A stretch of DNA of 32,000 nt, taken from Haloferax volcanii DS2 (lineage in GTDB: Archaea > Halobacteriota > Halobacteria > Halobacteriales > Haloferacaceae). The position numbers were made by a program, and so were the translations under genes. The notes below the pieces were generated by a model. That model searched no databases and had not been told where the DNA came from. It saw only the letters and a list, made by a program, of their open reading frames with translations. Where the stretch lies: contig NC_013966.1 in the NCBI RefSeq assembly GCF_000025685.1, forward strand, positions 603,787 through 635,786. The letters are read 5' to 3'. How positions within the stretch are numbered: position 1 is the first letter of the stretch; the number at the start of each line of letters is the position of its first letter. Positions 1-32,000 of the stretch are shown here, one piece after another.

Positions 1-31
1 ATTTATGGATGTAATCCGCAACCCCTGAGAC

Positions 32-451
32 ATGGTAAGAGAACGGTCCACCGGGCAGGACCCAGAGACGACGACTGACGACGACGTCGGTAGACGCAAA
101 TACCTCGCGCTGTGCGGGTCGGTATCGGCCGCCGGCGCGCTCGCGGGCTTCTCTGGGCTCGGCTCGGCGACGGAACAGACAGGCGAGTCGGCCGACGGCG
201 ACGGGCACACGCTCGTCGTCGCCGGCACCGGCTCCGTCTCGTCGTTCGAAGTGACGGTCAGCGGGTCCATCTCACCGCTCCAGTCGAACGGCGCGCTCAG
301 CACGACCGGAACGGTCGGGCCCGCCGCCGAGGGAACCGTCAGCGACGACTCGCGGCGCTACCAGTTCGCGGGCGACATCACCGACTTCCGGTCGACCGAC
401 GCGGTGTCGGTCTACGTCGACGGCGTCCGCGTCCCCGAACACTCCTTCTGA
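32..451 (+). CDS. Secreted hypothetical protein with twin-arginine (Tat) signal
   Basis: 139-aa ORF. The N-terminus GRRKYLALCGSVSAAGALAGF has an RR motif plus a hydrophobic region. The mature part is acidic and Thr/Ser/Gly-rich. An A/T box ATTTATGG at 1-8, about 27 nt upstream of the ATG, fits a leaderless haloarchaeal promoter. Confidence 0.6.
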   Translation: MVRERSTGQDPETTTDDDVGRRKYLALCGSVSAAGALAGFSGLGSATEQTGESADGDGHTLVVAGTGSVSSFEVTVSGSISPLQSNGALSTTGTVGPAAEGTVSDDSRRYQFAGDITDFRSTDAVSVYVDGVRVPEHSF

Positions 452-504
452 GCGCCGCCGAGCTGCTCGTTGTTTTCACCCGACGACAGCGGCGGCGCGA
501 GGCG

Positions 505-1116
505 CTACGACCGCATGTAGCCGCGGAGCCACTCGGGCGTCACGTCGTCGAAGACCACGGTCTTCCCGCCGTGTTCGGCGACGAACCCGTCGGCGTCGGA
601 CTCCGACGAAAAGGGAATCAGGTCTTTACCCATTCCTCCGAGCACCTCGCTTTCGACGACGTAGGTCATCTCGGTGGCGTCACCGAACGTATCCGCGCCG
701 GTGGGCGTCGAGATGAACGTGTCGCCGCCCTCGGTCGAGAGTTCGTAGTCGACCGTCGAGTAGTCCGTGACGTACACCGCCGTCGCCTCCCAACCCCGCT
801 CCCGGTGTTCGAAGTAGTACGGGAACAGCCCCATGCTGAGGGTGTGGAACCACGCCGGGTTGTCGTGGCCCTCGGGCGCATTGTCGCGGTAGAAAATCTG
901 TCCGTTCGGGCCGGCGTGGAGGCCGATGACCATCCCGCCTTGGTCGTCTTCCTTCCCGCCCGAGAGGTCGACCGGTTCGGGCGTCGGCCCCGCGTTCGAA
1001 CCGCCGCCGAGACAGCCCGCGAGGGCCGCGAGCGCGCCGAGAGAGACGGCTTTCGTCGCGGCGCGGCGCGTGAGCGAACCCGTCGAACCGTCGCGCGGCG
1101 GAGAGTCGTGATGCAT
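505..1116 (-). CDS. NosL-like (copper-chaperone family) Tat lipoprotein
   Basis: 203 aa. Tat-like RR plus lipobox LAGC (TRRAATKAVSLGALAALAGCLGG). GGMVIGLHAGPNGQIFYRD...HDNPAWFHTL...YVTDYS resembles the haloarchaeal proteins annotated NosL, as I recall them. Family assignment is by eye only. Confidence 0.55.
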   Translation of the reverse strand: MHHDSPPRDGSTGSLTRRAATKAVSLGALAALAGCLGGGSNAGPTPEPVDLSGGKEDDQGGMVIGLHAGPNGQIFYRDNAPEGHDNPAWFHTLSMGLFPYYFEHRERGWEATAVYVTDYSTVDYELSTEGGDTFISTPTGADTFGDATEMTYVVESEVLGGMGKDLIPFSSESDADGFVAEHGGKTVVFDDVTPEWLRGYMRS

Positions 1117-1232
1117 CGTCGCTTGCGCGGAGGTCGGGCGTCACGGTACATAAACCGTGAGAACGGTCGCTCGCGTGCGCGAACTGAACTACCCTCGGGC
1201 GAGGAGGCGGACGGGTCACAAAATCGAGGGCT

Positions 1233-2558
1233 TCAGGCGACGATGCGCGCGCCCTCGACGAGCGAGCGAACGTCCTCGAACAGGCGGTCGGCGTCGTCCT
1301 CGTCGCGGGCCTCCGCCGTGATGCGGACCAGCGGTTCGGTCCCGCTGGCGCGGACGAGGAACCAGCCGTCGTCGGTGTCGACGCGGATGCCGTCGATGGT
1401 GTCGACCTCGTCGTAGGTCGCGTGGATGTCGCGGGCGATGCGGTCCACCGCCTGGTGTTTGTCGTCGAACGAGAGGCTCGCGCGACGGGTGGCGTACCCC
1501 GCGCCGCCGAGGTCGGCGACCTGTTCGGACAGCGGCGCGCCCCGGGCCACGAGGTCAGCGAGTGTGAGCGCCGCGTAGTGGCCGTCGGGGGCGAGCGTCT
1601 CGTCGGGCCAAATCCACGCGCCGGAGGGCTCGCCGCCGAAGACGTAGCCGGGTTCGGCGACCGCCTCGGCGACGTGGACGTCACCGACCGGGGTGTAGGT
1701 GACGCGCCCGCCGGCGGCCTCGACCACGTCCTGCACGAGGAGGCTCGTATCGACGGGGACGGCGACGGCGTCGCCCGGAGAAACGGCGTCCCGCGCGAAC
1801 AGCGCGAGCAGCGCGTCGCCGGGGACGTACGTGCCGGTCTCGTCGACCGCGACGAGTCGGTCGGCGTCGCCGTCGTGGGCGAGGCCAACATCCGCGCCGA
1901 GCGCGGGGACGGTTCGGCGGAGCGCCGTGAGCGTCTCGGCGTTCGGCTCGCTCTTTCGGGCGGGGAACCGACCGTCCTGCTGGGCGTCGATGGTGTTGAC
2001 CGTCGCGCCGAGTTCGTAGAGCGCGTCGACCGAGACGCGGCCCGTGCCGTTGCCGAGGTCGAACGCGACGGACACGTCGTCGAGGTCGTCGAACGACGAG
2101 ACGAGGTGGCTCACGTGGCGGGTCGCGGCCTCGGGCCACGCGCGCTCTTCGCCGTGTTCGTCCCACGCGGCGAGCGACACCTCGTCGCGGTTGAGCCGGT
2201 GGACGATATCGCGCGTCTGGGCCTTGTCGAAGGCGCGGCCGCTGGGCGTCCAGAGCTTCAGGCCGTTGTCGGCGGCGGGGTTGTGGGACGCGGTGATTCC
2301 GATGCCGGCGTCCGCGCCGGCCCAGCCGACCGCGCGGGCGACCGTCGGAGTCGAGGCGACGCCGAGTCGGACCACGTTCGCGCCGCACTCGCGGACCCCG
2401 GCGCTCACGGCGTCAGCGAGGACATCGCCGCTGAGCCGAGCGTCCTGGCCGACGACGACGGTGCAGGCGTCGCAGCCGACCGCGCGGCCGATTCGAAGGG
2501 CGAGTTCGGCGGTCACGGTTCGGCCAACCGGACCTCTGATTCCACTCGTTCCGAACAT
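1233..2558 (-). CDS. Phosphohexomutase (phosphoglucosamine mutase / phosphomannomutase family)
   Basis: 441 aa. N-terminal MFGTSGIRG, active-site serine loop GIGITASHNP and metal loop HDGDADR are classic alpha-D-phosphohexomutase motifs. Confidence 0.9.
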   Translation of the reverse strand: MFGTSGIRGPVGRTVTAELALRIGRAVGCDACTVVVGQDARLSGDVLADAVSAGVRECGANVVRLGVASTPTVARAVGWAGADAGIGITASHNPAADNGLKLWTPSGRAFDKAQTRDIVHRLNRDEVSLAAWDEHGEERAWPEAATRHVSHLVSSFDDLDDVSVAFDLGNGTGRVSVDALYELGATVNTIDAQQDGRFPARKSEPNAETLTALRRTVPALGADVGLAHDGDADRLVAVDETGTYVPGDALLALFARDAVSPGDAVAVPVDTSLLVQDVVEAAGGRVTYTPVGDVHVAEAVAEPGYVFGGEPSGAWIWPDETLAPDGHYAALTLADLVARGAPLSEQVADLGGAGYATRRASLSFDDKHQAVDRIARDIHATYDEVDTIDGIRVDTDDGWFLVRASGTEPLVRITAEARDEDDADRLFEDVRSLVEGARIVA

Positions 2559-2741
2559 ACCGTGGGAGACGGTGACAGGACGTTTTGGTATGTTTCGCCT
2601 ACTGTCACGACCGGTCGGTCAGGCGGCACCTACCGCGAACGCTGACGAGTCTCGCGGGGTCGGCGCACCGAATCGGGGCCGCGTCGCCGCTCGTCGGGGC
2701 GAGTGAGCGGTGAGTGGTCGGCGGTTAGGCGGCGAGTCGCC

Positions 2742-3056
2742 TCACTGGAGGGGCTGGGAGTCGCCGATGGGGACCACTTCGATAGAACCGAGCGCGTCGA
2801 GCGTCACGCGGTAGCCCGCGTAAGAAAACGAGAGAATCGCGTCTTCGGAACAGCCGAACACCGTTTCGAGGGCGTCGGGGTCGATAGTCCGTGCGAGCGG
2901 CGGAAGCTGCGTGGGGCGGACGCCCTCGATTGCCGCAATACTCAATACAACGTTCGTGCTGAGGAGTTCGGAAGAATCGCGGTCGACCCGGTATGAGCCG
3001 GTCGACTCGTCGTACGTCACGCGCGAGTCCTTCCAGTCGTTCGTCTGTGCCATCAT
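2742..3056 (-). CDS. HalOD1 (halobacterial output domain 1) protein
   Basis: 104 aa, acidic. LPPLARTIDPDALETVF followed by ...ILSFSYAGYRVTL...G.IEV matches the stand-alone HalOD1 pattern known from haloarchaea. Confidence 0.65.
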   Translation of the reverse strand: MMAQTNDWKDSRVTYDESTGSYRVDRDSSELLSTNVVLSIAAIEGVRPTQLPPLARTIDPDALETVFGCSEDAILSFSYAGYRVTLDALGSIEVVPIGDSQPLQ

Positions 3057-3232
3057 GGGTGCCTTAACAGGCGTCTGTGTGCGACGGTGACCCTTAAATC
3101 CATGCTATTTGTGAACAGTTGTAATTCGTGACTGTCACGGAATCGAACGGATACAGGAGTGGTACTCGACGCGGGGAATCTGGTGCCGAGCATACACAAT
3201 CAAAAACCATGATAGTTTTGCGGTGACGACGG

Positions 3233-3874
3233 TCAGCCCTGTCGGGCACGAAGGGTTTGGACGGTGTCTTGCGCCTCTTCGACCGTGATTTCGCGCTTGT
3301 AGAGCGCCGAGCCGGGCTCCAGCAGTTCGCCGCCGGAGACGAGACCGCCGACGTCGACGGGGCCGAATCCGATGTCACGGATGAGGCCGGCGACGCGCGC
3401 TTTGGCGTCCGAGTCGTCACCGGCGAGGAAGACCGCGAGGCGCTCGGATTCGGGGAGGTCCGGGTGGCCGAGGTCCCGGAGCGTCTCCCAGTGGATGGTG
3501 TTGAACGACTTGACCAGCCTCGCGTCCGGGAGTTGAGACGCGACGAGCTCCGAGGAGGTGTCGTCGCCGAGGTCGATGACGTGGAAGTTCTCCGTGTAGG
3601 GGTTCATCGCGTCGACCACGATTTTCTCCGCGAACCGGGCCGCGTCGGGCAGCGAGTCGCGCTCGCGGAACGGAATCGCGAGAAAGACCACGTCACCGAA
3701 CCGAACGGCTTGCTTCGGTTCCACCGGGCGCAGTTGCGGGCCGAGCGTCTCCGAGAGGTCTTCGAGCGACTCGACTCCGCTGTCGTTGGCTATCGCCACC
3801 TCGTGGTTCGACTCCACCAAAAGCTGGGCCAACGTCCCACCGAGTCGACCAGCACCGAGGATTCCTATATCCAT
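3233..3874 (-). CDS. NAD(P)-binding oxidoreductase, F420_oxidored / NADPH-dependent F420 reductase-like family
   Basis: Rossmann N-terminus MDIGILGAGRLGGTLAQLL and overall ProC/NpdG-like layout. The track ORF starts at a TTG at 3880. The ATG at 3874 (MDIGILG) is the more likely start. Confidence 0.7.
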   Translation of the reverse strand: MDIGILGAGRLGGTLAQLLVESNHEVAIANDSGVESLEDLSETLGPQLRPVEPKQAVRFGDVVFLAIPFRERDSLPDAARFAEKIVVDAMNPYTENFHVIDLGDDTSSELVASQLPDARLVKSFNTIHWETLRDLGHPDLPESERLAVFLAGDDSDAKARVAGLIRDIGFGPVDVGGLVSGGELLEPGSALYKREITVEEAQDTVQTLRARQG

Positions 3875-4022
3875 GAACAAAGATGTATGTTAACGAAGTT
3901 CAATCTTTGTGTGGTCGGGGGCGGAGCGACCGGTCACCAGCCGAACTGGTTATACTGCCGTTAAAATGCCGTATCGGCGGCTCAGACCGTCTCTATCGCG
4001 GGGCGCTCCCGGTGGCTGAGCG

Positions 4023-5336
4023 TCAGGCCCCGCCGGCGTACGCCGCGAACTCCTCGCCGCGGAGGGCGAAGTAGACCACGCCGACCGCGCCGACGAGCGA
4101 CGCGACCGAGAACGCGAGGGTCGGGTCGCGCGCGTAGAGCCAGCCGCCGAGCGCCGCGCTCGGGATGACGATGGTGTTTCGCAGGAGGTAGTACGCGCCC
4201 GTCACCCGCCCGCCGGCGTTTCGCTCCGCCGGGCCGACGATGAGCGCCTTGTGCGCGGGGAGGCCGGCGAACCGGAGCCCGGAGAACGCAAAGAGGGCGA
4301 CGACGACCCACTGGTCCGCCGGCGCGAAGATGAGGAGGACCGGGAACATCGCGTACACCGAAAATCCGAGGGCGACGACCGGCTTGAGCCCGGTCCGCTC
4401 GGCGAGCTTCGAGACGGGGAGCTTCGTCAGGAGCGCGACCACCATCTCCACGCCGAGGAGGACGCCGAAGAAGGCGTCCGGGCGGAGCGAGACGCCGAAG
4501 CCGGTGAAGCCGACTTCGAGGAACTCCGTGACGACGATGACGAAGAAGACGTACACCATCCCGTTGGCGAACCGGATGAGCGTGTCCGCGACGAGGAGCG
4601 GCCGGAGCGTCTCGGGGAGCGACCGGAGGTCGTCGCGGAGCTGTGCGAGCCCCTCGAACGACCTGCCCAGCGAGTCCTCGCCCGCGTCGTAGAGGAGGTG
4701 CTGGGCGACGGTGGCGACGATGCCGAACGCCGCGGCGACGATGAGAACGTACCGAAAACCCTCGACGAACGTCGCCGTCGCCGCCAGCAGCGCGGCCGCG
4801 ATGAGCGGCCCGAGGAGGAAGCCGATGCGGCGGAAAATCTCGGTGCTGGCGAACCCCATCGCCAGCCGCTCCGGCGGGACGCTCTGTTTGACGATGGCGA
4901 ACGTCGCGCCGAGGCCGAACGACTTCCACGCCTGCGTGAGAAACAGGCCGACGAAAATCCAGAGCCACGGTTCGAGCGAGACGCCCGCGAGCGTCACCTC
5001 GGGGACCTGCGGGGCGACGAACCAGAAGAGAAAGCCGGCCGACGAGAGTGTGCCGAACAGCGTGAGCGAGAGGCGAGACCCGAGTCGGTCGGAGAGCGCG
5101 CCCCCCGGATACGGGTACAGCGCCCCGATGAGGTTGCCGACGCTCCCGTAGAGACCGACGACGGTCGCGCCGGCTCCGAGCACTCGGAGGTACTCGGGGA
5201 CGTATCGGCCGGTCATCTGAAACGAGAGACTGAACGCGAACATCGCCACCGAGAGGACGAGCACGTCGCGTTCGAGCCCGATGAACTGCCGAAAGGAATC
5301 GAAGCTATCGACGGCGGCGTCCCGACGCGTATTCAT
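4023..5336 (-). CDS. MFS transporter
   Basis: 437 aa, about 12 predicted hydrophobic helices. An MFS-like loop GALSDRLGSR follows TM2. The start ATG overlaps the upstream ORF's stop (ATGA at 5333-5336). Confidence 0.85.
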   Translation of the reverse strand: MNTRRDAAVDSFDSFRQFIGLERDVLVLSVAMFAFSLSFQMTGRYVPEYLRVLGAGATVVGLYGSVGNLIGALYPYPGGALSDRLGSRLSLTLFGTLSSAGFLFWFVAPQVPEVTLAGVSLEPWLWIFVGLFLTQAWKSFGLGATFAIVKQSVPPERLAMGFASTEIFRRIGFLLGPLIAAALLAATATFVEGFRYVLIVAAAFGIVATVAQHLLYDAGEDSLGRSFEGLAQLRDDLRSLPETLRPLLVADTLIRFANGMVYVFFVIVVTEFLEVGFTGFGVSLRPDAFFGVLLGVEMVVALLTKLPVSKLAERTGLKPVVALGFSVYAMFPVLLIFAPADQWVVVALFAFSGLRFAGLPAHKALIVGPAERNAGGRVTGAYYLLRNTIVIPSAALGGWLYARDPTLAFSVASLVGAVGVVYFALRGEEFAAYAGGA

Positions 5337-5578
5337 CGTCCGAGTGGTTCGCGGGAGCGTTCAAGAAAGTACGGTGCGGTCGGCTCAGTCGTCGCGCCCC
5401 GGTAGTCCATCGCGCCGACGACGTGCGGCGGCGAGTCCGGCAGCGAGCGCGCCGATGTGCGGTCGATGATTTCGGTGACGGCGTCGAGGACGACGCAGTA
5501 CCGTTCTTCACCGAGTTCGAATTCGAGGACCTGCGTCGGCTCCGCGAGCGCGCCGTCGGGCGCGTCGGTGAGCGACAT
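5333..5578 (-). pseudogene. Truncated CheW-like ORF (N-terminal half of a CheW domain, unrelated tail)
   Basis: 81-aa ORF. QVLEFELGEERYCVVLDAVTEII...LPDSPPHVVGAMDYRG matches the first half of CheW domains. Similarity ends near 5398, and the ORF runs on to a TGA overlapping the MFS ATG. Confidence 0.5.
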
Positions 5579-5761
5579 CTACGCACCCCGGGCGGTCTCG
5601 TCGACGAGGCTCGCCACCTCCCCGGTGCTCGCGGCCTGCTGGTCGGTCGCGCGGGCGACCTCCTCCGCGCCGGCGGCACCGGGGCCGGAATACGCGTCGT
5701 GCTGTCGGGAGGCGGGACCGTCTCCGGCGGCCGGCTCCCGGTCGTTTCGCTCGAGTTCCAT
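5579..5761 (-). pseudogene. Relic of a methyl-accepting chemotaxis transducer (signalling-domain fragment)
   Basis: A 60-aa ORF from the internal ATG ends in EEVARATDQQAASTGEVASLVDETARGA. This resembles the conserved ATxEQxASTEEVxxMVDE segment of Htr/MCP signalling domains. No N-terminal sensor, HAMP or methylation helices are present. Its stop abuts the CheW-like ATG. Confidence 0.45.
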
Positions 5762-6061
5762 ACGAACGAGTGTGAGAGTAAAGTGATAAGTATTCGCGAG
5801 CAGTATCAAACGAGATAACCTCATATTGCCGCTAATTGCCTCGAGGCGGCCTGAGAGGACAGATACGGGAAGGATATTGCGATATAGATACCAGACTACC
5901 GGCGCTGATAGAACCGGAAATCGTCGGGTCGTGGTGAAATCAGTTGTGCCGTCAAGGTCGGCGTCGCGGCGGGGGCTCTCCGGAGTCGCAGCCGGGCTCT
6001 CCGGAATCACCCCGGAGTCGGCGCGACCGGGGTTCGGTGGGAGGGCCGAAGCGAGGCGCGT

Positions 6062-7047
6062 TCAGGTCAGTCGACGGCCGACGGCGACGGCGACGAAGCC
6101 CGCGAGCGCGACGAGGACGATGGAGCCGCCGGCGGCGAGCCCGTAGAGGTACGCGACGGTGACGCCGGCGAGGCCGGCGAGTTCGCCCGCGAGAACGCCG
6201 TACAGGAGCGACTGCTTGAAGCTCCGACCGATCCGGGAGGCGGTGACGACGGGGATGACGAGCAGCGCCGCGACGAGGATGACGCCCATGATTCGCATCG
6301 CGCTGACGACGACGAACGCGGTGAGAATCGACAGGAGCGTGTTGACGGCGCGGACGTGGAGCCGCGAGGCGCGGGCGGCCGTCTCGTCGAACGTGACGTA
6401 GACGAGCGGCCGGTAGGCGACCGCGACCGAGCCGACGACGACGAGCCCCATCGAGACGAGGAGGCCCACGTCGGCCCGCGAGACGGTCGCCAGCGAGCCG
6501 AACAGATACTGGTTGATGCCGACCGAGATGCCGCCGCCGGTCAGCGAGATGAGCACGCTCCCGAGGGCGAAGCCGCCGGTCAGAACCATCGCCAGCGCGG
6601 CGTCGCTCCGGGCGTCGGTGTACTCGATGAGCGCCTGCACGACGAGCGCCGCGACGACGGCGACGACGAGCGCGCCGAGGAGCGGCGGGACCGCGAGGCC
6701 GAGCGTCGCGTCGAGAAAGAGCGCGAGCGCGACCCCCGCGAAGGCGGTGTGGGCGAGCGTGTCCCCGACCATCGAGAGGTCGCGATAGACGAGGAACGAC
6801 CCGACGAGCGGGCCGACGACGCCGATGCAGAGCACCGAGAGGTACGCCCGCTGCATGTAGGGATAGCCGAGGAAGTGAGGCCGGTGACGCCGGCGAGCCA
6901 CGAGAACGCGCCGCCGACGACCGCCGTCAGGAACCAGTCGAAGAGTCCCGTGAGCGCGTCGGTCACGAGGAGCGGCGCGAGGGAGTCGGCCGCGGAGAAC
7001 TCGACCGCGAGGAGGTCGGTCGCCGCGAGCGCGACGGGGCCGGTCAC
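6062..7047 (-). pseudogene. znuB: Metal ABC transporter permease (ABC-3 / ZnuB family), reading frame interrupted
   Basis: The frame from 6901 gives FLGYPYMQRAYLSVLCIGVVGPLVGSFLVYRDLSMVGDTLAHTAFAG..., typical of ABC-3 permeases. A second frame starts at GTG 7047, overlapping the ATPase stop as GTGA. It encodes a plausible N-terminal extension (...LFDWFLTAVVGGAFSWLAGVTGL). The total span is 986 nt, which is 3n-1, so the two frames need a 1-nt correction near 6870-6900. Confidence 0.7.
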
Positions 7048-7820
7048 GACTCGTCCTCCGGTTCGGCGTGGGCGTGGCCGTGACCGTGGTCGTGGTCGAG
7101 CACGCGCTGGTTCGCGCCGTAGGCCGCGGCGAGGGCGTCGCTGTCGGCGAAGTCGTCGGGGTCGCCGTGGAAGTACAGCCGCTTGTTGAGACAGGCGATT
7201 CGGGACGCGCGGGTCGTGACGACGCCGATGTCGTGTTCGACGAGGACGACCGTCATCCCCTGTTCGTTCAGGTCGCCGAGGAGGTCGTAGAACGCCTCGC
7301 GGGACTCGGCGTCGAGGGCGACCGTCGGCTCGTCGAGCGCGAGCAGGTCGGCTTCGGCCGCGAGCGCCCGGGCGACGAAGACCCGCTGGCGCTGGCCGCC
7401 GGAGAGCGCTCCGACCCGGCGGTCAGCGAGGTCCGCGATATCGACGCGGTCGAGCGCCGCGGCGACCACCTCGCGGTCGGCGGCCGAGAAGCGGCCGAAC
7501 AGGTTCCGCGGGTAGCGCCCCATCCGAACGACTTCGCGGACGGTGACGGGCATGTCGCGGGCCGCGTCCGTCGCGTCCTGTGCGACGTAGGCGACGCGCT
7601 CGCCGTCGGAGAACTCGTGGGCGGGGCGGTCGAACAGCCGCACCTCGCCTCGGGTCGGGCGTTGGAGGCCGAGCATCAGCGTCAGGAGCGTGCTCTTTCC
7701 CGACCCGTTCGGGCCGACGAGCCCGAGGAACTCGCCTTCGGGCACGTCGAGCGAAACCCCGTCCACGACCGGGACGTCGCCGTACGAAAAGGTCACGTCG
7801 CTGAGCGAGACGGCCGTCAT
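7044..7820 (-). CDS. znuC: Metal ABC transporter ATP-binding protein (ZnuC-like)
   Basis: Walker A GPNGSGKST, signature LSGGQRQR and Walker B LLALDEPT. His-rich C-terminus DHDHGHGHAHAEPEDES. The start MTAVSLSDVTFSYG at 7820 overlaps the SBP stop (ATGA), so the longer track start at 7901 is rejected. Confidence 0.9.
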   Translation of the reverse strand: MTAVSLSDVTFSYGDVPVVDGVSLDVPEGEFLGLVGPNGSGKSTLLTLMLGLQRPTRGEVRLFDRPAHEFSDGERVAYVAQDATDAARDMPVTVREVVRMGRYPRNLFGRFSAADREVVAAALDRVDIADLADRRVGALSGGQRQRVFVARALAAEADLLALDEPTVALDAESREAFYDLLGDLNEQGMTVVLVEHDIGVVTTRASRIACLNKRLYFHGDPDDFADSDALAAAYGANQRVLDHDHGHGHAHAEPEDES

Positions 7821-8824
7821 TGCGCGCCGAGCGCCGTCCGGAGCGACGGGAGGTTCACCTCGCGCATGATGTCCACGTACCCCCAGTCGTTTTCCTCCCA
7901 CTCAGTCATTACGCCGGGAAGCGGCGTGAGCGGGAGCACGTTTTCGGCGTCCGTCTCGGAGACGAGTTGTTGCGCGGCGCGGTCGGACTCCAGCGGGTCG
8001 ACGAGGACGTGTCGGATACCGTGTTCCTCGATGGTCGCCTGCGCCCGCTCGATGTCCCGCGGCGACGGCTCCTCGTCGGGCGAGATGCCGGTGAGCGCGA
8101 CGATGTCGAGGTCGTAGCGGTCGGCCAAGTAGCCGTAGGCGTCGTGGCCGGCGACGAGAAGCACGTCGCGCTCGCGGTCCGCGAGGCCGTCTTCGAATGC
8201 GGCGTCGAGTTCCGAGAGCGTCTCGCGGTAGGCGTCGGCGTTGGCGGCGTAGGCGTCGGCGTTCGCGGCATCGACCGACTGGAAGGCGTCGCGGAGCGTC
8301 TCGGTCGCGGTGGCGACCCGCGTGGGGTCCAGCCAGAAGTGCGGGTCGAGTTCGCCGTGGTCGTGCGTCTCCGACTCCTCGGCGTGCTCGTCGTCGTGGA
8401 CGTGCCCGTCCGCGCCGATTTCGTGGAGTTCCACGTCGGCGGAAGCGTCGACTTCGGAGACACCCGAGTCGTCGGCTTCGAGCGAGGTGCGGATGTCGTC
8501 GGCCCACGGCTGAAAACCGGGCATTCCGTGGACGAACAGGTCGGATTCGAGCACCCGACCCTGCACGTCCGGGCCGGGCTCCCAGCCGTGGCCGTGCTGG
8601 CCGATGGGGACGAGCGTCTCGACGGACGCGGCGTCGCCAGCGACGTGGCGCGCCACGTCCCCGAAGACGAAAAAGGAAGCCGTCGCCGTCGTCTCCGGGG
8701 CGGCGGGTGAGTCGGTCGAACCAGCCGAATCGGACGAGTCATCACCGCCGAGACAACCCGCGAGGCCGACGGCGGCGCTTCCGGCGACTGTCGCGAGGAA
8801 CCTGCGTCGGGTCTTCGTTCGCAT
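7817..8824 (-). CDS. znuA: Metal ABC transporter substrate-binding lipoprotein (ZnuA/TroA family)
   Basis: Tat plus lipobox MRTKTRRRFLATVAGSAAVGLAGCLGG. Cluster A-I SBP motifs (GHGWEP, LDPHFWLDP). The acidic His-rich loop HVHDDEHAEESETHDHGE is typical of zinc-specific ZnuA. Confidence 0.85.
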   Translation of the reverse strand: MRTKTRRRFLATVAGSAAVGLAGCLGGDDSSDSAGSTDSPAAPETTATASFFVFGDVARHVAGDAASVETLVPIGQHGHGWEPGPDVQGRVLESDLFVHGMPGFQPWADDIRTSLEADDSGVSEVDASADVELHEIGADGHVHDDEHAEESETHDHGELDPHFWLDPTRVATATETLRDAFQSVDAANADAYAANADAYRETLSELDAAFEDGLADRERDVLLVAGHDAYGYLADRYDLDIVALTGISPDEEPSPRDIERAQATIEEHGIRHVLVDPLESDRAAQQLVSETDAENVLPLTPLPGVMTEWEENDWGYVDIMREVNLPSLRTALGAQ

Positions 8825-8845
8825 GTTATTAGAAATCTTCTTAGA

Positions 8846-8854
8846 GATAATAAG
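8846..8854 (-). promoter_or_regulatory. Probable TATA box of a leaderless znuA-znuC-znuB transcript
   Basis: The minus strand reads CTTATTATC, centred about 27 nt upstream of the znuA ATG (8824). It lies in a roughly 65-nt strongly AT-rich block (8825-8890) within otherwise GC-rich DNA. Confidence 0.45.
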
Positions 8855-8996
8855 TTCTGCTATTCTATATTACTATGTTATTATTTTGTGCTGGTGACGG
8901 AGTCGCCGGTGAGCGCCGCTGTTCGTGGTGGTGAGCGGAACGTCGATAAGAGAGAATGCGCAGACTGCGAGGCGAGCGACCACCCGCGGACCGGCG

Positions 8997-9671
8997 TCAA
9001 TCCGCGGTCGAGGCGGCCCCACTAGACGGCCCGCGTCTGTACTTCCGGATGGCCGCGACGATGAGCGGCGTGCCGACGACGGTCGGCCAGAGCCACGCGG
9101 CGACGGTCGGGAGGAAGTCGAAGTTGACCGACGAGAAGGCGGTGACGGTGGCGATGTAGCCGCCGCCCATGCGGCCGATGTGCTCGAAGAACCACTCGCG
9201 CGACGCGGCGCGCTCGCGGCGGAAGGTGACGAGGTCGCGGACGCCGAAGCCGGTACCCGCCGCGCCGAACACGAGCATCACGGCGGCGAAACCGTCACCG
9301 GCGAGAAACCGGAGCGCGCCCATGGCGAGGAGACCGACGCCGGCGGCGGTGAGCAGGCCGACCGCGACCCAGTCGAGCGGTTCCGGCCCGTCGGTCGGGC
9401 GCTTCCGCGAGAGGACGCGGTCGCCCGAGAAGACGAAGTAGTAGCTGAACACGGCGACGAGCGCGAGGAACGTCCGCCCGCGGGTCGGCGCGAGGGCGAA
9501 CAACGCGAGCGACGTGACCGCGACGACGGTCATCCCCGCGACGTAAATCCGCCCCGCTCGCCGGTGGCGACGACCGCCTTTCGTCGTGACTATCGCGCCG
9601 AAGCCGGCGAACAGCGCCGCGAACCCCGCGAGGATGTGGACGCCGAGCGTCGCGTCCTCGACGAGCGTCAT
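8997..9671 (-). CDS. Integral membrane protein (DUF2306-like)
   Basis: 224 aa with about 6 hydrophobic helices. The segment RRHRRAGRIYVAGMTVVAVTSL resembles the HRxxGRxYV motif I associate with DUF2306. Assignment is tentative. Confidence 0.5.
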   Translation of the reverse strand: MTLVEDATLGVHILAGFAALFAGFGAIVTTKGGRRHRRAGRIYVAGMTVVAVTSLALFALAPTRGRTFLALVAVFSYYFVFSGDRVLSRKRPTDGPEPLDWVAVGLLTAAGVGLLAMGALRFLAGDGFAAVMLVFGAAGTGFGVRDLVTFRRERAASREWFFEHIGRMGGGYIATVTAFSSVNFDFLPTVAAWLWPTVVGTPLIVAAIRKYRRGPSSGAASTAD

Positions 9672-9924
9672 CGGGGAACTCCGAGAGCTGTGGCCGGGCG
9701 CGGATGCTGGGTGCGATGTGACGGGACGCGGACGCTGAACGGGTTCGGCATGGAATCGAGTCGTTCGGGAAGCGATATAAATCTACTGAGTGAGTACTTA
9801 CTTGGAGACGGGTGGGAGTGCGACGGGGCGAAACCGTCGTGTCGAGCGCGTCTGCTCGGGGCGTAGTCGTCTGAAAAATCGAGGTCGGCGTCTGCCAGCT
9901 GTGACCGGCAGTCGCGTCTCGGTG

Positions 9925-10131
9925 TTACTGCCGGACGACGTTCGCCGCGCGGGGGCCCTTGGGCGAGGACTCGATGTCGAACTCGACTTCGGTGCCTTCG
10001 GTGAGGTCGTCGCCGCCGACGTCTTCCATGTGGAAGAACACGTCTTCGTCGTCGTCGAGGTCGCCGTCGTCAGTAGAGATGAAACCGTAGCCGCCAGTGT
10101 CGTTGAAGAAATCAACTTTGCCGTGTGCCAT
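9925..10131 (-). CDS. cspA: Cold-shock domain protein
   Basis: 68 aa MAHGKVDFFNDTGGYGFISTDD...VFFHMEDV carries RNP1-like GYGFI and RNP2-like VFFH motifs. The internal ATG at 10131 is used rather than the long track ORF. Confidence 0.9.
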   Translation of the reverse strand: MAHGKVDFFNDTGGYGFISTDDGDLDDDEDVFFHMEDVGGDDLTEGTEVEFDIESSPKGPRAANVVRQ

Positions 10132-10285
10132 TACGTACAAATCGAGGGTCGTCCGACGGATAACACTTCTGAGAGTCAAGGTACCACGACCCTTCGACAG
10201 GCGTTCGTCCACTCCATACGGCCGATTCGGCGGAGATGCGCCGGACCGAAAGGTGGTCGGCGGAAGTAGACGGTCGGGGGCGCGC

Positions 10286-10882
10286 TCACGCGACGACCAA
10301 CAGCGAGTCGATGTACGCCGACAGCGACGCCCGGAGGTCGTCCCCGACGCCCTCCATCCCGAGCGCGAGGGCAAAGCCGGTGTAACCGTCGGTCGCCGAG
10401 AGGACGAACGCGGCCGTTCCTTCGGGGTCGACCTCGCGGAAGACGCCCTGTTCGACGCCGTCGCGGACGATGTCGGCGATGACGCCGAGGGTGTGGCGCT
10501 CCATCCTGAGCAGGGGTTCGCGGAGCGTCTCGTTGTGCGGCGCGTGCGAGAGGAGTTCCATGACGGCGATGTTGACGCCGGCGGCGGCCGCGTCGCCCTC
10601 GTCGACGAGGAGGATGTCGCAGACCGCTCGCAGTCGCGCTTCGGGGCCCTCGGCGTCGATGTCGTGGAGGCTCCGCGCGAGGTAGTCCTCGGAGGTTTCG
10701 AGGAACGCGACTATCATCTCGTCTTTCGAGTCGTAGTAGTAGTACAGTCCCGCCTCGCTCTTGTCGCTCTCCGCGGCCACCTTCTTTGTCGTCAGCCGAG
10801 CGTAGCCGTGCTCGGCGAGCGCCGCGCGGACCGCGTTCGCAATCTGTGCTTTCTGCTCGGGCGGCACGGAGTCGACGGGCAT
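10286..10882 (-). CDS. TetR family transcriptional regulator
   Basis: The N-terminal HTH region QIANAVRAALAEHGYARLTTKKVAAESDKSEAGLYYYYDSKDEMI is typical of haloarchaeal TetR/AcrR. Start at MPVDSVPPEQ (10882). Confidence 0.85.
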   Translation of the reverse strand: MPVDSVPPEQKAQIANAVRAALAEHGYARLTTKKVAAESDKSEAGLYYYYDSKDEMIVAFLETSEDYLARSLHDIDAEGPEARLRAVCDILLVDEGDAAAAGVNIAVMELLSHAPHNETLREPLLRMERHTLGVIADIVRDGVEQGVFREVDPEGTAAFVLSATDGYTGFALALGMEGVGDDLRASLSAYIDSLLVVA

Positions 10883-10964
10883 GGTGAGTGAGTGTTCGCT
10901 CGCTCGACTACTTGTGCCCGTTGCTCCGGGGGTGAAACGCGGGACGCGGGACGCGACCGCGGAC

Positions 10965-11891
10965 TCACTCCGCCGACCCGTCGCGTGCACCCGCGACCAA
11001 CTCCCCGAGCGCCCGGCGCTTGATGAGCGCGAAGCCGGCGAAGATGGAGACGAAGCCGAGCGCGGTTACGGCGTCGATGAGCTGGCCGAGGAAGGCCCAA
11101 CTGAGGAGCGTCGCGGAGACGGGTTCGAGGTAGCCGATGAGGTTTATCTGCGTCGGACCGAAGCAGCCGAGCAGTTCGAAGTAGATGAGGAACGCGCCCG
11201 CGCCGCTGACGACGGCAAGGTAGAGCAGGGAGCCGACGGCGACGCCGGACCACTCGATGGTCGCGAGCGACTCGCCGGTGGCGACGCCCGCGACGGACAG
11301 GAGCGCGGCCCCGAACAGCATCGCCCACGCCTGAAGGGTCCGCGCGGGGATGTCCGAGGAGAAGGGGCGCGTCAGGACGGCACCGAGGGCGAAACACGCC
11401 GAGGCGACGAGGACGGTGGCGACGCCGACCACGTCGCTGGAGAGGAGCGCGCTCGGGTCCGGTCGGGCGACGAGGCCGACACCCAGAAAGCCGAAGCCGA
11501 AGCCGAGGACGCCGAGCGGGGAGATGCGGTCACCGAGGATACCCGTCGCGAACAGCGCGGTCAGGACCGGCCCGAGGCTGATGACGATGGCCGCCACCGC
11601 CCCGGGGACGTGCTCCTGTCCGAGGTAGAGAAACGCGTGGTGCGCGCCGATGAGGAGGCCGCCGGAGACGCCGACGAGCGTCCAGTCGGTCCGGCTGTGC
11701 GGCCGCCAGTAGTCGGTCGAGACGGCGGCGTAGCCGAGGACGATGAGCCCCGCGAGGAAGAACCGAAGCGCCGCGAACTGGAGCGGCGGGAAGTACGCGA
11801 GGCCGACTTCGATTGCGACGAACGAACTCCCCCAGAGCAGTCCCAGAAGCACGAACAGCCCGGCGGCGACCCGGCCGTTCACCGACACCAC
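10965..11891 (-). CDS. EamA/DMT family transporter
   Basis: Ten hydrophobic helices and an N-terminal LLWGSSFVAIEVGL motif. The start is uncertain. GTG 11891 (VVSVNGRVAAG...) gives a family-typical length. The maximal ORF extends to GTG 12071 through an 18-nt-periodic repeat with weaker codon bias. Confidence 0.75.
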   Translation of the reverse strand: MVSVNGRVAAGLFVLLGLLWGSSFVAIEVGLAYFPPLQFAALRFFLAGLIVLGYAAVSTDYWRPHSRTDWTLVGVSGGLLIGAHHAFLYLGQEHVPGAVAAIVISLGPVLTALFATGILGDRISPLGVLGFGFGFLGVGLVARPDPSALLSSDVVGVATVLVASACFALGAVLTRPFSSDIPARTLQAWAMLFGAALLSVAGVATGESLATIEWSGVAVGSLLYLAVVSGAGAFLIYFELLGCFGPTQINLIGYLEPVSATLLSWAFLGQLIDAVTALGFVSIFAGFALIKRRALGELVAGARDGSAE

Positions 11892-12095
11892 GCTCCGCTC
11901 GACGGGCGGCGGCGCGGTTCCGGCGAACTCGGCCGCTCGGTCGGTTCCGCCGACCGTTGCGGCCCCGCCGACCGTTTCAGCCGCGTCGACCGTTCCGTCT
12001 CCGCCGACCCGGATTCGAGACGCCTGCGTTCGGTTGCAGTAATATTCAGCACGTGAGCGTATCGTTACCACACAATCGATGATAGTCGTTTTGTT

Positions 12096-12114
12096 CGGTT
12101 CGAATTTCGAACCG
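12096..12114. promoter_or_regulatory. Perfect 19-nt palindrome CGGTTCGAA-T-TTCGAACCG
   Basis: 9-bp arms around one central nt. It lies 9 nt downstream of the flavoprotein stop (12123) and upstream of the eamA-tetR pair. It could be an operator or a terminator hairpin. Confidence 0.4.
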
Positions 12115-12122
12115 CTCGCAGC

Positions 12123-13550
12123 TCACAGCGAGCCGCGGAGGACCTTCGCCGCGGTCAGAATCGGGTCCCAGACGGGGCTGAACGGCGGCGCGTAGCCGAG
12201 GTCGAGACGCTCCACCTCGGCGACGGTCAACTCGGCGGCGAGCGCGGTCGCCACGGTGTCGATTCTGACGGCGGCGCGGTCGGCCCCGACGATGGTCCCG
12301 CCGAGCAGTCTGCCGGTGTCGCGGTCGGCGACGAGCGTGACGGTCGTCTCGGCGGAGCCGGGGTAGTAGCCTGACCGCGAGCCGGCGGTGATGGTCTCCG
12401 AGACGGGGTCGAAGCCCGCATCGCGCGCCTCGTCGAAGTCGGTCACGCCGGCGCGGCCGCATTCGAGGTCGAACGCCTTCACGACCGAGGTGTTCGCGAC
12501 GGTCCCGATGGGTTCGGGGTCGCCGGCGACGGTCTGACCGATGGCGCGCCCGGCGCGGTTCGCGGGCAGGCCGAGCGTGTTCCACGTCGGCTCGCCGGTG
12601 ACGACGTGGTCGATTTCGGCGCAGTCGCCCGCGGCGTAGACGCTTTCGGCGCTCGTCCGCCCGTGGTCGTCGACCGCGATAGCGCCCGTCTCACCGAGGT
12701 CGACCGCGTCCGCGACGAGGTCCACGTTGGGGCGGAGGCCGATGCCGACCATCGCCGCGTCGACCGCGAGGTCGCCGTCCTCGCAGACGACGGCCTCGAT
12801 TCGGTCCGCGTCGTCGCCGCGGAGTCGCTCGACCGACGCGCCGAGGTGGAGCGTGACGCCGTGGGCTTCGAGATGTTCCTCGACCCGCTCGCCCACGGCG
12901 TCACCGAACGTGCCGAGGACGTGGCCGGAGCGCTGGAACAGATGTACGTCGAGGTCGTGGGCGGTGAACGCCTCCGCCATCTCGACGCCGACGAAGCCGC
13001 CGCCGACGATGGCGACCGAGTCGGGCGGGTCCATCGCGCCGAAGCGGGCCGCGCGCGCCTCGTCGACGGAGCCGCCGCCGCCGAGGTCGGCCACCGAGGC
13101 CTCGTCCGGGTCGGTGAGGAACGACCGAATGGCCGCCGCGTCGTCCAGTCCGTGGAGCGTGAACGCGCCGTCGAGGTCGATGCCGTCTATCGGTTCGCGG
13201 AGCGCCCGCGCGCCGGTGGCGACGAGCAGGTCGCCGTAGGGCTGTTCGAACGTCCCGTCCGGTCCCTCGACCGTGACGACTCGCTCGTCGGTGTCGACGG
13301 CGACGACCTCGTGTTCGCGCCGGAGGTCGATGCCGCGGTCGGCGGCCGCCTCGGGCGACAGCGAGAGCATGTCGGTGAGCGTGTCGACCTCGCCTTTGAC
13401 GAAGTAGGGCGTGCCGCAGTGGGCGTAGGAGACCCAGCGGCCCTTCTCGAAGACGACGACCTCGCGGTCGGTGTCGGCGCGGGCGAACTTGCTCGCGGCG
13501 GAGAGTCCGGCGGCGTCGCCGCCGACGACGACGAATGGTTCGGCAGGCAT
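12123..13550 (-). CDS. FAD-dependent pyridine nucleotide-disulfide oxidoreductase (CoA-disulfide reductase / NADH oxidase family)
   Basis: N-terminal FAD fold VVVGGDAAG, single redox Cys motif SYAHCGTPY and NAD fold IVGGGFVGVEMAE. Start at MPAEPFVVVGG (13550), not the Arg-rich extension to 13709. Confidence 0.85.
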   Translation of the reverse strand: MPAEPFVVVGGDAAGLSAASKFARADTDREVVVFEKGRWVSYAHCGTPYFVKGEVDTLTDMLSLSPEAAADRGIDLRREHEVVAVDTDERVVTVEGPDGTFEQPYGDLLVATGARALREPIDGIDLDGAFTLHGLDDAAAIRSFLTDPDEASVADLGGGGSVDEARAARFGAMDPPDSVAIVGGGFVGVEMAEAFTAHDLDVHLFQRSGHVLGTFGDAVGERVEEHLEAHGVTLHLGASVERLRGDDADRIEAVVCEDGDLAVDAAMVGIGLRPNVDLVADAVDLGETGAIAVDDHGRTSAESVYAAGDCAEIDHVVTGEPTWNTLGLPANRAGRAIGQTVAGDPEPIGTVANTSVVKAFDLECGRAGVTDFDEARDAGFDPVSETITAGSRSGYYPGSAETTVTLVADRDTGRLLGGTIVGADRAAVRIDTVATALAAELTVAEVERLDLGYAPPFSPVWDPILTAAKVLRGSL

Positions 13551-13660
13551 CGTGAGAGAGTGGTACGCCCGCCGACACGTAACTTCCTCGGCCGGGCGAG
13601 GCGGGCGCACGGACGCGCCGGCGACGGTCGAGAACGAGGGGAAACGAGAGGGCCGGCCCG

Positions 13661-15019
13661 TCAGCGACCGACGCCGCCGCGTTCGGCCGCGAGCGTCCCG
13701 AGCACCCACGCGCTCACGCCGGGTGTCTCACGCGCGGCGAACTCGGCGGTCGCGTACTGCGCGAGCGCGTTTCGCGCGGCCCGAGGGTCGCCGTCCTCGT
13801 AGTAGTCGTCGCGGAAGTAGCCGTCTCCGCGGGCGACCATGTGGGCGATATCGACCAACGCGCGCCGCGTCAGGTGCGGGTTCGACCCGTCCGAACGGGC
13901 GGCTTCGAGGGCTTCGAGCGCGCCGAGTTTCGCGTCCCTGACCGCGGCCGCGGACTCGGCCGACTCGTACCGGCCTCGCTTGACCGCCGTGACGGCGTCC
14001 TCGAACGCCCGGCGGTGCGTCTCAGCGGTATGAGCGCCCACGAGCGCGGTGGCGAAGCGGTCGCTTCGGAGGCCCTCACGGGCGTCTCGAAGCCCGCGTT
14101 CGACTTCGACGAACGTCTCCACCAGCAGGTCCTTGGCCGGCGTGGATTCGAGTTGTTCGAGGTCGAACCCCTCGCCCGCGACGACGGCTTCGAGCCCTCT
14201 CTCCTCGGGATACTCGGCCCGGCGGTCCTCGGTGACGCCGCCGAGCGAGGACGCGGTCGACGCGAACGCGTCGGTGAAGTCTATCGGGTCGGCAATCGAC
14301 GCCAGATAGCGGTCGCGGACGTGGTGCGCGCCGTCGAGCGACGCTCGCGCCGACTCGACCGCGTCGAGCAGTTCACCGACTCGCGGGGCGCTGTCGGCGT
14401 AGCGGCCGTACTCGTCGGCGTTGTCGAGAGACCGGGCCGCCCCCGCGACGAGGTTCTCGACGGCCTCGTACACGACGAGCGCCCGGTCGGGGTCGTTACC
14501 GAGGTAGCGCGTGGCGCGCTGGAACGACTCGATATCCGCGCGGACCGATTCGGCCTCGTCGCGCACGTCGGCCTCGGTGAGGTCACCGACTGCGGCGTCG
14601 TAGGTTCCCTTCGCCATCGCCGCGGCCCCGCGAGCGTAGCGCAGTCCCTGAAGCGTCTCGAAGGGCGACTCGTCGGTGTCCGAGGGGGCGAGGGCCGCGG
14701 TAGCGTCTGCGTACGCCTCGGCGTAGACGTTCCGAACGGCCTCGTTCGGAACCTCCTCCGGGGACATCGTCTCGGGGCAGGAATCGAGGAGCTCGCGGGC
14801 GCGGCCGCGGCTCTGTTCGAGGAACGAATCAGCAATCGGAGCCGGAACGCGGGCCGGGAACGCCGGCGACCCGAGTTCCATGACCTCCCGGAGCGCCGCC
14901 GGGTCGAGCGTCGGGTCATCGGAGTCAGATTCGCCCGCGTCGAGGGCGGTACAGCCCGCGAGTCCGGCGACCCCGACTCCGGCGAGCGAGGCGAGCACGT
15001 CGCGTCGCGTTCGGGACAT
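13661..15019 (-). CDS. Tat lipoprotein of unknown function (large, helical, acidic)
   Basis: 452 aa. MSRTRRDVLASLAGVGVAGLAGC is a Tat RR plus lipobox. The rest is Ala/Glu/Asp/Arg-rich with no motif I recognise. Confidence 0.7.
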   Translation of the reverse strand: MSRTRRDVLASLAGVGVAGLAGCTALDAGESDSDDPTLDPAALREVMELGSPAFPARVPAPIADSFLEQSRGRARELLDSCPETMSPEEVPNEAVRNVYAEAYADATAALAPSDTDESPFETLQGLRYARGAAAMAKGTYDAAVGDLTEADVRDEAESVRADIESFQRATRYLGNDPDRALVVYEAVENLVAGAARSLDNADEYGRYADSAPRVGELLDAVESARASLDGAHHVRDRYLASIADPIDFTDAFASTASSLGGVTEDRRAEYPEERGLEAVVAGEGFDLEQLESTPAKDLLVETFVEVERGLRDAREGLRSDRFATALVGAHTAETHRRAFEDAVTAVKRGRYESAESAAAVRDAKLGALEALEAARSDGSNPHLTRRALVDIAHMVARGDGYFRDDYYEDGDPRAARNALAQYATAEFAARETPGVSAWVLGTLAAERGGVGR

Positions 15020-15020
15020 C

Positions 15021-15632
15021 TCAGGCGTCCTCCGTCTCGGTTCGGAGCGACGACGGGATGCGGCAACTGCTTCCGCCGCCGTGGCCCCAACTCGACTCGC
15101 CCTGCGACGAGTAGGGCAGTCGGACCAGCGAGGCGACGACGTGGCGGTCGTCCACGGAGCACTCGACCGACGCAGGCCGGAGCGGGCGACAGAAGTCGAG
15201 GTCGACGACGCTGTCCGGCGGGTGCGTGACGTACAGCAGTTTCACGCGGTGGCAGGCGTCCGTCCGGTGCTGGGTGATGACGAGCGTCTGTTCGTCGAAA
15301 TCCGTCTCGTCGATGAACGCGCGGGCCTCGTCGATACCGTCGGTTTCGGCCGCGAGCGCGACGTTTTCGCGTTCCTCGTCGGTGGTGACGAGGAAGTCGT
15401 CGAGGTACAACGACTCCGTGTCCTCGTCGTCGCGGGCGGCGTCCCGGAAGACGGCGGCCTCGGCGTCGTTGCGGAGTTGGAGGTGGTCGTAGTCGGTGAC
15501 GAGCGTGTCCGGGGAGGGACCGGACGGCACGTCCGAACTGGAACTGGACCCCTCGCCGGAACACCCGGCGAGCGCGGCGACGAGCGACGCGCCGCCGGCG
15601 CGGAGGACCTGTCTGCGGGTCGGCAGGGACAT
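15021..15632 (-). CDS. Tat lipoprotein of unknown function (four Cys)
   Basis: 203 aa. MSLPTRRQVLRAGGASLVAALAGC is a Tat RR plus lipobox. Cys residues occur at TDACHRV, DFCRPL, VECSV and SSCRIP. Its stop lies 1 nt from the start of the downstream lipoprotein gene. Confidence 0.7.
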   Translation of the reverse strand: MSLPTRRQVLRAGGASLVAALAGCSGEGSSSSSDVPSGPSPDTLVTDYDHLQLRNDAEAAVFRDAARDDEDTESLYLDDFLVTTDEERENVALAAETDGIDEARAFIDETDFDEQTLVITQHRTDACHRVKLLYVTHPPDSVVDLDFCRPLRPASVECSVDDRHVVASLVRLPYSSQGESSWGHGGGSSCRIPSSLRTETEDA

Positions 15633-15742
15633 CTATCGGTTCCCCAACCGAACGCCGGCGGTATGTGTTTTCCGATGCACTGGGTCGCCGCCGGCCGAAC
15701 CGCGGGACATTTCCCCGACGGTCGCCTCGTCTCGACCGACAG

Positions 15743-16315
15743 ATGCGCGAGGACGAGTTGGCGACGCGGGTGGTCGAGCACTTCCGGGCGGCCTTCGACG
15801 ACGTGGAGATTCACCTCGAAGAGCCGTACGACCACTACGGGAACCGCGGCGTCGCCGACGTGTACGTCCGGGTGCGGACGCCCGAGCCGGTGGACTACCT
15901 CATCGAACTCAAGGCCGACGCCGCCGTCCGCCACGCCACCGGCGCGAACGAGATACTCCGCCAGTACCGCCGCATGGAGCGCTACTTCTACAAGGACGAC
16001 GAGCACGCCATCCGGACGAAACTCGGCCGCGAGGGGCCGGGCGTCCACGCGCTGTTGCTGTTCGCGCCGACGAAACGCTGCGTCGAACACGTCCGGGAAC
16101 ACGCCGCCCTGTACGAGTCGGTCGACCCCGACGCGACCGTCGAAGGCGTCGAGGCCGCCCGCAAAGTGGCCTTTCTGACGAACCTCGACCGCGCGCCCGA
16201 AGGCGAACTCGGTTTTCTGTCGCTCAACGGGCCGCTCGCGTTCGACTCGGTCGCCTTCCGCGAGGCCGTCCCGTCGGGGTCGCGGCTCGCGGACGCCCTC
16301 TGGGGCGACGACTAG
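15743..16315 (+). CDS. Hypothetical protein with PD-(D/E)xK (NucS/DUF91-like) nuclease-fold signature
   Basis: 190 aa from MREDELATR. GVADVYVRV...(13 aa)...YLIELKADAA....EILRQYRR fits the D...ExK...Q core arrangement of restriction-endonuclease-like folds. The C-terminal ~100 aa are unassigned. Confidence 0.55.
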   Translation: MREDELATRVVEHFRAAFDDVEIHLEEPYDHYGNRGVADVYVRVRTPEPVDYLIELKADAAVRHATGANEILRQYRRMERYFYKDDEHAIRTKLGREGPGVHALLLFAPTKRCVEHVREHAALYESVDPDATVEGVEAARKVAFLTNLDRAPEGELGFLSLNGPLAFDSVAFREAVPSGSRLADALWGDD

Positions 16316-16353
16316 CGGACACGCTCATACACCCCCCGTTCGTAGGGGCTGGC

Positions 16354-16812
16354 ATGGGAACGATTCGAGAGTCGGTTCGAATCCCGTTGGGGGACCTCCG
16401 TCAGCAGGTCGCTGACAGCTTCGGCGTCGCGGCGTCGCTCGTCGAGATACACGGCATCCGGCTCGAGGACGGGGCAATCGAAGTCGACGCGAGCTATCCC
16501 GACGGCGAGGACGTGCCGGTCGTCGAACTGTTCGTCACCGACCCCGCCGGGAACACCGAGTCCTACGTCACCGAGTTGGACGGCGCGAAGAACCTCCTCA
16601 TCGCCGGCGAGGACGTGCTCGTCGAACTCGTGGACTACGACCCCGAGCGCGGCGAGGTGTTCGTCTCGGTGAAACACCGACAGGACGGCGAGCTGGTGAC
16701 CGTCCTCGGCTGCGGCGAGAAGTGGGTGATTCCGGTCGGGCGCGACGGCGTCGAGGAGTCCATCCGCTGTCGGATTCAGAGCGCCGTCGGGCCGACGGGC
16801 GACGACTCCTGA
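16354..16812 (+). CDS. Small acidic hypothetical protein
   Basis: 152 aa from ATG 16354, 38 nt after the preceding gene. Strong halophilic composition and GC3 bias. No recognisable motif. Confidence 0.6.
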   Translation: MGTIRESVRIPLGDLRQQVADSFGVAASLVEIHGIRLEDGAIEVDASYPDGEDVPVVELFVTDPAGNTESYVTELDGAKNLLIAGEDVLVELVDYDPERGEVFVSVKHRQDGELVTVLGCGEKWVIPVGRDGVEESIRCRIQSAVGPTGDDS

Positions 16813-16829
16813 CGGCGAAGCCGCCCAAG

Positions 16830-17297
16830 CTACCCCTCGTATTCGACGTAGGAGACGCAGTACCCCTCGGGATCGACTTCGCCCGCGACGATGGCGCACG
16901 CGCCCACGCCGTCCCCGTTTTTGTCCTCGATGTAGTACCGACAGGTCGAACACTGCCGGCCCTCGCTCGGTTCGTCCTGATACGAGACGGCCTCCTGCGA
17001 CGAGAGGCTGTCGGGGTTGCGCTGGGTGCCGTCGAGGGACGTGGCCGTCGCGTACGCCTCGGGGACGCCCCCGGTCGAACCCGACGACTGCGTCGTCGTC
17101 GCGGTCGTCTCGGACGGCTCGGCCCCGCCGCCGCCGGAACAGCCGGCCAATCCCGCCATCGCGGCGGTCCCGGCGAGCCAGATGAACCGTCGTCGGGTGC
17201 GGTCGGAATCGCCGGCGTCGCGGGCGTCTCGGCTCCGCATCGGTCGGGTCGCTCGCTCGCTCGCGTCTCTGCGTGGCGTCCGCTCGTCGTCTCCCAT
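16830..17297 (-). CDS. High-potential iron-sulfur protein (HiPIP)-like Tat lipoprotein
   Basis: Tat plus lipobox RTRRRFIWLAGTAAMAGLAGC. The C-terminal Cys pattern C-x2-C-x14-C-x12-C (QCSTCRYY...GACAIV...GYCVSY) matches HiPIP spacing. The start is either ATG 17297 or ATG 17240. Confidence 0.6.
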   Translation of the reverse strand: MGDDERTPRRDASERATRPMRSRDARDAGDSDRTRRRFIWLAGTAAMAGLAGCSGGGGAEPSETTATTTQSSGSTGGVPEAYATATSLDGTQRNPDSLSSQEAVSYQDEPSEGRQCSTCRYYIEDKNGDGVGACAIVAGEVDPEGYCVSYVEYEG

Positions 17298-17456
17298 GCC
17301 AATCTCTGACGCGCGGCGTCGGCAAAACCCAGCCAGCCGTTTCTCGTGTGGCAAGAATTGCGGACGCGTTGATACTGTCACGCCACTAAGTGGCACGGAT
17401 GCGCGAATCTGGCAGGCACGGACCGGAAAAGACGGAGACGGTCAGCCTCCCGCGTC

Positions 17457-20144
17457 TCACTCGTCGGGCCGAATCCGGGCGAGTCGCATCGCGTTGCCCG
17501 TCACGCCCATGGTCATCCCGGCGTCGCCCGCGAGGACCGCGAGCGCGACCGAGACGTAGCCGAAGGGGACGCCGACCGCGAGGACGGCCTTGATGGCGAG
17601 CGACGCCCAGATGTTCTGCCGGATGACGCCGTTGGCCCGGTGGGACAGTTCGTAGAGGTACGGGAGCTTCGAGAGGTCGTCAGCCATGAGGGCGATATCG
17701 GCCGTTTCGAGGGCGGTGTCGGTTCCGGCCGCGCCCATGGCGACGCCGACCGTGGCAGTGGCGAGCGCCGGGGCGTCGTTGATGCCGTCACCGACCATGG
17801 CGACCGAGCCATACTCGTCGAGCAGTCCCTCGACGGCGGCGGCCTTGTCCTCCGGGAGGAGGCCCGCGCGGAAGTCGTCGACGCCGACCTGCTCGGCGAT
17901 GGCGCGGGCGGTCCCCTCGTTGTCGCCGGTGAGCATGACGACCGAGAGGCCGGCCTCGCGGAGCTTTGCGACCGTCTCGCGGGCGTCGGGCCGGACCTCG
18001 TCAGCGACGGCGACGACGCCTTCGAGGTCGTCTTCGGTCCCGACGACGACGACCGTCTTGCCCTCGGACTGGAGGCGCGGAATCGTGTCCTCGACGAGGT
18101 TGAGACAGCCGTGGCGGTCACAGAGCTGTCGGACCTCCGCGGAGAGCGCCTCGCCGGGGCCGGTGACGTGGACGTGTTCGAGGTCGAAGCCGAGTTCCTC
18201 GAAGAAGCCGGGTTTGCCGGCGAAGTGCGGGACGCCGTCGAGGTCGGCGCGGACGCCCTTGCCGGTGACGCTCTCGAAGTCGTCGACCTCGCGGGCGGCG
18301 ACGCCCGTGCCCTCGGCGTGGGAGACGATGGCCTCGCCGATGGGGTGTTCGCTCCGGGCTTCGAGGCCGCGGGCGCACCGAAGCACGTCCTCTTCGGAGT
18401 TCCCGTTGAGCGGGACCACGTCGGTGACGGTGAGTTCGCCCTTCGTGAGCGTGCCCGTCTTGTCCACGGCGACGGCCTCGACCGAGCCCATCGCTTCGAG
18501 GTGCGTGCCGCCCTTGATGAGCACGCCGTTTTTCGCGGCCGACGTGATGCCCGAGACGACAGAGACGGGCGTCGAGATGACGAACGCGCAGGGGCAGGCG
18601 AGCACGAGCATCGTGATGCCGTAGACGAACCACGTCACCCAGTCGAGGCCGAACGCGATGGGCGGAATCGCCGCGACCGCGACCGCGACGACGACCATGA
18701 GGGGCGTGTAGTACGACGAGAAGCGCTCGACGAACTGCTCGCGTTCGGTCTTGTTGGCCTGCGCGTCTTCGACCATCGAGACGATGCGCGAGAGGGTGTC
18801 GTCGCCCGCGGCGGAGTCGACGCGGACTTCGAGGTAGCCCGCCTCGTTGACGGTGCCCGCGAACACCTCGTCGCCCTCGGCCTTGTCGACCGGGACGGAC
18901 TCGCCGGTGATGGGGGCCTGATTGACCGCGCTGTCGCCTTCGACTACCGTCCCGTCGACGGGAATCTTCTCGCCGGGTTTGACGGCGACCACGTCGCCGA
19001 CGACGAGTTCCTCGACGGGGACGACCGTCTCGACGCCGTCTCGGAGGACCGTCGCCTCGTCGGGCGAGAGGTCCATCAGCTCTCGGAGGGAGTCGCGCGT
19101 GCGGTCCATCGAGTAGCGTTCGAGCAGTTCGGAGACGCTAAAGAGGAACGCGAGCGTCGCCGCCTCGAAGTAGAGGCTCGTCGGCCCGGAGATGAGGCTG
19201 GCGGCCACGGCGCTGAGAATCGCCGTCGACATCAGGAAGTCGATGTCGAGACTGCGGTTCTTCGCGGAGTAGTAGCCGTTGCGGAGGATGGCCTGCCCGC
19301 CGACCGCGGCCCCGAGGACGTACAGCAGTTCGGCGGCCGTGAACGAGACGCCGAGGACGCTGGCGACGACGAGTTCCAGCCCGAGTAGGTACTCCGCGGC
19401 GATGCCCGCCGCGAGGAAGCCGCCGCTTATCCACGTTTTCACCGCGCGCGTACTGCGCCAGACGCTCCCGCGGTCCGCGCCGGTGGTCCCGCCGTGGGAG
19501 TGAGAGTGGCCGTGGCCGTCGTCGCCGTCGACGGCGTCAGCGGCGTCGGTTCCGGTGACCTCGTAGCCGGCGGCTTCGATGGCCGAGACGACCGAATCGA
19601 GGTCCGCGTCGGCCGCGAGCGTGACGACAGCGGTTCCGGTCGTCGGGCGCGTCTCGTACGACAGCACGCCCGGCGCACCGTTGAGCGCGTTTTCGACCTT
19701 TCCGGCGCAGGAGGCGCAGTCCATGTCCGGAACGGTGAACGAGACCTCGCGGGTCGAGGGGCCGTCTTCGACGGCGTAGCCCGCGCCCTCGATGTTGCCC
19801 CGGATGTCGTCGGGCGTGGTCCGGTCGGCGTCGTACTCGACGACGAGTCGGCCGGTCGTCGCCCGCGGGTCGATGTCGCCGACGCCGTCGAGTTTCCGGA
19901 CGCTGGACTCGACCTTGTTCGCACAGGAGGCGCAGTCCATATCCGGCACGGAGAACTCCGCGCGGGTCGAATCAGCGGGCCCACCGGCGGAGTCGTCGCC
20001 CCCGGTCTCGCCGGCCGCCCCCGACTCCGACGCACCCTCGACCCCGCAGGCGTCGTCGCACCCGCACCCGTCGTCATCTGGCGGGTTAGTGGACGCGTCC
20101 GCCTCGTCGTCGGGGGCGGGCTTGCGTCCGTCGTGTTCGCTCAT
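17457..20144 (-). CDS. zntA: Heavy-metal P1B-type ATPase, Zn/Cd/Pb (ZntA/CadA-like) subtype
   Basis: 895 aa with two HMA domains carrying the MDCASCAxKVE motif, as in ZntA GMDCAACA. A Cys-rich N-terminus (GCGCDDAC) and a His-rich linker (GHGHSHSHGG) are present. Core motifs: TM6 CPC (LACPCAFVIS), DKTGTLT, GDGINDAP. The last TM reads LAGDAGMTMGVTGNAMRL, a ZntA-like Asp rather than the CopA-like MSxSS. Confidence 0.85.
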   Translation of the reverse strand: MSEHDGRKPAPDDEADASTNPPDDDGCGCDDACGVEGASESGAAGETGGDDSAGGPADSTRAEFSVPDMDCASCANKVESSVRKLDGVGDIDPRATTGRLVVEYDADRTTPDDIRGNIEGAGYAVEDGPSTREVSFTVPDMDCASCAGKVENALNGAPGVLSYETRPTTGTAVVTLAADADLDSVVSAIEAAGYEVTGTDAADAVDGDDGHGHSHSHGGTTGADRGSVWRSTRAVKTWISGGFLAAGIAAEYLLGLELVVASVLGVSFTAAELLYVLGAAVGGQAILRNGYYSAKNRSLDIDFLMSTAILSAVAASLISGPTSLYFEAATLAFLFSVSELLERYSMDRTRDSLRELMDLSPDEATVLRDGVETVVPVEELVVGDVVAVKPGEKIPVDGTVVEGDSAVNQAPITGESVPVDKAEGDEVFAGTVNEAGYLEVRVDSAAGDDTLSRIVSMVEDAQANKTEREQFVERFSSYYTPLMVVVAVAVAAIPPIAFGLDWVTWFVYGITMLVLACPCAFVISTPVSVVSGITSAAKNGVLIKGGTHLEAMGSVEAVAVDKTGTLTKGELTVTDVVPLNGNSEEDVLRCARGLEARSEHPIGEAIVSHAEGTGVAAREVDDFESVTGKGVRADLDGVPHFAGKPGFFEELGFDLEHVHVTGPGEALSAEVRQLCDRHGCLNLVEDTIPRLQSEGKTVVVVGTEDDLEGVVAVADEVRPDARETVAKLREAGLSVVMLTGDNEGTARAIAEQVGVDDFRAGLLPEDKAAAVEGLLDEYGSVAMVGDGINDAPALATATVGVAMGAAGTDTALETADIALMADDLSKLPYLYELSHRANGVIRQNIWASLAIKAVLAVGVPFGYVSVALAVLAGDAGMTMGVTGNAMRLARIRPDE

Positions 20145-20162
20145 ACTCGGCAGTAGTCAGGG

Positions 20163-20183
20163 ACAGGTTAATAATTCACCTGT
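20163..20183. promoter_or_regulatory. Inverted repeat ACAGGTTAA-TAA-TTCACCTGT over the ATPase promoter
   Basis: 9-bp arms (8/9 complementary) at -19 to -39 relative to the ATPase ATG (20144). The AT-rich centre coincides with the expected TATA position. Confidence 0.5.
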
Positions 20184-20239
20184 TAGAAAACGGGGTTTAG
20201 ATATTGTAACTTCACAAATTGAAGCCAGTTAGTTAATAA

Positions 20240-21649
20240 TCAGAGGAACGGCGGGTTCGCGGTCGGCAGCGAGATGAGCCACAGGCTGAGAATCGTGTAG
20301 AGAATCATCACCGCGACGAAGGGGAACTGGCTCCGGACGGCTTGCAGTCTGCTGGGGAAGGTTCGGTAGGCCTGCGAGTGCGCCACCCACACCGCGAGCA
20401 GGTGGCCGAGGAGGACGAACGCGACGTTCAGGCCGCCGAACCACGCGGGGAGCGTGAGCACGACCGGGTTCGCCGGCGACGACAGCGGCGACGACAACGC
20501 GTGGACGAGCATCGGTGACAGCGAGACGAAGAAGCCGACGTAGTGCGCGAGGTGGTAGCCCGCGGCGATAGCGAGCAACGAGGGCGCGAATGTGACCGCG
20601 AGGTCGAGCGGCGTCTCGAAGGTGTCGATGCGGCGGGCGGTCACCCGCGCGGCGAGGACGTAGAGACCGAGGAAGACCCCGAAGCCGCCGAGGTAGAGCA
20701 GTCCGTAGACGAAAAGCGGCGGGAGGCCGACGCCCGCGAGCCACCGGACGGCCGCCGCGCCCTGTTCGGTCGTGACGAAACCGCTGAAGGTGAGTTCCCA
20801 GACGAGGACGACCGCGACGGCCACGTCACCGAGGTCGGTCAGGTCGTCGTCGGTGACGAGTCGCATCCCCGGCAGGCGGAACGAGAGGCCGTCGTCGTCG
20901 AGGCGAACCGGCGCGACCCGGCCGTAGAACTGGAGGAAGACGGAGACGGGGTCGACCTTGTCGAACCACGCGTCCGCGCCGACGGCGACCGCGCCGGCGA
21001 GCGTGACGACCGAGTAGGCGACGAGCGCGGTCGCGAGGACCGAGGGCCGGGTCGTGACGGCGGTCGCGGTCTCGACCCAGACGAGCGCGAGAATCCCCGC
21101 GACCGCGGGCCAGCGGCCGAGTCGCTCGGGGTACGAGACGAAGCCGTTCGGAACCGCCGAGACGAGGGTCCGCCACGGGTTCAGCGCGCGCCACGTATCA
21201 GCGACGAGATACGAGAGCATCGTGTAGCCGGCGCGGAGCCCCGCGAAGACGACGATGACGGCGAAGTTGACGGTCGGGACCTGCGGGCCGGTGTAGCCGA
21301 GGGAGACCGCGAGCGCGAGGACCGCGAGGCCGAGGACGCCGCCCGCGACTCGGAGCGCGCGCAGGAGTCCGTCCGAGACGCCCGCATCGGGACCGGTCTG
21401 CCACAGGTGGACGCGCTCGATGAATCGGCGGTCGGTGACGAAACTGGCGAGGAGCGCGGAGGCTCCGACGGTCGCGCCGCCGGTGGCGAGATAGAGCCAC
21501 CGCGGGACCGCGAGGTTGTCCTGCGACGCGCCCGCGAGTCCGACCGCGGCGTTGCTCGCGGCCGCCGGGTCCGCGAGGAGCGACAGAAGACTCGCCAGCA
21601 GGAGACCGAGACCGAATCGTCTGAGGGAGATGGGTCGGAGTCGGGTCAT
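20240..21649 (-). CDS. Polytopic membrane protein of unknown family (about 12 TM)
   Basis: 469 aa from MTRLRPISLRRFGLGLLLASLL, with the ATG overlapping the upstream stop as ATGA. Hydrophobic throughout. His-containing helices GYHLAHYVGF and GHLLAVWVAH. I see no REXXE (FTR1) motif. Confidence 0.7.
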   Translation of the reverse strand: MTRLRPISLRRFGLGLLLASLLSLLADPAAASNAAVGLAGASQDNLAVPRWLYLATGGATVGASALLASFVTDRRFIERVHLWQTGPDAGVSDGLLRALRVAGGVLGLAVLALAVSLGYTGPQVPTVNFAVIVVFAGLRAGYTMLSYLVADTWRALNPWRTLVSAVPNGFVSYPERLGRWPAVAGILALVWVETATAVTTRPSVLATALVAYSVVTLAGAVAVGADAWFDKVDPVSVFLQFYGRVAPVRLDDDGLSFRLPGMRLVTDDDLTDLGDVAVAVVLVWELTFSGFVTTEQGAAAVRWLAGVGLPPLFVYGLLYLGGFGVFLGLYVLAARVTARRIDTFETPLDLAVTFAPSLLAIAAGYHLAHYVGFFVSLSPMLVHALSSPLSSPANPVVLTLPAWFGGLNVAFVLLGHLLAVWVAHSQAYRTFPSRLQAVRSQFPFVAVMILYTILSLWLISLPTANPPFL

Positions 21650-21903
21650 GATGCGAAGACGATGAACAGCATGAGGAAGCCGAAGTACAGCAGCACGATG
21701 ACGCCGAGCGCACGGACGCGGAACGACTTGAGTTCCGCTTCCTCCTCGTGGTACGCCTCGCGGTACGCCTCGACTTCTTCGTCGTCGAGGTCGTCGGGGT
21801 GTCTCGCACCCCGGTGGAGGACCAGTAGTCGCTCGGTCGGGTACGCCTCGCCGCACGCTGTGCAGGTGTGGCGGTCGCGCGTCGCGTCTGTGTCCGTGGT
21901 CAT
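21646..21903 (-). CDS. Membrane-anchored C2H2 zinc-finger protein
   Basis: 85 aa from MTTDTDATRDRH. CTACGEAYPTERLLVLHRGARH is C-x2-C-x12-H-x4-H. An acidic linker leads to the C-terminal TM helix ALGVIVLLYFGFLMLFIVFA. Confidence 0.65.
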   Translation of the reverse strand: MTTDTDATRDRHTCTACGEAYPTERLLVLHRGARHPDDLDDEEVEAYREAYHEEEAELKSFRVRALGVIVLLYFGFLMLFIVFAS

Positions 21904-22016
21904 CCGAGAGTCACCGAGAGTTCGGGGTTGTTGGCTTCTGAACGTTTCCATCGCGCCGTCCGCGTCGGGGTGCCCGGGTCGCCCGACGGGGGGTGAGGCG
22001 GCGACAAAGCGACACC

Positions 22017-23081
22017 TCAGACCTCGAACCGCATCGGCTCGAACGCCATGAACGCCGTCTCGTAGCCGTCGTGGCGGGCGACCTGCGGCGGCACGTCAAC
22101 CGAGAGCGTCAGCGTATCGCCGGATTCGACGCCCTCGACGCCCGTGCCGTAGTGGTAGCTGAGGTCGGGGTCGAGCGTCCGGGCGAGTCGCGCGCCGTCG
22201 AGGGTCGTCGTCCCGTCGCGTTCGAGCGTGGCCCGAACGCCCATCATCGGCAGGACGAACTCGTTGTGCGGCGTCCGCGCCGAGACGTAGAGGTACGCAC
22301 CGTCGACGCCGAAGCGGGAGCCGTCGTCGACGACGAAGGCGTCGAACAGGGCGTCGGCGCTCGTCTGCCGGCCGAGGTGGCGACCGGGGAGGTCGCTGAC
22401 GGCGGGGGCTTTGCCGGTCGGAACGCCCATCATCTCCATCGCCGGGACCGCGCCGCGCGACCCGGCCTCGTCGCCGAGGCGGCGCAGTTCCACGTCGTAG
22501 AGGTCGTCCGTGTCGAACGCGAACTCGAACGTCGCCGTCTCGGCCGACTCGAACCGCCCGGCGAACGAGCCGGTTCGGGAAAGCGAGGTGCCGCCGACGT
22601 GCACGCGGGCCTCGTAGTCGCCCTCGCCGTCGAGGACGTAGTTCGAGCCGTAGTGCATCCCCATCTGCTGGGAGAGCATCGGGTAGGCGACCTCCTCGCT
22701 CACGAGGTCGCCGTCGCGGAGAATCTCGATGGAGACGCCGGCGTCCAGCGGGAGGACGGTCCCCGTCTCGGCGTCCCACAGCGACGCCATGAGGTGAATC
22801 GAGTCGTCGGCCTCGACGACGGTCTTCCCGAGGTCGGAGCCGGCGGCGGTCCAGAAGCGATGAGGGTACGAGTAGGTGAGCGCGACGCCGTACGGGCCGG
22901 CGGTCGTCTTCCCGTACATCTTCATCCCTTCGGTGACGGCGGGGAGGTAGACCGCGTCCGGGCGGTCGTCGACGAGCGGCGGGTCGCGCCACGCCGACTG
23001 CTGTTCGAAGCCGCCGAGACAGCCCGCGGTGGCGGCGAGTGCGCCGATGCCGAGTGTCTTGAGTGCGTCTCGTCGTTTCAT
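22017..23081 (-). CDS. Tat lipoprotein with two P19/FetP/Tpd (COG3470)-like domains, putative metal (iron) uptake component
   Basis: MKRRDALKTLGIGALAATAGC is a Tat-like signal plus lipobox. Half 1 (HLMASLWD...YPMLSQQMGMHYGSNYVLDGEGDYEARVHVG) and half 2 (TPHNEFVLPMMG...LSYHYGTGV...VDVPPQVARHDGYE) both resemble the H..M...HYG..v core of P19-type periplasmic metal-binding proteins. Similarity is judged by eye. Confidence 0.55.
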   Translation of the reverse strand: MKRRDALKTLGIGALAATAGCLGGFEQQSAWRDPPLVDDRPDAVYLPAVTEGMKMYGKTTAGPYGVALTYSYPHRFWTAAGSDLGKTVVEADDSIHLMASLWDAETGTVLPLDAGVSIEILRDGDLVSEEVAYPMLSQQMGMHYGSNYVLDGEGDYEARVHVGGTSLSRTGSFAGRFESAETATFEFAFDTDDLYDVELRRLGDEAGSRGAVPAMEMMGVPTGKAPAVSDLPGRHLGRQTSADALFDAFVVDDGSRFGVDGAYLYVSARTPHNEFVLPMMGVRATLERDGTTTLDGARLARTLDPDLSYHYGTGVEGVESGDTLTLSVDVPPQVARHDGYETAFMAFEPMRFEV

Positions 23082-23281
23082 GGTGTCTCGATGGCGTCTC
23101 GCCGGCTCGTGGTGGGCATGGGTACGATGTCGTGCGTCTCGGGAAGCGGGGAGTCACCCGTGCTAGCGGCCCGGTGGCAATGTCGGTTGCGCTTCCGCGT
23201 CGGGTTTCGAGGGGTGGTGCCGTCGTTATCAACTCCCGGATTACCGCACCACGTTTATATTTTCGCTCGCGCTCCGTTCGG

Positions 23282-24931
23282 ATGATGAACGACTCGCCGC
23301 TCGACGGTCTCGACGCCCGCGCCATCGCGCTGGCGTATCTCGGCTTCGGGACCGCGGGCATCCTCGGCGGCGAGCTACTCCTGTCGGCCACGCTGGGTGC
23401 GCCCCCGGCCCCCGAGGCCGAACTCGTCAAGGGACTCGCGTTCGTCGCCGTCTCCACCGCGTTCGTCTGGGCGCTCGTCTCCCGAAAGAACCGTCGTATC
23501 GAGCGCCAGCAGGCGTCGGTTCGGTCGTCGCTGGACCAGCTTCGGACCGTGGTCGCCGCGTCGCCGGTGCCGATTATCGCGGTCACGCCCGAGGGGCGCG
23601 TGACGAGGTGGAACGACGCCGCCACGGAGACGTTCGGCTGGGGGCGCGAGGAGGTGCTCGGCGGACCGCTCCCCTACGACGCGGGCGCGGACAGCGAGGA
23701 TAGCGAGGAGATTATCCGGCGAACCATCGCAGAAAACGGCCTCTCGGACGTTCAAGTCGAGCGACAGCCGGCGGACGGCGACCTCCGCGAGTTTCGGCTT
23801 TCGACGGCGGTCGTCCGCGACGCCGACGGCGAGGTGGCCGAAATCGTCGGCGTCTTCGTCGACGTGACAGAACAGCAGCGGCGGGAGCGCCGCCTCCGCG
23901 AGTTCGAGCAGGCCGTCGAGCAGGCGGGCCACGCGATTTACCTCACCACGCCGGACGGGGAGATTACGTACGTCAACCCGGCGTTCGAGGAGACGACGGG
24001 CTACGACGCCGCGGAGGTCATCGGTGAACCGGCGTCGATACTCAGTTCGGGCGAGATGCCGGAGACGTACTACGAGCGACTGTGGCGCGCCCTCCAGTCC
24101 GGCGAGACGTGGCAAGAGCGAATCATCGACCGACGGAAGAGCGGCGAGCTCTACACCGCGATACAGACCATCGCGCCCATCGAGAGCAACGGCGACATCG
24201 ACGGCTACGTCGCCATCCAGTCCGACGTCACCGAGTCGGAGGTGACCAGACAGCGACTCGGGGTCCTCAACCGGATGTTCCGGCACAACCTCCGAAACCG
24301 GATGAACGTCATCGAGGGCTACGCGGAGCTGATTCGCCAGAACGAGGCCACGGACACCGACGAAGAACTCGCCGAGGCTGCCGAGGCCATCGTCGAGGCG
24401 GCGGACGACCTCGCGTCGCTCTCCGAGAAGGCGCAGACGGTCTCGGACGCCCTCGAATCCGAGGGAACGCCGCGGCGCGTCTCGGCGCTCGTCGAAGACG
24501 CCGTGTCGAGGGCCGAATCGACGTACCCGGAGGCGGCGGTGCGGACGGACATCGAGACGGGGCTCTACGCGCGAGTCGACAGCCGCGTCGGCGCGGCGCT
24601 CGACGAGCTAATCGCGAACGCGCTCAAACACGGCGGCGAAACGGTCCGTATCGACGTGCGCCGAACCGAAGCCGACGACTCGAAACTCGTCGTGCGCGTC
24701 GACGACGACGGGCCGGGAATCCCCGACGAGGAGTGGCGAGTCATCAAGCGCGGCGAGGAGACGCCGCTCGAACACGGGACCGGGATGGGCCTGTGGCTGG
24801 TCCACTGGGTCGTCAAGAAAGCGGGCGGGAGCATGGAGTTGGAACCGTCTTCCCTCGGGGGGACGGCCGTGACGCTGAAGCTTCCAATCGGGTCAGAGCG
24901 GCCGCGGACGTGGTTTTCGACCGACGAGTGA
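23282..24931 (+). CDS. Membrane-associated PAS-domain sensor histidine kinase
   Basis: 549 aa from MMNDSPLDG. Two N-terminal hydrophobic helices and two PAS-like blocks (...VTRWNDAATETFGW..., ...ITYVNPAFEETTGY...). H-box FRHNLRNRMNVIEGY, N-box ELIANALKHG and G-boxes DDGPGIP / GTGMGLWLV. Confidence 0.85.
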   Translation: MMNDSPLDGLDARAIALAYLGFGTAGILGGELLLSATLGAPPAPEAELVKGLAFVAVSTAFVWALVSRKNRRIERQQASVRSSLDQLRTVVAASPVPIIAVTPEGRVTRWNDAATETFGWGREEVLGGPLPYDAGADSEDSEEIIRRTIAENGLSDVQVERQPADGDLREFRLSTAVVRDADGEVAEIVGVFVDVTEQQRRERRLREFEQAVEQAGHAIYLTTPDGEITYVNPAFEETTGYDAAEVIGEPASILSSGEMPETYYERLWRALQSGETWQERIIDRRKSGELYTAIQTIAPIESNGDIDGYVAIQSDVTESEVTRQRLGVLNRMFRHNLRNRMNVIEGYAELIRQNEATDTDEELAEAAEAIVEAADDLASLSEKAQTVSDALESEGTPRRVSALVEDAVSRAESTYPEAAVRTDIETGLYARVDSRVGAALDELIANALKHGGETVRIDVRRTEADDSKLVVRVDDDGPGIPDEEWRVIKRGEETPLEHGTGMGLWLVHWVVKKAGGSMELEPSSLGGTAVTLKLPIGSERPRTWFSTDE

Positions 24932-25015
24932 CCACACCAGCGCCCTGGTATTGCAGTTCGAGAACAATTCAACGGCGAGTTTCGAGCGGCGAACCCGTCG
25001 AACGAAGCGGCCGGG

Positions 25016-25432
25016 TCAGGCGTCGAGGAGTTCGACGAGGTTCCCCTCGGGGTCGCGGACGAACGCGATTCGCGTGCCGGTTTCGGTCGTCTGCGGTTCG
25101 CTGAGCGTCTCGGCGTCGGCCGGGAGTTGAGCGACCGCGGCGTCGACGTCCTCGACCGAGAGCCCGAGGTGGGTCGCACCGGGACGGTTGAGCGTCGGTT
25201 CGTCGGTGTCGGTGCCGACCGGGTCGTACTCGACGAGTTCGACGCGCACGTCGCCGCCGTCGAGGTGGGCGAAGCGCGCCGACGCGCCGTCGACGGAGAC
25301 GGCGGTGGCGAACTCCTCGCCGCCGACTTCGAAGCGAGAGACGACCGGCAGGTCGAGCGCGTCGCGGTAGAATTCGAGCGTCGAATCGAGGTCGCGGACG
25401 GTGAGACCGACGTGGTGTGCGCTGGAGTTCAC
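25016..25432 (-). CDS. VOC family protein (glyoxalase/bleomycin-resistance/dioxygenase fold)
   Basis: 138 aa from GTG 25432. HHVGLTVRDLDSTLEFYRDALDL ... HLGLSVEDVDAA ... FVRDPEGNLVELL is the typical paired beta-alpha-beta-beta-beta module pattern. Confidence 0.8.
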   Translation of the reverse strand: MNSSAHHVGLTVRDLDSTLEFYRDALDLPVVSRFEVGGEEFATAVSVDGASARFAHLDGGDVRVELVEYDPVGTDTDEPTLNRPGATHLGLSVEDVDAAVAQLPADAETLSEPQTTETGTRIAFVRDPEGNLVELLDA

Positions 25433-25603
25433 GGTTCGTCTGCGCGCGCAGAGCCTCAAAGGCGCTTCGCTCGGAACGCGGGGCGACGCGAGTCGGTCGG
25501 TGTCCGGACCCGCGCCGGCGAAGACCGTATCGCATATACCCGCTCGGCCGCCAACAGAGGATACGATGGAACCGAGAGGTGCGCGACGCGAGGTGGTGCG
25601 ACC

Positions 25604-25972
25604 GTGAGCGAACCGTTCGTCGAGTCGCTCCCCGGACGGGCCGTCCCCAAATCGTTCGTCGCCGAACTCGAGACGAAGGAGGCGATTCAGCAGGCCGTCG
25701 CCGTCCGCGGCTACAACATCGAACGCGACGGCGAGACGGTCCAGCACGCCTACCAACTGGTCGTGAACGTCCGCGGGAAGTATATCCTCGGACTGCACCT
25801 CACGAACGGGACGTGGCGCGTCGTCTTCGACACCCGCGACCACCCGAAACTCGCACAGGAAGGCCCGCGCGCGGCCTACGAGGCCGTCCACGACGCGCTC
25901 TACGAGCGCGCGCCCTCCGACGCGAAGATAGATTTCGAGTCGACGCCGCGCTTCTGGAACGCCTCCCAGTAG
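25604..25972 (+). CDS. Hypothetical protein
   Basis: About 122 aa from GTG 25604, with no in-frame ATG. Halophilic composition and high GC3. No motif recognised, and the start is uncertain. Confidence 0.45.
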   Translation: MSEPFVESLPGRAVPKSFVAELETKEAIQQAVAVRGYNIERDGETVQHAYQLVVNVRGKYILGLHLTNGTWRVVFDTRDHPKLAQEGPRAAYEAVHDALYERAPSDAKIDFESTPRFWNASQ

Positions 25973-26066
25973 GCCGTTTTCCCGACGTTTTCGACCGCCC
26001 CCGCGTTTCGAGTCGCGTGAGCGACGCGTATGGGACGCGCGCCGCGGCCGACACCCTCCCGAACCC

Positions 26067-26084
26067 ACACCACCATGTCCGCAG
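26067..26084 (+). repeat. Dispersed motif copy F (ACACCACCATGTCCGCAG)
   Basis: Matches the first 18 nt of the ACACCACNNTGTCCGCWGTT consensus shared with five copies at 30741-31798. It lies in the 420-nt intergenic region upstream of the pilin genes. Confidence 0.6.
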
Positions 26085-26394
26085 AAATCGGGAGCGCAGC
26101 AGTTCGAGCGAGTGCGTCGCGCGAGCGGGAGAGTCGGATTCGCGTGTGTAGCGCGTCAGGTCGGCGGTTCAGCACCGACCTCCCCTGCGGATGGTACGCA
26201 GGTGGGATGGAACAGCTTAAATCCCGAATTCGACGGTTAGGAGCGCCCTAACCCCTCGAATAGACCGGTAAGTCGCTGCGAAATTAAATATATCCGGAAC
26301 ATACGGAAGGCCAACAGGAGCCGGAACATGTGGCCGCTCGCGGTCCCGTGCAGGTGGGCACGAGGTGGGTCAGAGGCCGGTCCTGGGTAGAACA

Positions 26395-26826
26395 ATGGAT
26401 ATCAAGAAATTCCTTAGCGAATCACGCGCAGTCTCGCCGGTCATCGGCGTCATCCTCATGGTCGCGATTACCGTCATCCTCGCGGCCGTCATCGGAACCT
26501 TCGTCCTCGGTCTCGGTGACCAGGTCGGTGACACCGCCCCGCAGGCGAGTTTCAGCTTCGACTACGACGGTGCACAGGAAATCACGATCACGCACGAGAG
26601 TGGTGATTCCATCGCCAGCGACGAGCTGAGCGTCGTCATCCCGTCGGGCCTAACCGCGGATACTGTGTCGAAGAAGACCGGCTCCGACGACAGCATGAAC
26701 GCCGGTGACACCATCGTCGTTGAACTTGCAGCCGGCGACGAACTTGAGGACGGCGACCAAGTGCGCCTCGTCTGGACCTCCGAATCCGGTTCCAACTCCG
26801 CGACCCTGCAAACGTACACGCACTAA
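26395..26826 (+). CDS. pilA: Archaeal type IV pilin (class III signal peptide, DUF1628-type)
   Basis: 143 aa from [41 protein letters not shown], with a prepilin-peptidase site (R-A|V-S) and an H-domain like that of Haloferax PilA pilins. Conserved C-terminus [14 protein letters not shown]. Confidence 0.85.
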
Positions 26827-27064
26827 ACGGTCCGCGGCGACACAGTCAACCGAACCTCGATTTTTTCGAACGTTACACCGTGAGCGACAGCACCAGCCGA
26901 TTCTGGTACGAATCACGCATGAGACGTGAAACGCCTTCTCAATACTAGTTTATATCATCGGAGAACGTCAGACAATCTGTTAGGTTAGAACGCAGGCGTT
27001 CGAGGACCGATTCGTATTTTTCTCAACGGTCGCCTCTCGTCCGGCACACCTAGGAGAAACAACT

Positions 27065-27505
27065 ATGCAAATCAAGACAATGTTCACGGAGTCCCGCGCA
27101 GTCTCGCCGGTCATCGGCGTCATCCTCATGGTCGCGATTACCGTCATCCTCGCGGCCGTCATCGGCACCTTCGTTCTCGGTCTCGGCGACCAGGTCGGTG
27201 ACACCGCTCCCCAAGCGAGTTTCACGTTCGACTACGACGGAACGGAACTGACCATCACGCACGAAAGCGGCGCGCAGATTGACGGCGATTTAGTCACTAT
27301 CGCTGGCGATGTCAACGTCACCGATTCGAGTGACGCAAACAAGTGGTCGACCCTCGGCTCAGACACCATCAGCGCGGGTGAGTCCGTCGTCGTCCAAGAC
27401 ACTGACGAGGACGGCTTTGCCAACGGCGACACAGTCCGCGTCGTCTGGACCTCCGAATCCGGCTCCAACTCCGCGACGCTCCAGCGGTGGACCTACAACG
27501 CCTGA
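27065..27505 (+). CDS. pilA: Archaeal type IV pilin paralogue (class III signal peptide, DUF1628-type)
   Basis: 146 aa. [41 protein letters not shown]. It has the same H-domain as the upstream pilin, with 71 nt identical at DNA level, and the same C-terminal [14 protein letters not shown] block. Confidence 0.85.
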   Translation: MQIKTMFTESRAVSPVIGVILMVAITVILAAVIGTFVLGLGDQVGDTAPQASFTFDYDGTELTITHESGAQIDGDLVTIAGDVNVTDSSDANKWSTLGSDTISAGESVVVQDTDEDGFANGDTVRVVWTSESGSNSATLQRWTYNA

Positions 27506-27669
27506 TACCGGAATCAGCACCGCATCCCATCCCACCCCACCCTCCACCACTCGGAGTGACGATTTCTTTCGGACCCGTCCCACAGAGGCACCCGTATCTC
27601 GCTCCATCAATATTGTATTTTTAGCACAAACTTATTCGTCGTCAGTACGTACATCCGGACAGAGAGTTC

Positions 27670-29019
27670 ATGTCCAGCGACCCACCCGCCGTCGTCGCCT
27701 CCCTCCGCGAGCACCGCGAGGACGTCGTCGACCTCGCGGCGACGCTCGTCGGCCACGACACGCAGAACCCGCCGGGAGACACGCGGGACCTCGCGTCGTG
27801 GGTCGAATCGTTCTTTTCCGGCCTCGGTATCGACGCCGAGCTCGTCGCCTCGGACCCCGAGAAACCGAATCTCGTGGCGACGCTCCCGGGCGCGACAGAC
27901 CGGACGCTCGTCCTGCTGGGGCACCTCGATACGGTCCCGTTCGATGCTGGCGAGTGGACGCGCGACCCGCTCGGCGAGCGGGCGGGAAACCGGCTCTACG
28001 GGCGCGGCGCGACCGACATGAAGGGAGCGGTCGCCGCGATGCTCGCGGTGGCGAACGCGTACGTCGAAACCGACACGACGCCGGCGACGACCCTCGTGTT
28101 CGCGTTCGTCAGCGACGAGGAAGTCGCCGGGAGCGCGGGGCTGCCGACGCTGCTCGACCGGCGCGGGCTCGCCGCGGACGCCTGCGTCATCGGCGAGACG
28201 ACCTGCGAGAGCGACCGCCACTCGGTGACCGTCGCGGACCGGGGAAGCATCTGGTTGGAACTCGAAGCGACGGGGACCGCCGCCCACGGCTCCCGACCGA
28301 TGCTCGGTGAGAACGCGATTCACCGGCTCTACCGCGCGGTGAGCGACATCGAATCGACGCTCGATGACTACCGATTCGAGTTCGACCCCGCGGTGCGGGC
28401 GCTCGTCGACGAGTCCGTCGAGTACTACGCGCCGCGATTCGGCGCGGACGCGGCGCGAGAGCTGTTCGAGCGGCCGTCGGTCAATCTGGGCGTCCTCTCG
28501 GGCGGCGACCGGGTGAACGTCGTCCCCGACGCGGCGCGGGCGAAGCTCGATATTCGCGTGACGGCGGGCGTCGAGACGGCGGCGGTGCTCGACCGCGTTC
28601 GGAAGGTCGTCGCCGGTCACGACGGCGTCGAGACTTCGGACGCGGACTGGTCGGTCGGGACGTTCGAAGACCCCGACAGCGCGCTGGCGGACGCCGTGGT
28701 CTCGGTCGCTGAAGGCGTCACCGGCGGGCGTGTGTACCGCCGGAGCGCGACCGGCGGCGGCGACGCGAAGCGAATGCGAAACGCCGGCGTCCCGACCGTC
28801 GAGTTCGGGCTGGGGACCGAGACGGCGCACGCGGTCGACGAGTTCACCACCGTCGAGGCGCTCGTCGGCAACGCCGAGGTGTACGCCCGCCTCCCCGACG
28901 AGTTGTTGCGGCAATTCGATAGTGGTACCAGAACGTTTGATTCGACGGGCGTATCACCAGCAGACACGACTTCTTCGCGGCGCGACCGACGAGAGAACAC
29001 CTCCGATGACACCCGATAA
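27670..29019 (+). CDS. M20 family metallopeptidase (ArgE/DapE/acetylornithine deacetylase-like)
   Basis: 449 aa. GHLDTVP, GRGATDMKG and SDEEVAGSAG are the M20 metal-ligand and catalytic motifs. The C-terminal ~40 aa is low-complexity. Confidence 0.85.
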   Translation: MSSDPPAVVASLREHREDVVDLAATLVGHDTQNPPGDTRDLASWVESFFSGLGIDAELVASDPEKPNLVATLPGATDRTLVLLGHLDTVPFDAGEWTRDPLGERAGNRLYGRGATDMKGAVAAMLAVANAYVETDTTPATTLVFAFVSDEEVAGSAGLPTLLDRRGLAADACVIGETTCESDRHSVTVADRGSIWLELEATGTAAHGSRPMLGENAIHRLYRAVSDIESTLDDYRFEFDPAVRALVDESVEYYAPRFGADAARELFERPSVNLGVLSGGDRVNVVPDAARAKLDIRVTAGVETAAVLDRVRKVVAGHDGVETSDADWSVGTFEDPDSALADAVVSVAEGVTGGRVYRRSATGGGDAKRMRNAGVPTVEFGLGTETAHAVDEFTTVEALVGNAEVYARLPDELLRQFDSGTRTFDSTGVSPADTTSSRRDRRENTSDDTR

Positions 29020-29025
29020 CGCACT

Positions 29026-30141
29026 ATGACACCCGACGAACTCCGAACGACGATTCCGGCCCTCGACGACGTCACGTATCTCAACACCGGCGCGCACGGC
29101 CCGAGTCCGCGCCCCATCGTGGAGCGTGCGACCGAGTTCCTCGAATACCACGAGTACGAGTCGCCGGGCGACGACGGACCGTATCCGACCGCGTTCGACG
29201 CCTACGAGGCCGTCCGCGAGGACGTGGCCGCGTTCATCGGTGCCGAAACGGAGGAGGTGGCACTAACCCAGAGCACCACCGACGGCATCAACCGCATCGC
29301 CACCGCGCTCGACTGGGAGCCGGGCGACGTGGTCGTCCGAACCGACCTCGAACACCCGGCCGGCATCCTCCCGTGGCGGCGACTCGAACGCGAGGGGGTC
29401 GAAGTCCGCGTCGTCGAGAGCGAGGCAGGGCGGCTCGATATGGACCAGTACGCCGAGGCCGTCAGCGACGCCGACCTCGTCTGTTTCAGCTCCCTAACGT
29501 GGAACTACGGGACGCGGCTCCCCGTGCGCGAACTCACCGATATCGCCCGCGACGCCGGCGCGCTGTCGGTGGTCGACGCGGTCCAGTCGTTCGGCCAGTA
29601 CCCCGTCGCCGTGGACGACTGGGGGGCAGACATCGTCGCCGGCGCGGGCCACAAGTGGCTGCTCGGGCCGTGGGGCGCGGGTTTCCTCTACGTCCGTCGC
29701 GAAGTCGCGGAGGGCATCGAACCCCACGCCGTCGGCTACCGCGGCGTCACGGAGCCGAACGCCGACGGGCTCGACTTCGCGCCCGGAGCGAAACGCTTCG
29801 AGGTCGGAACCACCAACCCCGCACCGCACGTCGCGCTCCGAGAGGCTATCGACATCGCCGAGCGCGTCGGCCTCGACCGAACCGAGGAACACGTGCGCGA
29901 CCTCGCAGGCCGGTTCATCGAAACCGTCCCGGAGGGACGGCTGTTGAGTCCGCACGACCCGGAGTCGGGGCTCGTCTCCTTCGAGGTCCCTGACCCGGAG
30001 GGGACGGTCGAACGGCTCAAATCGGCGGGGGTTGTCGTCCGGACGCTTCCCGAACCGACGGCGGTCCGCGCGTCGTTCCACAACTTCAACGACGAGTCGG
30101 ACGTGGCGGCGCTTCGCGACGGACTCGACGGGGAGTGGTGA
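29026..30141 (+). CDS. Class V aminotransferase-fold PLP enzyme (cysteine desulfurase / selenocysteine lyase-like)
   Basis: 371 aa. YLNTGAHGP near the N-terminus, D..Q (VDAVQSFG) and a PLP-lysine context GAGHKWLLGPWGAGFLYVR. Confidence 0.8.
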   Translation: MTPDELRTTIPALDDVTYLNTGAHGPSPRPIVERATEFLEYHEYESPGDDGPYPTAFDAYEAVREDVAAFIGAETEEVALTQSTTDGINRIATALDWEPGDVVVRTDLEHPAGILPWRRLEREGVEVRVVESEAGRLDMDQYAEAVSDADLVCFSSLTWNYGTRLPVRELTDIARDAGALSVVDAVQSFGQYPVAVDDWGADIVAGAGHKWLLGPWGAGFLYVRREVAEGIEPHAVGYRGVTEPNADGLDFAPGAKRFEVGTTNPAPHVALREAIDIAERVGLDRTEEHVRDLAGRFIETVPEGRLLSPHDPESGLVSFEVPDPEGTVERLKSAGVVVRTLPEPTAVRASFHNFNDESDVAALRDGLDGEW

Positions 30142-30203
30142 GTGCAGCGCAGTATCTGCCACGGCGGTAAACGTTCATATCCGCCGACGCAGAAGCCCTG
30201 GGC

Positions 30204-30680
30204 ATGCATCCCACGGCACGCAAGTTTGCCGACCAAGTACGCGATTCTCACGGCTTCGAAGCGACCATCGAGGAGTTCCCCGAGGGAACCAAGACGGCCG
30301 ACGACGCGGCTGCGGCCGTCGGCTGCGACGTCGCCCAAATCGTCAAGAGCATCGTGATGCGCGTGGGCGACGAGACGGTCGTCGTCCTCACGAGCGGTGC
30401 GAACCGCGTCGACGAAGCCTCGCTCGGCTCCGAGTTCGATGCCGAACAGGGCTCGGTTCGAAGCGCCAACCCCTCCGAAGTGAAAGCGGCGACCGGTTGG
30501 AGCATCGGCGGCGTACCGCCGACCTGCCACGCGACCGACTGTCCCGTCCTCGCGGACCCGACGTTCGAGTCGTTCGACCGGATTTGGGCCGCTGCGGGAA
30601 CTCCCGAAGCCGTGTTCCAACTCACGCCGGACGACCTGCGGGCGCTTTCCGCGCCGCGGTTCGTCGACGTGTTCGAGTGA
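30204..30680 (+). CDS. YbaK/EbsC-type aminoacyl-tRNA editing (deacylase) domain protein
   Basis: 158 aa. TADDAAAAVGCDVAQIVKSIVM...VVVLTSGANRVD...GWSIGGVPP matches the YbaK/ProRS-associated domain pattern. Confidence 0.75.
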   Translation: MHPTARKFADQVRDSHGFEATIEEFPEGTKTADDAAAAVGCDVAQIVKSIVMRVGDETVVVLTSGANRVDEASLGSEFDAEQGSVRSANPSEVKAATGWSIGGVPPTCHATDCPVLADPTFESFDRIWAAAGTPEAVFQLTPDDLRALSAPRFVDVFE

Positions 30681-30740
30681 GGCGAACGCAGAATCGAGGC
30701 GGACACCCGATACGGTCCGCCGCGGACCGCGACGAGAACA

Positions 30741-30762
30741 ACACCACTATGTCCGCTGTTCT
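30741..30762 (+). repeat. Dispersed motif copy A (ACACCACTATGTCCGCTGTTCT)
   Basis: Read directly. Intergenic, between ybaK and the 3' end of aIF-1A. Confidence 0.7.
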
Positions 30763-30866
30763 GGTCGGTCGGCGCGAAGTGAGTATCGCTGGAGAGAAAC
30801 TCCGAGGCTATCGTAGAGCCGCCGCTGGTCGTCAGGCGAGATAAACTCTCCTTTCGGAGAAAATGA

Positions 30867-31151
30867 TTACTGAATGTGGCCTTCGCGCCGAAGCTGGTCC
30901 GCGTCCTCGCCGGTGTAGCGCCATTCGATGTTGGCTTTCTCGTCCTGCCAGTCCCACGGTTCGACCAGCACGACGTCGCCCTCGTTGATCCACGTGCGGT
31001 ACTTCATGCGGCCGGGGATGCGGCCCATGCGGTTCTTTCCGTCTTCACAGCGGATTCGGACGTGGTTGCCACCGTTGTGCTCTGTGACGACTGCGAACAG
31101 CTCGTTGTCGTTGGGCATTCGAAGGTTTCGACGCCCTTGATTTTCACTCAC
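30867..31151 (-). CDS. eif1a: Translation initiation factor aIF-1A
   Basis: (V)[78 protein letters not shown] is the S1-like aIF-1A fold. The conserved GRRNLRMP upstream of the first ATG (31118) argues for the GTG start at 31151. A TATA-like GATAAcTTATC lies at about -23 to -33. Confidence 0.9.
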
Positions 31152-31240
31152 ATTCTTGCTCGGGGACGGAGACGGATAACTTATCGGATACTCGTGATAG
31201 CAAATGTCACGGCGTTGAAACGGAGTGATTGCAGTTTCGA

Positions 31241-31262
31241 ACACCACGTTGTCCGCTGTTTT
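31241..31262 (+). repeat. Dispersed motif copy B (ACACCACGTTGTCCGCTGTTTT)
   Basis: Read directly. It lies 90 nt upstream of the aIF-1A start, in the same orientation as copy A, so A and B bracket aIF-1A as direct repeats 500 nt apart. Confidence 0.7.
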
Positions 31263-31431
31263 CCGACAGATTGGCCGCCAAGAGAGGGAGATACGTCGTG
31301 ACAACGACCCACAAACACTGTTCGAGGTTTCGTTGGTGATTCCGTTGGAGACCTCGTTCGCGGTCGGCCATCGCCGGTTCGTCGTTGGGTGGTCACTGAG
31401 TCGACACTGAGTCGTCGCTGAGAGCAGGCGG

Positions 31432-31471
31432 TGACGAGGTCGTTCACGATTTGACGAGGTCATCCACGATT
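31432..31471 (+). repeat. Tandem direct repeat, 2 x 20 nt (TGACGAGGTCGTTCACGATT / TGACGAGGTCATCCACGATT)
   Basis: 18/20 identical units, head to tail. An 11-nt-period duplication CACTGAGTCG-a-CACTGAGTCG lies just upstream at 31394-31414. Confidence 0.8.
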
Positions 31472-31479
31472 CCCCTACA

Positions 31480-31501
31480 ACACCACTATGTCCGCAGTTG
31501 T
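31480..31501 (+). repeat. Dispersed motif copy C (ACACCACTATGTCCGCAGTTGT)
   Basis: Read directly. It is preceded by a 2 x 20-nt tandem repeat and followed about 20 nt later by an AAAAG-ACG-CTTTT hairpin/T-run. Confidence 0.7.
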
Positions 31502-31704
31502 TCGTCGTGTCAGCTCCTAAAAAGACGCTTTTACCGACTCACGGAACTTCGTAGAGTCACAGAGAACCACGGAGAACGGATTCCGTCGGTAACCGAAGGC
31601 GAGCGACGAAGTCGGTCGACTCGACCGGACGAGACAAACCACGCGATTGTGTGACGACCCGCGTCGACGAGCGGTCGAGACGTGTTCGGTGAGTGTTGAC
31701 ACAG

Positions 31705-31726
31705 ACACCACGTTGTCCGCTGTTCT
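31705..31726 (+). repeat. Dispersed motif copy D (ACACCACGTTGTCCGCTGTTCT)
   Basis: Read directly. It lies 72 nt upstream of copy E and extends as ...CTCG in both. Confidence 0.7.
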
Positions 31727-31776
31727 CGACGAATGTGGGTGTGAAGACGAGTCGGCTGGTGAGACGAGGAACACTC

Positions 31777-31798
31777 ACACCACTTTGTCCGCTGTTCT
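31777..31798 (+). repeat. Dispersed motif copy E (ACACCACTTTGTCCGCTGTTCT)
   Basis: Read directly. This is the last copy, about 60 nt before the AT-rich block. It is followed by a hairpin plus T-run at 31818-31843. Confidence 0.7.
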
Positions 31799-31817
31799 CG
31801 GTGCGAAGCGGTACCCC

Positions 31818-31843
31818 CCGTCGGCGTGAGACGGCTCTTTTCC
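31818..31843 (+). terminator. Hairpin plus T-run (CCGTC-ggcgtga-GACGG-CTCTTTTCC)
   Basis: A 5-bp GC-rich stem followed by an oligo-T-containing tract, the kind of signal used for archaeal termination. It lies downstream of motif copies D and E. Confidence 0.3.
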
Positions 31844-31854
31844 ACGGATTTCCA

Positions 31855-32000
31855 ATCGGGAAGGTTAGTTTAGATGTATAGATAAGCGAATAAAACAAGC
31901 CGTCCTCAAACAGCTACTATATAACTATTATAGTTGCCCGTATTACGGACTTAGTTTAAATTATAGTATTATAAACCTTTCTCTATATCAAGACAAACAA
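31855..32000. other. Abrupt AT-rich block at the window edge (compositionally foreign or regulatory DNA)
   Basis: The sequence switches from GC-rich to roughly 70% A+T (TAGATGTATAGATAAGCGAATAAAAC...TATATAACTATTATAGTT...TTTAAATTATAGTATTATAAAC). No ORF is present, and the block continues beyond the window. Confidence 0.6.

Follow-up and report, generated by a model that had tools for sequence, protein, structure and literature searches.

Three adjacent genes on pHV4 of Haloferax volcanii encode a lipoprotein made of two P19-type domains, a tail-anchored C2H2 zinc-finger protein and a histidine-bearing polytopic membrane protein, and they probably act together as a functional unit for the acquisition or handling of metal across the membrane. 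This proposal draws on the folds of the proteins, a tandem duplication, the conservation of aligned ligands, the absence of FTR1 and a conserved gene linkage, all of which are observed; from these we infer that metal is transported and in which direction. A narrower reading, which we favour but advance only tentatively, is that the module carries out surface acquisition of the Ftr/Efe kind with a permease that is not homologous to FTR1, in which case the metal would be iron and the direction inward.

The window, that is, the whole 32,000-nucleotide stretch of DNA analysed, belongs to pHV4, and all three open reading frames lie on its minus strand: the lipoprotein gene HVO_A0627 at 22017–23081 (354 residues), the zinc-finger gene at 21646–21951 (101 residues as listed) and the membrane-protein gene, presumably HVO_A0625, at 20240–21649 (469 residues). 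As read from the sequence, 65 nucleotides (21952–22016, minus strand) separate the stop of the lipoprotein gene from the listed start of the zinc-finger gene, whose own stop overlaps the start of the membrane-protein gene in an ATGA. Given the hundreds of homologues of each gene (E-values down to 1e-293) and their conserved synteny, these are real genes and not chance reading frames. They are probably transcribed as one unit. Downstream lies cadA (17457–20144, minus strand), encoding a P1B-2 ATPase with two HMA domains, whose assignment to the Zn/Cd type is given by NCBIfam TIGR01512 (498 bits, cut-off 313.5) and which is listed as HVO_A0624 in the supplement of PMC11349517; the gap between it and the module (20145–20239) is AT-rich and 95 nucleotides long. 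On the other side, the plus-strand gene of a PAS-PAS histidine kinase (23285–24931; Pfam PAS and HATPase_c) starts with an ATG at 23285, leaving a divergent intergenic region of 203 nucleotides (23082–23284) that presumably holds promoter and regulatory elements of both genes and in which no regulator motif was identified. The initial annotation, which had placed three co-directional genes immediately upstream of a Zn/Cd-type P1B ATPase, with an ATGA overlap between the last two and a divergent PAS kinase some 200 nucleotides away, thus stands in each of these respects. The window also contains znuABC, and FTR1 is not among the Pfam matches of its scanned genes.

HVO_A0627 begins with MKRRDALKTLGIGALAATAGC, which shows a twin-arginine motif and a lipobox cysteine (Cys21), the Tat signal and lipobox occupying residues 1–21. 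Two domains follow: an N-terminal P19-like domain (approximately residues 38–205; 22467–22970, minus strand) and a C-terminal domain (approximately residues 222–354; 22020–22418, minus strand) that is a strong member of Pfam DUF7350 (residues 230–352, E = 8.5e-53, 178 bits, cut-off 27) and a diverged second copy of P19. That both halves resemble the P19/FetP/Tp34 core had been claimed from the start, and the claim is borne out by several comparisons. The protein matches PF10634 at 22.4 bits (gathering score 21), as do many orthologues with a precomputed match; the profile of the lipoprotein family matches FtrA (8vv5, E = 2.2e-6) in the PDB; and a genuine FetP sequence finds the N domains of these lipoproteins by tblastn with E-values down to 1e-4. 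In the AlphaFold model (pLDDT 85) the immunoglobulin-like β-sandwich of P19 is present, and the best 36 Foldseek matches in the PDB are all P19, FetP, FtrA, Tp34 or HftA (E of about 1e-5, target TM-score of about 0.66). When the N and C halves are compared with each other, hhalign gives a probability of 96% (E = 2.5e-9). The P19/FetP/FtrA fold is thus present twice in the lipoprotein through tandem duplication, and our results indicate that DUF7350, the family of its second half, is a diverged form of the P19 domain and contributes the histidine that P19 dimers provide in trans. NCBI already names such proteins "iron transporter" or "DUF7350 domain-containing protein", and HVO_A0627 is annotated "Iron transporter" in the supplement of PMC10294847. 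The data given there show expression of the protein and, under hypochlorite, a 2.4-fold increase accompanied by an increase of ZnuC2 and a decrease of CadA.

Alignment with FetP places His96, Met135 and His143 of the N domain on FetP His44, Met90 and His97, and the segment RH337DGYET of the C domain on RH127TDSET; the HYG and ARHDGYE motifs quoted earlier for the two halves are both found. These four residues (His96, Met135, His143 and His337) are invariant in the alignment and occupy the copper-ligand positions of P19, and the ligands missing from one half are those kept in the other. HVO_A0627 is accordingly predicted to retain a single composite copper site, to which the N and C domains would both contribute once assembled in space. 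The acidic iron/manganese site of the family (Glu44 and Asp92 in P19, Glu46 in FetP) is absent: the position of P19 Glu44/FetP Glu46 is an invariant Met98, that of Asp92/Asp94 is Gln139/Met140, and the C domain has a tyrosine at the P19 Glu position. Trp102 is invariant in the lipoprotein family. We take the positions of P19 Glu44 and Asp92 to be functionally important, as the titles of PDB variants also suggest, and the loss of these acids makes iron less likely and points to a soft metal.

The membrane protein, first described as having 12 transmembrane segments, contains 11 hydrophobic helices, an N-terminal signal or anchor and 10 transmembrane helices, when the secondary structure of its AlphaFold model (pLDDT 79, pTM 0.80), its hydropathy and the positive-inside pattern are considered together. 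The topology is consistent with the positive-inside rule and sets four conserved histidines on two antiparallel helices, His366 and His369 on TM8 and His416 and His424 on TM9, in the stretches GYHLAHYVGF and GHLLAVWVAH already noted in the initial annotation; Glu193 and His81 are also conserved. REXXE motifs, which occur three times in FetM, had been reported missing here, and neither an RE..E nor an E-x-x-E motif is present anywhere in the protein. No Pfam or NCBIfam family and no PDB sequence was matched, and Foldseek returned nothing from the PDB at E ≤ 1e-3 (best TM-score 0.2). Comparisons with named candidates gave the same picture: hhalign of three family alignments against FetM, for FTR1/EfeU/FetM (PF03239), gave probabilities of 0.1–0.6%, and against E. 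coli YebZ, for CopD (PF05425), of at most 0.1%, and the protein matched neither family in Pfam. Two names circulate sporadically. "Polyferredoxin" (JGI) is scattered among "hypothetical" members, and the protein, which has no cysteine at all, could not hold an Fe-S cluster; for "fenitrothion hydrolase" (UniRef) we found no documented hydrolase relative and no literature linking FedA to the family. It is thus supported that the protein belongs to no characterised family, as was suspected when the combination was said to correspond to no characterised transport system. The family itself is large (3025 clusters at 50% identity, E ≤ 1e-3), and it is widespread in bacteria, not specific to haloarchaea.

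The third protein is probably 86 residues long, starting at Met16 (nucleotide 21906) as in other Haloferax. Its motif, C30-x2-C33-x12-H46-x4-H51, precedes an acidic helix and a hydrophobic segment that serves as C-terminal transmembrane anchor, and the Cys2His2 finger is predicted to lie in the cytoplasm. The motif, in the form C-x2-C-x12-H-x4-H, and the anchor are kept in all 58 unique orthologues. The relation to Pfam DUF7410 is weak for the protein of the window (E = 0.065, 13.6 bits, cut-off 27.5), better for an island orthologue (E = 0.0017) and clear for a Natrialbales orthologue (E = 5.5e-12, 45.8 bits). Our results indicate that the membrane family has its dedicated partners in DUF7410 proteins.

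The linkage of these genes was followed through 70 non-redundant haloarchaeal loci from about 30 genera. The lipoprotein gene lies near the membrane-protein gene in 56 of them, in three gene arrangements (within 700 bp in 52), and the finger gene also in 56, always on the same strand (within 300 bp in 54). The full triad is found at 42 of the 70 loci and none lacks both lipoprotein and finger, so that the rule is a membrane protein with at least one partner. The co-occurrence of the triad among relatives, proposed at the outset as a check, is therefore conserved, and none of the findings that would have spoken against the module (a lipoprotein unrelated to P19/Tpd, a membrane protein of a characterised non-metal family, a lack of synteny) was made. 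The idea of a haloarchaeal variant of metal acquisition may hold for the triad; the membrane family, with its many bacterial members, is not confined to haloarchaea. A tblastn search with FetM (E ≤ 0.01) found no FTR1 gene in 83 sequences, the window and 82 haloarchaeal loci.

Other neighbours are less constant. The CadA ATPase recurs as a neighbour at 23 loci (within 6 kb, in three arrangements) and belongs neither to the core module nor to its operon; the AT-rich gap and the opposite changes of the two proteins under hypochlorite argue against a shared operon. A CDF transporter is linked in 6 loci. Full-length tblastn matches to the PAS kinase adjoin the module in Haloferax loci only, the few others (L025, L061 and L064) being short matches of roughly 30% identity at a distance of several kb; the adjacency of the kinase is Haloferax-specific and outside the conserved module. 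DUF7405, absent from this window, adjoins the P19 genes in 12 of the 70 loci; its similarity to DyP/EfeB is weak (19.5 bits, cut-off 20), and no PDB match was obtained even with a family profile. The Halostella locus adjoins genes for siderophore synthesis and uptake, the Natrialbales loci adjoin haem-copper oxidase genes, and in a Haladaptatus locus an M-x-C-x-x-C protein, likely an HMA domain by this motif, is encoded beside the lipoprotein.

In bacteria the system consists of two genes only. At 63 of 80 bacterial loci a secreted protein of approximately 130 residues is encoded immediately upstream on the same strand, with a Cupredoxin_1 match in 21 of 33 of these proteins (best E = 1.3e-10) and three invariant histidines; this family is also that of the N-terminal domain of EfeO. 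The cupredoxin-like protein takes the place of P19, and the two types of partner are mutually exclusive. With cupredoxins upstream in bacteria and P19 in haloarchaea, the membrane family serves both of the periplasmic partner types that are normal for FTR1-type permeases. The bacterial membrane proteins also have a signal peptide ending in A-x-A, after which the mature chain starts with His-[Ala/Gly]-Phe-Gly; this histidine is lost (Ser-Asn) in the haloarchaeal clade.

Taken together, these observations lead to the following scheme for acquisition through a non-FTR1 permease. HVO_A0627, a Tat-exported, lipid-anchored, single-chain "pseudo-dimer" of two P19 domains whose single predicted copper site joins His337 of the C domain to His96, Met135 and His143 of the N domain, would capture the metal at the cell surface, probably oxidising Fe2+ to Fe3+ if the metal is iron, and hand it to the 10-TM protein. 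There conserved histidines on two neighbouring helices could form a ladder for its passage, with His369 and His416 in mid-membrane and His366 and His424 toward the cytoplasm, and the tail-anchored C2H2 protein might serve on the cytoplasmic face as acceptor, gate or sensor. The histidine-lined membrane protein would in this way probably replace the usual FTR1 iron permease. It may even found a hitherto unrecognised family of metal permeases, counting at least 3000 clusters at 50% identity in archaea and bacteria, which instead of FTR1 or CopD would serve extracytoplasmic copper-centre proteins and whose haloarchaeal member could be the missing importer of iron or copper, with receipt by the C2H2 protein in the cytoplasm, a proposal to which we give somewhat less than even weight. 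As for the substrate, iron appears most likely, with copper a serious competitor and zinc a possibility. Counted further in favour of the scheme with iron are the weakly DyP/EfeB-like DUF7405 neighbours, the siderophore genes of Halostella and the rise of HVO_A0627 under hypochlorite; counted against it are the lost acids, the weakness of the DyP link and the non-adjacent lipoprotein of Halobellus and Natrialbales. Neither an iron regulator site nor induction by iron starvation was found for the module, and the main text and a part of the supplement of an iron-starvation proteome paper name only CadA from this region. In Rubrivivax, iron uptake through P19/FtrA is required for tolerance of Cd and Cu in efflux mutants (PMC7415376), which would explain the linkage of the module to islands with CadA and CDF exporters.

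Pathogens use P19-type systems as a major route of iron uptake, and all those known to us have until now been linked to permeases of the FTR1 family. The systems in question are Campylobacter cFtr1-P19, E. coli FetMP, FtrABCD of Brucella, Bordetella and Rubrivivax, and Treponema Tp34/HftA. The module shares with them the extracytoplasmic P19 fold, three copper ligands at the same sequence positions and a polytopic membrane-protein gene adjoining the P19 gene. Their fourth ligand is a histidine given in trans by the second subunit of a homodimer, whereas in HVO_A0627 it comes from the fused second domain of a tandem duplication that retains one of two sites; and where they have Glu and Asp at the iron site, HVO_A0627 has Met and Gln/Met. 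The Haloferax protein is moreover a Tat lipoprotein, its membrane partner lacks REXXE and any PF03239 match (hhalign below 1%), and a tail-anchored C2H2 protein is added. EfeUOB (FTR1 permease, cupredoxin-M75 EfeO, DyP EfeB) recalls the module in the Cupredoxin_1-type partner of the bacterial relatives and in DUF7405, just under the Pfam threshold for DyP, but the module has neither an M75 domain nor an FTR1 permease. DUF7350 and DUF7410 are haloarchaeal names without a function. If the scheme is right, a new family unrelated to FTR1 enters the catalogue of metal transporters beside P19- and cupredoxin-type partners, and DUF7350, DUF7410 and a membrane family without a Pfam entry gain a testable function. 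It would also be an evolutionary case in which fusion economised a homodimeric metal site, leaving a pseudo-dimer with a single active site. Because Haloferax volcanii can be manipulated genetically, direct tests are possible of the metal (Fe, Cu or Zn), of permease against redox partner and of what the finger does.

A less likely but serious alternative is that the module acquires or handles copper in the manner of CopC/CopD or YcnI/YcnJ, the methionine- and histidine-rich P19 pseudo-dimer binding Cu(I)/Cu(II) outside and the membrane protein importing it, for example so that Tat-exported cuproproteins are loaded in the cytoplasm, or otherwise moving it. The copper ligands are kept while the iron acids have become Met98 and Gln139/Met140 beside an invariant Trp102; the bacterial partner is cupredoxin-like, and the oxidase and M-x-C-x-x-C neighbours described above fit as well. 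The two-gene logic is also that of CopC/CopD (E. coli YobA/YebZ, B. subtilis YcnJ), a small secreted β-sandwich copper protein with a histidine-bearing polytopic protein, and the mature N-terminal histidine of the bacterial members has the same arrangement as in E. coli CopC/YobA, although it sits there on the soluble protein and here on the membrane protein. Still, homology to CopD is not detectable, the recurrent ATPase is of the Zn/Cd type and not CopA-type, and induction by oxidative stress is unexpected in a copper importer. Nor does the retained copper site separate copper from iron, because copper is a cofactor of iron uptake in every characterised P19 system known to us.

A scavenging importer of zinc or another divalent metal that opposes the CadA and CDF exporters, and in which the C2H2 protein would accept or sense zinc in the cytoplasm, seems to us improbable. 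The exporters at 23 and 6 of the 70 loci, znuABC in the same window, the joint rise of HVO_A0627 and ZnuC2 with the fall of CadA, and the suitability of Zn(II) for histidine-rich intramembrane sites are in its favour; yet Zn(II) is not favoured by the methionine-rich substitutions round the site, we know of no zinc transporter among P19 family members, the ATPase is absent nearby in 47 loci, and the evidence against an operon shared with cadA weighs here too.

It is similarly doubtful that the membrane protein is a redox or assembly partner, like FtrD or MsrQ, whose histidines ligate haem b or a metal cofactor so that the extracellular copper protein exchanges electrons with the membrane. In the model, adjacent helices carry His369 and His416 at the same depth, where a bis-His site could form; P19 and cupredoxin, the two partner types, are both redox copper proteins, and members of the wider family are found near thioredoxin/DsbA-like and β-propeller proteins. 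However, the conserved histidines number only three or four and are spaced by 3 and 8 residues, which does not suit a di-haem bundle, the lack of cysteine leaves no place for an Fe-S cluster, the structure search revealed no likeness to any known cytochrome b fold, and the bacterial two-gene system offers no other candidate permease.

That the genes are neighbours by descent only and share no function is very improbable: the lipoprotein and membrane-protein genes are indeed separated in Halobellus and Natrialbales, but their adjacency outlasts three rearrangements of order and orientation across about 30 genera, the ATGA overlap implies translational coupling, and the pairing of a secreted copper-type protein with the membrane protein recurs independently in bacteria. 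A metal-resistance island that carries the module has, moreover, spread with hardly any change among many haloarchaeal genera, which suggests that the module is important in metal-stressed brines.

The genes for the lipoprotein (HVO_A0627, D4GRT5, annotated 'Iron transporter'; 22017-23081), the small C2H2 zinc-finger protein (21646-21951) and the 469-residue membrane protein (20240-21649) all lie on the minus strand, and their coordinates confirm that they are co-directional and directly upstream of the ATPase gene (17457-20144, minus strand), which is annotated as CadA, HVO_A0624, a name found in the supplement of PMC11349517. An ATGA joins the stop codon of the zinc-finger gene to the start codon of the membrane-protein gene, and a PAS-PAS histidine kinase gene starts on the other strand at 23285, 203 nt from the start of the lipoprotein gene; the translational overlap and the divergent kinase some 200 nt away were thus correctly described in the initial annotation. 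Its '12-TM' protein is indeed polytopic, although the count has to be revised to an N-terminal signal/anchor helix plus ten transmembrane helices; the other factual elements of that observation all hold. The proteins of the window, which belongs to H. volcanii pHV4 or to a near-identical strain, show 99% identity to H. volcanii entries.

The proposal that the lipoprotein is made of two tandem P19-like halves is supported by Pfam, profile searches of the PDB, Foldseek and hhalign, all of which agree. In Pfam, residues 230-352 strongly match DUF7350, and residues 116-165 give a marginal match, above threshold, to PF10634 (the P19 'Fe2+ transport protein'). A profile of 25 orthologues compared with the PDB matched Brucella FtrA (E=2.2e-6) and, more weakly, Rubrivivax FtrA-P19, E. 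coli FetP, Treponema HftA and Tp34, while the best 36 Foldseek matches of the AlphaFold model (pLDDT 85) are all P19-family structures. By hhalign the N half is homologous to the C half (probability 96%, E=2.5e-9), which makes DUF7350 a second, diverged P19 domain.

In the P19 homodimer, each copper site receives three ligands from one chain and a fourth, a histidine, from the other, and the names of the PDB variants are consistent with this arrangement. The corresponding positions were located by aligning the FetP gene of an E. coli plasmid and the Pasteurella P19 gene with both halves of the lipoprotein. The N domain retains the three ligands of a single chain as His96 in 'IHLM' (P19 His42, FetP His44), Met135 (P19 Met88, FetP Met90) and His143 (P19 His95, FetP His97), and the equivalent C-domain residues are Tyr, Thr/Leu and the mostly conserved His310. 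The trans histidine (FetP 'RH127TDSET') has the opposite distribution, being Thr171 in the N domain and His337, in 'RH337DGYET', in the C domain. The fused protein would consequently keep exactly one composite copper site out of two, if the aligned residues behave as they do in the homodimer. The Fe/Mn site is different: P19 Glu44 (FetP Glu46) is replaced by an invariant Met98 in the N domain and by Tyr in the C domain, and P19 Asp92 (FetP Asp94) by Gln139/Met140 in the N domain, its C-domain counterpart being not clearly resolved. The iron-site acids are replaced throughout the haloarchaeal lipoprotein family, a real departure from the characterised P19 proteins. Both sequence and fold place the lipoprotein in the P19 superfamily, yet two features that define the function of this superfamily are missing: the acidic iron site and a partner of the FTR1 type, no gene for which was found either in the window or in 82 related haloarchaeal loci. 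'P19-derived variant' describes the lipoprotein best.

No described family includes the membrane protein. Neither Pfam nor NCBIfam contains a family that matches it, ten of its distant relatives or the bacterial members; the profile of its family found no relative in the PDB, with only chance haem-oxygenase matches at E~1; and Foldseek with its AlphaFold model (pLDDT 79, pTM 0.80) returned nothing from the PDB at E<=1e-3, the best TM-score being 0.2. A motif search confirms that REXXE is absent, as had been noted, and extends this to E-x-x-E; the sequence also lacks cysteine. An FTR1 or CopD identity is ruled out by Pfam, by the motif search and by hhalign, in which three alignments of the family scored below 1% probability against FetM (FTR1) and YebZ (CopD), both genuine sequences from E. 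coli records. The family is nevertheless very large (at 50% identity, a profile search finds 3025 clusters that reach E<=1e-3, and 1576 that reach E<=1e-10), it reaches Chloroflexota, Rubrobacter and Burkholderiales MAGs, and its members are all annotated as 'hypothetical' apart from occasional stray names. Two of these, 'fenitrothion hydrolase' and 'polyferredoxin', were discarded, as they have no supporting literature and the membrane protein contains no cysteine.

His369 and His416 are invariant across the whole membrane-protein family, His424 and Tyr365 nearly so, and Glu193 does not vary in either the haloarchaeal or the bacterial sub-alignment; His81 and His366 are additionally invariant within the haloarchaeal clade. 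The lysine and arginine counts of successive loops alternate cleanly (3, 0, 4, 1, 5, 1), which implies an N-in topology. According to the predicted topology, His366 and His369 (TM8) and His416 and His424 (TM9) lie on antiparallel neighbouring helices, with His369 and His416 at mid-membrane and His366 and His424 nearer the cytoplasm, an arrangement that would resemble a translocation pathway. Residues 121-128 and 387-401 are predicted to form extracellular loops, and the motifs VTDR (71-74), NPWR (157-160) and RSQ (439-441) to face the cytoplasm. Almost all the non-haloarchaeal members, as well as a second haloarchaeal paralogue, begin with a signal-peptide end A-x-A followed by His-[Ala/Gly]-Phe-Gly-x-Arg-Tyr-Asp-Leu-Pro, and must therefore have a mature N-terminal histidine, as CopC/YobA do; in the clade of the window protein this start is replaced by Ala-Ser-Asn.

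The linkage of the three genes was evaluated with a genome scan based on the haloarchaeal alignment, which yielded 80 loci from about 30 genera; their genes were placed by tblastn and near-identical loci were collapsed into 70 groups. The lipoprotein accompanies the membrane gene in 56 of the 70 (within 700 bp in 52), either upstream on the same strand (26), downstream and convergent (24) or downstream on the same strand (6). The C2H2 protein is also present in 56, and in 54 of these it lies within 300 bp; it is always on the strand of the membrane gene and usually upstream, or downstream in Natrialbales. Both partners occur together in 42 loci and not a single locus lacks both; synteny is conserved across these genera. 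In the finger protein itself, C-x2-C-x12-H-x4-H and the C-terminal anchor are kept in 58/58 unique orthologues, and a Natrialbales orthologue matches DUF7410 in Pfam (E=5.5e-12). A Zn/Cd-type ATPase is near the membrane gene in 23/70 loci, in three arrangements, DUF7405 in 12/70 and a CDF transporter in 6/70.

A different partner is found in bacteria. A metagenome scan with the bacterial/metagenomic alignment of the family produced 80 loci, and in 63 of them a secreted protein of ~130 residues, with invariant LHLHGYD, ATGRFP and a third histidine, is encoded immediately upstream on the same strand; most of the others begin too near the contig end to tell which gene precedes. Cupredoxin_1 (Pfam) is matched by 21 of 33 of these secreted proteins (best E=1.3e-10). 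P19 and FTR1 are both absent from the bacterial-branch loci and the cupredoxin type is absent from the haloarchaeal ones, and the two types of partner are therefore mutually exclusive. Known FTR1 permeases are served by P19/FtrA/FetP or by the cupredoxin of EfeO/FtrB; like the FTR1 systems, this family pairs with both kinds of periplasmic copper-type protein.

In published SILAC data (PMC10294847 supplement), hypochlorite raises HVO_A0627 2.4-fold and ZnuC2 3.7-fold and lowers CadA to 0.63-fold; the module is therefore expressed, and its regulation is separate from that of cadA. In the part of the iron-starvation proteome available to us, CadA is the sole protein named from the module region. 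The ATPase was rejected as a core part of the module on account of its presence in only 23/70 loci, the 95-nt AT-rich gap that separates it from the membrane protein gene and the opposite protein-level change, and the kinase because its full-length matches adjoin the module in Haloferax only.

The most economical reading is an acquisition system that resembles Ftr/Efe but whose permease is not homologous to FTR1. A surface copper protein would capture the metal, perhaps oxidising it, and would hand it to the His-lined membrane protein, with the tail-anchored C2H2 protein working at the cytoplasmic face. We consider it probable that the three proteins act together in handling metal across the membrane. 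Among the forms that this could take, iron uptake is favoured, tentatively, by the precedent of the P19 family, by the weak DUF7405-DyP link, by the siderophore neighbourhood of a Halostella locus, by the rise of HVO_A0627 under hypochlorite and by the ability of FtrA/P19 to support Cd and Cu tolerance in Rubrivivax (PMC7415376); tolerance of this kind would also explain the linkage of the module to CadA and CDF. The DUF7405 link is a weak lead to a possible DyP (EfeB-like) identity: the domain resembles the DyP-peroxidase C-terminus at E=8.7e-4, just under threshold, and neither a single sequence nor a 10-sequence profile matched anything in the PDB. Copper is a possible though rather doubtful substrate, to which the retained copper site and the methionine in place of iron-site acids in the lipoprotein, the N-terminal histidine and cupredoxin partner of the bacterial relatives and the oxidase gene neighbours in Natrialbales all point. 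Zinc, suggested by the CadA, CDF and znuABC surroundings and by the co-induction of HVO_A0627 with ZnuC2 while CadA falls, seems unlikely. A non-transport redox role of the membrane protein is comparably improbable. Returning to the acquisition system, judging from sequence there is a fair chance that its putative permease represents a categorically new transporter family.

The lipoprotein had already been named 'iron transporter/DUF7350' by NCBI, and is known as a name only. The literature search found no paper mentioning DUF7350, DUF7410, HVO_A0625 or HVO_A0626, and none that pairs the lipoprotein with this membrane family, treats the lipoprotein as a pseudo-dimer, or describes the dedicated zinc-finger partner or the bacterial cupredoxin branch.

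In the loci of Natrialbales (L079, L075, L077, L082-L084) the membrane protein is followed by the C2H2 protein (DUF7410) and the P19 lipoprotein is not adjacent; in one of them (L079:5917-13300) the pair adjoins a subtilase and haem-copper oxidase subunits I+III and II. Haladaptatus litoreus encodes, right beside the P19-like lipoprotein gene, a 90-residue ORF with M-x-C-x-x-C (MMCNGC; L034:8658-8930) that is likely a CopZ-like HMA domain. In Halogranum rubrum (L020:8860-12165), a second membrane-family paralogue lies 2 kb away from the main module. It is 'bacterial' in type, its signal peptide ending in A-S-A before a His, and its neighbours are a DsbA/thioredoxin-like lipoprotein and a PQQ-like beta-propeller protein in place of P19; beta-propeller or thioredoxin-like neighbours or fusions also occur in bacterial members (loci L003 and L004, protein P0387). 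Many bacterial members carry a C-terminal extension of ~400 residues without a Pfam match (P0324, 920 residues; P0360, 890 residues), and 16 loci encode, upstream of the cupredoxin gene, another conserved secreted protein of ~400 residues that likewise has no Pfam match; the loci linked to these observations include L095, L113, L115, L116, L127 and L143.

A 13.4-kb metal island of lower GC (52-63%) makes up the whole of loci L048, L050-L055 and L078, with L044-L047, L049, L059/L060 and L076 related to it. Its order is CDF, CadA-like ATPase, DUF7333, DUF7541, C2H2, membrane protein, two P19-like lipoproteins, DUF7405 (which overlaps a second P19-like gene), PEMT-like, DUF7471, HVO_0163-like HTH and PadR. 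The island is 99.99-100% identical at the nucleotide level in assemblies of eight species of different genera (Haloarcula amylovorans, Haloarcula japonica, Halobaculum, Halorussus, Natronomonas, Halosegnis, Haloparvum and Haloplanus), which points either to horizontal transfer in very recent times or to assemblies contaminated with one another. In Haloferax chudinovii an island-type copy (L049) exists alongside the native module (L006).

In the window, a znuABC-type zinc uptake operon (6062-8824) comprises an ABC-3 permease (6062-6901), an ATPase (7044-7901; ZnuC2, HVO_A0610, to judge from gene order) and a ZnuA lipoprotein (7817-8824), and a NosL-family, copper chaperone-like lipoprotein is encoded at 505-1116, so that genes for metal homeostasis are plentiful in this part of pHV4. 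The gap upstream of cadA (20145-20239) is strikingly AT-rich for this genome, has the direct repeat ATTATTAAC near both ends and may be a promoter or the operator of a metal regulator. The adjacent pilin-like genes at 26365-26826 and 27065-27505, with near-identical N-terminal regions, correspond to the pHV4 PilA pair around HVO_A0632/A0633. Lastly, four ORFs without a Pfam match (13661-15019, 15021-15632, 15665-16315 and 16312-17325) sit between a pyridine-nucleotide disulphide oxidoreductase gene and cadA; two of them encode predicted Tat/lipobox lipoproteins, and the products of 15665-16315 and 15021-15632 reappear beside cadA in other Haloferax loci.

What the first reader, a model, noticed from the sequence alone, without database searches (positions are those of the whole stretch)
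30741..31798. Family of 20-22 nt direct repeats (ACACCACNNTGTCCGCWGTT) bracketing aIF-1A and filling an ORF-poor stretch
Seen directly:
- Five same-orientation copies lie at 30741, 31241, 31480, 31705 and 31777. A sixth lies at 26067.
- Spacing is irregular (500, 239, 225, 72 nt), so this is not a CRISPR array.
- Copies A and B flank the aIF-1A gene as direct repeats.
- The only variable positions inside the core are 8, 9 and 17.
- In one reading frame these are the third base of an ACN Thr codon, the first base of ATG/TTG, and the third base of a GCN Ala codon. Every copy therefore reads (N/H/D)-T-T-(M/L)-S-A-(V/E).
- That synonymous-looking pattern hints at a short conserved peptide or start region. 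However, the downstream ORFs are short, unrelated and not halophile-like in composition.
- T-run or hairpin signals follow copies C and E within about 20-45 nt.

Possible explanations, which I cannot separate:
(a) 5' ends of a family of small RNAs or micro-ORFs.
(b) Accreted att-site scars from repeated integration next to the AT-rich block at 31855+.
(c) An array of binding sites for a DNA-binding protein.

I do not recognise the motif from any described haloarchaeal element.
Basis: seen in the sequence. Interest (0 to 1): 0.72.

Follow-up and report, generated by a model that had tools for sequence, protein, structure and literature searches.

The report
Origin recognition boxes of ori-pHV4
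The repeats are real, but they are the already published initiator-binding sites (origin recognition boxes) of ori-pHV4, the replication origin next to the orc3 gene on Haloferax volcanii megaplasmid pHV4, so the finding is ordinary.

Summary
Five exact same-strand copies of ACACCACNNTGTCCGCWGTT lie at 30741, 31241, 31480, 31705 and 31777, and a 2-mismatch copy lies at 26067. None is expected by chance.

The window is the last 32 kb of the Haloferax volcanii DS2 pHV4 record. Its last 222 nt match the published "pHV4 Orc3" origin sequence letter for letter. The initiator gene orc3 (HVO_A0001) starts 151 nt past the window end.

The "AT-rich block" is only about 150 bp long. It is the duplex unwinding element (DUE), not a foreign island. 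An inverted copy carrying a G-string (AGAACAGCGGACAAAGTGGAGGGGGTGTG) faces copy E across it.

Read on the other strand, the motif is AACWGCGGACANNGTGGTGT. This is the origin recognition box (ORB) type of the Orc3/Cdc6M/Cdc6K origin family.

In a scan of public genomes, 56 of 66 haloarchaeal 8-kb tiles with three or more copies also held an Orc3-like gene. Bacterial hits were single copies.

Norais et al. 2007 described this 688-bp region, its DUE and its "direct repeats different from the ORB consensus". They also showed that it replicates autonomously.

The peptide, small-RNA and att-scar readings fail comparative tests. The "protein-binding array" reading is right.

Verdict: already known, low interest.

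The parts
26067..26086 (+). Outlying ORB-like copy ACACCACCATGTCCGCAGAA (2 mismatches). It lies 4.7 kb from the main array, between the DUF7964 gene and the first pilin gene.
   Evidence: The same copy sits at the same relative place in sister Haloferax strains and in H. gibbonsii.
30741..30760 (+). ORB copy A (ACACCACTATGTCCGCTGTT). It lies between the stop of the YbaK/tRNA_edit gene and the stop of aIF-1A. In ORB convention it reads AACAGCGGACATAGTGGTGT on the minus strand.
   Evidence: Conserved downstream of the YbaK gene in H. gibbonsii, H. mediterranei and other Haloferax.
30867..31151 (-). aIF-1A paralogue gene (94 aa, GTG start). It is a bystander gene lying inside the ORB array, not part of the repeat system.
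   Evidence: annotated eif1A, Pfam PF01176. It is linked to the motif only within Haloferax: 4 of 58 Orc3-bearing tiles.
31241..31260 (+). ORB copy B (ACACCACGTTGTCCGCTGTT). It lies about 90 nt upstream of the aIF-1A start codon, on the opposite strand.
   Evidence: Conserved in sister species.
31464..32000 (.). The part inside the window of the 688-bp 'translation initiation factor - orc3' intergenic region of Norais et al. 2007 (ori-pHV4-2, now called ori-pHV4). It continues for 151 nt at pHV4 positions 1-151.
   Evidence: paper text. The 198-aa ORF 30867-31463 gives 31464..32151 = 688 bp. One search shows that 151 nt remain before orc3. The orc3-deletion primer MHorc3F1, apart from its engineered site, matches window 31441-31468, compared by eye.
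31480..31499 (+). ORB copy C (ACACCACTATGTCCGCAGTT).
31705..31724 (+). ORB copy D (ACACCACGTTGTCCGCTGTT).
   Evidence: It aligns as a conserved block in most of the 18 aligned origins.
31769..31797 (+). ORB copy E, the left box nearest the unwinding element. The extended conserved block is AACACTCACACCACTTTGTCCGCTGTTCT. Its GT-rich tail points away from the unwinding element. Its inverted partner lies just past the window end, at pHV4 about 38-67.
   Evidence: conserved in most of the 18 aligned origins.
31813..31818 (.). C-string (CCCCCC) between copy E and the unwinding element.
   Evidence: In the alignment several origins carry a G- or C-run at this place, in either orientation. [quoted passage not shown]
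31855..32000 (.). AT-rich duplex unwinding element (60-80% A+T). It ends about 5 nt past the window end. It holds the conserved motifs TACGGA (31944-31949) and ATAAACCTT (31971-31979).
   Evidence: Composition. Conserved columns. Described as the DUE in Norais 2007.

Best explanation
What it is: the repeats are the origin recognition boxes (ORBs) of ori-pHV4. This is the replication origin next to orc3 (HVO_A0001) on megaplasmid pHV4 of Haloferax volcanii DS2.

Shown here or in the literature:
- The window ends 151 nt before orc3.
- A roughly 150-bp AT-rich unwinding element is flanked by copy E on the left and an inverted, G-string-bearing copy on the right.
- The region replicates autonomously and is used as an origin.
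- Across haloarchaea the motif co-occurs with Orc3-type initiator genes.

Inferred from homology to Orc1 proteins solved on ORB DNA:
- One Orc3 monomer binds each box with fixed polarity, using its winged-helix domain and its AAA+ domain.
- The inverted pair bends and opens the AT-rich DNA and loads MCM helicase there.

Inferred by analogy with H. hispanica oriC2D:
- The extra same-orientation copies A-D, and the six copies downstream of orc3, raise local Orc3 occupancy or titrate Orc3 and so tune firing.

Inferred from position:
- A composite box abuts the likely orc3 TATA element and probably gives autorepression.

That two boxes bracket aIF-1A is an accident of Haloferax gene order.
For: Identity of the locus:
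- Window 31779-32000 is identical to the 'pHV4 Orc3' origin sequence in Wu et al. 2012, Additional file 4. The 151 nt that remain reach the orc3 start at position 152.
- Norais et al. 2007 describe a 688-bp region between a translation initiation factor gene and orc3. [quoted passage not shown] 31464..32151 is exactly 688 bp.

Anatomy:
- In 98-99% identical strains, and in H. gibbonsii and H. mediterranei, five + copies lie left of the DUE.
- One inverted copy with GTGGAGGGGGTGTG, plus a composite box, lies right of the DUE. In those loci that extend past orc, six more copies lie downstream of it.

Footprint:
- In 18 aligned origins the boxes are conserved or invariant, while the spacers are barely alignable.

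Linkage to the initiator:
- 56 of 66 haloarchaeal 8-kb tiles with three or more copies hold an Orc3-like gene of at least 70% identity.
- Of 472 copies in orc-bearing tiles, 377 lie within 700 nt of the orc gene and none lies inside it.
- All 18 non-haloarchaeal tiles hold a single copy.
- Orc3 is the only neighbour present in all 58 Orc3-bearing tiles.

The protein:
- It scores 436.7 bits on TIGR02928 (cut-off 181.3). It matches the DNA-bound structures 2V1U and 2QBY_A at E about 1e-67.

Function in relatives:
- oriP2-cdc6M is the active pHM500 origin. Cdc6M is 98-99% identical to Orc3, and H. volcanii oriP1-orc3 replicates in H. mediterranei.
- oriP-cdc6K is essential on pHH400 and carries the same motif.
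- ori-pHV4 is a used origin in laboratory strains.
Against: - No direct binding of Orc3 to these boxes was tested here, and I found no published ChIP or footprint for Orc3.
- The core shares little with the euryarchaeal mini-ORB consensus GTTCCAGTGGAAAC beyond GTGG. Norais et al. say the repeats differ from that consensus.
- Among the copies around the DUE, only the box to its right has a clear G-string. The others have a GT-rich tail.
- pCN27 gave few transformants, and ori-pHV4 is the least active chromosomal origin.
- The roles proposed for the distal copies and for the composite promoter box rest on analogy and position only.
- The sequence past the window end was read from the paper and from 98-99% identical strains, not from the DS2 record itself.
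Confidence: 0.93

Rival explanations
1. The boxes are centromere-like or operator sites for another protein encoded nearby. One candidate is the partner of the ParA-DUF7970 partition operon just downstream of orc3. They would serve plasmid segregation or transcription control rather than initiation.
For: - In Haloferax a ParA-family gene and a DUF7970 gene follow orc3, and six copies fill the orc3-DUF7970 intergenic region.
- Outlying copies lie beside unrelated genes.
- No direct Orc3 binding data exist.
Against: - Only 14 of 58 Orc3-bearing tiles with motif copies hold a ParA homologue and only 12 hold DUF7970, whereas Orc3 is in all 58.
- The best conserved copies are the inverted pair flanking the unwinding element, one of them with a G-string. 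That is the ORB layout.
- The orc3 fragment with its upstream region is enough for autonomous replication in H. mediterranei.
Confidence: 0.04
2. Each box marks the 5' end of a small RNA or a micro-ORF that begins (M/L)-S-A-V.
For: - All six window copies read T-T-(M/L)-S-A in one frame.
- Position 9 gives ATG, GTG or TTG in 448 of 521 family copies.
- Short T runs follow copies C and E.
Against: - ORF length from the xTG has a median of 28 codons, no longer than the other frames at 21 and 28.
- Information content falls to about 0 bits within 3 nt of the core on both sides, with no TATA-like signal, in 532 copies.
- Copies occur on both strands within one intergenic region.
- Spacers carry indels, such as a 16-nt insertion between copies B and C in L003.
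- There is no Rfam match.
- Transcript data for this locus could not be checked.
Confidence: 0.02
3. The boxes are accreted att-site scars left by repeated integration of mobile elements beside AT-rich foreign DNA.
For: Same-orientation direct repeats with irregular spacing lie next to DNA whose G+C drops sharply.
Against: - The AT-rich block is about 150 bp, holds conserved motifs, and is followed by an inverted copy and the orc3 gene.
- No tRNA lies in the window, and no integrase is among the called genes within 10 kb.
- The same layout recurs next to Orc3-type genes in many genera.
- Viral contigs give zero hits.
Confidence: 0.01

Closest known systems
ori-pHV4 (first called ori-pHV4-2; oriP1-orc3) of Haloferax volcanii. 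Sources: Norais et al. 2007, PLoS Genet 3:e77; Wu et al. 2012, BMC Genomics 13:478, Additional file 4.
   Same: It is the same locus. The last 222 nt of the window are identical to the printed origin sequence. It lies between the aIF-1A and orc3 genes, and the 688-bp size matches.
   Different: - Wu et al. print only the stretch from copy E to orc3.
- Norais et al. cover 31464 onward, which includes copies C, D and E.
- Copies A and B around aIF-1A, the copy at 26067, and the cluster downstream of orc3 lie outside those published stretches as far as I could read. The figures are not held in the library.
oriP2-cdc6M of H. mediterranei pHM500 and oriP-cdc6K of Haloarcula hispanica pHH400.
   Same: - They carry the same ORB core: ACACCACNNTGTCCGCTGTT, which is AACAGCGGACANNGTGGTGT on the other strand.
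- They have the same inverted G-string box and the same composite box before the initiator gene.
- Both are experimentally active origins.
   Different: - They are on different replicons with different neighbouring genes.
- Haloarcula Orc3-like initiators are only 71-79% identical to Orc3.
- In H. mediterranei further genes lie between aIF-1A and the origin.
Canonical euryarchaeal ORB / mini-ORB (GTTCCAGTGGAAAC-AAA----GGGGG) at oriC1-type origins.
   Same: - The boxes lie beside an orc1/cdc6 gene, with an inverted pair around an AT-rich unwinding element.
- The G-rich tail points away from the DUE.
- The initiator is homologous to Orc1 proteins solved on ORB DNA.
   Different: - The core sequence is different and not dyad-symmetric.
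- Among the copies around the DUE, only the box to its right has a clear G-string.
oriC2D, the ORB-rich region downstream of cdc6E in H. hispanica, which controls the origin negatively by titrating the initiator (Wu et al. 2014, NAR 42:2282).
   Same: A cluster of ORBs lies in the intergenic region directly downstream of the initiator gene. Here there are six copies in about 500 bp.
   Different: It belongs to a different Orc/ORB family. No genetic test of the orc3-downstream cluster exists, so the similarity is positional only.
Bacterial DnaA boxes with datA, and plasmid iterons.
   Same: They work alike: repeated initiator-binding sites beside an unwinding element and the initiator gene. Extra sites are likely used for titration and autoregulation.
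   Different: The protein family is unrelated (AAA+ Orc1/Cdc6 with a winged helix, versus DnaA or Rep). This is not a case of membership.

Membership tests
Archaeal origin recognition boxes at an Orc1/Cdc6-adjacent origin | Repeats lie in the intergenic DNA directly beside an orc1/cdc6 gene. | tested here: met
   orc3 starts 151 nt past the window end. The gene is called in all ten sister loci and annotated in RefSeq. It scores 436.7 bits on TIGR02928 against a cut-off of 181.3.
Archaeal origin recognition boxes at an Orc1/Cdc6-adjacent origin | An AT-rich unwinding element is flanked by at least one inverted pair of boxes. | tested here: met
   The DUE runs from 31855 to about 32005 at 60-80% A+T. 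Copy E lies to its left. An inverted copy lies to its right in the published DS2 sequence and in the sister loci examined. The inverted pair is conserved in most of the 18 aligned origins.
Archaeal origin recognition boxes at an Orc1/Cdc6-adjacent origin | A G-string sits at the end of the box, as in haloarchaeal ORBs. | tested here: inconclusive
   The box to the right of the DUE has GTGGAGGGGGTGTG, which is invariant or nearly so in 18 origins. The window copies have only a GT-rich tail (GTGGTGTG). 147 of 532 family copies have GGGG in the tail region.
Archaeal origin recognition boxes at an Orc1/Cdc6-adjacent origin | Sequence matches the mini-ORB consensus GTTCCAGTGGAAAC. | tested here: not met
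   Compared by eye with the family consensus AGAACWGCGGACANNGTGGTGT, only GTGG is shared. Norais et al. also call the repeats different from the consensus. Wu et al. 2012 show that each haloarchaeal Orc family has its own ORB, so this feature defines the oriC1 type rather than ORBs in general.
Archaeal origin recognition boxes at an Orc1/Cdc6-adjacent origin | The box type is specifically linked to one initiator family across genomes. | tested here: met
   56 of 66 multi-copy haloarchaeal tiles hold an Orc3-like gene. None of 27 single-copy haloarchaeal tiles and none of 18 non-haloarchaeal tiles does. Orc3 is the only neighbour common to all 58 Orc3-bearing tiles.
Archaeal origin recognition boxes at an Orc1/Cdc6-adjacent origin | The region shows origin activity, by autonomous replication or by a peak in marker frequency. 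| not testable with these tools
   Literature only: pCN27 showed ARS activity. ori-pHV4 is used in laboratory strains. oriP1-orc3 replicates in H. mediterranei, and oriP2-cdc6M gives a marker-frequency peak.
Archaeal origin recognition boxes at an Orc1/Cdc6-adjacent origin | The initiator binds the box directly. | not testable with these tools
   No Orc3 ChIP or footprint was found. The only support is homology to 2V1U and 2QBY, which were solved on ORB DNA.
att sites of integrated mobile elements | Direct repeats bound a foreign segment that carries an integrase, often at a tRNA gene. | tested here: not met
   There is no tRNA and no integrase among the genes within 10 kb. The AT-rich segment is about 150 bp and is conserved.
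CRISPR array | Repeats are regularly spaced, with unique spacers of near-constant length. | tested here: not met
   Spacings are 500, 239, 225 and 72 nt, and a gene lies between two of the copies.
Family of small RNAs or micro-ORFs | A conserved promoter lies upstream, with conserved transcript or peptide sequence downstream of the shared 5' motif. | tested here: not met
   Flanks carry about 0 bits of information. ORF length from the xTG is no longer than in the other frames. Copies occur in both orientations. There is no Rfam hit. Transcript data were not available.

The most novel reading that the evidence does not exclude
The copies away from the unwinding element are not spare initiation sites. 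They would form an Orc3 titration and regulatory network specific to this replicon.

The copies concerned are:
- A to D, in one orientation and enclosing the aIF-1A paralogue;
- the six downstream of orc3;
- the outliers at 26067 and beside msrA;
- single copies tens of kb away on Orc3-type replicons in other genera, whose positions are conserved between sister species.

Such a network would set megaplasmid copy number and couple it to the expression of neighbouring genes, like datA and DnaA boxes in bacteria. It would extend the single oriC2D precedent to a whole origin family.
Probability: 0.3. Interest if true: 0.4.

Novelty: already known. Interest (0 to 1): 0.1.

Why it matters
For a genome scan, this shows that a striking and statistically impossible repeat family can simply be the ORB array of a replication origin whose initiator gene lies just off the end of the window. 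Here it lies across the start of a circular record.

The biology is textbook for haloarchaea and was published in 2007 and 2012.

The small added value is:
- a fuller map of this ORB type, about 14 copies spanning roughly 10 kb around orc3;
- a clade-wide consensus, AGAACWGCGGACANNGTGGTGT;
- a footprint that exposes a likely autoregulatory box at the orc3 promoter and two conserved motifs inside the unwinding element.

These are testable in H. volcanii, a species where origins can be deleted. They could help explain how initiator dosage controls megaplasmid copy number.

Tried and rejected
- Rfam scan of the whole window: no family.
- tRNA scan: none.
- Scan of viral contigs for the motif: 0 hits, so there is no sign of a virus-borne element.
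- PLSDB search: found sister Haloferax plasmids but not pHV4 itself.
- Fetching NC_013966 by accession failed, because it is not in the held collections. The DNA past the window end was therefore taken from Wu et al. 2012 and from 98-99% identical strains.
- None of the ten loci from the exact-protein look-up is identical to the window; they are 98.3-98.9% identical over the full-length alignments.
- The dRNA-seq supplements of Babski et al. 2016 held in the library contain no entries for HVO_A0001, HVO_A0636 or HVO_A0637, nor for the coordinates. The transcription-start test could not be done.
- A crude ORF and GC3 look at the single dispersed copies was noisy. Some fall inside probable genes and some in AT-rich intergenic DNA, and no common neighbour emerged.
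- One paper search failed on syntax.
- CRISPR, att-scar, micro-ORF and small-RNA readings were considered and rejected. The reasons are in the rival explanations and the membership tests.
Full report
**1. Observation**

Copies at 30741, 31241, 31480, 31705 and 31777 have no mismatch. The copy at 26067 has two. All are on the + strand, and 100 dinucleotide shuffles gave no match. The repeat finder recovers the same family and the same spacings. Allowing up to five mismatches adds only three 5-mismatch hits, against 2.7 per shuffle at that level. The window has no tRNA and no Rfam family. aIF-1A lies on the minus strand at 30867-31151, so copies A and B do bracket it. G+C falls from about 0.65-0.70 to 0.50 in the last 500 nt.

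**2. Where the window comes from**

- An exact-protein look-up of the YbaK-like ORF (30204-30680) returned ten Haloferax loci. In every one, aIF-1A is followed by about 1 kb of intergenic DNA and then a 416-aa (424 aa in one call) Orc1/Cdc6 gene, a DUF7970 gene and a ParA gene.
- Those loci are 98.3-98.9% identical to the window over the full-length alignments, not identical.
- Wu et al. 2012 (BMC Genomics 13:478), Additional file 4, prints the predicted origin next to H. volcanii DS2 pHV4 Orc3. The last 222 nt of the window equal the start of that sequence letter for letter. Exactly 151 nt remain, and the paper places orc3 at 152-1402 of the record.
- The window therefore ends at the last base of the circular pHV4 record, which is 635,786 bp long. 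Window coordinate x corresponds to pHV4 603,786 + x.
- The orc3-deletion primer MHorc3F1 from Ausiannikava et al. 2018, apart from its engineered site, matches window 31441-31468, compared by eye.

**3. What is past the window end**

The AT-rich DNA runs only from about 31855 to about 32005, at 60-80% A+T. It is followed by these features, read from the printed sequence:
- an inverted copy with a G-string, AGAACAGCGGACAAAGTGGAGGGGGTGTG;
- a TATA-like stretch;
- a composite box, GAGAACAGCGGACACTCCGGACGCGGTGGTTTTAT;
- the orc3 start codon.

Sister strains, H. gibbonsii and H. mediterranei show the same plan:
- five + copies left of the AT-rich element, the nearest with the extended sequence AACACTCACACCAC...;
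- one or two inverted copies right of it.

In the loci that extend past orc (sister strains and H. gibbonsii) there are also:
- six more copies, in both orientations, in the convergent intergenic region downstream of orc (one search shows that region);
- one outlier about 4.7 kb to the left, which is 26067 in the window;
- one outlier about 2.2 kb to the right, just past msrA.

**4. Comparative tests**

*Footprint.* I aligned 480 nt upstream of the Orc3-like gene from 18 origins in Haloferax, Halobellus, Halogeometricum, Salinigranum, Halobonum and Halolamina. The spacers are barely alignable. The conserved blocks are:
- the left box;
- TACGGA and ATAAAYCTT inside the AT-rich element;
- the right G-string box;
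- the composite box ending in GGTGGTTTTAT, about 30 nt before the start codon.

The right box and the composite box are invariant or nearly so.

It gave 102 haloarchaeal tiles and 18 from other organisms (classed by record title).
- All 18 non-haloarchaeal tiles hold a single copy. That is about what chance gives in 596 Gb (my estimate).
- Of 66 haloarchaeal tiles with three or more copies at up to two mismatches, 56 hold an Orc3-like gene of at least 70% identity.
- At least three of the other ten (L014, L083 and L127) are neighbouring tiles of contigs that do hold one.
- Of 472 copies in orc-bearing tiles, none lies inside the orc gene and 377 lie within 700 nt of it.
- aIF-1A, YbaK, ParA and DUF7970 accompany the motif only in some tiles, nearly all of them Haloferax. 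Orc3 is in all 58 Orc3-bearing tiles.
- Viral contigs gave no hit.

*The protein.* It is a full-length Orc1/Cdc6. It scores 436.7 bits on TIGR02928 against a cut-off of 181.3. It matches A. pernix ORC1 (2V1U) and S. solfataricus Orc1-1 (2QBY_A) at E about 1e-67. From my own knowledge, both structures were solved on origin DNA.

**5. What the literature already says**

- Norais et al. 2007 (PLoS Genet 3:e77) describe a 688-bp intergenic region on the pHV4 contig. [quoted passage not shown] Cloned as pCN27 (ori-pHV4-2), it gave ARS activity, though with few transformants.
- If the 198-aa ORF 30867-31463 is taken as that factor gene, 31464..32151 is exactly 688 bp. Their region therefore includes copies C, D and E.
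- Later work names Orc3 (HVO_A0001) as the ori-pHV4 initiator and treats ori-pHV4 as a used origin, the least active of the four on the chromosome of laboratory strains.
- Yang et al. 2015 found that H. mediterranei oriP2-cdc6M is the active pHM500 origin, that Cdc6M is 98% identical to Orc3, and that H. volcanii oriP1-orc3 replicates in H. mediterranei. I confirmed 99% identity over 247 aa.
- The H. hispanica oriP-cdc6K origin carries the same boxes and is essential for pHH400.
- Wu et al. 2012 also quote a closely similar ORB-like element, TAACAGCGGAAACAGTGGGGTGGGGGGGT, from two other genera. They argue that each Orc family has its own ORB type.

**6. Mechanism**

*Shown:* the anatomy, the conservation, the linkage to Orc3-type genes, and, from the literature, origin activity.

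*Inferred from homology to solved Orc1-DNA complexes:* one Orc3 binds each box with fixed polarity. The inverted pair around the 150-bp AT-rich element positions MCM loading there. The G/GT-rich tails of both flanking boxes point away from the element. As I read the mutant description, H. hispanica oriC1 has the same layout.

*Inferred by analogy:*
- The C-string at 31813-31818 may act like the G-rich inverted repeat that enhances oriC1.
- The six-copy cluster downstream of orc3, and copies A-D, may titrate or concentrate Orc3. The ORB-rich oriC2D does this for Cdc6E.

*Inferred from position:* the composite box abuts TTTTAT about 30 nt before the start codon. That distance suits a leaderless haloarchaeal promoter, so Orc3 probably represses its own gene.

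**7.

- *Peptide or micro-ORF.* The frame arithmetic is right. In 521 family copies the internal codon is ATG, GTG or TTG in 448. However, ORFs from it have a median of 28 codons, against 21 and 28 in the other frames. The flanks carry about 0 bits of information. Copies occur on both strands, and spacers carry indels.
- *Small RNAs.* There is no conserved upstream TATA signal or downstream sequence and no Rfam hit. Transcript data could not be reached.
- *att scars.* These are refuted by the short, conserved AT-rich element, by the inverted partner, and by the absence of a tRNA or an integrase.
- *Another binding protein.* A partition protein remains a minor rival, because nobody has shown Orc3 on these boxes. 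But ParA and DUF7970 are present in only 14 and 12 of the 58 Orc3-bearing tiles.

**8. Verdict**

The thing itself is the known ORB array of the known origin ori-pHV4.

Beyond the published stretches I add only detail:
- copies A and B around aIF-1A;
- the outliers;
- the cluster downstream of orc3;
- a clade-wide consensus;
- the promoter and DUE footprints;
- the observation that single exact copies recur elsewhere on Orc3-type replicons.

Novelty: already known. Interest: low.

Noticed in passing
L003 11903-11937; pHV4 91-124 in the published sequence, just outside the window: A composite box, GAGAACAGCGGACACTCCGGACGCGGTGGTTTTAT, is almost invariant in 18 origins. It holds two CGGAC half-sites and ends in TTTTAT about 30 nt before the orc3 start codon. 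It looks like an Orc3 operator overlapping the promoter of a leaderless orc3 mRNA.
   Followed up: partly
window 31944-31949 and 31971-31979: Inside the AT-rich unwinding element, TACGGA and ATAAACCTT (consensus ATAAAYCTT) are conserved across genera while the rest of the element varies. ACGGAC resembles the CGGAC core of the box.
   Followed up: partly
window 31813-31818: A C-run lies between copy E and the unwinding element. Several of the aligned origins have a G-run or a C-run at the same place, in either orientation. This recalls the G-rich inverted repeat that enhances H. hispanica oriC1.
   Followed up: partly
L003 13232-13721 (also L004, L011 and L013): Six further copies in mixed orientation fill the roughly 600-bp convergent intergenic region between orc3 and the DUF7970-ParA operon. 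No obvious AT-rich element is present there. The layout resembles the initiator-titrating oriC2D region of H. hispanica.
   Followed up: partly
window 26067-26086; L003 15895-15914: Two outlying copies, about 4.7 kb left and about 2.2 kb right of the origin, are conserved in position in H. gibbonsii. One follows the DUF7964 gene and the other follows msrA. Their role is unknown.
   Followed up: partly
L024/L050/L092 (Halobellus), L023/L117 (Haloferax larsenii and H. elongans), L035/L051/L061 (plasmid pHfr3) and others: Single exact copies recur elsewhere in haloarchaeal genomes, in several cases tens of kb from the origin on the same contig or plasmid as an Orc3-type origin. By my own estimate this is far above chance for haloarchaeal genomes. 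Their sequence context is often conserved between sister species. Some seem to lie inside genes.
   Followed up: partly
window 26365-26826 and 27065-27505: Two tandem type IV pilin-like genes (Pilin_N) share a 180-nt N-terminal repeat at 89% identity. Sister strains carry two or three such genes of differing length, so this locus varies in copy number.
   Followed up: no
L012 9621-10361 versus L004 11964-13214: The Orc3-type protein is 99% identical between H. mediterranei and the H. volcanii group. Yet megablast aligned only the aIF-1A stretch of the surrounding DNA, and in the origin alignment little beyond the boxes is conserved. This suggests very strong constraint or recent transfer of the initiator gene.
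   Followed up: no
family copies in L011-L133: At the second variable position the family prefers A, then G, then T, then C. The internal triplet is therefore ATG, GTG, TTG or CTG in 213, 143, 92 and 44 of 521 copies. It looks like a start-codon bias but has no ORF signal behind it.
   Followed up: yes
L003 11168-11183, compared with window about 31370: L003 has a 16-nt insertion in the spacer between copies B and C, seemingly a duplication of adjacent sequence (gcggtcggccat...). It shows that the spacers tolerate indels.
   Followed up: no
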